NCBI GenBank assembly: GCA_049972095.1
Contig: JBMFKQ010000007.1
Span: 1-51,964 of the forward strand
DNA from: Elusimicrobiales bacterium
Lineage (GTDB): Bacteria; Elusimicrobiota; Elusimicrobia; Elusimicrobiales; UBA9959
DNA: 51,964 nt
Direction: 5' to 3'
This document shows, in pieces, positions 1-51,964 of this stretch (position 1 is its first letter; each line of letters opens with the position of its first letter). The notes under the pieces were generated by a model that did no database searches, was not told the DNA's origin, and saw nothing but the letters and a program-made list of their open reading frames with translations. A program made the translations under genes and the position numbers.

Positions 1-277
1 ATTTTGGACTTTTCTGGTGTTAATTCTTTGTTTTCTATTTTCTCTTTAATTAAATATTCCATCGGTGTCATCTCTATGCTTTTATGATACCTCTAATATA
101 TGACTGCTATATCCACCCACTCTATATTCACCATCTCAAGCACCTTTTTAACTCTACCAAAGCTTTATAATGTGAAACACTAAACCTTATCATACACAAC
201 TCCAAATATGTCTTAAAATCTGTTATGCTAAAAGTTTATTATGTTTATGAGATTATGCTTTTTTTTTGTATTGAAAA

Positions 278-2845
278 CTAATCACTAATCACTACCTTAT
301 CCCCCTTGCTTGTTATTTTAAACACCTTTTTGTCAGGATTCTTTATTATCTCAAAAGCAATCTTATCAGTTATGTGTTTCTGTACTGCACGCTTTAACGG
401 TCTTGCCCCAAAATCCGCATTATAACCCTCATTGAATAAAAATTCCTTCGTTTTATCATCAACCTCTATTTCAATCCCTTTTTGAGAAAGTATGTTTTTG
501 AGATTGTTAATTTGAATATCAATGATCTTATAAATGTCCTCTTTCGTAAGATTTTTGAATACTATTATCTCATCAAGCCTATTTATAAACTCAGGTCTAA
601 AATGCTTCAATAGAATCTCCATCAATTCTTCTTGTGATATCCTTGTTATGTCTTTTTTAAGTATATAACTGCTTGCAAGATTTGATGTCATTACAATTAT
701 AGTGTTTTTAAAATCAACAAGCCTTCCCTTACCATCGGTAAGCCTGCCATCATCTAAAATCTGTAAAAATATATTAAATACATCAGAATGTGCCTTTTCT
801 ATTTCGTCAAAGAGTAAAACTGAGTAAGGCCTTCTTCTTACCTTTTCTGTTAACTGCCCCCCTTCTTCATATCCAACATATCCAGGTGGAGCCCCTATGA
901 GTCTTGCAACAGAGTGTTTTTCCATATACTCAGACATATCAAACCTTACAAGAGCTTTCTCATCATTAAAAAGAAACTCAGCAAGTGCCTTTGCAAGCTC
1001 AGTCTTGCCAACACCGGTAGGTCCCAAAAACAAAAAGCTTCCAATTGGTCTTTTTGGATCAGAAATCTGAGCTTTTGCTCTTCTTATCGCATTTGAAACT
1101 GCCTCAATAGCATTATCCTGTCCAACAACCCTTTTTTTAAGCTCCTCTTCAAGGTGTAGAAGTTTTTGCTTTTCGCTTTCAAGCATCTTTGAAACAGGAA
1201 TACCAGTCCATTTTGAAACTATCTTTGCTATATCCTCCTCATCAACCTCTTCTTTTATTAAGCTTCCATCTTTTTGTATCTCCTTTAATTTTTGAGAAAA
1301 CTCATTGAGTTTTTTTTCAAGCCCAGGTATCTTTCCATATTTAATCTCGCTTGCCTTTGTTAAATCTCCCTCCCTTTTATACCTTTCCTCCTCAAATCTT
1401 AATCTTTCTATCTCAGACTTAACCTCCTTTATTTTAACAACAAGCTCTTTTTCATTTTCCCATTTCATCTTTTTTATCTTCACTTCTTCCTCAAGCTCAG
1501 CAATCTCTTTTCTTATCTCATCAAGTTTCTTCTTTGAATCTAAGCTTGTGTCCTTTGATATGGCAAGCTCTTCCATTTTGAGCTGAAGGATTTTTCTTTC
1601 TATCTCATCTATCTCAACAGGCTTTGAGTCAATCTGCATTCTCAAACTCGCACATGCCTCATCTATAAGATCTATTGCTTTATCAGGAAGGAATCTGTCT
1701 GTTATATACCTGTTAGAAAGTGTTGCGGCAGCGATTATAGCAGGGTCCTTTATTCTAACCCCGTGATGAACCTCATATCTCTCTTTAAGCCCTCTCAAAA
1801 TTGCAATTGTATCCTCAACAGTTGGCTCCGAAACAAAAACCTTTTGAAATCTTCTCTCAAGAGCAGCATCCTTTTCAATATACTTTTGATACTCATTTAA
1901 GGTTGTGGCACCGATACACCTTAATGTCCCTCTTGCAAGTGAAGGCTTTAACATATTCGCTGCATCAACAGCCCCCTCTGCCTGACCTGCTCCAACAAGT
2001 GTATGTATCTCATCTATAAAAAGGATAATGTTCCCTTGGGAGTTTTCTATCTCCTTTATAACTGCCTTTAACCTTTCTTCAAACTCACCCCTAAACTTTG
2101 CACCAGCTATCAACAAACCCATATCAAGTGCAACAATCTTTTTATTTTTAAGCCCTTCAGGCACATCCTTGCTTGCAATCCTAATAGCAATTCCCTCAAC
2201 TATTGCAGTTTTTCCAACACCGGGCTCACCTATAAGCACAGGATTGTTTTTCGTCCTTCTTGATAAAACCTGTATAACCCTTCTTATCTCATCATCCCTG
2301 CCAATTACAGGATCAAGCTTTCCTTTAACTGCAAGATCAGTCAAATCCCTTGTGTATTTTTCAAGGACATTATATTTTGCCTCAGGCTCAGCCTCAGTTA
2401 TTCTTTGATTTCCCCTAATAAATGCAACTGCATTTAAAATAGTATCTTTTGTTATCGAATGTTTTCTAAAAATTTTTTTTATTGCATCATTATCACTATC
2501 ACAGGCTGCAAGAAGTATATGTTCAGCACTTAAATATTCATCCTTCAGTTTTGACATCTCATTAAAAGCATTTATAAAAAGTCTCTCTGTATGTATAGAT
2601 AAATAAACATCATAGTTTCCTGAGATCTTTGGATATCTATCTACCTCATCTTTTAAGTCCGATATAAATTGATTTATATTGACACCAATCTTTTTTAATA
2701 TCTCCCTTGCAATAGAATCCTCCATATTGATAAGCGAAAATAGGATGTGTGGTGGTTCAATATACTGGTTTGAGTTTTCTAAGGCAAAGGCTTTAGCATT
2801 GCTAAGAGCCTGTTGAGTTTTCAAGGTCATTTTTTCAAAATTCAT
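278..2845 (-). CDS. clpB: ATP-dependent chaperone ClpB
   Basis: 855 aa; two AAA+ modules (GEPGVGKT, GPTGVGKT), LDPVIGRDDEIRR, coiled-coil middle domain, RLIGAPPGYVGYEEGG; SD AGGAGG upstream. Confidence 0.97.
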   Translation of the reverse strand: MNFEKMTLKTQQALSNAKAFALENSNQYIEPPHILFSLINMEDSIAREILKKIGVNINQFISDLKDEVDRYPKISGNYDVYLSIHTERLFINAFNEMSKLKDEYLSAEHILLAACDSDNDAIKKIFRKHSITKDTILNAVAFIRGNQRITEAEPEAKYNVLEKYTRDLTDLAVKGKLDPVIGRDDEIRRVIQVLSRRTKNNPVLIGEPGVGKTAIVEGIAIRIASKDVPEGLKNKKIVALDMGLLIAGAKFRGEFEERLKAVIKEIENSQGNIILFIDEIHTLVGAGQAEGAVDAANMLKPSLARGTLRCIGATTLNEYQKYIEKDAALERRFQKVFVSEPTVEDTIAILRGLKERYEVHHGVRIKDPAIIAAATLSNRYITDRFLPDKAIDLIDEACASLRMQIDSKPVEIDEIERKILQLKMEELAISKDTSLDSKKKLDEIRKEIAELEEEVKIKKMKWENEKELVVKIKEVKSEIERLRFEEERYKREGDLTKASEIKYGKIPGLEKKLNEFSQKLKEIQKDGSLIKEEVDEEDIAKIVSKWTGIPVSKMLESEKQKLLHLEEELKKRVVGQDNAIEAVSNAIRRAKAQISDPKRPIGSFLFLGPTGVGKTELAKALAEFLFNDEKALVRFDMSEYMEKHSVARLIGAPPGYVGYEEGGQLTEKVRRRPYSVLLFDEIEKAHSDVFNIFLQILDDGRLTDGKGRLVDFKNTIIVMTSNLASSYILKKDITRISQEELMEILLKHFRPEFINRLDEIIVFKNLTKEDIYKIIDIQINNLKNILSQKGIEIEVDDKTKEFLFNEGYNADFGARPLKRAVQKHITDKIAFEIIKNPDKKVFKITSKGDKVVISD

Positions 2846-2953
2846 AAACCCTCCTATAGTTAACAGTTAATTTGCCAAGACTTAAAAGAGGCACAGCTAT
2901 GGACACCGCAAAGTCATTATAAACTTCTGAAATCTTCTTATAATTATTTAATT

Positions 2954-4078
2954 TCAGAACCTAAATCCTAAACCAACAGCCGGACCTGAGTTATCTATAT
3001 ACACCGAATTATCTTCACCAACATAACCTCTGTCAAAACTAAGTGTAATGCCACCAAATCTATATTCTGCAAATACAGATAAGCTTGTGCTAACCAATCT
3101 CAAACCTATAGGGAATCTAAAAGCAAACACAAAGGATGACTCGTCAAGCCTTCTCCCTGACGAATCTGTTATATACTGTGAGCTTATTCCAGCCAAACCA
3201 AAACCAAGACCAAGTCCAAGATATGTAAAAAACTTTTTGTTTTCGGGCAATCTCATAAGCAGATCAAAATACATATTAAAAACACCTATATCAAGATACT
3301 TATCAGGAAAGTTAGATTGTTCTTCTATCTGATGTTTAGAATAAGACATCTCAAACTCAAAACCAAATAAGCTTTTACCATAACCACCAATCCTTATGCC
3401 AAAAGGATTTATCCCCTTCGCTCTAAGTCCGGAACCCTCTTTAACCACAGAAACACGAGGGGTTATATCAACCTTACTTTTGTCACCACCACAAACAAAA
3501 TCAAAAAAACCATATTCATTTTCAGACTTTGTCATCTGATATGTTTGAGAAGACTCATAACTAGAAGATGGTGTAGAAGGGGTATAAAGCGGTGTAGATT
3601 TTCGTAGCTCTCCACCTACCCAATCCTTAACAACATAAACCTGTGCAGCACCAATTGCTTGCGCAGTATCGGTTTTAACTATTCTTGCATTAACCTCTAT
3701 CTTTCCATCAGCCCTTGCAACAAGAGTTCCCATTATAATAGCATCAACTCCAAGTATCTTTCCTAACTCCTTTGCACTTGTTGCATCTATCAAACCAGAG
3801 TTTTGAAGTTTTAACTCATTTAATACCTTATCTAACTGTGATCTCTCTATAACCTCAAATCTACCCATATTTATAAGTTTTACACTTAATCTTTCTGCTA
3901 TAACAGAACCATCCTTTGTTGATTGCAGGTTCTCAGCATAGGAAAAAGGAATAACAGCTATCTTTTTTATCCCCTCAGCATATTTTGCAAGTTCATTAGC
4001 TAAACTATCATAGATATCACCCTGTGAAAATAGACTAACTCTCATAAACAACATAATTAAAAATAATATCTCCTTCAC
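2954..4078 (-). CDS. CsgG/HfaB/FlgO-family periplasmic domain fused to a C-terminal outer-membrane beta-barrel
   Basis: KIAVIPF...RFEVIERSQLDKVLNELKLQNSGLID...AKELGKILGVDAII motif; Ser/Thr/Pro linker; amphipathic strands ending GLGFRF. GTG start at 4078 chosen because AGGAGG precedes it (ORF-track start 4099). Confidence 0.75.
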   Translation of the reverse strand: MKEILFLIMLFMRVSLFSQGDIYDSLANELAKYAEGIKKIAVIPFSYAENLQSTKDGSVIAERLSVKLINMGRFEVIERSQLDKVLNELKLQNSGLIDATSAKELGKILGVDAIIMGTLVARADGKIEVNARIVKTDTAQAIGAAQVYVVKDWVGGELRKSTPLYTPSTPSSSYESSQTYQMTKSENEYGFFDFVCGGDKSKVDITPRVSVVKEGSGLRAKGINPFGIRIGGYGKSLFGFEFEMSYSKHQIEEQSNFPDKYLDIGVFNMYFDLLMRLPENKKFFTYLGLGLGFGLAGISSQYITDSSGRRLDESSFVFAFRFPIGLRLVSTSLSVFAEYRFGGITLSFDRGYVGEDNSVYIDNSGPAVGLGFRF

Positions 4079-4302
4079 CTCAAACCTCCTAATTCTCATA
4101 TCCTTATAACATTAATATTGTAGCATATTTGCATTAACTTTTAATAAACTCACTTCAATAACAGGATAAAAATCTGCATAAAAATTATATAATTTAGTGT
4201 ATGAAAGATAAGGATTTGATAGTTAAAAATATAAAATAATTTTTAGAAAACTATCAATAAATACTATTTCTATGATTACTACCACATGAAGATATCAATA
4301 AG

Positions 4303-5526
4303 ATGATAAAAAAATACATACATATACTGCTATTTCTATTCTTCTTTTCATGCTTACATCAAAATGAAGATCCATATCATATTATCATATGGGAGATGGA
4401 GGATGCATCTGTTGCACCATTTATAGATAGGATAATAAATGATTTTGTAAAGCTCTACAAAGAGAAAAACGGCATTGAGCTTAAATTTACAAGGGCACAT
4501 TATCAAGTTGAAGATCTAAGGCAACAGTTTCAAGCAGCATCTATTGCAGGTGTCCCACCGGATATACTCATATCACCATCTGATGTTGCAGGGGTTTATG
4601 CAATCGCAGGGTTTATAAGAAATGTAGAAAATGATTTCGATCTCAAGAAATACAATAAACCAGTTATTGATGCAATAACACTTGAAGGAAAGGTCTGGGG
4701 AATTCCTATATCTAACGGAAATCATCTGATGTTGATGTATAATAGAAGATTTATAAAAAATCCACCAAAAGATACAAACGAGCTTTTCAGGATGTGTGAG
4801 GAGTTTAAAAAAGAAAAGAGATTTGATTACTGTCTTGCCTTTGATGGTGGAGAACCATTCTGGCTTATGCCCTGGCTTGGCAGCTTTGGTGGATGGCCGC
4901 TTGAAGATAGAAAACCAACACTTAACACTCAACCAATGATAGAAACACTGAAATTCTATTATGATCTAAGGTTTAAATATAAATACATTCCACAAGAGTG
5001 CGATTATAACTGTATGGACTCACTTTTTAAGGAAGAAAAGGTTCCATTTATAATAAATGGTGATTGGGCTTTATCAGAATATATGAACCATTTTAAAAAA
5101 AACTTTATGATAGCCCTTATACCCAAAAATTCAAAAACCGGCTTATGGCCCACACCAATGATAAGCGGAAAATACCTAATAATATCTTCAAAGGTCAAAG
5201 GAGAAAAATTTAGGATTATAAAGGATTTTGTGGAATTTTATACAAACAGAGAAAATCAAATCAAACAGTTTAAAGAGCTTAAAAGACTTCCTGCATTAAT
5301 TGAGGCATCAAAATCAAAAGAGGTAGTATCAGATCCACTTGCAAGGATTTCTATGGAACAGATTCTTAAAGGTAAACCTATGCCAATGGCATGGGAGATG
5401 AGAGCTGTTTGGGATACGCTAAGAAACTATCAGGGACTTGTAATGACTAATAAAATGAGTGCGGAGATTGCGGCTCAAAAAATCCAAAAGGAAGTAGAAA
5501 GAAAGATAGAGGAGATGGATAGATAA
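4303..5526 (+). CDS. Sugar (maltodextrin-type) ABC transporter substrate-binding lipoprotein
   Basis: Lipobox-like FFSC; IINGDWALS and KGKPMP..WEMRAVW motifs of MalE-family proteins; first gene of the ABC operon. Confidence 0.85.
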   Translation: MIKKYIHILLFLFFFSCLHQNEDPYHIIIWEMEDASVAPFIDRIINDFVKLYKEKNGIELKFTRAHYQVEDLRQQFQAASIAGVPPDILISPSDVAGVYAIAGFIRNVENDFDLKKYNKPVIDAITLEGKVWGIPISNGNHLMLMYNRRFIKNPPKDTNELFRMCEEFKKEKRFDYCLAFDGGEPFWLMPWLGSFGGWPLEDRKPTLNTQPMIETLKFYYDLRFKYKYIPQECDYNCMDSLFKEEKVPFIINGDWALSEYMNHFKKNFMIALIPKNSKTGLWPTPMISGKYLIISSKVKGEKFRIIKDFVEFYTNRENQIKQFKELKRLPALIEASKSKEVVSDPLARISMEQILKGKPMPMAWEMRAVWDTLRNYQGLVMTNKMSAEIAAQKIQKEVERKIEEMDR

Positions 5527-6704
5527 TGGAATATATTTCTGCACTTATTGAGATTATCCTCTTCATTATAGCCGTTATAGCTGCAATAGCCTTAGTTGAG
5601 TTTTATCTTTATATTCACTTTAAGTTTTATGAAGTTAAAAAAGCAGCAATTATATCTGCAACTTCACTTATTCTCTTTTTTATTCTTTCATATAAGCTTT
5701 CAATATACTCATTCAAAGGTTTAGTTTATTTTATTTTATTTGAAGGTGTCATTTTCTATCTTTCAACCAGGATATTCAAGGGAAAAAACTATCTTCCATA
5801 TCTTCTTGTCGCTCCAGCATTTATAGGTCTTGCCTCTTTGCTTCTTTATCCCTTCATATTTGAGGTATACCTATCATTCACAGATCTAAAACTAACAACA
5901 GTTTTTAGATGGAAAGAAACGGGATATATAGATTTTGTATGGTTTAAAAATTACATAAATGTCTTTAGGCTTCCTCCTCTGAGCGAAACAACATTTCTAC
6001 AGCTTTTTGGAAGAACATTACTTTGGACATTCTCAAATGTCTTTTTTCATGTTTTAGGAGGCTTTATACTTGCCCTCCTTTTAATAGAGACAAAAAAAAT
6101 GAAAGGGATATACAGAACACTTCTTGTAATACCATGGGCAATGCCTCAAGTAGTGGCGGTTCTTGCTATGAGAGGAGAATTCCATTCACAGTATGGTTTT
6201 ATAAACATAATACTGAACAAGCTTCACCATTCATATCCTATTTTTGCAAAGCTTGGAATTGGACCTCTAAACTGGCTCAGTGATCATCCCCTTTTAACAT
6301 GCACACTTATAAATATATGGCTTGGTATACCTTTTATGATAGTTGTAATACTTGGAGGACTTCAATCAATATCTCAGTCATACTATGATGCTGCCTCAAT
6401 TGATGGTGCAGGATACCTCCAAAAACTAAGATACATAACACTTCCATTGATAAAACCTGTTTTACTTCCAGCAATAACCCTTGGAACGATATGGACATTT
6501 AACAATATAAATGTCATATATCTTGTAACAGGCCAAGCTGGTGGCACAGAAAGGGCAGATATACTTGTCTCTGCGTTATATAAAGCAGCTTTTGTCTACA
6601 ACAGATACAGCTATTCAGCTGCATTTGCAATGATAATCTTTCTTTTACTTTTTGTTATAACATTAATATACTCGAAAACACTTTCATCAAGGTATGAGAT
6701 ATGA
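5526..6704 (+). CDS. Sugar ABC transporter permease (MalF-like)
   Basis: Multiple TM helices; EAA-type loop YYDAASIDGAG; LLVIPWAMP. Confidence 0.9.
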   Translation: MEYISALIEIILFIIAVIAAIALVEFYLYIHFKFYEVKKAAIISATSLILFFILSYKLSIYSFKGLVYFILFEGVIFYLSTRIFKGKNYLPYLLVAPAFIGLASLLLYPFIFEVYLSFTDLKLTTVFRWKETGYIDFVWFKNYINVFRLPPLSETTFLQLFGRTLLWTFSNVFFHVLGGFILALLLIETKKMKGIYRTLLVIPWAMPQVVAVLAMRGEFHSQYGFINIILNKLHHSYPIFAKLGIGPLNWLSDHPLLTCTLINIWLGIPFMIVVILGGLQSISQSYYDAASIDGAGYLQKLRYITLPLIKPVLLPAITLGTIWTFNNINVIYLVTGQAGGTERADILVSALYKAAFVYNRYSYSAAFAMIIFLLLFVITLIYSKTLSSRYEI

Positions 6705-7537
6705 AAAATTTTAGAAGGTTTTTAAAATACTTTTTTATACATACAGGTTTGATCTTAGCATCAGTTATAACGACATACCCACTTCTAAGGATTTTTTCTG
6801 TATCATTAAGACCCGGTAATAGAATATTTTCAACAGATCTTTCAATAATACCTGAGGGAGCAAATCTCCTTTCATACCTCAGACTCTTTAAAGAGACATA
6901 TTTCATCAAATGGATTTTCAACTCACTCGTAATAACATTTACAACATCACTCCTTGGTGTTATCCTTGCATCAACAGCAGCTTATGCATTCTCAAGATAT
7001 AGATTTTATGGAAGAAAATGGGGATTATCGCTGCTTCTTTTTACACAGATGATCCCAGCAGGAATGCTTATACTTCCACTTTATCTTATGATAATGAAAC
7101 TCAATCTAATAAACACATATCTGGGAATGGTAATAGCATACTCTGTCTCATCTCTTCCCTTCAGCATCTGGATACTTAAAGGATATTATGACACTATACC
7201 TCGCTCGCTTGAAGAAGCAGCAAAGGTTGATGGCGCAACTGAAATAGGCGCATTCTATAGAATAATCCTTCCACTCTCAAAACCGGCACTCAGTATAGCC
7301 TTCATTTTTAACTTTACTATGGCATGGAATGAATATCTTGTTGCAAGGGTTGTCCTTTACAATCCTAAAAACTACACATGGACCCTCGGACTTTTTGAGC
7401 TTCAAGGGCAATTTATAACTCAATGGGGAATGTTTGCAGCAGGTTCGATAATAATCACAATCCCTGTGTTGATCCTTTTTTTCTACACCTCAAAATATCT
7501 TGTATCAGGACTAACTCTTGGAAGCGTTAAGGGATAA
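6701..7537 (+). CDS. Sugar ABC transporter permease (MalG-like)
   Basis: LKGYYDTIPRSLEEAAKVDGA; ends GLTLGSVKG; ATGA overlap with the previous gene. Confidence 0.9.
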   Translation: MKNFRRFLKYFFIHTGLILASVITTYPLLRIFSVSLRPGNRIFSTDLSIIPEGANLLSYLRLFKETYFIKWIFNSLVITFTTSLLGVILASTAAYAFSRYRFYGRKWGLSLLLFTQMIPAGMLILPLYLMIMKLNLINTYLGMVIAYSVSSLPFSIWILKGYYDTIPRSLEEAAKVDGATEIGAFYRIILPLSKPALSIAFIFNFTMAWNEYLVARVVLYNPKNYTWTLGLFELQGQFITQWGMFAAGSIIITIPVLILFFYTSKYLVSGLTLGSVKG

Positions 7538-7547
7538 GGAGGGAATT

Positions 7548-8642
7548 GTGGCAGAGGTTAAATTTTCTAATATAACCAAAAGGTTTAATGAAAATATAGT
7601 GATTGACAAAATAAATATAACAATCAAGGATCAAGAATTTGCAGTTATAGTTGGTCCAAGCGGATGTGGCAAAACAACACTTCTGAGAATGCTTGCAGGG
7701 CTTGAAGAAGTAAGTGATGGTGATATATATATAGATGGTCTAAGGGTTAATGATATCCCACCTTCAAAAAGAGAGGTTGCAATGGTATTTCAGGATTATG
7801 CCCTCTATCCTCATATGAGCGTAAAGGAAAATATGAGTTTTGCACTTAAACTCAAGAAAATGCCTCAGAGTGAAATAGAAAAAAGAGTCAGCCAAGCAGC
7901 TGATATACTTAAAATATCACACCTCCTTGACAGAATGCCAAAACAGCTTTCAGGAGGGCAAAGACAAAGGGTAGCAATAGGAAGGGCGATAGTAAGAAAT
8001 CCAAAGGTTTTTCTATTTGATGAACCACTTTCAAATCTTGATGCAAAGCTTAGAGAGGATATGAGAATAGAGCTTTTAAAGCTCTATCAGAGGCTTTCAA
8101 CAACAATGATTTATGTAACCCATGATCAGATTGAGGCTATGACCCTTGCAAGCAAGATAGTAGTTATGAACAAGGGTGTGATCCAGCAAGAAGGAACACC
8201 TGTTGAGGTATACAAGAAGCCCACAAACATATTTGTCGCATCATTTATAGGTACACCAACAATGAATTTCATAAAAGGTAAAATAATACTAAAGAACGAA
8301 AAGTTTTATTTTGTGAGGGATGATTTTTCTTTCTTCATACCTTTTTTCGTATTTCCGGGCATTACAAACTATATAGAAAAAGATGTGATTATAGGAATAA
8401 GACCTGAGGATATAATACTTGATGAGTCAAAGATAGACAAATCAAATATGATAGAGGGAATAGTTGATGTGGTTGAGCTTTTAGGTCCAAGAGAAAATCT
8501 CTATATTAAAATCTCAGATTCACTAAATCTACGTGCTATTACTAAACCATATCATACATCACCGGGGATGAGGATAAAATTTTCAGTTAGCTACCCAAAT
8601 CTTCACATATTTGATCCAACTACAGAAAAAAGATTGAACTGA
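7548..8642 (+). CDS. Sugar ABC transporter ATP-binding protein (MalK/UgpC family)
   Basis: GPSGCGKTT, LSGGQRQRVAIGRA, DEPLSNLDAKLR; GTG start at 7548 after AGGAGG. Confidence 0.93.
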   Translation: MAEVKFSNITKRFNENIVIDKINITIKDQEFAVIVGPSGCGKTTLLRMLAGLEEVSDGDIYIDGLRVNDIPPSKREVAMVFQDYALYPHMSVKENMSFALKLKKMPQSEIEKRVSQAADILKISHLLDRMPKQLSGGQRQRVAIGRAIVRNPKVFLFDEPLSNLDAKLREDMRIELLKLYQRLSTTMIYVTHDQIEAMTLASKIVVMNKGVIQQEGTPVEVYKKPTNIFVASFIGTPTMNFIKGKIILKNEKFYFVRDDFSFFIPFFVFPGITNYIEKDVIIGIRPEDIILDESKIDKSNMIEGIVDVVELLGPRENLYIKISDSLNLRAITKPYHTSPGMRIKFSVSYPNLHIFDPTTEKRLN

Positions 8643-8683
8643 AATTTTATATAATATTAACTAAAACTTAGCCGGGAAGGAAA

Positions 8684-8866
8684 ATGAAGGCTAAAGTAGA
8701 TCAAAATCTATGTATAGGATGTGGATTGTGCGTGAATGACTGTCCTGATGTTTTTGAGATGCAAGGTGAGAAAGCCACCGCAAAAAATCCTATTCCACAT
8801 TCATTAGAGGATGCTTGTAAGAAAGCTGCTGAAAACTGCCCTGTTCAGGCAATCAAATTTATATAA
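8684..8866 (+). CDS. Mono-cluster ferredoxin
   Basis: 60 aa; CIGCGLC...CP and distal CPVQAI. Confidence 0.9.
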   Translation: MKAKVDQNLCIGCGLCVNDCPDVFEMQGEKATAKNPIPHSLEDACKKAAENCPVQAIKFI

Positions 8867-8868
8867 AT

Positions 8869-9762
8869 ATGGAAGAAGAAAAAAGAAAGGTTGTGTTTTT
8901 ATCTATTGTTTCAAACACATTTCTTATAATTACCAAAATATCCGTAGGTTTAATAACCGGCTCTATAAGCATAATATCTGAGGCAATTCACTCATCAATA
9001 GATTTAATTGCAGCAGTTATGACTTTTTTTGCAATAAGAGCATCATCAATACCTCCAGACAAAGAACATCCATACGGGCATAGCAAGGCTGAAAATATAT
9101 CAGGTTTTGTTGAAGCATTGTTGATAATAACTGCAGCTTTATGGATAATATATGAATCAATAAAAAAACTCATATTCTCACAGCCTGTAGAATTTGTAGT
9201 GGCAGGTATAGCAGTGATGCTCTTTTCCGCAGTAGTTAATTTTTATGTATCCAAAAAACTCTACAAGACATCTTTAAAAACAGATTCAATAGCCTTAAGG
9301 GCCGATGCTGTGCATCTAACCACAGATGTATACACATCTGTTGGTGTTACTTTTGGGCTTTTCCTTATCTATTTTCTTGAAAAAATCTTTCCACAAAAAC
9401 ATTTCCACTGGATAGATCCAGCCTTTGCAATTATGGTTGCAGGTATAATAATAAAAACAGGATTATCTCTTACATCAGAGTCGATAAAAGATCTGATGGA
9501 CAGCTGTATCTCAGATAATGAGATACAAAAAATAGAGGATATTATAAAAAATTCAGAGGATGTTATAGCATACAGAAATCTAAAAACAAGAAAGGCAGGT
9601 GGAAGGATATTTATAGAATTTGAACTGGTGATTGACAAAAATATCTCCTTTGAAAAAGCACATCTAATAACAGAAAAGGTGGCCAGTAATATAAGAAATA
9701 AAATCAAATCAGATGTAATAATCCATCCAGAACCATCCTCTGCACAATCTAATAAAGATTAA
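8869..9762 (+). CDS. Cation diffusion facilitator (FieF-like) metal efflux transporter
   Basis: SEAIHSSID, PPDKEHPYGH, ADAVHLTTD, C-terminal IIHPEP. Confidence 0.92.
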   Translation: MEEEKRKVVFLSIVSNTFLIITKISVGLITGSISIISEAIHSSIDLIAAVMTFFAIRASSIPPDKEHPYGHSKAENISGFVEALLIITAALWIIYESIKKLIFSQPVEFVVAGIAVMLFSAVVNFYVSKKLYKTSLKTDSIALRADAVHLTTDVYTSVGVTFGLFLIYFLEKIFPQKHFHWIDPAFAIMVAGIIIKTGLSLTSESIKDLMDSCISDNEIQKIEDIIKNSEDVIAYRNLKTRKAGGRIFIEFELVIDKNISFEKAHLITEKVASNIRNKIKSDVIIHPEPSSAQSNKD

Positions 9763-9783
9763 TATTTAAGGGCTTCTCAAAGA

Positions 9784-9821
9784 AAGTGAAGTTGCGACTT
9801 TAAAGTCGGCAAGCTTCACTT
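9784..9821. terminator. Imperfect inverted repeat between the convergent CDF and ampG-like genes; candidate bidirectional terminator
   Basis: AAGTGAAG-TTGC-GACT-ttaa-AGTC-GGCAA-G-CTTCACTT; no long U-tract. Confidence 0.5.
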
Positions 9822-11060
9822 ATATCTTAAAAATGGTATCAAAAGCATACCGGGAATTGTGAGTAGGCATACAAGGATAAAAAAAGAAGGATAACCCATC
9901 ATTAATTGAAGTTTTCCACTCAGCATCCCAGGTACCATAAGACCCATCGCCATTATACTTGTTGAAACAGCAAAGTGTGTTGTCTTATATCTTTCCCCTG
10001 TTTGCTGTATAAGATAATACATAAATGCAGTTGTCCCAAGACCATAGCCAAATTGTTCAAAAGAAACAAGTATGTAGATGTAGTAAATAGAAAGTGTGTT
10101 ATGATATGCCATATAGACATAAACAAGATCAGGAAGATTTAAAAACAAAGCCATTGGCCAGATAGATTTTTTAAGTCCCCATTTTGCAATTATCACACCA
10201 CCAATTATATTTCCAATTATGAGAAAAATAAGTCCGAATGTTCCATAAACCGTTCCATATTGAGATGTTGAAAGCCCAAGCCCTCCTTTTGAGTAAGGAT
10301 CAAGCATAAAAAGAGGAGCAATCCTAAGAAGCATCGCCTCCCCAAAGCGATAAAATATTATAAATAGAACTGTAATAAATATCTTATCCTGTTTGAAGTA
10401 ACTTGCAACGGCATCAAGAAGATCCTTCCAGCTAAATTCCTTCGAGGGTTTGTCAATCTCGGGAAATGGAAGAATATATGCATGATATAAAAATAGAACA
10501 GCAAGAATAAGTGAAACAATCATAAAGACAATCCTCCAGGCTGATGCAACTGAACTTATAGATTCAAGTCTCCCAGCATATATTATAAGAACACTTGATG
10601 AAAAAAGCATTGCAAGACGATAAAAAAAAGCCCTTATACCTACAAAAAAGGCTTGTTTTTTTTCATCCATTGAAAGCATATAAAAACCATCAACAGCAAT
10701 ATCGTGTGTTGCAGATAAAAAGGCAACAGCCATAAACAAGATAAGAGTTATCGCAAGAAAGTATGAGCTTGAAACAAAGATAGAAGAAAAAAGAACAAAA
10801 GCTGCCATCAGCATCTGTGTATATATTATCCATTTCCTTTTTGTTCCAAAAACATCCACAACAGGCCCCCAAAGAAACTTTACAGTCCATGGCAGAAAAA
10901 GCCAGCTTGTAAGAAATGCTATTACATCATTCGAAACATTCATCTTTTTATAAAAAACAACTACCATTGTATTTACAAGAACATAGGGAAGCCCCTCGGC
11001 AAAGTAAGTGGTTGGTACATAAAACCACGGATTTATATTTTTTCTCCCCTCTATGATCAT
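9816..11060 (-). CDS. ampG: AmpG-family MFS muropeptide permease
   Basis: YFAEGLPY, LPWTVKFLWGPVVD and SATHDIAVDGFY motifs; about 12 TM segments. Confidence 0.8.
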   Translation of the reverse strand: MIIEGRKNINPWFYVPTTYFAEGLPYVLVNTMVVVFYKKMNVSNDVIAFLTSWLFLPWTVKFLWGPVVDVFGTKRKWIIYTQMLMAAFVLFSSIFVSSSYFLAITLILFMAVAFLSATHDIAVDGFYMLSMDEKKQAFFVGIRAFFYRLAMLFSSSVLIIYAGRLESISSVASAWRIVFMIVSLILAVLFLYHAYILPFPEIDKPSKEFSWKDLLDAVASYFKQDKIFITVLFIIFYRFGEAMLLRIAPLFMLDPYSKGGLGLSTSQYGTVYGTFGLIFLIIGNIIGGVIIAKWGLKKSIWPMALFLNLPDLVYVYMAYHNTLSIYYIYILVSFEQFGYGLGTTAFMYYLIQQTGERYKTTHFAVSTSIMAMGLMVPGMLSGKLQLMMGYPSFFILVCLLTIPGMLLIPFLRYK

Positions 11061-11087
11061 GCTTTCCTCCTAATGATCATATGAATT

Positions 11088-12002
11088 TTAAAAGAAAATT
11101 TTTAATATGTATGAATATAGCCAATAAACAACAAAATATGCAAGAGTTGTAAAAAAAATTGAACCAGAGACTACATCTAACTCAAGCTCAAAATCCCTTG
11201 CAACAACATAACATGCAACAGCAAGAGGCATTGTATATAGAAGAAAGCTTATAGCAGAATTAATATTATAATATCCAAGAAGATATATCACCAGAAATGC
11301 AACAAAGGGTAAAACAAAGGCTTTAAAGAAAAAAATGATTATAACCTTTTTTATATATGAGAGATTTAGTTTCTTACCATAAAGTGATACGCCAATTAGA
11401 AAAATAGAAAGTGGGAGAGTTGTTTTCGAGATTTGTTCAAAAAGCAGATTTATATATTGAGGAAGTTTTAAAGAAAAAAGATTAAAGGAAAAACCAGCAA
11501 GTGTTGAAAGAAATATTGGATTTAAAAGAGATTTTTTTATACCTATCACAATATATGAATCTTCATAACATATACTGTTTAAAAAAAATACTCCAAAACT
11601 GAATATAACAATGTTTTGAATTGCAACAGATACAGCAGCATAAGCAATTGCTCTCTCACCGTAGGTAAAACCTACAAGATTGAATCCAAGATAAACAAGA
11701 TTTCCAAGGGTAGATGCTATTATAAGAGTTCTGGCAAATGATGGGGTAAAAAGTGAAAAACGATAAAAAATATATACCAAAATATAGATAAAAAGAATTG
11801 GGATAGAGTTTATCAAAATAATATTCAGTCCTGCTCCTACAATCTTGCTTGAAAATATCTTCAAAAAAATTGTAATTGGAAGGGCAATATAATAAAGATA
11901 ATCATTTAATGCTTTATCAAAGCTTTTTCTTTCTTTATAAAAGTAAGCAAAAATATATCCACTTAAAATGCCAAGAAATATTACTACAAAAGGCTCAACC
12001 AT
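11088..12002 (-). CDS. AEC (auxin efflux carrier) family transporter
   Basis: YYIALPITIF, GNLVYLG, NPIFLS, TLPLSIFLIG, MPLAV; ATG at 12002 preferred over TTG at 12017. Confidence 0.85.
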   Translation of the reverse strand: MVEPFVVIFLGILSGYIFAYFYKERKSFDKALNDYLYYIALPITIFLKIFSSKIVGAGLNIILINSIPILFIYILVYIFYRFSLFTPSFARTLIIASTLGNLVYLGFNLVGFTYGERAIAYAAVSVAIQNIVIFSFGVFFLNSICYEDSYIVIGIKKSLLNPIFLSTLAGFSFNLFSLKLPQYINLLFEQISKTTLPLSIFLIGVSLYGKKLNLSYIKKVIIIFFFKAFVLPFVAFLVIYLLGYYNINSAISFLLYTMPLAVACYVVARDFELELDVVSGSIFFTTLAYFVVYWLYSYILKIFF

Positions 12003-12093
12003 AAAAAATAAAAACAAGAATCTGTGCTGTAATAGTCAATGCGAAGAGTGTTGATGCAATAAGACTAGATATAATTAAATTAAAAACTTTCAC
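11995..12093 (-). CDS. Possible 32-aa single-TM small protein (MKVFNLIISSLIASTLFALTITAQILVFIFYG)
   Basis: GTG..TGA frame fills the intergenic gap and overlaps the AEC start; uniformly hydrophobic; below the ORF-track cutoff. Confidence 0.3.
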   Translation of the reverse strand: MKVFNLIISSLIASTLFALTITAQILVFIFYG

Positions 12094-12119
12094 AATTAAA
12101 TTTTATAAAATTTCAAAGA

Positions 12120-13838
12120 TTACTTACTTTTGTATTCGCTGTATATTCTAGTATAAAGAGAATCTAATAATATTAACTCACCGTGACTTCCACACTCAAG
12201 AGTTTTTCCTTTTTCAAGAACATATATTCTATCAGCTTTTTCAAGAAGGGAGGTTCTATGTGTAGTAAAAATAAGAGTAAGATTCATTTTTTCAAGCTCA
12301 TCCCATATTTGATTTTCTGTTTTCACATCTATTTGATTTGTTGCATCATCAAGAATAAGAAGCTTTGGTTTTTTTAGAATTGCTCTTGCAAGGGCTATTC
12401 TCTGTTTTTGCCCACCTGAAAGCATCCAGCCCTTTGTGCCTGTAATGGTATATATGTCCTTTTTCATACTTAATAAATCTTTGTCAAGCCCAACGACTTC
12501 AACAACCCTTTTAACATCTTCTTGTGAATAATTATGATACATTGTTATATTGTTATATATTGTGTCAGAGAGAATTAAAGATTCCTGTGGGACATAACCA
12601 ATTATTGAATAATAAGAATTGATATCATAAAAGCAAGCATCATAACCATTTATCTCAAAAATCCCTTCATCATAAGGAATTAACCTGGCTATTATTTTAA
12701 GAAGGGTTGATTTGGAGCTTCCAACCTTTCCAACAATAGCAATTTTTTCACCACGCCTTACCTCGATTCTTACACCATCAATTATCCTTTTTTCACCTAT
12801 TGAAAATTTAAGATTCTCAATCCTTAAATACTCAAACTCCTCAATTTTTTTTGTGGGATGTTTTACAGTAAGAGATGGTTTAAAGATTAAAATTTCGTTA
12901 ACTCTCTGAGCACTTGCTCCTGCTCTTTTTGATGAGATGAAAAATTGACTTACATCAGAAAATGGCCATATTATCATAAAAACATAAACCTGAAATGAGA
13001 CGAGATCCCCCACAGTCATCTTGCCATTTATCACTTCAATACCACCAAAAACATAAACAAGAAATACTCCAAGCGTTGATGAAAAGAAGAATATATAGTA
13101 AGCAAGGGCCTGAAGTCTTTCTGCATTTATTGATTTTTCCATCTGTTTATTCGTAATCTCCTCAAATTTTTTCGAAAACATCTTTTCCTTCATATTAGCT
13201 CTTATGAGTTTTATTCCACCGAAACTTGTTTCAAGATACTCATAAACCTGAGAAATACTTTTTTGAAGCTCATCATATCTTTTAGTAAGTTTATGACCAA
13301 GTTTTGTTATAACAAAAACCATAATCGGCATTGGGGAGAGAGCAACAAAACTGAGCATTGGATTTATATAAAACATCACAGAGATAACAGCAATCAGTGT
13401 AAAAACTGCCTGAACAAATCTAAAAACCCCAGAACATGAAAACCATGCAATCTTTTCAGATATATCATCTATAAGCCTTGTTATGATATCACCTTGAGAA
13501 AACCTATAAAAAAAGAATTCATCAAGTTTTAATATATGCAAAAAAGTTTTCTTTCTTATCTCATATTCTATGCGATAGTTCATATAGGCTCTGTTTCTCT
13601 GAGCAAAAAGATTTATGATAAAGCTTGCAAAACCAAGGATAAGAAGCACAAATACATTTTTAATTACATAGTCCCTGGTCATTGAAAATTCAAACCCATT
13701 TATTATCTTTTTTATGTAAAATGGCATTGCAGCCTGAATATATGCAGAAATTATACCAAGAATCACTATGAAAAGCATTCTATATCTGTGCTTAAACCAA
13801 TATTCTGAAAGCCATTTTAAAAGTCTTCTTATACTCAT
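12120..13838 (-). CDS. Heterodimeric ABC exporter subunit (TMD+NBD, degenerate site)
   Basis: N-terminal TMD; GKVGSSKST, LSGGQKQR, LILDDAT. Confidence 0.9.
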   Translation of the reverse strand: MSIRRLLKWLSEYWFKHRYRMLFIVILGIISAYIQAAMPFYIKKIINGFEFSMTRDYVIKNVFVLLILGFASFIINLFAQRNRAYMNYRIEYEIRKKTFLHILKLDEFFFYRFSQGDIITRLIDDISEKIAWFSCSGVFRFVQAVFTLIAVISVMFYINPMLSFVALSPMPIMVFVITKLGHKLTKRYDELQKSISQVYEYLETSFGGIKLIRANMKEKMFSKKFEEITNKQMEKSINAERLQALAYYIFFFSSTLGVFLVYVFGGIEVINGKMTVGDLVSFQVYVFMIIWPFSDVSQFFISSKRAGASAQRVNEILIFKPSLTVKHPTKKIEEFEYLRIENLKFSIGEKRIIDGVRIEVRRGEKIAIVGKVGSSKSTLLKIIARLIPYDEGIFEINGYDACFYDINSYYSIIGYVPQESLILSDTIYNNITMYHNYSQEDVKRVVEVVGLDKDLLSMKKDIYTITGTKGWMLSGGQKQRIALARAILKKPKLLILDDATNQIDVKTENQIWDELEKMNLTLIFTTHRTSLLEKADRIYVLEKGKTLECGSHGELILLDSLYTRIYSEYKSK

Positions 13839-13841
13839 AAA

Positions 13842-15590
13842 CTAATAATTAAGCCTAAAATAACTATAGTATTCCTTTCTTAATGATAAAAGCTCATTAT
13901 GGTTTCCAAACTCAACAAATCTTCCATCCTTTAAAAAACCTATAAAATCAGCATTAACAATGGTTGAAAGTCTGTGAGCTATTATTATCAAAGTTTTTTG
14001 TTTCATTATCTTTCTAATTGCATTTGTTATTATCGTTTCAGTGTATGGATCTACATTGGATGTAGCTTCATCAAGTATTATAAGCTCCTGATCAAGAATA
14101 AGAGTTCTTGTAAGAGATATTATCTGCTTTTCCCCGGCCGAAAGATTCGCTCCCTTTTCCTTTATCTCCATATCAAGAGAATATTTCTTGTAGAAGTCTT
14201 CAAGCTCAAGCATTTTTATAGCATACATTATCTTGCTATCATCTATCTCCTCATCCATAAATCTTAGATTATCCCTAAGTGTTGTTGGAAAAAGATAGAT
14301 ATCCTGCTGAACAAACCCTATCTTTTTTCTCAAGGAGTTTATATTAATATCTCTAAGTTCTTGCCCATTAACTGATATACTTCCCTTTTGATAATCGTAA
14401 AAACGAAATATTATATTTGCTATCGTGCTTTTCCCCTCACCTGTTCTTCCAACCACTGCAAGAGTTTTTCCTCTTTCAAGTCTGAAGGAAAGTCCTCTTA
14501 ATACCCAATCACTTTGAGGATATTTCATCCACACATCTTTAAATTCTATGAAATCAAATCTATCAATAAATCTACTTCCGCTAGAAATCTGCGGCTTTAT
14601 ATCAAAGATTCTATTAATTCTTTCAAGTGAAGCAAATGATCTTTGAATCACACTAACATAATCAGAAAATCTAAATAGTGGCTCAAAAAGCTGCCCAATA
14701 TAGAGGACAAACATCACCACACTTCCAACTGTCATTTCATGATTTAAAACCTTTATTCCACCATAACCAAATATCGTTGCCTTTGAAACGGGATCAAAAA
14801 GCATAATGGTTAGAAAGAGAAATATAGCAATATACTCCATCGTTAGAGTCTTTAAAAACTTTTCAAAATTAACCTTTTCAAACCTATCCTCAATACTTTT
14901 TTGAGCACCATGTATTCTAATGATAGACATAAGTCCAATCATTTCTGAAACATAGGACGTAAGCTCAGCAATTTTCTTTCTAACCTCAACAAATACATTT
15001 TGACTTTTTTTAACAAAAACAGCTATAAATACCAAAATCAGAAGGATAAAAGGAAATATAACTATTGTAAGCTCATTGTTATGATAGTACATTATTAAAA
15101 AAATAATCAGAAGTGTTATAGCATCTATAAAGATTGTGATAGAAAACTCACTAAATATCTCATAAACTGAGTTTGCATCATTCTGAATCCTTGCTGCAAT
15201 TTTCCCGGGATTATTTTGAGAAAAATAATCCATATCAAAGTTAGATACATAAGAATAAGCCTTGTTTTTTATCTCATAAACTATTCTCTGTCCAGTTTTC
15301 ATAAGAATAAACAAGGCGTAATAGTTTATAATAAAGAAGGTAATATTTATAAACAAAAATATAACAGCTCCCAATATTACATAATGTGGAGTTGAAAGTC
15401 TTAAGGCAAAATCTATAATATGTTTGACTATAAGGGGAGACGAGCTTCTCAAAAAGGTTGCCAGAGTAAAAAGAAAAAGTAGTTTTAGAAACACAAATCT
15501 GTAAGGATGGATGAGCTTTTTAAGAAACATTAAATTTCTTCTATAGTTTATCTTCTCTTTAACAGAGCCATTATATATGAGATCCATCAT
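13842..15590 (-). CDS. Heterodimeric ABC exporter subunit (TMD+NBD)
   Basis: TMD; GRTGEGKST, LSAGEKQ, ILDEATS, IAHRLST. Confidence 0.9.
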   Translation of the reverse strand: MMDLIYNGSVKEKINYRRNLMFLKKLIHPYRFVFLKLLFLFTLATFLRSSSPLIVKHIIDFALRLSTPHYVILGAVIFLFINITFFIINYYALFILMKTGQRIVYEIKNKAYSYVSNFDMDYFSQNNPGKIAARIQNDANSVYEIFSEFSITIFIDAITLLIIFLIMYYHNNELTIVIFPFILLILVFIAVFVKKSQNVFVEVRKKIAELTSYVSEMIGLMSIIRIHGAQKSIEDRFEKVNFEKFLKTLTMEYIAIFLFLTIMLFDPVSKATIFGYGGIKVLNHEMTVGSVVMFVLYIGQLFEPLFRFSDYVSVIQRSFASLERINRIFDIKPQISSGSRFIDRFDFIEFKDVWMKYPQSDWVLRGLSFRLERGKTLAVVGRTGEGKSTIANIIFRFYDYQKGSISVNGQELRDININSLRKKIGFVQQDIYLFPTTLRDNLRFMDEEIDDSKIMYAIKMLELEDFYKKYSLDMEIKEKGANLSAGEKQIISLTRTLILDQELIILDEATSNVDPYTETIITNAIRKIMKQKTLIIIAHRLSTIVNADFIGFLKDGRFVEFGNHNELLSLRKEYYSYFRLNY

Positions 15591-15703
15591 AAGATTATTC
15601 TATTAAAATCAAAAAATAACAAGAGAAAACAAAGATTTTAACTTCATGCTTCCATAAAAAAATGTTTAAAAGAAACTCAATATGGTTAGCAAAAATATGG
15701 CTT

Positions 15704-16240
15704 TTAGTTTACAAAGTTATAACCCTTTTCTATAGCACTTTTATTTGTCTCTATTACATCAGCCTTTAGTTTTTTATAGACACTTGGAAGTGCCTTAACA
15801 AGCAGCTCCTTTTTAACAGCCCCAGTTACTTTTGAAACCACACCAAGCGCTATCATATTTATCACCTTTGCATTTCCAAGTTCATCGGCAATGGAATTTA
15901 AAGGAACCTCAATGATTCTTATGTCAGTCCTTTTTGATTTTGATTTCACCAAAGAAGAATTAACAACAAGTATGCCCCCTTTTTTCACAGAAGGCTCAAA
16001 TTTTGCAAAAGATGGCTCATTAAAAACAACAGCAACATCAGGTGATGTTACAATAGGGCTTGCAACCTCATCGTCTGATATAACAACAGAGCAGTTTGCT
16101 GTTCCACCACGCATTTCAGCACCATATGAAGGGAAAAAACTCACATTTTTCCCATCAAACATTCCAGCATAAGCAAGAAGAACTCCAGCAGAAATTACAC
16201 CCTGACCTCCAAAACCACTTAACCTTGCTCCTAAATACAT
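15704..16240 (-). CDS. 2-oxoacid:ferredoxin oxidoreductase gamma subunit
   Basis: SGFGGQGV, PSYGAEMRGGTANC, NMIALG. Confidence 0.92.
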   Translation of the reverse strand: MYLGARLSGFGGQGVISAGVLLAYAGMFDGKNVSFFPSYGAEMRGGTANCSVVISDDEVASPIVTSPDVAVVFNEPSFAKFEPSVKKGGILVVNSSLVKSKSKRTDIRIIEVPLNSIADELGNAKVINMIALGVVSKVTGAVKKELLVKALPSVYKKLKADVIETNKSAIEKGYNFVN

Positions 16241-16253
16241 AAAACCTCCTTCC

Positions 16254-17000
16254 TTATTTTACATCCTTATAAACCCCAGGTGGAAATACTTTTATCATAT
16301 ATTGCTCAATATATTTTGTGGCTTCAGATGGATTGTCAGCTTTTACCCCCCAGTTTGTTGGGCACATTGAAAGAATCTCAACGATTGAAAAACCAACACC
16401 TTCTATCTGATTTTGAAATGCCTTTTTTATAGCATTTTTTGTTTTTATAACACCACTAACATTATGAACCGTGGTCCTTTCGGCATATCTTGTGCCTTCA
16501 ACCACGGATAGAATCTCACAAACCTTTATAGGATATCCATTTACCTTTGGATCCCTTCCTGAAGTGGTAGTTGTTGATCTTTGACCTATAAGAGTTGTTG
16601 GTGCCATCTGGCCACCTGTCATTCCATATATAGCATTGTTTATAAATATAATCGTTATATTTTCATTTCTTGCTGCGGCATGAACTATCTCAGCCATACC
16701 TATTGAAGCAAGATCACCATCTCCCTGATATGAAAAAACTATTGTATTTGGGTTTGCCCTTTTTATTCCAGTAGCTATTGCAGGGCCTCTACCATGTGCA
16801 CCTTGTATGGTATCACAGTTAAAATATTGATCAGCGAACACAGCACATCCAACAGGGGCAATACATATCGTTCTGTTTCTAATTCCAAGCTCATCAATAA
16901 CCTCAGCAATGATCCTGTGAACAATACCATGTCCACAGCCCGGACAGTAATGCATCTTCACATCTAAAAGTGATTGTGGTTTTTTATTTAATAGTTGCAT
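16254..17000 (-). CDS. 2-oxoacid:ferredoxin oxidoreductase beta (TPP-binding) subunit
   Basis: HYCPGCGHG, QGDGDLASIG, NNAIYGMTGGQMAPT. Confidence 0.92.
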   Translation of the reverse strand: MQLLNKKPQSLLDVKMHYCPGCGHGIVHRIIAEVIDELGIRNRTICIAPVGCAVFADQYFNCDTIQGAHGRGPAIATGIKRANPNTIVFSYQGDGDLASIGMAEIVHAAARNENITIIFINNAIYGMTGGQMAPTTLIGQRSTTTTSGRDPKVNGYPIKVCEILSVVEGTRYAERTTVHNVSGVIKTKNAIKKAFQNQIEGVGFSIVEILSMCPTNWGVKADNPSEATKYIEQYMIKVFPPGVYKDVK

Positions 17001-18066
17001 AGTTCTTTACTCCTTCTTTAACTATTTTATTAACAGAATCTATAATCTCTTCAGGTGATATAATTGAACCACCTGGTCGTGCATGTAAATGCACATTAGC
17101 CCTACCATCAACCGCAAGTCTTACATCCTCAACCATCTGACCCAACGACATCTCAACAACAAGGATATTCTTTATCCTTTCCGAAATCTCGAATAATCTT
17201 TTCTTTGGAAATGGCCAAAGTGTTATTGGTCTAAAAAACCCTGCTTTTATTCCCTTCTCCCTTGCCATTTTAATGGCGGAGAGTGAAACCCTTGCGCTTG
17301 TTCCGTAAGCAACAAGGAGTATCTCAGCATCATCAGTCATCTTCTCTTGCCACATAACCTCTTTTTCCTCAATCTCACGGTATCTTTTCGCTCTTTCAAT
17401 AATCATTTTTTCAAGCATACCTTCTCTTAAATCATATGATGTAATTCTTCTACTCTTTCTTCCGTTATTAACCCCTATTGCCCAGTCTGGTTGAGGCAAC
17501 CTTGAAGGGTCAATCTCGGGGGTTTTCCATTCAATTGACTCCATCATCTGACCTATAATACCATCTGCAAGAATCATAGCAGGAACTCTATATTTATATG
17601 CTACCTCATAGCAGTGATATGGAAAATCAGCCATCTCCTGAACTCCATTTGGTGCCATAACAAAAACCCTGTAATCACCATGTCCCCCACCCCTTGTTGC
17701 CTGAAAATAATCACCCTGACTACCTGCAATATTTCCAAGTCCAGGTCCCCCTCTCATAACATTTGCAACAAGAAAAGGAAGATCTGCTCCAGCACAGTAG
17801 GATATTCCTTCCTGCTTTAAGCTTATCCCAGGACTTGATGAACTTGTCATTGATCTAACACCAGTAGCAGCTGCTCCAAATATCATATTTATTGCAGCAA
17901 CCTCTGACTCTGCCTGAACAAAAGAGCCACCAACCTGAGGAAGCCTCCATGACATATACTCAGGCACTTCATTTTGAGGGGTTATTGGATAACCCGCAAA
18001 AAACCTACACCCCGCTCTAACCGCTCCCTCACTAAGTGCTTCATTTCCTTTCATCAGTATCTTCAT
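16984..18066 (-). CDS. vorB: 2-oxoacid:ferredoxin oxidoreductase alpha subunit (VorB-type)
   Basis: MKGNEA, GYPITPQ, QAESEVAA, TSSSSPGISLKQE; ATG at 18066 after GAGGAGG. Confidence 0.88.
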   Translation of the reverse strand: MKILMKGNEALSEGAVRAGCRFFAGYPITPQNEVPEYMSWRLPQVGGSFVQAESEVAAINMIFGAAATGVRSMTSSSSPGISLKQEGISYCAGADLPFLVANVMRGGPGLGNIAGSQGDYFQATRGGGHGDYRVFVMAPNGVQEMADFPYHCYEVAYKYRVPAMILADGIIGQMMESIEWKTPEIDPSRLPQPDWAIGVNNGRKSRRITSYDLREGMLEKMIIERAKRYREIEEKEVMWQEKMTDDAEILLVAYGTSARVSLSAIKMAREKGIKAGFFRPITLWPFPKKRLFEISERIKNILVVEMSLGQMVEDVRLAVDGRANVHLHARPGGSIISPEEIIDSVNKIVKEGVKNYATIK

Positions 18067-18077
18067 ATCTATCCTCC

Positions 18078-18296
18078 TCATTCAACCTCATAGACAGATA
18101 TTGCAAGGTCAGGGCATATCCTTGCACAGCTTAAACATGCTATACATCCATCACCATTATATCTTGCAGGATAATATCCACTTTTTGAAAACTCATCTGA
18201 TTTTTCTATACATTTTTTGGGACATACCATAATACACAGATAACACCCCTTGCATCTTTCTACATCTATTTCTATCTTTCCTTTCTTTGGCATCAT
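18078..18296 (-). CDS. 2x[4Fe-4S] ferredoxin, delta subunit of the 2-oxoacid oxidoreductase
   Basis: CKGCYLC...CP and CIACLSC...CPD. Confidence 0.9.
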   Translation of the reverse strand: MMPKKGKIEIDVERCKGCYLCIMVCPKKCIEKSDEFSKSGYYPARYNGDGCIACLSCARICPDLAISVYEVE

Positions 18297-18325
18297 CTCC
18301 TCCTTAAATCCATTTTCTTAATCTA

Positions 18326-18354
18326 ATTATATAACTTTTTATACTAACTCACAA
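18326..18354 (-). promoter_or_regulatory. Sigma70-type promoter for the vor operon
   Basis: TTGTGA-N17-TATAAT on the minus strand, with the -35 inside the thiolase 3' end. Confidence 0.5.
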
Positions 18355-19520
18355 GCCAACGCAATCCCCATACCTCCACCTATACAAAGAGCTGCTATGC
18401 CTTTTTTAAGTCTTCTCTTTTTCATCTCATAAAGCAAAGTTACAGTTATTCTAGCTCCACTTGCGCCTATTGGATGTCCAAGAGCAATAGCACCACCATT
18501 GACATTTACAATATTAGGGTTAAGTCCAAGCTCTTTTATTACGGCGATAGATTGAACCGCAAAAGCCTCATTAAGCTCCCAGAGCTCAACATCCTCTTTT
18601 CTCCATCCAGCTTTTTGAAGGGTTAGCCTAACTGCCTCCACAGGACCAATGCCCATAACCGAAGGTTCAACACCATAACAGCCATAAGCCACTATTCTTG
18701 CCATTGGTTTTAGATTGTTTTTCTTAACTCCCTCCTCACTTGCAAGAAGCACTGCTGCTGCTCCATCATTTATGCCACTTGCATTTCCAGCGGTAACCGT
18801 TCCATCCTTTTTAAAAGCAGGCTTTAAAGCAGATAGCTTTTCAATTGTTGTGCCAAACCTTGGATGCTCATCTGTATCAAACACAATAACATCACCCTTC
18901 TTCTGATGTATTTCAATAGGCACTATTTCATCCTTAAATCTTGCTTCTTTTATCGCTTTTTCAGCACGATTCTGGGACATTACAGCAAACTCATCCTGTT
19001 CCCTTCTTGATATATTGTATTTCTCAGCAAGATTTTCTGCAGTTATTCCCATATGATAGTTATTGAATATATCCCATAAACCATCATATATCATTAAATC
19101 AATAAGTTCACCGTTGCCCATTTTATAACCCCATCTTGCATTTTTTACAGCATAGGGTGCATTAGACATTGACTCTGTGCCACCTGCTATTATCATTTTA
19201 GCCTCATGTGCTCTAATTAAGGAATAAGCAAGTGCAATACTTCTAAGCCCTGAACCACAGACCATATTTACAGTCATTGCAGTTTTTTCCTTAGGTATAC
19301 CACTATTTAGCTGAATCTGCCTTGCCACATTCATACCATTTCCTGACTGCAATACATTACCAAATATTACCTCATCAATCTCATTAACATCAATTTTGTT
19401 TTTCTCAATAATTTTTTTTACTACAATCTCCCCAAGTTTTGTAGCTGAAAAATCCTTTAAACTCCCCCCAAAAGAACCTATCGGAGTTCTCAATCCATCA
19501 ACTATATAAACATTTTCATG
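18339..19520 (-). CDS. Acetyl-CoA C-acetyltransferase (thiolase)
   Basis: NMVCGSG, NEAFA, GHPIGASG, CIGGGMG; the ATG (MHENV) reads at 19520-19518 in my count, while the ORF track gives 19523. Confidence 0.93.
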   Translation of the reverse strand, partial: HENVYIVDGLRTPIGSFGGSLKDFSATKLGEIVVKKIIEKNKIDVNEIDEVIFGNVLQSGNGMNVARQIQLNSGIPKEKTAMTVNMVCGSGLRSIALAYSLIRAHEAKMIIAGGTESMSNAPYAVKNARWGYKMGNGELIDLMIYDGLWDIFNNYHMGITAENLAEKYNISRREQDEFAVMSQNRAEKAIKEARFKDEIVPIEIHQKKGDVIVFDTDEHPRFGTTIEKLSALKPAFKKDGTVTAGNASGINDGAAAVLLASEEGVKKNNLKPMARIVAYGCYGVEPSVMGIGPVEAVRLTLQKAGWRKEDVELWELNEAFAVQSIAVIKELGLNPNIVNVNGGAIALGHPIGASGARITVTLLYEMKKRRLKKGIAALCIGGGMGIALACELV

Positions 19521-19539
19521 CATATATCCCCCTTAATAT

Positions 19540-20787
19540 TTATTTAAATGTTTCTTCAAGCGATTCACAAACCATAGATGCAGCATATCTCATATCCTTA
19601 TCGCTGTGTCTATAGCAAACATAGCCATGATGATATGGCTGAAGAAAAACCTTTCTTCTTATAAGCTGCGTGTAAAACTCAACTCTATATTTTTTATATT
19701 TCTCTTGAGGATCCTTTTTAAATGTTATATAAGGCATTAAAGGTGCACCTGAAAATTCAACAGGAAAATCCCTCTTTAAAAGATAACTATTCACGATATT
19801 GGCAAAAATCTCCCCCTTTCTTTTAACCTCATCAAGTATATTATCCCTCTCCATTATTTCTATCGTTTTAAGTGCGGCAACCATGGCAAGTGAGTTTGGA
19901 AAATATGTTGACGAAACAAAAACATTATTTGGTGGAGTTACAACATCCATTATCTCTTTCTTTCCACAAACCATACTAATCTCATATCCGTTTGCCATCG
20001 CCTTTCCAAAACAACCAAGATCAGGTGTAACACCAAATAATCTTTGTGCTCCACCTAAGGAGAATCTAAAACCAGTTCTTATCTCATCAAATATCAAAAC
20101 AGCATTGTATCTATTTGCAATCTCCCTAACTGTTTGAAGATAATTTGACTTTGGCATCTCAACAGGGTGAGCTAATGGGTGCCCTACAGGGGTTATAATT
20201 ATTGCAGCAAGATCATCTTTATACTTTTTAGCAAGATCTTCAAGCTCATCTACATTATTATAATGAAACTCATGAACATCCTCATATAATTTTTGAGGTA
20301 TTCCACCCTTCACCTCAACACACCAATCGTGCCATCCATGATAACCACATCTAAGAACGATTTTTTTACCAGTATAGCCTCTTGCAATTCTTATTGCAAG
20401 TGTTGTTGCATCAGAGCCTGTCTTAACAAAAATAACCATCTCAGCACAAGGAATTATTTCTGTTATTTTTTTTGCAAGTGTATTTTGAATCGGCTGAACC
20501 AAAGACATACAAAAACCTTTTTTTCTTATTTGTTCTATAACAGCATTATCTATCTCACGCTCTCTGTGTCCTATGATTATTGGACCATATGCACAAAGCA
20601 TATCAATATACCAATTACCATCAACATCCTTTACCTTCCCACCTTTTGCCTCCTCAAAAAATATAGGATATTCTCCTGGAACAAAATTATAAGGTCTTCT
20701 AATACCTGCCATCCCACCGGGAATCAGCTTCTGGGCCTCTTCATAAAGTTTAAATGAATCTTCAAGATTTAATCTTTTACTAACCAT
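19540..20787 (-). CDS. kat: Class-III PLP aminotransferase (HemL-like), probable 3-aminobutyryl-CoA aminotransferase
   Basis: FDEIRTGFR, FGKAMANG (PLP Lys); PGGMAGIRRPYNFVPGEYPIF and GYHGWHDW differ from true HemL (PGGVNSPVR, YHGHxD); lies between the kam genes and thiolase; ATG at 20787 after GGGAGG. Confidence 0.75.
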   Translation of the reverse strand: MVSKRLNLEDSFKLYEEAQKLIPGGMAGIRRPYNFVPGEYPIFFEEAKGGKVKDVDGNWYIDMLCAYGPIIIGHREREIDNAVIEQIRKKGFCMSLVQPIQNTLAKKITEIIPCAEMVIFVKTGSDATTLAIRIARGYTGKKIVLRCGYHGWHDWCVEVKGGIPQKLYEDVHEFHYNNVDELEDLAKKYKDDLAAIIITPVGHPLAHPVEMPKSNYLQTVREIANRYNAVLIFDEIRTGFRFSLGGAQRLFGVTPDLGCFGKAMANGYEISMVCGKKEIMDVVTPPNNVFVSSTYFPNSLAMVAALKTIEIMERDNILDEVKRKGEIFANIVNSYLLKRDFPVEFSGAPLMPYITFKKDPQEKYKKYRVEFYTQLIRRKVFLQPYHHGYVCYRHSDKDMRYAASMVCESLEETFK

Positions 20788-20814
20788 TATACCTCCCCAC
20801 TCCAATCTATCATA

Positions 20815-20823
20815 ATTATAACA
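20815..20823 (-). promoter_or_regulatory. Extended -10 promoter (TGTTATAAT) upstream of the aminotransferase-thiolase pair
   Basis: TGn-TATAAT about 27 nt upstream of the ATG. Confidence 0.45.
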
Positions 20824-20933
20824 TTTTTAAAAAGTATATTAATAGCCAGTTTCCCTTTTATTATCTCACTTTATAATTTTACTTCTATTGTGTCATTTTA
20901 ATTGTAGCAGTAAAATCATTATTTGCTTTGTAG

Positions 20934-21225
20934 TTATCTTACTGCTTTTTTATACTCTTCAATCAAAGCCTTTATTTGTGAGTCATCTGGAATATTATTA
21001 AGAAGTGGTATTATTTCATAATCATAATCAGCAAGTTTTTTATTTTCATCAAATCTTAAAATAATCTTTCCCACATGCTAAAAGATTGCCGCCAGATTGG
21101 CATATATTAAGGCATTTCCTTGTTTTAAGAGGTTTTCCTAAAAGCGTCTGTGAATGAACATCTATTATTCGGAATATATCTTTCTGCTAATTTTCTGACT
21201 TCTCCGTTTATGGATAATAAAAATC
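20934..21225 (-). pseudogene. Frameshifted remnant of a 5'-nucleotidase/UshA-like metallophosphoesterase
   Basis: Three successive frames read FLLSINGEVRKLAERY / IDVHSQTLLGKPLK..ICQSGGNL / HVGKIILRFDENKKLADYDYEIIPLLNNIPDDSQIKALIEEYKKAVR*. Confidence 0.6.
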
Positions 21226-21263
21226 ATCTCAAAAGCAAGACACTCGAATTTTCATTTTTAATA

Positions 21264-22028
21264 TTATAATTGTTGTAAACTATTCCCTTTACTTTGCCAA
21301 ATCATCTTCTCGTAAAGTTTTTTCACAATAAATGTTGCAACATCCTCAGCATATGTGCCAGGGCCAAAACCAGCATCAAAACCAAGTTCAAGCGCAAGCT
21401 TGTTATCTATTCTTGGACCTCCAATTATCAGTATAAATCTGTCTCTTATACCCTCTGCCTCAATGAGCTCTATGAAGTTTGTAAGGTTTTTTATATGGGT
21501 ATCTTTTTGTGTTACAACCTGAGATATTAGAATAGCATCTGCATTTACTTTCTTTGCTGTTTCTATGAGTTTTTCATTTGGAAGCTGTGCGCCAAGATTC
21601 ATTGCCTCAATCATTGGATATCTTTCAAGTCCATAGTGATGATTATATCCCTTCATATTCATTATTGCATCTATCCCAACGGTATGCGCATCAAAACCAG
21701 TTGTAGCACCAACGACTACTACCTTTCTTTTTATATTTTTTCTTATAAAATCATTCACCTCATCCATACTCATAGCTTTTTCCACAGCTACTACATACTC
21801 AATAGCATCATAATCTATAGAAACATCAGATTTCACATAGGCTATGAAAAAGGTAAACTCATCACTCAGATAAGCCATATTTACTATACTGACATCCTTA
21901 AAACCAATCTTTTCAAGATATTTTTTTGCACACTCCTTTGCCTTGCCGCCAACAGGAACAGGAAGTGTAAATGATATCTGCATTGCTCCATCATTAATTG
22001 TATCCCCATATGGTCTTACAACCCTCAT
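21264..22028 (-). CDS. kamE: Lysine 5,6-aminomutase beta subunit (B12-binding)
   Basis: RPYGDTINDG, DAHTVGIDAIMNMKG (DxHxxG plus PLP Lys), GFDAGFGPG. Confidence 0.95.
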   Translation of the reverse strand: MRVVRPYGDTINDGAMQISFTLPVPVGGKAKECAKKYLEKIGFKDVSIVNMAYLSDEFTFFIAYVKSDVSIDYDAIEYVVAVEKAMSMDEVNDFIRKNIKRKVVVVGATTGFDAHTVGIDAIMNMKGYNHHYGLERYPMIEAMNLGAQLPNEKLIETAKKVNADAILISQVVTQKDTHIKNLTNFIELIEAEGIRDRFILIIGGPRIDNKLALELGFDAGFGPGTYAEDVATFIVKKLYEKMIWQSKGNSLQQL

Positions 22029-22049
22029 AATTCCCCCTATTTAATTCAT

Positions 22050-23639
22050 TTATGATCTGATACACAATCTTTTTTTAAGATAATCCTCAACAGGATTATA
22101 ATAGTTCTTATCCTTTTCAATAACCCCATCAAGCCCTCTTCCACCATCCCTTTGTCTTTTTATGTCAGCAAACATACCTTTCTCTATTGCTTCAAAAAGT
22201 CCTATCCTTGATATTTCTTCAAGCATTTTTACTGATTCATCAAGAACCTGATGTGCTCTTCTAACTATTATTCCATCCTTTTTAAACGAAATCTCATTTA
22301 GGAAATCAGCTATGTTATTATGAACATACTTAGCATTTTCTATAGCAAGATATCTATCCTGTAGGTATGGTGTATGAATGGCTTCGGTAAGCATACCAAG
22401 AAGCTGTATTGTTTGGTCAGTAGCCTTTGCAACAAAATTAAACATAGTATTCATTGCATAACCTTTAAATATATCCCCTGTCATAAATTTTGTTGGCGGC
22501 ATATACTTTAGTGGATGATTCGGAAATATCTCCCTTGCCATAAGTGCCTGTGCAAACTCAAGTAAAAAACCATTTTTTATTGATGGATCCATCTCAAAGG
22601 CATGACCTAAACCAATCAGCTCTTTTCTGAGCCCTGCTTTAAGTGCAAAGCTTTCGTTTATAAACTGGGATGTTAGAACGGTGTGTGCCTTTTCAACAGC
22701 ATCACTTGTTGTAAGATAATTATCCTCACCTGTGTTTATTATTATCTCACATGAGGCATTTATCATTCTTGAGAAAAATTGATCAGTAAATGTTCTATAC
22801 ATATTTATGTCTCTAAAAAGTATCCCATACATTGAATCATTGAGCATCATATCAAGCCGCTCAATAGCACCCATTGCTGCAATCTCAGGCATACACAAAC
22901 CAGAGCAGTAATTTACAAGTCGTATGTATCTTTTAACTCTCTCACTTACTTCATCAAGCGCTTTTCTCATTATCCTAAAATTCTCCTGAGTTGCATATGT
23001 GCCACCAAAACCCTGAGTTGTTGCACCATAAGGAACATAGTCAAGAAGGCTTTGCGCAGTTGTTCTTATAACAGCAATTATATCCGCACCTTCAAGTGCA
23101 CAAGCCTGTGCCTGCTTTACATCCTCATATATATTTCCAGTTGCAACTATCACATAAATCCAAGGTCTTTTTTCATTTGCTGAAAACTCATTTATTTTTT
23201 TTCTTCTATAATCAACATTTTCATTTAGTTTTTTATCAAGCCTTTTAATTAACTCATCTGCTTTTTTCTCTATTCTTGAGTGATCAACAAGCTCAACCTT
23301 TGATATATCATATCTTCCCTCAGCTATCTCATTATTCAACTCCTCAACACTTTTCCCACTTCTAATAAGTGCACTAAGGTAATATCTTGCAATTCCTTGA
23401 GAAAGCTTATCTTTCAAAGCATCAACGATTATATTTGGAACAGGAACACCATTTTTATCAGCTCCATCAACCCCAAAAAGTCTAAGTGTTGCTCTTTCAA
23501 TGGTAGTTGTTGTGTGAGCATTTATGTATTTAAAGACATCCGATGTTATTTTATCTGCAAGTTTTCTTGCTTTATCAATCTTATTAAGATCAAGAGCAAG
23601 TATTTTTGTTTTCTTTAGTGTTTTTCTTTTTGCCTCCAT
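22050..23639 (-). CDS. kamD: Lysine 5,6-aminomutase alpha subunit
   Basis: YVIVATGNIYED, QSLLDYVPYGAT.GFGGTYATQENF, NTGEDNY; ATG at 23639 after GGAGGAG. Confidence 0.95.
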   Translation of the reverse strand: MEAKRKTLKKTKILALDLNKIDKARKLADKITSDVFKYINAHTTTTIERATLRLFGVDGADKNGVPVPNIIVDALKDKLSQGIARYYLSALIRSGKSVEELNNEIAEGRYDISKVELVDHSRIEKKADELIKRLDKKLNENVDYRRKKINEFSANEKRPWIYVIVATGNIYEDVKQAQACALEGADIIAVIRTTAQSLLDYVPYGATTQGFGGTYATQENFRIMRKALDEVSERVKRYIRLVNYCSGLCMPEIAAMGAIERLDMMLNDSMYGILFRDINMYRTFTDQFFSRMINASCEIIINTGEDNYLTTSDAVEKAHTVLTSQFINESFALKAGLRKELIGLGHAFEMDPSIKNGFLLEFAQALMAREIFPNHPLKYMPPTKFMTGDIFKGYAMNTMFNFVAKATDQTIQLLGMLTEAIHTPYLQDRYLAIENAKYVHNNIADFLNEISFKKDGIIVRRAHQVLDESVKMLEEISRIGLFEAIEKGMFADIKRQRDGGRGLDGVIEKDKNYYNPVEDYLKKRLCIRS

Positions 23640-25206
23640 ATATCTCCTCCAGATATTCTTTTGCTCTACTGCATATAGATCTATCCATTCCAATTATCTG
23701 AGCAATTTCAATGGCATCAGATGATACTATATGACTGTCAGACACCTTTGTAATCTCATAATCCATAAATTTATTGATAAATTTTATCCTTTCAGTTATA
23801 TCCTTTTTCTCAATATCAGCAAACCTTGAATACTTCTCCTTATTAAAACCTTTCATCTTAAGAAACTCAACAGATTGAGCTTTTTTTATACCTGAAAAAT
23901 GAGTTGCAAGAAAAAAATAGATATTCTTCTTATCAGCAAAATAATCAATAAGAGCATTTATAATAGAGATTGCCTCTGAATAATTTGTAGTTTTGCCAAA
24001 CTCATCTGTGACTATGAAAACAGTTCCTTTATCTATTTTTTTAAGTTCCTCAGACATCTCATATATCTCATATGCAAAACTGCTCAAACCCTTCACCTCC
24101 TCACAAGCTACTGGCACTGATATTCTTTCAAAAACAATAGTTATAAACTCATCAGCAGGTACAAAAAAACCACATTGTGCCATATATTGAAGAAGTAATA
24201 GGGTTTTTAGAACAACAGTTTTCCCCCCCATGTTTGAGCCCTGAATTATGTTTATTCTTTTTTCAAAGTTGGAGGTAAGTGGAATATAGTTTATATTCAT
24301 ATCATCAAGCAGTTTTTTAAGCGGAAGATAAACTGCATTTTTTACATATATCCTTGATGTATTAAATTGGGGTCTTTTAAGCTTAAACATCTCAGCTAAA
24401 TCATATGAGGCCATAGCCACATCCAACTCAAGGATCGGTTCTATACATTCAAAAATCTTATCAGATCTTTTTTTTAGCTTAGATATTATGTCTTCAAGAA
24501 CAAAAGATTCTATTTTTTTTATCTCAAAAACTATCTTCTCCCTCTTGCCTAAAAGCTCAATATACTGTTGAGAATATTTTGGCCTTAGAATTATCCTTGT
24601 TGAGTCATATATATCAACTGTAAAAAAATCTGATACATTGCTGGGTATATCTTTTGCCTCTACTATTATAAAATCAGATTTCAAATCAAAACCATAGTTT
24701 TTCTTTACATCATCTCTAAATCTATCTTTAAAAACCTCAATCTCTCTAAATACATCAGTAAGTTCATTTCTTAACCTCTTTAATCTTTCATCGTAGTTTT
24801 CACTTATGTAGAAGTTATCAGATAAACCATCTGGATTTAAATATTTAAAAAGATCTTCCAGCTTCCATTCAAAACCAAAAAAACTTCTTGCTTTTGAAGA
24901 TAAAAGTTTGTATATTGCATAATAGTTATTTATAAATTTTTTAACAAGAAAAACATCAGATATATCCGAAAATGCCTTTGAACTGCTTATATATGTTATA
25001 TTCTTTAAGTGATATTTTATCCTATCATAAGTAAGACGGTTATTTTTTTTAATCTCAGCTACAACTTCTATTGCATCATACTTTCTCTTTATCAGCTTCT
25101 TATCAGTGAAAGGCAGGAGATTTTCTTTATAAGCCTTTCCATAAGGTGTAAGCGGTATAAAATATTTCTTTACAAAGTCAAACTCACAAAAAATTTCAGG
25201 CTTCAT
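23590..25206 (-). CDS. kamC: MutS-like ATPase, probable lysine 5,6-aminomutase reactivase KamC
   Basis: GSNMGGKT, AQCGFFVPA, GLSSFAYE, DEFGKTTN, ATHF; no mismatch-recognition domain; between kamB and kamD. Confidence 0.8.
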   Translation of the reverse strand: MKPEIFCEFDFVKKYFIPLTPYGKAYKENLLPFTDKKLIKRKYDAIEVVAEIKKNNRLTYDRIKYHLKNITYISSSKAFSDISDVFLVKKFINNYYAIYKLLSSKARSFFGFEWKLEDLFKYLNPDGLSDNFYISENYDERLKRLRNELTDVFREIEVFKDRFRDDVKKNYGFDLKSDFIIVEAKDIPSNVSDFFTVDIYDSTRIILRPKYSQQYIELLGKREKIVFEIKKIESFVLEDIISKLKKRSDKIFECIEPILELDVAMASYDLAEMFKLKRPQFNTSRIYVKNAVYLPLKKLLDDMNINYIPLTSNFEKRINIIQGSNMGGKTVVLKTLLLLQYMAQCGFFVPADEFITIVFERISVPVACEEVKGLSSFAYEIYEMSEELKKIDKGTVFIVTDEFGKTTNYSEAISIINALIDYFADKKNIYFFLATHFSGIKKAQSVEFLKMKGFNKEKYSRFADIEKKDITERIKFINKFMDYEITKVSDSHIVSSDAIEIAQIIGMDRSICSRAKEYLEEIYGGKKKNTKENKNTCS

Positions 25207-26065
25207 ATGGATTATATATTATCCTTTTTATGGCAGAAGCTGGAATTCTGGCCTCAAACTCATCTCTTTCTATATCATATAGATTTACAACATATCCGTC
25301 AAGACTAAATGATGAGGCAAAAAATACAGAAAACCTTTTTCTAAAACTCATCCAGTCTGAGAGATTTAAGAAAACCTTTGTAAAATCCATTATAAATATC
25401 TTCTTCACACCTTTAGGAATCTTCTCAAGCCTTTCATATCCAAATATTCCCTTTGTAAACAAAATATCCTGATAAACTACATCACCGACAATATCTTTCA
25501 TAAATTCGTAATTACTTGAATTTACTGGAACTTTAAGAAAATCCTCAAAGAGATTTATTCTCTCAACAACACTGTTTATATTATCAGGTCCAACCCTGCT
25601 AACATAATAGAATGATGCATAAGGAAAGGTCGAAACTTGAGTTATTCTATCAAAAGCACCATCAATAAAAATATATTCTACATAACTCTTGAGTTTTTCA
25701 ATCACCTCAAAAACCTTTGCATTTGAACCAGGTGAAAAGAGTTTTAAACTACAATCATAAAGCGGTCTTATAACAGCAGGCCTTCCACCACCAACATCCT
25801 CTTCAATTATATCCTCAATCACAAATGGAACATTTATCTCATTAAAAAAAAGTGTGTTTGTAACAACAAGCCATCCTTTTTTAACATTTACCTTCGGTTT
25901 ATAAGAAATATTAAGGAAATTATCAGATGATGATGTTACTCCAATACAAGCACAGGCAACCTTCTGCGATGCGTTATAGGTGTTAAGAAGATAATTTAAA
26001 AATGTAGTCTTCCCGCAATTTTTTTCAAAACCAGTTATAAACACCACACTTGTTTGTTTATTCAT
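25196..26065 (-). CDS. kamB: Probable lysine 5,6-aminomutase reactivase subunit KamB
   Basis: P-loop-like GFEKNCGKTT and IDGAFDR motifs; position between kamA and kamC. Confidence 0.7.
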   Translation of the reverse strand: MNKQTSVVFITGFEKNCGKTTFLNYLLNTYNASQKVACACIGVTSSSDNFLNISYKPKVNVKKGWLVVTNTLFFNEINVPFVIEDIIEEDVGGGRPAVIRPLYDCSLKLFSPGSNAKVFEVIEKLKSYVEYIFIDGAFDRITQVSTFPYASFYYVSRVGPDNINSVVERINLFEDFLKVPVNSSNYEFMKDIVGDVVYQDILFTKGIFGYERLEKIPKGVKKIFIMDFTKVFLNLSDWMSFRKRFSVFFASSFSLDGYVVNLYDIERDEFEARIPASAIKRIIYNPYEA

Positions 26066-26090
26066 AAAATTTTGAATTTTAGGAGCTGTA

Positions 26091-27359
26091 CTACTTATTA
26101 TGTCTTTTAGATCTTGAAAGATCTTTTGGCTCTATAGTTAGCATCTCGCCATTCAACAGCTTTGCAATTCCATCAGTGGGTTTATACCTCTCCTCTTTAC
26201 AGTACTGACAACTACATTCTGTTTTTTTGTAGTCATCAGGTTGAGTATAAGCAGTTATAACACCTTCATAGTTTCTTAAAATGACTTTTGTATCCGAGAT
26301 TGAAATAAGGTATTGCGGCATAACAGGAATTTTCCCGCCACCACCAGGAGCATCTACCACAAATGTGGGGACTGCCATACCGGTGGTATGTCCTCTTAAA
26401 TTTTCTATTATCTCAATTCCCCTTGCAACTGATGTTCTAAAATGTCTTATTCCCATAGATAGATCACATTGATATATATAATAGGGTTTTACCCTTATCA
26501 TTAACAGCTCATGCACAAGCCTCTTCATTGTCTGAGGACAATCATTTATACCCCTTAATAAAACGCTTTGATTCCCAAGAGGGATACCAGCATCAGCAAG
26601 CTTTTCACAGGCTATCTTAGCATCAAGGGTTATTTCTTTTGGATGATTGAAGTGAGTATTTAAATATATCGGATGATATTTTTTAAGCATATTAACAAGA
26701 TTATCTGTTATTCTCATTGGCATAACAACAGGCACCCTTGAGCCTATTCTTATTATCTCAACATGCTTAATGCTTCTAATCTCACTTATAATCTTTTCAA
26801 GCATCTCATCACTTAGTACCAATGGATCCCCACCTGATATCAAGACATCACGCACTGTCTCATTTTTTCTTATATAGTCTATAGCCTTTTCTAACTCCTG
26901 CCAGCTTCTATGAAGATCCTCAAAACCCACAAGTCTTCTTCTGGTGCAATGTCTACAGTTCATAGAGCATATATTAGTTACAAGGAAAAGAACTCTGTCA
27001 GGATATCTATGAGTAATTCCAGGCGCGGGTGAATCTACATCCTCGTGTAATGGATCCTTTAAATCCTCAGGATAATATTTTAACTCCTCTACACTTGGCA
27101 CAGCCATCCTTCTTACAGGGCAATTTTTATCCTTTTTATCCATAAGTGCTGCATAGTATGGAGTTATTGACATCCTAAACCTCTGTAAAACCTTTTTAAG
27201 CTCCTGCTCTTCATTTTCATCAATATAGGCAACCTTTTTTAAAGTTTCAACATCTTTTATCGCATTTGAAAGCTGCCATCTATAATCATGCCACTGTTCA
27301 TCAGTCACATCTTTCCATAAAGCTATATCCTTCCAAGTGACTTTTTTAAACTCTTTCAC
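26091..27359 (-). CDS. kamA: L-lysine 2,3-aminomutase (radical SAM)
   Basis: THRYPDR, CSMNCRHCTRRR, DAPGGGGKIP, C-terminal CSCQYC; GTG at 27359 after GGAGG (alternative ATG at 27380). Confidence 0.96.
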   Translation of the reverse strand: MKEFKKVTWKDIALWKDVTDEQWHDYRWQLSNAIKDVETLKKVAYIDENEEQELKKVLQRFRMSITPYYAALMDKKDKNCPVRRMAVPSVEELKYYPEDLKDPLHEDVDSPAPGITHRYPDRVLFLVTNICSMNCRHCTRRRLVGFEDLHRSWQELEKAIDYIRKNETVRDVLISGGDPLVLSDEMLEKIISEIRSIKHVEIIRIGSRVPVVMPMRITDNLVNMLKKYHPIYLNTHFNHPKEITLDAKIACEKLADAGIPLGNQSVLLRGINDCPQTMKRLVHELLMIRVKPYYIYQCDLSMGIRHFRTSVARGIEIIENLRGHTTGMAVPTFVVDAPGGGGKIPVMPQYLISISDTKVILRNYEGVITAYTQPDDYKKTECSCQYCKEERYKPTDGIAKLLNGEMLTIEPKDLSRSKRHNK

Positions 27360-27379
27360 CACTTGACCTCCATATATCA

Positions 27380-28429
27380 TTAGATATAATGCTTTTCAAA
27401 CTCTCTTCTTATTACCTTAGACCTCCTCAATATATCAAGAGCAATCTCACTATGTCCATTTACATAACCATTACCTATAATCATATCAATGTCCTTGCCA
27501 ACACCCTCAGCACCAAGGGCTGCTTTTGTAAAGCTGGTTGCCATAGAAAAGAAATAAACTACACCTCTTTCTCTTGCCATAAGTATTGAAGCCATTTCAG
27601 TATTTGGTATGTTTACGCAGTTTATAACCACATCCGCCATCTTTCCATTTGTTATTTTATGTATCTCTTTATAGCAATCTAATGCATCAGTTGCATCAAG
27701 TCTCAAAACATAATCACACAATCCTAATCTTTTTAATCTCTTAAACCCTTCATCTGAATGTGTTATACCTATAACCTTACCTGTAATACCAGCTCTATTT
27801 TTAGCGCTATAGCAGCATAAAACACCAGATTTCCCGCTTGCACCAATTATAACAACTATATCACCAGGTTTAACAAGCCTATCAGTTTGCGCTGGTGCTC
27901 CTGCAACATCCAGCACAGCAAGTGCAAGACTTTCTGGAATATCCTTTGGAAGCTTGGCATATATTCCACTTTCAAACAATATTGCTTTTGCTTGGACATT
28001 AACCTGTTCAGTGCCTTTTTTTATACTTATTATTCTCTCTATCTTTAAAGGGGTAAGCGAAAGTGAAACAAGCGAGGCTATTTTATCTCCTTCCTTTAGA
28101 TCTATTTTGTCTTTGAGCCTTGGACCTATCCTAAAAACCCTACCAATAAACATACCACCTGAACCAGTTACAGGATTTTGCATTTTCCCTCTCTCATTTA
28201 CTATCTCCATTATCCTTGCCTTTATTTTATCCTCATCATTATTCACTGAATTTTTTATCTGAGTAAAACTAGCAGAATCTATATTTAATACTGAGACATC
28301 AACCATTATCTCATTATCCCACATATGATCCATTGAGTTGTCAAGCTTCAAAGCAGGCTGAGGCAAAACATTTTTAGGCTCAATTACTCTATGACTTCCA
28401 AATGGACATCCATTAGTTCTAATCTCCAT
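27380..28429 (-). CDS. kdd: L-erythro-3,5-diaminohexanoate dehydrogenase
   Basis: GCPFGSHRVIEP, LNIDSASF, GKMQNPVTGSGG, SLVSLSLTPL, LDVAGAPAQ. Confidence 0.93.
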   Translation of the reverse strand: MEIRTNGCPFGSHRVIEPKNVLPQPALKLDNSMDHMWDNEIMVDVSVLNIDSASFTQIKNSVNNDEDKIKARIMEIVNERGKMQNPVTGSGGMFIGRVFRIGPRLKDKIDLKEGDKIASLVSLSLTPLKIERIISIKKGTEQVNVQAKAILFESGIYAKLPKDIPESLALAVLDVAGAPAQTDRLVKPGDIVVIIGASGKSGVLCCYSAKNRAGITGKVIGITHSDEGFKRLKRLGLCDYVLRLDATDALDCYKEIHKITNGKMADVVINCVNIPNTEMASILMARERGVVYFFSMATSFTKAALGAEGVGKDIDMIIGNGYVNGHSEIALDILRRSKVIRREFEKHYI

Positions 28430-28447
28430 AACACCTCCTTATAAAAA

Positions 28448-29263
28448 TTATCTTAAACCAAAAATCTTTCTTACATCTGACGGAGTTGCAACATCAAGTT
28501 GAGCTTCTTTAATTATTCTTACAGCCCTTTCAACAAATTCAGCATTTGAGTTAGCAACAACTCCTTTTGCATAATAAATATTATCCTCAAAACCAACTCT
28601 TATAAACCCACCAAAAGCAATAGCACCATATATAGCGGGCAAATGGGCTTTACCTATACCCATAACAGTAAAATAACTATCATCCGGCAACATATCTATC
28701 ATCTGAGATAAAATCTTTGGGCTATAAGGTAATATACCTGGAACATTTAAAACTAAACCAAAATGGTAAGGGGATTTTATTAAACCTTCTTTGGCAAGAA
28801 ATTTTGCGTTTTCTATATGAGAATAATCAAAGCATTCAAGTGTAGGTTTAACCCGATATCTATTCATTTCGCTTGCAAACATCTTCATTATAGGAATAGT
28901 ATTTATAATATAATCATCTCCAAAATTTACTGTCCCACAATCAAGCGATGCCATATCAGGCTCTAAACTTAGAGGTTTCATTCTTTCTTCGGGGGTCATA
29001 CCTACTGCACCCCCTGTTGTAATTTCAATTACAATATCACATTTTTTCCTTATCAGCTCAATTGTTTTTTTAAAAACCTCTACATCCTGTGTAGGAGTCC
29101 CATCCTCATTTCTTACATGCAGATGAACTATTGAGGCTCCTTGAAGATAGGATTTATAAGTTTCTTCAGCTATCTCCTCCGGTGTAATTGGGAGATTTGG
29201 ACATTTTTCTCTGGTAGTTTCAGCACCTGTAATTGCAACTGTTATAGCTATTTTAAAACTCAT
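28448..29263 (-). CDS. kce: 3-keto-5-aminohexanoate cleavage enzyme
   Basis: ITGAE, GASIVHLHVR, STGG-like TTGGAVG, RVGFEDN. Confidence 0.92.
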   Translation of the reverse strand: MSFKIAITVAITGAETTREKCPNLPITPEEIAEETYKSYLQGASIVHLHVRNEDGTPTQDVEVFKKTIELIRKKCDIVIEITTGGAVGMTPEERMKPLSLEPDMASLDCGTVNFGDDYIINTIPIMKMFASEMNRYRVKPTLECFDYSHIENAKFLAKEGLIKSPYHFGLVLNVPGILPYSPKILSQMIDMLPDDSYFTVMGIGKAHLPAIYGAIAFGGFIRVGFEDNIYYAKGVVANSNAEFVERAVRIIKEAQLDVATPSDVRKIFGLR

Positions 29264-29277
29264 ATACCACCCCTAAA

Positions 29278-30042
29278 CTATTTTTTCCCAAGGACAAGTC
29301 CATCTGGATCTATTTCTCTAAGTATCTTCAATGACTCTTGGTCAGGCTCAGGTGAAACAGAAAGATTGCTATGTATAATTATATCCATTGATGAGTTTGC
29401 CTTTATATCCTCAACAGTTACCCCAGGATGAAGTGAGATCAATCGTATGCGTTTTGTCTCTTGCTCAAAATCGTAAACCCCAAGCTGAGTTATAACTCTA
29501 TAGGGACCACCCTCAGGCAATCCCGCTTTCTTCCTACCATCAGGACCATCTATATATCCAGGGGTTGTTATAAAATTGAGCTTATCAACAAATTTATCCT
29601 TATCTTGTTTCATAATAATTATTGTTCTAAAACAAAACGAACCTATATCGTTTGCTCCACCAGATCCAGGTAATCTGACTTTTGGTTTATCCCAATCACC
29701 TATCACAGTAGTATTAATATTACCATATTTATCAATCATAGCTGCCCCAAGAAATCCATAATCAATATATCCACTTTGAGCCTGACTCATAACATCATGC
29801 ATACTTGATGCAGCAACTGCCTTATAAAATGTTCTTGAATCACCAACTGATATAGGAAGAACTGGCGATTTTGGACCAACACCACCAGCTTCAAATATAA
29901 TCAAAAGATTGGGGGCAAAGCTTCTTTGAGCAAGCATCGCACTTATCATAGGAAGCCCAGTTCCAACAAAAACACTTTTCCCATCTTCAAGGGTTCTGCT
30001 GGCAATATAAGCTAAAAGCTCAGTTGGTGTATAGTATGACAT
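29278..30042 (-). CDS. Family I CoA-transferase beta subunit (GctB-like)
   Basis: VFVGTGLP, IFEAG (catalytic Glu), IDKYGNINTT, RLPGSGGAND. Confidence 0.9.
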   Translation of the reverse strand: MSYYTPTELLAYIASRTLEDGKSVFVGTGLPMISAMLAQRSFAPNLLIIFEAGGVGPKSPVLPISVGDSRTFYKAVAASSMHDVMSQAQSGYIDYGFLGAAMIDKYGNINTTVIGDWDKPKVRLPGSGGANDIGSFCFRTIIIMKQDKDKFVDKLNFITTPGYIDGPDGRKKAGLPEGGPYRVITQLGVYDFEQETKRIRLISLHPGVTVEDIKANSSMDIIIHSNLSVSPEPDQESLKILREIDPDGLVLGKK

Positions 30043-30056
30043 ATAATCCCCCTAAA

Positions 30057-31046
30057 CTATTTAAAATTTAGATTTTCGATAGATGAAAGTTTTTTCATCT
30101 TATCTTCTCCACCAATAAGCTTAATATATTCACTAAACTCCTTAACACCATAGATATACTTATCAAGATATTCTCCTACACCCTCATCAGTTTTTGACAT
30201 CTCAAGCCAAAGCTTTATATGTTCCTCATCAAAGTAATATCTATATGGCATGTTACCTGGATGTGATCCATACCTTACCTCAACAACAGCATCCACAAGA
30301 TAAAAAGGGATGGTTGTAAGATAGGGTTTTTCCCTTATTATCCCCTCATCCACAACCTCTTCTGTTGTTATTATAAGCCTTTTGGCAGATCTTGCAAGTT
30401 CAAAATCCTCAACCATAATACCCTCTATCTGAGCATTACCATATTTATCAGCCCTGTGAACATGTATAAAAACCACATCCGGATTGGCAGACGGTATAAG
30501 CACTATATTTTTACCTGAGAATGGACATTTAACAATCTTGCAGGATGATTTTTTAAAGGTATCCGTTCCCATCATATTTCTTGCAGGAATAAATGGGATA
30601 CCCATCATACCTGCCAAAAATCTCCACTGATATCCAGCGTTTGTAATCTCAGCTACAACCTTACACTCTCCATTTTGCACCTTTCTTCTTGAAGCAGGAG
30701 AAAGCCCTCTAAGCTCATGCCCAAATGAGTAAGCAACTTCAACCTCGCTCACACATCCACTTGCAACCAAAAGATCAATATCATGAACAGCAGTTTTTCC
30801 AGCCATAATTAAATTTTTCTTTCTTTGTCTAATAATCTCATAGACAATAGCCATCGAAATCCTTACATGACCAAAACCACCAGAGGCTATAAAATCACCA
30901 TCCTTAATATATCTTTCAACTGCCTCCCTCACACTCATCCTTTTGTCAATAAGCTTTCTTGATTTGTTCTCCCTTATAAATCTCCTATGCTCATCAGGAT
31001 CAACCCATCCTACAAGCTTTCCTTCCCCACTTGCAATAACATCCAT
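30057..31046 (-). CDS. Family I CoA-transferase alpha subunit (GctA-like)
   Basis: GGFGHVR, MGIPFIP, PDVVFIHVHRADKYGN; ATG at 31046 after GGAGG. Confidence 0.9.
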   Translation of the reverse strand: MDVIASGEGKLVGWVDPDEHRRFIRENKSRKLIDKRMSVREAVERYIKDGDFIASGGFGHVRISMAIVYEIIRQRKKNLIMAGKTAVHDIDLLVASGCVSEVEVAYSFGHELRGLSPASRRKVQNGECKVVAEITNAGYQWRFLAGMMGIPFIPARNMMGTDTFKKSSCKIVKCPFSGKNIVLIPSANPDVVFIHVHRADKYGNAQIEGIMVEDFELARSAKRLIITTEEVVDEGIIREKPYLTTIPFYLVDAVVEVRYGSHPGNMPYRYYFDEEHIKLWLEMSKTDEGVGEYLDKYIYGVKEFSEYIKLIGGEDKMKKLSSIENLNFK

Positions 31047-31081
31047 AAAACCTCCAAAAAACAAATATATAAAAATTTTAC

Positions 31082-31117
31082 AAAAACAAAAAAGAGTACA
31101 AACACACTTTCTCTTTT
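31082..31117 (-). terminator. Weak intrinsic terminator downstream of the pilin gene
   Basis: AAAAGAG...CTCTTTT stem followed by a T-rich tract on the minus strand. Confidence 0.3.
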
Positions 31118-31178
31118 CTGCTTACAATTATCGCCCCGTCAATATGTGAAGTAATAAGAATAATATTTGCAAAAACTA

Positions 31179-31625
31179 TCAGTCCAAAAGTTCATTTTTA
31201 CATTTTGTGTCACTACAATCTACTCTTCCCTGAGGCCCGGTAAAGGTTATAGTATAATTACCATAGCGGGTTACGTTAGCAAGCCTCGTAGCATTTATCT
31301 GATACGCAGTATTATTAGCTACTACAATCTGAACATTATAATACTTAAGCGCACACGCATTTGTGCCTGTGCAGACGGCATTCGAGGCATCTTTCATCTC
31401 TATATCAAGATCATCCCAGTTATTAGTATATTGAGCTTTCCTTGCAAAATATCTCTCCTGTGAGTTTTTTATGTTAGAAAATACATTCATAGCCTCAGAA
31501 ACCCTTGATCTCTCAACAGCTCTGAAATACTGCGGAATACCTATAGCCGCAAGTATTCCTATTATCAGCACCACAATAAGAAGCTCTATAAGGGTAAACC
31601 CCTTTCTCTGCTTTATACCTTGCAT
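31179..31625 (-). CDS. Type IV pilin (PilE-like)
   Basis: Class III signal KG|FTLIELLIVVLIIGILAAIGIPQY; two Cys pairs; SD AAGGAGGT. Confidence 0.93.
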   Translation of the reverse strand: MQGIKQRKGFTLIELLIVVLIIGILAAIGIPQYFRAVERSRVSEAMNVFSNIKNSQERYFARKAQYTNNWDDLDIEMKDASNAVCTGTNACALKYYNVQIVVANNTAYQINATRLANVTRYGNYTITFTGPQGRVDCSDTKCKNELLD

Positions 31626-31643
31626 ATTCTACACCTCCTTTTA

Positions 31644-31718
31644 TCGGGGCACCCAGGCTTGAACTGGGAACCTCTCGCCCCCAAAGCGAGCGCTCTTAGC
31701 CATTTGAGCTATGCCCCG
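31644..31718 (-). tRNA. tRNA-Pro(TGG)
   Basis: CGGGGCA acceptor stem pairs with TGCCCCG-A; anticodon arm CTCGC-TTTGGGG-GCGAG; T-arm CCCAG-TTCAAGC-CTGGG; CCA not encoded. Confidence 0.96.
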
Positions 31719-31731
31719 TTCTTTGTTTAAT

Positions 31732-31760
31732 AGTATAGCATTTTTGTCTCAATTCTTCAA
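31732..31760 (-). promoter_or_regulatory. Sigma70 promoter for tRNA-Pro/pilin
   Basis: TTGAAG-N17-TATACT with TGn extension. Confidence 0.65.
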
Positions 31761-31772
31761 GTATTGTATAAT
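31744..31772 (+). promoter_or_regulatory. Sigma70 promoter for the pan/coa operon
   Basis: TTGTCT-N17-TATAAT. Confidence 0.65.
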
Positions 31773-31779
31773 TAGATGT

Positions 31780-31807
31780 GGGGCAGATCACTAAAAAGAC
31801 TGCCACC
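31780..31807 (+). ncRNA. Candidate pan-motif-like cis-regulatory hairpin with two bulged A residues
   Basis: GGGGCAG[A]TC-actaaaaa-GACTGCC[A]CC; 9 bp, with A31787 and A31805 unpaired; located in the leader of the pantothenate operon. Confidence 0.55.
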
Positions 31808-31810
31808 TAT

Positions 31811-32503
31811 ATGAAAATACTTATCATAGGAAAATCAAAGGTAGCAAAATCATTCTCAGCATATCTGAGATATAGGAGAATAAATCATAAAGTAATAGCA
31901 TATAGAAAGATAAATAGTTATGCTGAAAAGATAAAAGACTATAAAACCATCTTTTTCATTTCAAAAGACTCTGAAATAGATAAATTTTATAGAAGATTTA
32001 AAAAAAGGATTTATCCTAATGCAAAGCTCTTTCATTTTTCAGGCTCTATACTTCATCATAAAATTGTAGGCATGCATCCAATCTTTTCTTTTAAAGAAAA
32101 ACCAATCGCCCCATTTGATTTTGAAAAGATAATATTCACATCCGAAGATCCATCTTATATAAGAAAGAATCTGAAATGGTTTAAAAACAGGATTATAAAA
32201 ATCAAACCAGAGCAGAGGGTGATGTATCATGCCCTTCTTTCAATATATCTTAACTTTCCTCTTATAATAAAGGAGATAACTCATAGATTACTCATAAAAT
32301 ATGGCATACCATCTAAATACTTAAATTATGTCTTTGAAAGAAATATAAAAGATGCATTAAACTCAAAGAAAGGTATAACAGGACCTATAGCAAGAGATGA
32401 TTTGAAAACCATCAAAAAACACCTTTCAGCACTTAAAAAAACAGAATTCTTACAACTCTACAAAGCAATATTAAACCTTTGGAGGGGATATGAAAATAGA
32501 TGA
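31811..32503 (+). CDS. Rossmann-like/DUF2520 protein, probable PanG-type ketopantoate reductase
   Basis: FHFSGS, GMHPIFSF, YHA and ITGPIARDD..TIKKHL motifs; directly upstream of panB. Confidence 0.8.
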   Translation: MKILIIGKSKVAKSFSAYLRYRRINHKVIAYRKINSYAEKIKDYKTIFFISKDSEIDKFYRRFKKRIYPNAKLFHFSGSILHHKIVGMHPIFSFKEKPIAPFDFEKIIFTSEDPSYIRKNLKWFKNRIIKIKPEQRVMYHALLSIYLNFPLIIKEITHRLLIKYGIPSKYLNYVFERNIKDALNSKKGITGPIARDDLKTIKKHLSALKKTEFLQLYKAILNLWRGYENR

Positions 32504-33245
32504 TTTTTATAGTTTTAAAAAAGGAAATGGAAAAATATCAATGATAACATGCTATGACTGGACTTCTGCTATTATCTTATCAAAAACACCAATTGATGCT
32601 GTGCTTGTAGGTGATAGTATCGCAATGACTATTTATGGCTATAACTCTACAATATATGCAACAGCGCAGATGATGCAGGCTCACACATACGCAGTGAAAA
32701 AAGCTCTATCCGATAAGCTTGTTATAACAGATATGCCTTTTATGACATTTAGAAAAGGGAAATACTATGCTGTTGATGTTGCTGGTGAGTTTGTGAAAGC
32801 GGGAGCAGATGCAGTTAAGATTGAAGGATTAGATGGACATGAGGATGTAATAGAACACCTTGTAAAATCAGGAATAGCTGTTATGGGGCATCTCGGCATA
32901 ACCCCCCAATATGAAAAAACAATTGGAAGGTTTAGAAAGATAGGAAAGAAATCAGATGAGGCAAAAAAGATAGAAGAGGATGCAAAAAGGTTAGAGGAGT
33001 TAGGATGTTTTTCGTTGGTGCTTGAATGTGTTGATGAAGAGGTTGCTGGAAGAATAACATCAATGCTAAAAATACCTGTCATAGGAATAGGAAGTGGAAG
33101 TAAAACAGATGGTCAAATAATAGTCTTCCATGATATTCTTGGACTTTACCCAAATCCACCATCTTTTGTAAAGATATATGATAACATCTCAGAAAGGATA
33201 GCAAAGGCTATAACGGAGTATGTAGCTGATGTAAAAAGGGAGTGA
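32490..33245 (+). CDS. panB: 3-methyl-2-oxobutanoate hydroxymethyltransferase
   Basis: MITCYD, LVGDS, DMPF, AVKIEG, MGHLGITPQ, IGIGSG..TDGQ. Confidence 0.96.
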   Translation: MKIDDFYSFKKGNGKISMITCYDWTSAIILSKTPIDAVLVGDSIAMTIYGYNSTIYATAQMMQAHTYAVKKALSDKLVITDMPFMTFRKGKYYAVDVAGEFVKAGADAVKIEGLDGHEDVIEHLVKSGIAVMGHLGITPQYEKTIGRFRKIGKKSDEAKKIEEDAKRLEELGCFSLVLECVDEEVAGRITSMLKIPVIGIGSGSKTDGQIIVFHDILGLYPNPPSFVKIYDNISERIAKAITEYVADVKRE

Positions 33246-33246
33246 T

Positions 33247-34032
33247 ATGAGGATTATAAAAAGCTCTTATGAGATAAAAAGGATAAGAAGAAAACTAAAA
33301 TGTAGTGTTGGCTTTGTGCCAACTATGGGAGCCCTTCATGAAGGACACATTTCTCTTATCAAAAGAGCAGCTAAAGAAAACGAATTTACCTTTGTAAGCA
33401 TATATGTAAATCCAACACAGTTTAATGATCCCAATGATCTTAAGAAATATCCTAAAACAATTGAAAATGATATAAAAATCCTTAAAGAAAATAAAGTTGA
33501 TGTGCTTTTTCTTCCTGACTGGAAAGAGATATACCCTGATAACTACACATACAAGATAACAGAAAATAAGATATCAAAGATGCTGTGTGGAAATTTTAGA
33601 CCAGGCCATTTTGACGGTGTTCTTACGGTTGTTATGAAACTGCTCAACATAGTAAAACCAACAAGGGCATATTTTGGATACAAAGATTTTCAACAGTATC
33701 TTCTTGTAAAAGGAATGGTCAAGGCATTTTTCATTGATACACAGATAATTGGATGCCCAACTATAAGAGAAAAAGATGGACTTGCAAAAAGCTCAAGAAA
33801 TATGCTTCTTGATGACGAATCAAGGAAAAAAGCATCGCTTATATATAAAACAATAAAAAATAAAGACCTTTCTGACAAAAAAGCAAAAGAAATTCTTGAG
33901 AAAAATGGTTTTGATGTTGATTATGTAGAGACACATTGGGGAAGAAGATTTGTAGCAGCAAAGATAGCAGGAGTCAGACTTATAGATAATGTAAGGATAA
34001 GAAAAACTAAGGATTGGAGGAAGGAGTTATGA
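33247..34032 (+). CDS. panC: Pantoate--beta-alanine ligase
   Basis: GFVPTMGALHEGH, VNPTQF, RPGHFDGV, KSSRN, RLIDN. Confidence 0.96.
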   Translation: MRIIKSSYEIKRIRRKLKCSVGFVPTMGALHEGHISLIKRAAKENEFTFVSIYVNPTQFNDPNDLKKYPKTIENDIKILKENKVDVLFLPDWKEIYPDNYTYKITENKISKMLCGNFRPGHFDGVLTVVMKLLNIVKPTRAYFGYKDFQQYLLVKGMVKAFFIDTQIIGCPTIREKDGLAKSSRNMLLDDESRKKASLIYKTIKNKDLSDKKAKEILEKNGFDVDYVETHWGRRFVAAKIAGVRLIDNVRIRKTKDWRKEL

Positions 34033-34565
34033 ACAAAAATATTGTATTTATTTTAAGCGGCTCGGTTGCTGTATTTAAGGCATGCTCAGTTATATCAAAA
34101 CTTGTTCAAAAGGGACATAACCTTAAGGTAATTGGAACAAAAAACTCATTGAACTTTATAGGAAAATCCACGATAGAAGCCATAACAGGAAAACCATTTC
34201 TTGTTGATATGTTTGAAAATAATCTTTCAGATCCACAACACATTGAACTTTCACAATGGGCTGATGTTGCTATCTTATGCCCTGCAACTGCGAATATAAT
34301 AAATAAGATGGCTTGTGGAATAGCTGATGATCTTCCAACAACTTTTTTTCTTTCATGGGAGATATCTAAAAAACCATTTCTTGTATTTCCTGCGATGAAT
34401 GAAAAGATGTATCTACATCCAATAACACAAAGCTCTATAAGAAAACTCTCTGAAATAGGCGTAAAGATTTATGAGGCTGAGGAAGGCTATCTTGCATGTA
34501 AAATGAAAGGAAAAGGAAGGTTAATGGAACCAGAAAAAATAATTGATATAATAGCAAGCTTATGA
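34029..34565 (+). CDS. coaC: Phosphopantothenoylcysteine decarboxylase (stand-alone CoaC)
   Basis: SGSVAVFKA, HIEL, PATAN, PAMN, GYLAC...GKGRL; ATG at 34029 overlaps the panC stop. Confidence 0.9.
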   Translation: MNKNIVFILSGSVAVFKACSVISKLVQKGHNLKVIGTKNSLNFIGKSTIEAITGKPFLVDMFENNLSDPQHIELSQWADVAILCPATANIINKMACGIADDLPTTFFLSWEISKKPFLVFPAMNEKMYLHPITQSSIRKLSEIGVKIYEAEEGYLACKMKGKGRLMEPEKIIDIIASL

Positions 34566-35212
34566 AAAAAAAGATCATCATAACAGCAGGCCCAACTCTT
34601 GAATACATTGATCGGGTAAGATATGTCAGTAATATTTCAAGTGGAAAGACAGCAACTATACTTGCTAAAATCCTATGTCGAAAATATGAAGTAACACTTG
34701 TAATATCAAAGAACTCAAAATATATACCAAAATCAAAAAAAATAAAAATCCTCTATTTTGACACATTCAAATCACTCAACAAAATCCTCAAAGACAAGCT
34801 TAGATCAAATCTTTATGATACTCTAATACATCTTGCCGCTGTATCAGATTACACTCCTTATATGCTTATAACAGAAAGTGGTAGAAAAATAAAGCTTCCA
34901 TCTAAAACAAAAATATCAACAGAGCAGGACTTCTTAATAAAATTTAAAAAAAACTTTAAACTGATAAAAAAGATAAAAGACTATTCAAAAAATAAAAAGA
35001 TAAAAATAATTGCATTCAAGCTCACATCAAATGCATCAGACAACCAGATCAGAAAATCAGTTGTTAAACTTGCCACAGAATGGGTTATACATAATGATAT
35101 CTCAGAAATATCTGAAAAGAAACACATATTTAATGTATGGAAAAATGGGCAAAAAATAAGAAGAATAAAAGGGGCACATAATCTTGCAAAGTTTTTGGAG
35201 AAAATCATTTGA
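34562..35212 (+). CDS. coaB: Phosphopantothenate--cysteine ligase (stand-alone CoaB)
   Basis: ITAGPTLEYIDRVRYVSNISSGK, HLAAVSDY, AFKL. Confidence 0.88.
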   Translation: MKKKIIITAGPTLEYIDRVRYVSNISSGKTATILAKILCRKYEVTLVISKNSKYIPKSKKIKILYFDTFKSLNKILKDKLRSNLYDTLIHLAAVSDYTPYMLITESGRKIKLPSKTKISTEQDFLIKFKKNFKLIKKIKDYSKNKKIKIIAFKLTSNASDNQIRKSVVKLATEWVIHNDISEISEKKHIFNVWKNGQKIRRIKGAHNLAKFLEKII

Positions 35213-35221
35213 GGAGGATAG

Positions 35222-36007
35222 ATGAACCTTGTTATTGATATTGGTAATACACAAATTTTTGCAGGGATATTTAGTAAAGGAAAACCACTTATTACCTTTA
35301 GAAAAAGCTCTAAAAACCCATTTTCATCAGACGAGTTTGGAATATTTTTAAGTTTAATAATGAAGGAAAAAGGAATAAATCCATCCTTAATAAAATACTC
35401 AGCTATAGCAAGCGTAGTCCCCTCACTAACATCCAGTGTTGAAGAAGGAATAAAGAGATTTATATCCCCATCACAAATATTTATACTTACTTCTGGTCTT
35501 AAGACTGGGATAAACATAAGATATAAAAATCCTCATGAGGTTGGAGCTGACAGAATAGCCAACTGTATTGGAGCAAAAAGGGTTTATGGTAATGGAAATT
35601 ACATAATAATAGATATAGGCACCGCAACAACATTTGATCTGCTAACATCAAAGAACGAATACTTAGGTGGACTCATAATACCAGGCCCTCATCTTGCTGC
35701 ATCATCACTCTTCTCATCCACAGCAAAGCTTCCTCAAATAGATATATCAAAACCCGCAAAACTATCAATTGATACAACTGTATCAGCCATACAAAACGGG
35801 ATATACTATCTAAACCTCTTTGGTATAAAAGCTATTACTGATTTTTTAAAAAAAGAGTTCTTTCCATCCCAAAATGTCAAGGTTATAGGAAGCGGGGGCG
35901 GGATAGGTATCTTTGAAGGTGAAAATCTATTTGATTTTGTCAATCAAGAACTTGTTCTCTATGGTCTTGATTCATTAATTGATATGAATAAGGAGGAGAA
36001 GTTATGA
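35222..36007 (+). CDS. coaX: Type III pantothenate kinase
   Basis: IDIGNT, SVVP, EVGADR, DIGTATT, GGLIIPG. Confidence 0.95.
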
Positions 36008-36330
36008 TGATTGAGGTTTTAAAATCAAAGATACACAGAGCAAAAGTCACATCAACAAATATAAATTATGAAGGTTCAATAACCATTGACAAAAAACTCT
36101 GTATAAAAGCAGGCTTGAAGGAGTTTGAAAAGGTAGATGTATATAACATAACAAATGGATCAAGGTTTACAACATATGTAATATATGGAAAAAACAATGA
36201 AATACAGATAAACGGTGCAGCAGCAAGGCTATGTCACAAAGGTGATATAATTATAATAGCATCATATGCTATGATTGATGAAAAAGAATATACAAATTTC
36301 AAACCCACTGTTGTTACAATGAAAAACTAA
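36004..36330 (+). CDS. panD: Aspartate 1-decarboxylase
   Basis: [16 protein letters not shown] cleavage site, [15 protein letters not shown]. Confidence 0.96.
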
Positions 36331-37226
36331 TCAATCTTGTATTCTTCACTAACCTTTTTTATTTTTATCCCCTGAGGAATGAAGGTGTATATAATATGAG
36401 AGTATTCCTTAATGATCTGATGAAGCTCTTTATAGTCAGATATATTTGACTCCTCAAAGCCGGTTATATCAGCCATCTTAGAGAATATATCCTTAAATTC
36501 TTTTTCACTACAAAGCTTTACAAATTCGTTAACAACCCTACCACACAAAAGCTTATCAAGACGGCTTCTGCAAACAACAGGCTCATTAGGTATAGGACCA
36601 AACTCATAAAGTATTTTCAAATCCTTGTTTTTTTCTGTATAGCTTTTATAAACAGAGACGGCATCCACCTCCCTCTTTCTAAGCTTCTCAACAGCAAAAT
36701 CAAAACTCTCAGTAAAGATATAAACTGGTTTAATTCTCAACCTTGAAAAAACTATTGATGGAAGTATAAACCCTGAAACTGAGTAAGGGCTTCTTGTTGC
36801 TATCTTCTTTCCATCAAGTTTTTCTATATTGTTTATAATATCACTGGAAAGTGTAGCTATAACGCCATAATAAGAATTCACTCCTTTCTTTCTTAAAACC
36901 CTAAGTTTAGGCTCAACCCTATAATATTCTCTTGCAATGAGATATTCGTTTAGTGTGAGAAAGGATACATCTATTCTCCTTCCCCCTATCTTCTCAAGAA
37001 GATCAACTGAGTCTTTGTGAGTTGAAAAATCTACAAATATTCCAAGATCATCCTCTATGCGCCTTTTTAACTTAGTAAAATCCTTATCAGTTAGATTCTC
37101 ATAATAAGGATATGAAAAACCTATAACAAGTGGGTTTTCTTTTGTGCCAACTGTTTTTTCATTTCTTGAGCATGAAACTACAAAAACACACATAGCTGAA
37201 ACAAACATAATTCCTCTAAAACTCAT
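36327..37226 (-). CDS. PhnD/SsuA-type substrate-binding lipoprotein (orphan)
   Basis: Lipobox [15 protein letters not shown] and PIPNEPVV motifs of phosphonate-binding-like proteins. Confidence 0.75.
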
Positions 37227-37296
37227 AAAATCCCTCCTCTCTCTAATGATAACAATTTAGATAAAATACTTTCAAGACAAAAAAGTATAACAGATA

Positions 37297-38220
37297 TTAA
37301 AATTTAAGGCTTATATCAAATTTGTTTATATCTCCTAATTCTCCAAAAGGGCTATATGAATAATTAAATGATACATCATTAGCTACTACACCAATCCCCA
37401 GAGAAAAACCAACAAAATTCCCAAGATTTTCCCTATCATAACCAAATCTATAACCTGTTCTAATAGCAAGGCTTTTCTTCACATTCCATTCAAATCCAAT
37501 TGAAGGATAAAACCTCTCATCATAGATATACTCCTCAATCTCACCAACTATCCCAATACTATCATTGTGTCTGTAATACCCACCAGCCTTTATGCTCAAA
37601 GGAAGTTTATCACCAAACTCATGATATTTGATTTTGCTGCCAAGGTTCATAAGAACAAAAGAAAAGATGATATTCTGTTGATATGGGTATAAAATCCCTG
37701 CATCAATGGCAAAAGCATAAGCAGAATCAGAATCTATCTTTGAGTTTATGATCTTGAGATTAACACCACCAGAAAGATTATCCATAAGTGAAGGTAAAAA
37801 ATCATATTTTGAAAATGTAAACAAAACTATACTATCCCTCGCATTAAAAAAACCCTGAGAAGGAACTATCCCTTTGGAGTCTTGAGTTCTTCTTTCTATT
37901 GAATCTATAACAAAGTTGCCCACCCCTAAACCTAATGATAGATTGTCCTTTTTTTTGAGATAAGAAAGAAGGACAAGCTTTGAATTACTTATATAATTTG
38001 AAAAAGCAAAATAAACCTCACTGTTTTGAAGATTCACACCTCCTGCCGGATTTGAGAAAATCATATCAGCTCCACCCGGATATGCACTATAAGCTCCACC
38101 AAGCGATGATGATTTTGCTGAATTTGAAAACTTCAAAAAACCACATGCAGTCTCACCACTGCCTGACCATAAAATACTAACCCAACCTAACAAACTAAAC
38201 ACTGTTAAAAGATATCTCAT
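37297..38220 (-). CDS. PorV/PorQ-like outer-membrane beta-barrel
   Basis: Signal peptide; FLK...AKSSSLGGAY.A....D.IFSNPAG N-terminal motif; AFAIDAGILY; ends YSYSPFGELG...DISLKF. Confidence 0.75.
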   Translation of the reverse strand: MRYLLTVFSLLGWVSILWSGSGETACGFLKFSNSAKSSSLGGAYSAYPGGADMIFSNPAGGVNLQNSEVYFAFSNYISNSKLVLLSYLKKKDNLSLGLGVGNFVIDSIERRTQDSKGIVPSQGFFNARDSIVLFTFSKYDFLPSLMDNLSGGVNLKIINSKIDSDSAYAFAIDAGILYPYQQNIIFSFVLMNLGSKIKYHEFGDKLPLSIKAGGYYRHNDSIGIVGEIEEYIYDERFYPSIGFEWNVKKSLAIRTGYRFGYDRENLGNFVGFSLGIGVVANDVSFNYSYSPFGELGDINKFDISLKF

Positions 38221-38254
38221 ACCCCCTCCTCAATTACCCAAAGACATCCATCTG

Positions 38255-41200
38255 CTACTTTATCACTGCCATCTTATGAATACTTCCAATCTTATCTCCA
38301 TTTAAATATGTAACAAGGAAGTATACACCACTTGCAACCTTATTATTCTTATCATTTCTGCCATCCCATTCAGAGTAATAGATATATCCTCCTTCTCTAT
38401 AACCCTCATCCAATGTCCTTACCATCTCTCCAGCTATGTTATATATAACAAACCTTAGATGACCGCTCTTCCCTGAAGGCAAATGATACTTTATTATAGT
38501 TCCTTCAGTATTATAATCTCCTTTATACCATGATCCACCATCTTCGCTTATATTAACAGTTTTTGATTTAAGATTAAAAGGATTAGGGATATTATAAACC
38601 TCAAAAGAGGCTCCGGGATAAGATACCCCTGTTGGTGGTTTAGCAATAAAGACAGCAAATCTACCAGTCTGAGATGATGGAATATCAGCCTGAGGAACAA
38701 ACCTACCACCAGAGATTGCACTCATACCTAATCTCTTTCTTACATATGGATTTAATAGATTGTGATCTGTGGATTCATATGCATTTGATATACTTGCCAC
38801 ATCAACAGATACCGTCCCAAGCATAGGATCAACGGTGTATGTTCCTTTAATCTCCTTCCACTGACCACTTTGCTCATCATACTGATATATCCTCAGATTT
38901 GAGTTATTTCCAATCACCTTTTCTTTATCATACTTAAGTATCAGTGTAAATTCCCTATTAGGCTGCACATTTGAAAGGTTTATATCGTAAATATCAGATG
39001 CCATAATGCTTTTTATAGCATCAATCACTGTTGCATCTCCCTTCGAGGTTCTTGTTGTTCTAATTGTTGGAAGGGATGAGAAAAATCCACCAATGAGTTC
39101 ATTGCCACCAGCCGTTAAAACTCTGATTGCCTTTCCATAACCCTGGCTACTACCATACGCAGTATATGTTGAATGTGTCAGTGAGCCTGCATCAAGCTCA
39201 ATCCCTGTATAGTCATCATTTTCAGAATCAGCATATATACTTCCACCAAGATATATCTGGTCAGTTATGTAATTTTCAACAGATATATCATTCTTAACAT
39301 CATAGAGAACAACTTTCTCAATAACATTAACATCACCTGCTTTAACTCTTATTGTATAGTAATCAGCAAGCATTGAGATGTTAAATCTTGCTGAATAAGT
39401 GTTGTTTGGTAGCAGAACAAGTGAAAGTCTTGTTGCATTTGTCTCATCAAAATTATTAAGGGTATATTTTCCTTTAAGATAATCACATACCGGGGTTGAC
39501 ATCTCCTTCGGACTCTTAATATAGACCTCAATGGTATTCTTGTATCTTCTTAATTTGACATCTATCTGAGGAGGCACATCTATAAAGACAATATCATCAG
39601 CATATGTATATACATTAGATGTTGAAACCTTAACACTCAAGCTCTGTGTCAGTTTTCCGGGATACTTTACAACTATCTTGTATGTTGAACCCCGTTCAAC
39701 TCCTTTTATTTCATAACCTCCCTCATCATCAGTCAAAACCTTTATTGAAGGAACATAGTTTGAACCCTCAGTTATTCTTGACTCATTATAAGCTGTTACC
39801 TCAACACCGCTTCTTACAATGGTTTTTGGAAACTTCGAAAGATAAACCCTACCTCTTATTACACCAAAGCTCGGTTTTAAGATTACATTGTAGGAAAGTT
39901 CATCGTTTCCAAGCGAAAATTTCTTACCTTCAGCCACATATCCATCCTTGAAAACATCCATTTTGTAGAGCCCTATTGGTATATCTTCAAAAACATATTC
40001 ACCACTATCATCAGTATAAACAGTATTTTCATACGCCTTATGAGATATTGATATCCTTGCGCCCTTAACTGGACGAGTTGAACCCTGCACCTCTTCAAAA
40101 ACCTTTACTATTAGCTTTGTTTTTGAAAAGCTCTCCTTATCAAAATCAAGGTCAAAAACTGTATATGTCGAGCTCAACACAATCTCCTTGGAAACAGGGG
40201 GATAATTAGGACTTAAAAAGACTGCAGTATATCTTCCAGTCGGCAGCAAAGGTATAAAGTAGGTTGATGAGCTAATGAAAAGAGAGATAATGGTTTGTGT
40301 GTCTCTTGCCGGGATGGCTGACATAAACGAGTTAAATGATTGGCTACTATCCATAATACAGTGCGAATAAGCTCTTAAATTTCCAGTCTCATCATAGATC
40401 ATAACAGAGGGAATAAGAGAGATAAGATATCCAAGATCTTGCGCAAATACCTTTTCAAAGTCCTTATCTACAGCGATTCTTTTCCCTCTTATCTTACCTG
40501 TAAGGGTAGCCTTACCAAGACTGCCATATATATTGAAATCACTTATAGGATTGCTTTCACTTCCATATGATGGATCCTGAGGATTTCGTTGAATAACCCT
40601 GCCCTTTTCAACACCTATAAAGTTGACAAAACTCCTAAAAGAAGGATTATTGCTGTTACCTTCAGGATCATACCTTGATGCAAGAACAAGATAGACATCG
40701 TATCTTGCCTCATCAAGATATTTTGATTTAAAAAGTGATGTTGTTGTATCATAATCAATAACATATCTTTCAACGCTTCCATCACTGAAAAGAAGATCAT
40801 TGATAGTCTTTCTTTTCATCTCAAAACCACTTGGTACTGCAACTACAGCATAATAATAATCTGTCCGTGGTAGAGATGTTATATTTGGTTTTACCACAAG
40901 GCCTGGGTTGATTCTAAGTTTAACCTCAGTAGTTTTTCCCGCCTCAACAGTTAAACCATCCATAGTTGTGAGAGGATAACCATTAGCTTTAAACACAACA
41001 CTATATCTTCCAGGAACTATGTTAGAGATCTCAAAAACAGGATTTGGATTATTTGAATCAACCCAGAAATCACCGCTGTAGCTAAATTTACCATCACTAG
41101 ATGTTATATAAAATCTTGGCCATTTACACTTCTCAACAAGACACACAGGTATGAATAAAGAGCCATCAGGTTTTACAACTTTTATCTTTAAACTACCAGC

Positions 41201-44200
41201 CCTTGCAAGAACTATATCAGAGCGGATTGTATCTGTTGATCTAAAATCAAAACTATCAAAGATACTTCTCTTTGCCCACCTATCAGATATGAGTTTGAAT
41301 TCATATCTCATGCCGGAAGAAAGATTTACAATATACGATGTAGCACCAGATGTAAGACCATCAGGAAGAGGTATCATTATATGTTTAAGATTGTTACAGT
41401 CTTTGCCTTCTTTACACTCCTCCTGTATAAGAATGGTTGCTGATGTATCTGTAGCTCCAACAACATCATACTTAATATTTAGGTAGAGTGTGGCATTCTC
41501 TTCCAAACTCTCCATTAAATCAAATGTGTAAGGGGCAATACCCATACACATTCCATCTGAATTTAAAATCCACACCTTTCCAGGTTTACAGATGTTATCT
41601 GGAGGATATGATGGTGGAATTGCACCTGCGCTTGATATAACTATTCTTATATCATCAGAGGTTTGCGGTTGATTATCAGCACCGCTGTTTATAATGCGCC
41701 AGAAAGAACCGACATTGTAAAGAGCAATATTACCATCTTTAAGCCCGGTTATGTTAAAATATCCATTTGAATCACTAACAGTATCTGCAGTAATAAAGCT
41801 TACCTCACCAGTGCAATAACCATTGTTATCTAAAGGCAAACAATAGCTATCAGTTCCCCTGAACTTGAACTCTTGCTGATCATACCCTCCAGCACTAATC
41901 TTAAAACCGCTCAAGGGATTTCCTCTATAGGTAAGATAGCCTGATAATGAGTATGTTGCGGGGTTAAGTGAAAATCTTTGATCAGGGTTATTAGCTACAT
42001 CGATCTCTGTAGTTAACCCTATATATCCCTGTTTCTTAATATCTAAACAGATGATATTAAGGTCATTAGGAAGAGCCTGAGGATATATCAAAAACCTTCC
42101 TTGAGGATCAGTGTTTAGAGTAGCAACACTAATCCTTGGCCAGGAATAGCAATTATATGTTGAAATTGACACCGTTGCATTAGGAATGGGATTCTCAGTC
42201 AAGCTATCAACAACCATACCCCTTAATAAAGGCTCTGTTTTTAATTCTTCATAAGAATAACCTGGAGTTGTTGCTGATGAAAAGTCAAGATAAAAAGTCA
42301 TTGTGCTTGGCATTATTGTTGAATAGCTCAAAAGCTCAGGAATTGATATCTCAAGCTTATATTTATCTGGCTCAATAGAAGAAAGATTATAAAAATCAAG
42401 GGTTATCACAGAGCTAGTAGCTTTTGACACAGAAAAGGATACAGCCTCATTGTTGTATGTTATACTTCCAAAAACCTGCATTCCTTTAACAACACTTGAG
42501 ACAACAACAGAGTATTTATAAAAGTTTTCCTGCGATTTAGAAAATGTATATGAAAGGGTTGTTGGTGATGAAAATACACCTATAAACCTTTTATATGGAT
42601 CAAAAAACTGCTGTCTTGTGTTTGGCAAATAGCCTTGAGTGCTTATAGCAATGAAATAAGGCACACCTTTTAATAACTTTGCAGTTAAAACCCCATTATT
42701 ACCAGTCCTAAGACCAAGAACAGATTTTCCGACATCAACCCTTCCTTCCTCAATGGGGATAAAATCAACAGCTGTGTTATTGAGATTATTAGCTGATGTA
42801 TCCTTAAGATTAACACTGACATCAACCCTATTGTCTTTGATTATATCATCAGCCTTGATGAACCTTGCAGTACCCAGATTAGAATAAGGATCATAGCTTT
42901 CTGTAATATAATAAACACTTCCACCGTTCAAATTTATATCAATAAGCCTTGATGTATTGGAATCCGATAGATCCTTAAAAATATTAACATAATCAAGCGT
43001 TTGACTATCCATGACTATCATAAAAGGCAGATATGATGTTAAACCATCATCCCTGTTTATACTTCCTGAAACAAGGATATAATCACCTGCATCTTTGATG
43101 AAATCAAATGTTTCTCTTTTGCCAGGATTTATTATCTTTGAGTCAAATACTTCAAGATTTGAATTAAGCTTTAAAATCATCCCGTAATTATCTGCAAGCG
43201 TTTTAAACTCACCAACCGCATATATATTCCCATCCTTAATCATTATGTCCTTAAACTCACCGGAAACTGTATTACCAAATCCATTCAGAGTAAAAACAGT
43301 CGTTGAAGAAAAACTCTCATCAGTCTTTAAAATAAAGGCAGATCTTGCAGATCTTGTTGATGATGAGATATCATAACTCCCTGCCAGATAAACATAGCCA
43401 CCATAAACATCCATAGCCTTAATCTCTGGTTCAGTTAAAACATCAGAAACAGAGTAAATATTACACTCGTTTAAATCACACACAGCAAATCCATCACCAC
43501 CAGTTATATATCTCTTTCCATTTTTTATATTAAGTTTTAGAGAATCAGGAAGACCAGAAAGTGACGATGTAGAGATAACCCTTGGTATTTCTAAGACATC
43601 TAAACTAAGCTTATTATTACTTATAACTGGATTTAATGTTGCAATAAAAATCTGAAAGCCATCAACTATCTGTGATGAGGCAAGCACCTCTATCTTACCA
43701 GACTCATTAAAAGAAAGATCATAAACAAACCAACCCTTCTTTTCAGCCATATCAGGCCAGTCAAAGTTAAGATCATAAAAATAGCTTGGAGTTTCTGGTG
43801 ATGTTGAAAGCTTTACTATTATGGAAGGTGCACCAACCCTCTGTGTTTCTCCATTACTATTTCTTGACACATTTGGATTTATAAGTCCATATACATCACT
43901 ACCATTTGAATATATTTTATATTCAGCAACCTCTTTTTCTGAAAAAGGGAAGGTTATTTTAACTGTCTTATTAGCATCTCCAAGACTCCCCTCAAAGCCT
44001 TTTAAAACACTAAAACCAAACTCGCCTTCAGCAGGATAACCAAGCGCATCCATACCTCTTGAATCCCGAGCTGAAAATTTGTATTTGTATTCTCCAGATT
44101 GTTCAACAGTAGTGGAAAACGAGAAAAGCATCGGACCTCTATTTGATGGTATGCAATTTGAACTACAAATCATCTCATAAGAGGTATAATTGTTATCATT

Positions 44201-45529
44201 TGGACGCTTTAGATGTATCTTCACATAGGAGGTAGCATCACCATCCATATCATAGTATTCAACATAGAATGTTGCTTTCTGATTGAGAATGAGGACCCTA
44301 CCCTGCTCTATACCCTTTGTGCTTATATAGCTTGATGGAAATGAAAGAATAGGTGGTTTGTTTGATGAAAGATCAAAATTAGAAAATCTTATAGTTCTTA
44401 TATCATTATCACATCCCCAAGATTTACATATGTATGTTTCACCTGTTATATATGCTGTGCTTCCACTTACAGAATAGATCGAAACAATCTTTCTTGGATA
44501 ACTGTTATCAGAAAGATTTGGAGTGTATTCATTCTTCTGTGTAAGGGTAGAAGTGTCAAAAAGAGAAATACGAAAATCAGATACACTGTTAATAGGATTT
44601 ATGACTGACTGAAGGACAAAAACATTAGACTCATCAGCCACCACTCCTTGAAGGCTTCCTTCTGTTATTATATCTGATGATGAAATAAAGCCTGAGAAAT
44701 TAGAGTAATCATATTTGTAGATAATCTTTTTTGGAGATGGAAAAGATTGAGAATAATCCTCAAAAACAGCAAAGATGTTTGAAGAATTTGCAACAAAGTA
44801 AACATTTGAATATGGGGGTATATCATTTAAAGGTTGTATTGTTTGATAGTAAAGACTTGAAATAGATGCAGAAGAGATATAAACATTATCTGAACTTTTA
44901 AGAACTGTATATAAGTCTGTTCCCTTTTTAAATACATCTCTGCCACACTCATAGTCACCAGAAAATGGATAAGATGAAACTGAAAAATCAGTAAGGTTTA
45001 TTTTAGCAAGATATGCGCTTCTGAAACCCTGAACTATCGAATTAACACACGCATACATAGTAGTTTGGTCAATGACCCCAGCCATAAACTCAAGACCACT
45101 ACTTTCACTTTGAAACACAGAGCTTGAAACCATAACAAGATTATCTGTGCTATACTTAACAATTGAAATCTTTGATGGATTAGTATAAAGAGTAGCTGTA
45201 ACAAATATACCTGAGTCTGAACCTACTGAGGTTGAGATAAAAATACGGCTATAATCTCCATTATCATTAAAACCAACTGTGGTAGTTGATATAGCATTTC
45301 CATTCTGATCATACTTTATTATGTATGATGAAGGTGGTTTTGAAACAAGAATGTAGATATAACTCCCATCAGAGGCTATATCTTTTACTGATTCCCAACC
45401 CATTTGACCATAAACAGCCCCAGAGCTAAGTGAAAAGTTTCCATATGAGATACTGTTGGCCGAAGACATTTGAGCATAAGTAGCGAAAGAAACAGCCTTT
45501 AACACCAAAAAGAAAATAACTTTTTTCAT
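38255..45529 (-). CDS. Giant secreted beta-rich surface protein with carboxypeptidase-regulatory-like repeats and a C-terminal FlgD-Ig/T9SS-type sorting domain
   Basis: 2424 aa; signal peptide; propeller-like N-terminal region; TD..G.[YF].[FI]..[IL]..G.Y repeats; C-terminus YNIPNPFN...IYNIAGEMVRTL...WDGRND...VASGVYF...KMAVIK. Confidence 0.8.
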   Translation of the reverse strand: MKKVIFFLVLKAVSFATYAQMSSANSISYGNFSLSSGAVYGQMGWESVKDIASDGSYIYILVSKPPSSYIIKYDQNGNAISTTTVGFNDNGDYSRIFISTSVGSDSGIFVTATLYTNPSKISIVKYSTDNLVMVSSSVFQSESSGLEFMAGVIDQTTMYACVNSIVQGFRSAYLAKINLTDFSVSSYPFSGDYECGRDVFKKGTDLYTVLKSSDNVYISSASISSLYYQTIQPLNDIPPYSNVYFVANSSNIFAVFEDYSQSFPSPKKIIYKYDYSNFSGFISSSDIITEGSLQGVVADESNVFVLQSVINPINSVSDFRISLFDTSTLTQKNEYTPNLSDNSYPRKIVSIYSVSGSTAYITGETYICKSWGCDNDIRTIRFSNFDLSSNKPPILSFPSSYISTKGIEQGRVLILNQKATFYVEYYDMDGDATSYVKIHLKRPNDNNYTSYEMICSSNCIPSNRGPMLFSFSTTVEQSGEYKYKFSARDSRGMDALGYPAEGEFGFSVLKGFEGSLGDANKTVKITFPFSEKEVAEYKIYSNGSDVYGLINPNVSRNSNGETQRVGAPSIIVKLSTSPETPSYFYDLNFDWPDMAEKKGWFVYDLSFNESGKIEVLASSQIVDGFQIFIATLNPVISNNKLSLDVLEIPRVISTSSLSGLPDSLKLNIKNGKRYITGGDGFAVCDLNECNIYSVSDVLTEPEIKAMDVYGGYVYLAGSYDISSSTRSARSAFILKTDESFSSTTVFTLNGFGNTVSGEFKDIMIKDGNIYAVGEFKTLADNYGMILKLNSNLEVFDSKIINPGKRETFDFIKDAGDYILVSGSINRDDGLTSYLPFMIVMDSQTLDYVNIFKDLSDSNTSRLIDINLNGGSVYYITESYDPYSNLGTARFIKADDIIKDNRVDVSVNLKDTSANNLNNTAVDFIPIEEGRVDVGKSVLGLRTGNNGVLTAKLLKGVPYFIAISTQGYLPNTRQQFFDPYKRFIGVFSSPTTLSYTFSKSQENFYKYSVVVSSVVKGMQVFGSITYNNEAVSFSVSKATSSVITLDFYNLSSIEPDKYKLEISIPELLSYSTIMPSTMTFYLDFSSATTPGYSYEELKTEPLLRGMVVDSLTENPIPNATVSISTYNCYSWPRISVATLNTDPQGRFLIYPQALPNDLNIICLDIKKQGYIGLTTEIDVANNPDQRFSLNPATYSLSGYLTYRGNPLSGFKISAGGYDQQEFKFRGTDSYCLPLDNNGYCTGEVSFITADTVSDSNGYFNITGLKDGNIALYNVGSFWRIINSGADNQPQTSDDIRIVISSAGAIPPSYPPDNICKPGKVWILNSDGMCMGIAPYTFDLMESLEENATLYLNIKYDVVGATDTSATILIQEECKEGKDCNNLKHIMIPLPDGLTSGATSYIVNLSSGMRYEFKLISDRWAKRSIFDSFDFRSTDTIRSDIVLARAGSLKIKVVKPDGSLFIPVCLVEKCKWPRFYITSSDGKFSYSGDFWVDSNNPNPVFEISNIVPGRYSVVFKANGYPLTTMDGLTVEAGKTTEVKLRINPGLVVKPNITSLPRTDYYYAVVAVPSGFEMKRKTINDLLFSDGSVERYVIDYDTTTSLFKSKYLDEARYDVYLVLASRYDPEGNSNNPSFRSFVNFIGVEKGRVIQRNPQDPSYGSESNPISDFNIYGSLGKATLTGKIRGKRIAVDKDFEKVFAQDLGYLISLIPSVMIYDETGNLRAYSHCIMDSSQSFNSFMSAIPARDTQTIISLFISSSTYFIPLLPTGRYTAVFLSPNYPPVSKEIVLSSTYTVFDLDFDKESFSKTKLIVKVFEEVQGSTRPVKGARISISHKAYENTVYTDDSGEYVFEDIPIGLYKMDVFKDGYVAEGKKFSLGNDELSYNVILKPSFGVIRGRVYLSKFPKTIVRSGVEVTAYNESRITEGSNYVPSIKVLTDDEGGYEIKGVERGSTYKIVVKYPGKLTQSLSVKVSTSNVYTYADDIVFIDVPPQIDVKLRRYKNTIEVYIKSPKEMSTPVCDYLKGKYTLNNFDETNATRLSLVLLPNNTYSARFNISMLADYYTIRVKAGDVNVIEKVVLYDVKNDISVENYITDQIYLGGSIYADSENDDYTGIELDAGSLTHSTYTAYGSSQGYGKAIRVLTAGGNELIGGFFSSLPTIRTTRTSKGDATVIDAIKSIMASDIYDINLSNVQPNREFTLILKYDKEKVIGNNSNLRIYQYDEQSGQWKEIKGTYTVDPMLGTVSVDVASISNAYESTDHNLLNPYVRKRLGMSAISGGRFVPQADIPSSQTGRFAVFIAKPPTGVSYPGASFEVYNIPNPFNLKSKTVNISEDGGSWYKGDYNTEGTIIKYHLPSGKSGHLRFVIYNIAGEMVRTLDEGYREGGYIYYSEWDGRNDKNNKVASGVYFLVTYLNGDKIGSIHKMAVIK

Positions 45530-45545
45530 AAACCCTCCAATTAGA

Positions 45546-46736
45546 CTAAAATCTTAACTCACATCCAAAAAGAATATTTCCTGATGTATAGTTGTATCTG
45601 TATCCTGCCTCATACTTCATATTTGAATCAACACTCTGATAAGAATAGCTAAGCTTTGTTAAAAGATAATCAGAGATAGGATATGAGAAGGATATCATAT
45701 TAACATAAAAATTTTGATATATTTTTGAAGAAAGATAGCTTCCATTAACATCCTGAGCAAGTCTGCCGGTATAATTAATCCTCTCATATCTAAAAGAGTA
45801 ATCAAAAGCCGCTTTATTTTTAAATTTAAGCCTGAAATATGGAGAAAAATTGATAGAAACATAGCCATAGTAATCATCTATATATTTTGTTCTTGATGCA
45901 TCATATGAATTTTGATTTGAATAAAGATATGACACTCCACTTAAAAAACCTGCATCTATTTTCTTATCAGACTTTGATAGAAGAAAACCAAACTCACCAA
46001 GAAGATCCCTTCTCTTATCTGATTTAAAACCACCCAGTTCATTAACAACACTCTGATCATAAAAACTTCTGTATGTTAAAGCAAAGGAATATGTGATATT
46101 AAGATTTTTAGGAAAAACAGTGTAGTCAAAATAAGCCTTAAAATTTTTTGAATTCAACACATCCTTTCCGGCATTTCTTGAAAGCTCAAGATAGGTTGAT
46201 GTATCAATCGCTGTAGAATACTTATAAATAAGCGACGAATAATTTGGATAGCTAATGGTAAAAAAATCAAAACCCTCAAGATATGTTGCATCAGGTCTTT
46301 CCTGCTCAAACTCAACTCCTATAGAAAATGTTCTATAGTCAAAAAGTCCATTCCCCCAACTCTCATCCTTTGTTTCATTAACATAATTAAGCGAATAAGA
46401 TATCCTTGGTTTTATGTGATTGAAATCCTTAGATTTAACATATTTAACTGAAAAGCTATGCCCCATTCTCTGCCTCACAAGGACATCTCCACCTGCAATC
46501 TCACTCAGATCCTCAATCCCTTTAAAATACCCTAAATACACCGGATATATCACATCCTCATCACCAAGGGTTATAACTGGCGAAAAAGCAAGATCACCAT
46601 TCAAATCAACTGAAGATGAGTCTCCATCAAAATAACTCTTTCCAGCACCAACCCATCCATAGAATTGATTATTCACAGAAGCAATGATATTACTACTAAA
46701 CACAAATACACAAATAAAAAAAAGTATTATATTCAT
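45546..46736 (-). CDS. Outer-membrane beta-barrel protein of unknown function
   Basis: Signal peptide; Tyr/Phe-rich alternating strands; terminal GCELRF. Confidence 0.65.
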   Translation of the reverse strand: MNIILFFICVFVFSSNIIASVNNQFYGWVGAGKSYFDGDSSSVDLNGDLAFSPVITLGDEDVIYPVYLGYFKGIEDLSEIAGGDVLVRQRMGHSFSVKYVKSKDFNHIKPRISYSLNYVNETKDESWGNGLFDYRTFSIGVEFEQERPDATYLEGFDFFTISYPNYSSLIYKYSTAIDTSTYLELSRNAGKDVLNSKNFKAYFDYTVFPKNLNITYSFALTYRSFYDQSVVNELGGFKSDKRRDLLGEFGFLLSKSDKKIDAGFLSGVSYLYSNQNSYDASRTKYIDDYYGYVSINFSPYFRLKFKNKAAFDYSFRYERINYTGRLAQDVNGSYLSSKIYQNFYVNMISFSYPISDYLLTKLSYSYQSVDSNMKYEAGYRYNYTSGNILFGCELRF

Positions 46737-46751
46737 AAATCACTCCTGATT

Positions 46752-48191
46752 TTACTTAACATTTATAATTCCTACATCCTTAAGAAGCTTTGCACTGAAA
46801 ACTATATCTATCTTATCAGAAAACATAGATGAGTTATAAACCCTTTCAAAATTAAGTCTATCAATCACAGATGATTTTTCCTCATTAGCTTTAACACTGA
46901 GATCAGAAGAAGAAACAATCTTACCATTATCAAAGAGAACAAAATCATCAACTCTTATCCATGTCCCATCAGCATAATCATCTCTCTGAACACTATGAAA
47001 GACATTTTCTCCCATTGGATAAGATATATAGGATGATGGCTTTTGTCCAGCCCAGTATGAAAATTCATTTGAATCATACTTTCCGTTATTGTTTAAATCA
47101 TTAAAACTCCAAAGCATTCTTCCCCTTCCTCCATTCTCATTACCCTCGTTTTTCCCCGCTGCATAAAAAGAATAATTCTGGAAAAAATGTGTCCATTTTG
47201 TTGGATTAACCGGATCATCAGGGATCATCCTGCCACCGCTTCCTTCTTCTGTAACCTTATCAACAGTGTTTGATATAATGCTATTTATCTCAGTTAGATA
47301 AATTGATGGAGCAGATCTTCCATAATACTCATTCATAGTTGATGTAACAGAGGTAAGATCCTTAGGTAAAGCAGTATTGAATGTAAAAAGTATCTTACCA
47401 AAATCAAATCTTTTTTCCCTTGTATTTAAAACAACATATTTAAACTGATTTGAAGATGGCCTTGTTATATACTCCTCCAGCCTAACACGATATCCATAAG
47501 CATCTATTGCAGTTTTTCTTGACTGATATTCTGCAGACTGAATCTCTGTTTGTGCTCTTTTTATAACCTCATCCTTTGATATCTCTGAATATATCTCTTT
47601 CTGAAACATAGATCTCCTATCAGGAGAAGATGTCTCAAGATTTGGTGGAGGATTTTTTAAAGGAACAGGATATCCTATCCCTTCACCTTTAACCTCTATC
47701 ATATTTCCTTTGTTGAGCATAAAGCTTCTGTTTTTAAAATCAAACACAGAAACACTGCCTTCATATACCTCAACCCTTGATGATGTTGCATCCACAAGCA
47801 CACCAAAATCAGTCCCTCTAACCCCGCAAACAGCATGTGGTGTTTTTATTGTGTACTCCTTTGAGTATTTTTTAACCCAGTTTCTTATCCTGCCAACAAA
47901 AAGCATCGCTGATATTCCTAAGCTATCTTCTTTCTCAAGCTTGTAATAAGAATTGGGTCCGAGCTTAACTCTTGAGCCATCATCAAAAATTATCTCAACA
48001 CTACTTGCTCTTTCAGTTGTTACTTCATAACCCTCTGAAACAGAAACCCTTTCCTTTTCAATCTTAACCCATCCACCACTTTGAGCTTTGTAATAGACAT
48101 TTCCTTTAGGTGATGAAATGACAGCAGACTCAAGATAACCCCAACAAAACAAACCTAAACAGCAAAAAAGAAAAAAAATCTTTTTTCTCAT
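46752..48191 (-). CDS. Exported FecR-domain protein with an unknown C-terminal region
   Basis: S.VEIIFDDGSRVKLGPNS and IKTPHAVCGVRGTDFGV...VEVYEGSVSV motifs; ATG at 48191 (MRKKIFF signal peptide) after GGGGGA. Confidence 0.8.
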   Translation of the reverse strand: MRKKIFFLFCCLGLFCWGYLESAVISSPKGNVYYKAQSGGWVKIEKERVSVSEGYEVTTERASSVEIIFDDGSRVKLGPNSYYKLEKEDSLGISAMLFVGRIRNWVKKYSKEYTIKTPHAVCGVRGTDFGVLVDATSSRVEVYEGSVSVFDFKNRSFMLNKGNMIEVKGEGIGYPVPLKNPPPNLETSSPDRRSMFQKEIYSEISKDEVIKRAQTEIQSAEYQSRKTAIDAYGYRVRLEEYITRPSSNQFKYVVLNTREKRFDFGKILFTFNTALPKDLTSVTSTMNEYYGRSAPSIYLTEINSIISNTVDKVTEEGSGGRMIPDDPVNPTKWTHFFQNYSFYAAGKNEGNENGGRGRMLWSFNDLNNNGKYDSNEFSYWAGQKPSSYISYPMGENVFHSVQRDDYADGTWIRVDDFVLFDNGKIVSSSDLSVKANEEKSSVIDRLNFERVYNSSMFSDKIDIVFSAKLLKDVGIINVK

Positions 48192-48270
48192 ACATCCCCC
48201 TAAACTAATATTATAATACATTAACATATTTAAAACAGCAAAGTCAATACTTAATTTTGCTACACAAATT

Positions 48271-48822
48271 TCACTCAGTAAGTCTGAGATAAAAAAATAT
48301 TTCAAGAAATATAATCAAAATTAAGGTTTTGTATTCTTTGTTTTTAATAAATGCTTGCAAACTGTAGTTTTTCCAGTCAAATATATCCAAGAGGCTTGAT
48401 ATTTTATTAGGTATAATGCATGGAGTATTTTTTTTATACTCTATATATTCATCACCAAACTTCTCACAAAGTTTTTTTTCCTCCATATTTATTTGATTGA
48501 TATATATATAAATAAAAACCAATGGATATAAAACCCACATAAGAATTGTTTTGAGATTTAAAGAAGAAACCTGAATCATAACACCTATAAAAATAAGAAA
48601 ACTTCCAAGATAAAGGGGATTTCTGCATAAAGAATAAGGTCCTTTGGTTGAAAGAATCTTATTTTTTCTTATACACATAGATGAAGTGAGTCTAAGAATA
48701 ATTCCTGATAAAACAAAGATAAGTCCTAAAATAAAAAGCATTAAATACACAGGTTTAAAAAAAAGAACAAGCACTATCAAAAATACCTCTGTTATAAAAA
48801 TCCTTTTCTTTGCGATAGACAT
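48271..48822 (-). CDS. Isoprenylcysteine carboxyl-methyltransferase/PEMT family membrane protein
   Basis: LSTKGPYSLCRNPLYLG, EEKKLCEKFGDEYIEYKKNTP. Confidence 0.85.
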   Translation of the reverse strand: MSIAKKRIFITEVFLIVLVLFFKPVYLMLFILGLIFVLSGIILRLTSSMCIRKNKILSTKGPYSLCRNPLYLGSFLIFIGVMIQVSSLNLKTILMWVLYPLVFIYIYINQINMEEKKLCEKFGDEYIEYKKNTPCIIPNKISSLLDIFDWKNYSLQAFIKNKEYKTLILIIFLEIFFYLRLTE

Positions 48823-49200
48823 ATATTTCTCATTTTACATTATTTAAAGATAAAAATGGCATTAGGCATCAATTATTATTAGAAGAGTAATAAAATTCTA
48901 ATTTTACTATCTATTTTCAAGTCCTAAAGACAAAGCCAAAATGTTGAGCTAATTCTATAAAGAAAAACAGGAAGTTGCGATATCAGATAAACTTCAATCA
49001 TACCACTTAAATTCAAAAATGAAATTTATCATCTAACAAAAACAAAATAACGTGTTATGGAATAAGAGTAATGACAGTTAAATAAGGTGATGGAATGTTT
49101 ACAGATATACAAACCCGCTGTCTATAAACTTACTCAATCAAAGGATATATTTTCCTATCATTAAGAAGTTCCAATTTAAAAAAGATATAATAGATTAATA

Positions 49201-51964
49201 ATGAACCGGCCTGAAGATGGACAGCTATTAGATTTAACATTTATAGTAAATGAAGCTGGTAAAACACTTAAAGATAGATTTGAGCAGCTAATAAAGGATT
49301 GTAAATTTTTTGATTGTCTGGTTGGTTATTTTAATGTAAGCGGGTTTCATGCAATATATAAACCACTACAAAAGACTGAGAGAATAAGAATCCTCATAGG
49401 AATTGGGACAACCAAAGAAACTTATAAGTTAATAAGGACTGCAAAAGATAATCCTCAATACCAACCTCAATTTTCGCATGCGGAAACAAAACAAATAATT
49501 GAAAACATTGTGGAAAATGAGATGGCTGATTCAGAAGATAGTAGAAGTATTGAAGAGGGAGTCCAAAAGTTTATTGAATGGATAAGAGAAGGGAAACTAA
49601 AAATAAGGGCCTATCCATCCGAGAATCTCCATGCAAAATTATATATTATGACATTTAAGGAAGGCGATAGAGATATAGGAAGGGTTATCACTGGTTCAAG
49701 CAATTTTACTCAAGCAGGGCTTGTGGACAACCTTGAGTTTAATGTGGAACTGAAAAATCGTGCTGATTATGAGTTTGCAAAAGAGAGATTTGAAGAATTA
49801 TGGGAAAATGCTGTTGATGTCAGCGAAAAATACATCCAAACGATCCAGGAAAAAACTTGGTTTAACCCAGGCATAACTCCTTATGAACTTTATCTTAAAT
49901 TTTTATACGAATATTTTAAGGATGAATTAAGTAGGACTGATAAGGTTTTTACAAGATATTTGCCCCAAAATTTCAAAAGATTTGAATATCAAGAGCAGGC
50001 TGTTTTAAATGCAAAGAAAATATTAGAGGAGTATGGAGGTGTTTTTATTTCAGATGTAGTTGGGCTCGGGAAAACTTATGTTGCAGTTATGCTTGCAGGG
50101 CAATTTGCAGGGCAATTTGATGAAAGAACTCTTGTTATCGCACCACCAGCACTACTTAATAGAAATAATCCAGGTTCATGGCCAAATGTCTTTTCAGATT
50201 TTCATATTGCAGCTGATTTTGTTTCTATGGGTAAACTTGATGAGGCAAAAAAGTTAACACAACAGAGAGAGTATAAAAACATTATTATAGATGAAGCACA
50301 CCGTTTCAGGACAGAAACAACTATTAGTTATGAAGATATTGCAGAAATTTGTCGTGGGAAAAGGATAATTCTGGTCTCTGCTACCCCTTATAACAACTCA
50401 CCAAGAGATATTCTTGCACAGATTAAGCTCTTCCAGAATGCAAGAAAAAGCACTATTCCAGGAGTGCCAGATCTTGAAGAATTCTTTGGAAGGCTTGAGG
50501 GGAAGTTAAAAAAAGTTAACCGCCAGAAAGATTATAATAAATTCCTTAATACATCAAGAAGTAATGCAAAAGAAATCCGCGATAAAGTTTTGAAACACAT
50601 AATGGTTAGAAGAACAAGGGCTGAAATTGAAAAATATTTTGCAGAAGATCTAAAAAGAAATAGTGTTCAATTTCCAGAAGTAGAAGACCCAAAACCTTTT
50701 TATTACCAGCTAAATGATGATGAAGATAGAATCTTTATGGAAACAGTTAGGTTGATAACGCAAGAATTTAAATATGCTCGTTATACACCATTGCTTTACT
50801 TAAAAAAAGGAATTTCAGATTTTGAAGCACAATCGCAAAGGAATATGGGTGGATTTATGAGGGTTCTTCTTGTAAAACGTCTTGAAAGCAGTTTTTATGC
50901 CTTTAGAAAAAGCATTGATAGATTTATCTATTCCTATGAGATGTTTATTAAGGAATACGAAAATGGGAATGTATATGTCAGCAAGAAATATATAAATAAG
51001 ATCTTTGAACTATTGGAACAAGGAGATGATGATGCAATTCAAAGATTAATAGATGAAGGTAAGGCAGAGAGATATGGCAGCAAGGATTTCAGATCTGATT
51101 TTGAAAAAGATTTAAATAATGACTTTGAAATTCTGAAGAAAATAAAATCAATGTGGCAATCTATAAAAAGGGATCCCAAGCTTGAAACCTTGTTATATAA
51201 TCTTAAGAACCACAGCATCTTGAAAGATAAAAAAATAATTATCTTTACAGAATCAAAGGAGACCGCAGAATATTTAACTGAAAATATAAATGAAGAGTTC
51301 GGAGAAGTAGCACTGCTCTTTCATGGTGGCTCTTCTGAAAATGTTAAAGATAAAGTAATAGAAAACTTTGATGCAAGGGTAAGGAACAAAAAAGACGATT
51401 ATAGAATCCTCATTTCAACCGAGGTTCTCTCAGAAGGTGTTAATCTTCATAGGTCAAACATTGTAATCAATTACGATATTCCATGGAATCCGACAAGGTT
51501 AATGCAAAGAGTAGGAAGGGTTAATCGTATAGACACACAATTTGATAGAATATATACATTCAATTTTTTCCCAACGAAACAATCAGATTCTGAAATTGAA
51601 CTTACCAACATTGCCCGCTCAAAAATAGAGGCATTTTTAACATTGCTTGGAGGCGACTCGGCAATATTAACAGAAGGAGAGCCAGTATCTTCTCACGAAT
51701 TATTTGACAAACTGCTATCAAAGAAGACCATTACAGAAGATGAGGAAGAAGAAAGTGAACTTAAGTATTTAAGAATTATTGAAGATATAAGAGATAAGAA
51801 TCCCGAACTTTTTGAAAGAATAAAACATCTTCCAAAAAAGGCACGTTCTGCAAAAACATTTTCTCAATATCTAAAAGATATTGCACCTAGTGATTCTTTA
51901 ATCACCTTCTTCAGAAAGGGCAAATTGATGAAATTCTTTTTATCAGATAAAAAATCCACAATAG
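49201..51964 (+). CDS. PLD-nuclease-domain / SNF2-like helicase fusion (partial, runs off the window end)
   Basis: Translated by hand from ATG 49201: LVGYF, NLHAKLYI...ITGSSNFT (PLD), SDVVGLGKT, IIDEAHRFR, SATPYNN, STEVLSEGVNL, NYDIPWNPTRLMQRVGRVNR; no stop before 51964. Confidence 0.92.
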   Translation, partial: MNRPEDGQLLDLTFIVNEAGKTLKDRFEQLIKDCKFFDCLVGYFNVSGFHAIYKPLQKTERIRILIGIGTTKETYKLIRTAKDNPQYQPQFSHAETKQIIENIVENEMADSEDSRSIEEGVQKFIEWIREGKLKIRAYPSENLHAKLYIMTFKEGDRDIGRVITGSSNFTQAGLVDNLEFNVELKNRADYEFAKERFEELWENAVDVSEKYIQTIQEKTWFNPGITPYELYLKFLYEYFKDELSRTDKVFTRYLPQNFKRFEYQEQAVLNAKKILEEYGGVFISDVVGLGKTYVAVMLAGQFAGQFDERTLVIAPPALLNRNNPGSWPNVFSDFHIAADFVSMGKLDEAKKLTQQREYKNIIIDEAHRFRTETTISYEDIAEICRGKRIILVSATPYNNSPRDILAQIKLFQNARKSTIPGVPDLEEFFGRLEGKLKKVNRQKDYNKFLNTSRSNAKEIRDKVLKHIMVRRTRAEIEKYFAEDLKRNSVQFPEVEDPKPFYYQLNDDEDRIFMETVRLITQEFKYARYTPLLYLKKGISDFEAQSQRNMGGFMRVLLVKRLESSFYAFRKSIDRFIYSYEMFIKEYENGNVYVSKKYINKIFELLEQGDDDAIQRLIDEGKAERYGSKDFRSDFEKDLNNDFEILKKIKSMWQSIKRDPKLETLLYNLKNHSILKDKKIIIFTESKETAEYLTENINEEFGEVALLFHGGSSENVKDKVIENFDARVRNKKDDYRILISTEVLSEGVNLHRSNIVINYDIPWNPTRLMQRVGRVNRIDTQFDRIYTFNFFPTKQSDSEIELTNIARSKIEAFLTLLGGDSAILTEGEPVSSHELFDKLLSKKTITEDEEEESELKYLRIIEDIRDKNPELFERIKHLPKKARSAKTFSQYLKDIAPSDSLITFFRKGKLMKFFLSDKKSTI

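Follow-up and report, generated by a model that had tools for sequence, protein, structure and literature searches.

A predicted Kat-type lysine fermentation cluster in an Elusimicrobiota bacterium

A lysine gene cluster with a HemL-like aminotransferase

Comparison of the genes with characterised families indicates that the cluster described here very probably represents the Kat variant of lysine fermentation in a bacterium of the phylum Elusimicrobiota. In the window (the whole stretch of 51,964 nucleotides that was analysed), the minus strand from 31064 to 18339 carries the genes for CoA-transferase subunits A and B, Kce, Kdd, KamA to KamE, a HemL-like class-III aminotransferase and a thiolase. 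Every ORF of the cluster is intact and on the minus strand, and all the genes that an earlier note had named at 18339..31046 were found in place. No kal, bcd or etf gene lies within the window, as that note had also stated. Its endpoint at 18339 did not hold, however, as the gene string continues into a four-subunit 2-oxoacid:ferredoxin oxidoreductase at 18296..15704. The features are as follows, in the order of the minus strand.

30057..31064, minus strand: CoA-transferase subunit A, GctA type (335 aa from a TTG start; Pfam CoA_trans 135 bits)
29278..30042, minus strand: CoA-transferase subunit B, GctB type (254 aa; Pfam CoA_trans 104 bits)
28448..29263, minus strand: kce (NF052387 381.7 bits, cut-off 382; BKACE 321 bits)
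27380..28429, minus strand: kdd, L-erythro-3,5-diaminohexanoate dehydrogenase (NF052381 275.8 bits, cut-off 200)
26091..27380, minus strand: kamA, lysine 2,3-aminomutase, radical SAM (TIGR03820 618 bits, cut-off 525; LAM_C and Radical_SAM domains)
25196..26065, minus strand: kamB-like reactivase subunit of 5,6-aminomutase (conserved position; NF052386 weak at 89 bits, cut-off 210)
23590..25206, minus strand: kamC, reactivase ATPase, MutS-like (NF052383 345.5 bits, cut-off 300)
22050..23693, minus strand: kamD (NF052384 832.5 bits, cut-off 600)
21264..22028, minus strand: kamE (NF052385 372.4 bits, cut-off 280)
20788..21263, minus strand: gene-free stretch of 476 bp between kamE and kat (ORFs of at most 46 aa only)
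19540..20787, minus strand: kat, predicted 3-aminobutyryl-CoA:2-oxoglutarate aminotransferase (415 aa from an ATG start; Aminotran_3 186 bits)
18339..19523, minus strand: acetoacetyl-CoA thiolase (TIGR01930 497.6 bits; Thiolase_N and Thiolase_C)
18078..18296, minus strand: 2-oxoacid:ferredoxin oxidoreductase delta subunit (72 aa; two CxxCxxCxxxCP motifs)
16984..18081, minus strand: 2-oxoacid:ferredoxin oxidoreductase alpha subunit, VorB-like subfamily (NF005507 515.6 bits, cut-off 399; POR_N and PFOR_II)
16254..17000, minus strand: 2-oxoacid:ferredoxin oxidoreductase beta subunit, which binds TPP (TPP_enzyme_C 84 bits; TIGR02177 129 bits, below cut-off)
15704..16240, minus strand: 2-oxoacid:ferredoxin oxidoreductase gamma subunit (Pfam POR 140 bits; TIGR02175 91 bits, cut-off 81)

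The kce product falls 0.3 bits short of the curated cut-off of NF052387, and the kamB-like gene is divergent, with 29-44% identity to the gene at the same position in Elusimicrobia loci. The kamD ORF overlaps kamC when read from its TTG start; the real start is probably later, since the profile match begins at residue 32. The top-scoring model for kamA is of the AblA type. Between kamE and kat, two promoter-like sites lie directly 5' of kat (20842-20815 and 20813-20786), along with one weak terminator-like hairpin (21102-21090), and no Rfam family matched this stretch. The thiolase gene was the single match when its product was used as a tblastn query against the genome. A new point is that the oxidoreductase follows it closely, the start of the delta subunit lying 42 bp past the thiolase stop; this subunit is 72-78% identical to the gene preceding oforA in Elusimicrobia loci.

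Marker genes place the contig in Elusimicrobiota, and the order is probably Elusimicrobiales. The order kce-kdd-kamABCDE-kat is common to eight Elusimicrobia-clade loci whose DNA covers it (seven labelled Elusimicrobia, among them L026, L058 and L062, plus L069). The host genome is 96.5% complete and in 58 contigs, and the gene absences reported below therefore fall short of proof.

The aminotransferase groups with Kat

We assign the aminotransferase as a Kat orthologue on the basis of its phylogeny and conserved residues. In a tree of 66 rows, one branch (SH-aLRT 91) set the 47 Kat rows apart and another (SH-aLRT 100) the 10 HemL rows, with the window protein inside a 15-row Elusimicrobia clade of the Kat group (SH-aLRT 99). 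The phylogeny called for by the earlier note thus joins it to orthologues that include those of Cloacimonas and Bacteroidales, apart from HemL of its own phylum. The protein is 65% identical to a Cloacimonas locus and 69% to a Bacteroidales locus, which is near the >65% identity of the HemL-like pair, both active, of Perret et al. (2011; PMC3149608). It retains the PLP lysine (K262) and agrees with the 47 Kat rows at each of the 103 positions where these do not vary. A further comparison gave 30 positions that distinguish Kat from HemL, with one deviating row allowed at each, and the window protein has the Kat state at 29 or more of them.

A true HemL that merely adjoins the lysine genes, with 3-aminobutyryl-CoA handled by an unrecognised lyase, appears extremely unlikely. 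The two groups share the class-III aminotransferase fold and the column of the PLP lysine, and HemL is the closest group with solved structures: the top NCBIfam matches are HemL models, the nearest structures are GSAM enzymes (3bs8, 205 bits), and some public records call close homologues 'glutamate-1-semialdehyde 2,1-aminomutase'. However, the hemL model TIGR00713 gave 273 bits against its curated cut-off of 527, identity to true HemL of Elusimicrobiota is 31-34%, and the clades are separate. Three genomes of the same family (G286, G224 and G319) also encode a Kat orthologue alongside a true HemL. In the host genome, hemA gave only a 15-bit match and no hemL match reached its curated cut-off.

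The absence of kal bears on the same question. Across the whole genome, nothing matched positions 1-160 of the Kal-Kce profile NF052389, which represent Kal, and no frame yielded a Kal-like sequence; the Kal model NF052388 also gave no match, although none of 14 control genomes passed its cut-off either. The genome search that the earlier note had suggested for kal and hemA thus recovered neither.

Could the Kat orthologue and the products of the adjacent genes have a different beta-aminoacyl-CoA as substrate, or could the cluster supply beta-lysine instead of energy? Kat takes other beta-aminoacyl thioesters in vitro, and a 60%-identical homologue comes from a bacterium that lacks genes for lysine fermentation (PMC3149608), so that the substrate cannot be read from identity alone; the AblA-type model of kamA would suit beta-lysine supply. 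On the other hand, kamA, kamDE, kdd and kce lie directly upstream in one string whose order is kept in relatives, the product of Kce is the exact substrate of Kat, and the cluster holds no acetyltransferase partner for beta-lysine. We therefore regard both of these roles as very improbable, and lysine fermentation through Kat as the preferred reading.

A CoA-transferase of the glutaconate type

A second new point is that the CoA-transferase belongs, by similarity, to the glutaconate (GctAB) type, where most relatives carry AtoDA. Both subunits have GctAB of Acidaminococcus fermentans (PDB 1POI) as their best solved relative, with similar subunit sizes (subunit A against 1poi_A, 121 bits; subunit B against 1poi_B, 168 bits), and E51 of subunit B aligns with the glutamate of the ESG motif in 1poi_B. 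The true start of subunit A may be further downstream, as alignments begin near residue 35-41. An AtoD-type gene was not found in the genome, and of 60 further genomes from the host's family only one had a homologue of subunit B.

Gene position only leads us to predict that the enzyme activates acetoacetate with acetyl-CoA. Unlike GctAB of A. fermentans, its genes lie within a lysine operon, and a search of the host genome for the 2-hydroxyglutaryl-CoA dehydratase that serves the glutamate pathway found none; acetoacetate is therefore its likely acceptor.

Predicted pathway and the fate of acetoacetyl-CoA

We modelled the route on the enzymatic work of Perret et al. (2011); the enzyme activities, the amino acceptor, the end products and the means of NAD(P)H re-oxidation are all predictions. 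Lysine would be converted to beta-lysine by KamA and then to 3,5-diaminohexanoate by KamDE, whose activity KamBC would maintain. Oxidation and deamination by Kdd would yield 3-keto-5-aminohexanoate, from which Kce, with acetyl-CoA, would form acetoacetate and 3-aminobutyryl-CoA. Kat would then transfer the amino group of the latter to 2-oxoglutarate, giving acetoacetyl-CoA and glutamate, and the glutamate dehydrogenase encoded on contig C18 could regenerate 2-oxoglutarate. The CoA-transferase would move CoA from acetyl-CoA to acetoacetate, and thiolase would cleave both acetoacetyl-CoA molecules. By our own calculation, the net yield per lysine would be 2 acetyl-CoA, 1 acetate, 2 NH3 and 4 reducing equivalents, with acetate kinase (ackA on contig C2) as the presumed source of ATP.

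With acetate rather than acetate and butyrate as the predicted product, an outside electron sink is needed. The genome holds a group-3b-like NiFe hydrogenase, a group-4-like complex, complex I and fumarate reductase as possible sinks; candidates for NAD(P)H re-oxidation would be the group-3b-like hydrogenase, or complex I together with fumarate reductase.

A third new point is that genes for Bcd, EtfBA, Buk and Ptb lie elsewhere in the genome, in which no crotonase was detected. On contig C29, EtfB is encoded together with a 555-aa acyl-CoA dehydrogenase and an EtfA whose N-terminal part is a ferredoxin domain; a second acyl-CoA dehydrogenase with ETF lies on C3. A butyrate kinase on C43 (487 bits, cut-off 289) adjoins a Ptb-like gene, and the sole gene of the PTA_PTB family resembles phosphate butyryltransferase while scoring under its cut-offs. 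These genes would allow an ending in acetate and butyrate, in which some acetoacetyl-CoA reaches crotonyl-CoA by unrecognised enzymes, is reduced by Bcd-EtfBA and is released via Ptb and Buk. Such a scheme, as proposed by Perret et al. for Cloacimonas, where the same puzzle was described (PMC3149608), would close the redox balance with no need for an outside sink. We consider this ending unlikely. The genome yielded no ECH_1 crotonase, and matches to 3-hydroxyacyl-CoA dehydrogenase were weak (3HCDH_N, best 37 bits); the Bcd-Etf genes of C29 sit among histidine-degradation genes (ftcD, fchA, hutH and hutU), away from the lysine genes; and the sinks named above offer an alternative. A minor butyrate branch may nevertheless exist, given the bcd/etf and buk/ptb genes.

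The conversion of lysine to acetyl-CoA and acetate through Kat, as the earlier note had proposed, is thus favoured by the orthology of Kat and by the lack of a detected Kal or crotonase in the genome, and the weak 3-hydroxyacyl-CoA dehydrogenase matches fit it as well. The same note had taken kal together with bcd/etf elsewhere in the genome, carrying the flux, as grounds against the route; kal was not found, but bcd and etfBA are present on C29 and C3.

Relation to known systems and distribution

The Kat pathway and its clustered layout were published in 2011 (Perret et al., PMC3149608). Biochemical work established Kat activity for the enzyme of 'Candidatus Cloacimonas acidaminovorans' (CLOAM0809) and for a Bacteroidetes orthologue about 65% identical to it, and a digester Bacteroidetes contig (DIG1_60031) already showed kat replacing kal within the cluster (PMC3149608). 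The present cluster shares KamA, KamDE, Kdd, Kce, Kat, a CoA-transferase and thiolase with those systems, again with no kal found in the genome; kat adjoins the thiolase gene as in Cloacimonas and lies inside clustered lysine genes as on the Bacteroidetes contig. It differs in its Elusimicrobiota host, in the GctAB-type CoA-transferase (335 and 254 aa) where the assayed enzyme was of the AtoDA type (PMC3149608), and in the four-subunit oxidoreductase directly after thiolase. Gene order differs from that of Bacteroidales loci, in which kat precedes kce. With the classical cluster of the Fusobacterium nucleatum or Clostridium sticklandii type (Kal, Bcd-Etf and AtoAD), it shares the enzyme families that take lysine to 3-aminobutyryl-CoA and acetoacetate (PMC3149608). 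In contrast to that cluster, it contains no bcd/etf, neither Kal nor a crotonase was found in the genome, and the predicted product is acetate instead of acetate and butyrate.

Kat orthologues were found in 586 of 600 candidate stretches of species genomes. Among 400 other sampled Elusimicrobiota genomes, 40 have a Kat orthologue, and Kal was found in none of these 40. The earlier note had considered the lineage possibly unreported for this route: no published report of it in Elusimicrobia was found in the literature searched, but the genes are present in many public Elusimicrobia assemblies. The cluster is a sound but ordinary example of the published Kat variant.

Gene content of the lysine fermentation string

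We used profile searches to examine the genes of the window, which is one entire contig (C7) of an assembly of 1.44 Mb in 58 contigs (completeness 96.5%, contamination 0.45%). Eleven tightly packed genes run from 31064 to 18339 on the minus strand, and the gene list and coordinates of the earlier note were correct, all ORFs being intact. That note closed the string at 18339, which holds for the genes it had named, but the genes of a 2-oxoacid:ferredoxin oxidoreductase continue to 15704.

Genes of the string, from 31064 downwards (profile score in bits, with the cut-off of the model)
30057-31064 and 29278-30042, minus, CoA-transferase subunits A and B, first in the string
minus, kce (NF052387, 381.7; cut-off 382)
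minus, kdd (275.8; cut-off 200)
minus, kamA (TIGR03820, 618; cut-off 525)
minus, kamB, divergent (89; cut-off 210)
minus, kamC (345; cut-off 300)
minus, kamD (832; cut-off 600)
minus, kamE (372; cut-off 280)
19540-20787, minus, class-III aminotransferase (kat), 415 aa, downstream of a 476-bp geneless stretch
18339-19523, minus, thiolase
18296..15704, minus, oxidoreductase delta, alpha, beta and gamma subunits, starting 42 bp after the thiolase

The kce, kdd and kamABCDE genes are immediately upstream of kat, with an AT-rich, geneless stretch of 476 bp (20788-21263) between kamE and kat. Among ten Elusimicrobia-clade loci compared, this gap measured 4-36 bp in four and 182-338 bp in six. A degraded kal in the stretch was rejected, since six-frame searches with NF052389 and NF052388 returned nothing there and its ORFs do not exceed 46 aa; a 46-aa ORF at 20934-21074 may be the remnant of an unrelated gene. 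Promoter-like sites are predicted immediately before kat, a weak hint that transcription of kat together with the thiolase and the oxidoreductase may form a unit of its own. A lysine or cobalamin riboswitch in or before the operon was also considered and rejected, as no Rfam family reached its gathering score anywhere in the window.

Several neighbouring genes were recorded. Upstream of the lysine operon and on the opposite strand (31778-36007, plus) are CoA/pantothenate synthesis genes: panB, panC, coaBC in split form and a gene for a type III pantothenate kinase. A type IV pilin gene separates them from the operon, and their proximity to a CoA-dependent lysine operon may be a coincidence. 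An ORF of 2424 aa (38255-45529, minus) with CarboxypepD_reg, FlgD_ig and prealbumin-like domains probably encodes a large surface protein; the second gene upstream of it, which has the same orientation, encodes a FecR domain. Elsewhere in the genome, a contig of 502 bp (C57) carries a kamA-like fragment at 3-464 (60% identity), perhaps from a second member of the KamA family, unless the contig itself is a stray one.

Identity of the aminotransferase

The product of 19540-20787 matched Aminotran_3 (PF00202) at 186.5 bits, as expected of a class-III PLP aminotransferase. Its top NCBIfam matches were HemL models, far under their cut-offs. The HemL equivalog TIGR00713 scored only 273.3 bits against a cut-off of 527.3, and true HemL proteins of Elusimicrobiota score 557-631 bits on this model, so that true HemL is a very unlikely identity for the protein. 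Relatives in a large protein collection scored 640-965 bits at 65-87% identity; the closest were labelled Elusimicrobiota, others Cloacimonadota or Bacteroidales, and two carried the JGI name '3-aminobutanoyl-CoA transaminase'.

We then placed the protein in a tree of 66 rows, built with a quick IQ-TREE run and SH-aLRT support only. It contained the window protein with 46 of 80 Kat-like loci, hand-picked for taxonomic spread; the 34 outside the tree were mostly further Cloacimonadota and short contigs. HemL was represented by 10 Elusimicrobiota proteins (nine exceed the TIGR00713 cut-off and the tenth scores 523 bits) and the PRK06209-like group by six of eight proteins, L109 and L111 being excluded for the extended N-termini of their ORFs. 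We added two further paralogues, and the second class-III aminotransferase of the same genome served as outgroup. All 47 Kat rows formed one side of a branch (SH-aLRT 91) and the HemL rows were separate (100), bearing out the earlier note's assignment of this HemL-like protein to Kat. The window protein fell within a 15-row Elusimicrobia clade (99), with the protein of locus L025 as nearest neighbour (77% identity).

The alignment agreed with the tree. The column of the Schiff-base lysine K262 holds lysine in 47/47 Kat, 10/10 HemL and 6/6 PRK06209-like rows, and all 103 residues invariant across the 47 Kat rows are present in the window protein; 30 positions are fixed differently between Kat and HemL. 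Global identity was 65% to a Cloacimonas locus and 69% to a Bacteroidales locus, loci so labelled standing in for the exact CLOAM0809 and DIG1_60031 sequences, and 31-34% to true HemL and 29% to its own paralogue. The PDB holds no Kat structure, the nearest chains being GSAM enzymes at about 205 bits. Taken together, these comparisons indicate that the protein is an orthologue of Kat, grouping with the Cloacimonas and Bacteroidales proteins rather than with HemL.

Kal, heme and butyrate genes in the genome

Genome-wide searches found neither kal nor hemA. NF052388, a Kal model that had no positive control in these searches, gave no match, and the Kal-Kce profile NF052389 matched at kce only, over profile positions 161-437, which is the Kce half. 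For hemA, the sole tetrapyrrole gene looked for besides hemL, there was a 15-bit match only; nothing exceeded the hemL cut-off, and the second hemL match was the paralogue on contig C11. The aminotransferase thus adjoins lysine fermentation genes in a genome where kal and hemA were not found. Across the phylum, 0/401 sampled genomes passed the Kal cut-off (best 35 bits against 160, with the same uncontrolled model), and three genomes of the window's family carry both Kat and true HemL.

The earlier statement that bcd and etf are missing is true of the window, but such genes exist elsewhere in the genome. Contig C29 (locus L019, 564-5743 and 11665-14862) encodes, between ftcD/fchA and hutH/hutU, an acyl-CoA dehydrogenase of 555 aa with a C-terminal extension, EtfB, and an EtfA whose N-terminus bears a ferredoxin domain; after them come a sensor kinase and further genes, and then hutH. 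Contig C3 carries a second acyl-CoA dehydrogenase with another ETF pair 18 kb away, and contig C43 a butyrate kinase beside a Ptb-like gene. No crotonase (ECH_1) was found to go with the Bcd-like complex of C29 anywhere in the genome, and 3HCDH_N gave weak matches only. The passages of Perret et al. (2011; PMC3149608) drawn on here describe the same gap for Cloacimonas. The genome differs from classical Kal-type lysine fermentation in that the Kal of that route was not found.

Proposed route and electron sinks

The cluster most likely works by the Kat route as published, and we base the proposed steps on the scheme in those passages (PMC3149608), with activities and products predicted from gene content. 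Kce would convert 3-keto-5-aminohexanoate, together with acetyl-CoA, into acetoacetate plus 3-aminobutyryl-CoA, and Kat would turn the latter into acetoacetyl-CoA with formation of glutamate. Glutamate dehydrogenase, encoded on contig C18, would regenerate 2-oxoglutarate from glutamate, while the CoA-transferase would activate acetoacetate and the thiolase would make acetyl-CoA; an acetate kinase gene is present on contig C2. By our own arithmetic on this proposed route, each lysine would yield 2 acetyl-CoA, 1 acetate, 2 NH3 and 4 reducing equivalents.

The 4 reducing equivalents would need an electron sink. The candidates encoded in the genome are a four-subunit NiFe hydrogenase that includes an NAD(P)-binding subunit and is accompanied by a HycI protease (contig C4), an 11-subunit group-4-like complex (C19), a full NuoA-N complex I (C3) and a three-subunit fumarate reductase/succinate dehydrogenase (C31). 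The hydrogenase group names follow subunit architecture, from which we presume them. We also looked for [FeFe] hydrogenase, Rnf, cytochrome bd and heme-copper oxidase as sinks, and found none of them in the genome.

A glutaconate-type CoA-transferase

The two CoA-transferase subunits (335 aa and 254 aa) have glutaconate CoA-transferase, 1POI, as best solved relative (1poi_A 121 bits, 1poi_B 168 bits). E51 of subunit B aligns with the glutamate of the ESG motif of 1poi_B, which we take to be the catalytic one. With two subunits and this aligned glutamate, the enzyme belongs with the family I CoA-transferases of the Gct type (GctAB). Loci L026, L058 and L062 and genome G060 have two AtoD/AtoA-type genes of about 220 aa each upstream of kce instead. 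Among 60 other genomes of the window's family, the Gct type occurred in one, G226, in the same position and at 80-82% identity; its locus L139 (637-2414) and locus L025 are duplicates and were therefore counted once. It was also found in a Sumerlaeota locus (L084, 2759-4525; 48-54% identity). The presence of an AtoDA-type transferase elsewhere in the genome was rejected: when the AtoD and AtoA proteins of L026 and L058 were searched against the genome by tblastn, only the Gct-type genes were recovered, weakly (25-26% identity). A role of GctAB in glutamate fermentation via 2-hydroxyglutarate was likewise rejected because no HgdAB-type 2-hydroxyglutaryl-CoA dehydratase was found, PF06050 having no match in the genome.

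The oxidoreductase after the thiolase

The oxidoreductase begins with a ferredoxin-like delta subunit of 72 aa with two 4Fe-4S motifs, followed by alpha, beta and gamma. The alpha subunit exceeded the cut-off of a VorB-like subfamily model (515 bits against 399), a match that does not define its substrate. An oxidoreductase lay within the available flank in 11 of the 80 Kat-like loci. Nine of these are among the 13 labelled Elusimicrobia, and the other two are L069 and L080, the latter from Cloacimonadota. In loci that bear it, usually 1.1-6.3 kb of unrelated genes, including a GT4 glycosyltransferase, BrkB, a response regulator and an SSF transporter, separate kat/thiolase from the delta gene. 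Only the window (42 nt) and genome G060 (31 nt) showed direct contact between thiolase and oxidoreductase. That the oxidoreductase is a constant member of the operon throughout the phylum is therefore only partly true. Two features set the window apart from its relatives, the GctAB-type CoA-transferase and the contact with the oxidoreductase.

These features would fit a Kat route rebuilt in a sub-lineage around two non-canonical components, a reading that we consider rather unlikely. GctAB would then activate acetoacetate, and the oxidoreductase, apparently co-transcribed with kat and the thiolase, would link the acetyl-CoA/2-oxoacid pool to ferredoxin and thereby to the group-4 hydrogenase-like complex. 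If this were true, it would give the glutaconate CoA-transferase family a new substrate role, and the conversion of lysine to three acetate plus H2 would be a self-contained, energy-conserving module. Alternatively, the oxidoreductase might supply the amino acceptor of Kat.

Gene order and distribution in relatives

We compared gene order by tblastn of 15 window proteins against the 80 Kat-like loci, many of which are short. Of the five core genes kce, kdd, kamA, kamD and kamE, 39 loci carried one or more and 24 carried three or more; a thiolase was present in 41, including 29 with none of the five. The Elusimicrobia loci have the common order kce-kdd-kamABCDE-kat, whereas kat precedes kce in the Bacteroidales and Asgard loci. 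In L025 (1135-5178; duplicated in L139), a trehalose synthesis block, consisting of a GT20/trehalose-phosphatase fusion, a DUF5752 gene and a TreT-like gene, is inserted into the lysine operon after kamA and before kamB.

The ClpB gene of the contig (278-2845) points to Elusimicrobiota, in line with the lineage given for the contig: all seven named matches at 64% identity or more were labelled Elusimicrobiota or Elusimicrobiales, and other names first appeared at 62% or less. Kat relatives were confirmed in at least 586 species-genome stretches (586 of 600 candidates among the matches listed). Labels of the 80 kept loci, among the matches listed, were Elusimicrobia, Cloacimonadota, Bacteroidales, Bdellovibrionota, Myxococcota, Desulfobacterales, Bacillota, Sumerlaeota, Bipolaricaulota, Coprothermobacterota and Asgard archaea. 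The four Asgard-labelled loci (L046, L064, L072 and L077) have Kat orthologues at 65-66% identity. In three of them kce, kdd and kamA are nearby, and two of these three have kamDE as well. Across phyla the Kat clade shows little depth, a pattern suggestive of horizontal transfer.

In 400 other sampled Elusimicrobiota genomes we found 36 full-length Kat proteins (62-83% identity) and four fragments (60-79%), the next best match being at 41%. Kat or a fragment of it occurred in 32 of 46 other genomes from the family of the window, which makes it look like a common trait there. The next family had it in 4 of 118 genomes, and two further families in 2 of 10 and 2 of 48.

Relation to published work

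PMC3149608 had already described in 2011 the enzyme, its pathway and a clustered arrangement in which kat takes the place of kal. The earlier note had thought the route possibly unreported in this lineage; full-text literature searches, in which most results were judged by title or listing, found no paper tying Elusimicrobia to lysine fermentation, but the variant and its clustering are themselves not new. The part of PMC6069880 drawn on assigns a lysine fermentation pathway to the Bacteroidetes genera Muribaculum, Butyricimonas and Odoribacter and to Flavonifractor, and not to Elusimicrobium, and the word lysine does not occur in the main text of an Elusimicrobia genome survey (bioRxiv 10.1101/765248).

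Curated NCBIfam models exist for Kdd, KamB, KamC, KamD, KamE, Kce and Kal, but there is none for Kat. Public names for it are therefore generic class-III aminotransferase or even HemL, and this misnaming can falsely imply heme synthesis and mask lysine fermentation. A biochemically established variant pathway now extends to Elusimicrobiota, a result of modest value, and the exchange of the CoA-transferase and the close link to the oxidoreductase pose small questions about how the Kat route deals with its surplus reducing equivalents.
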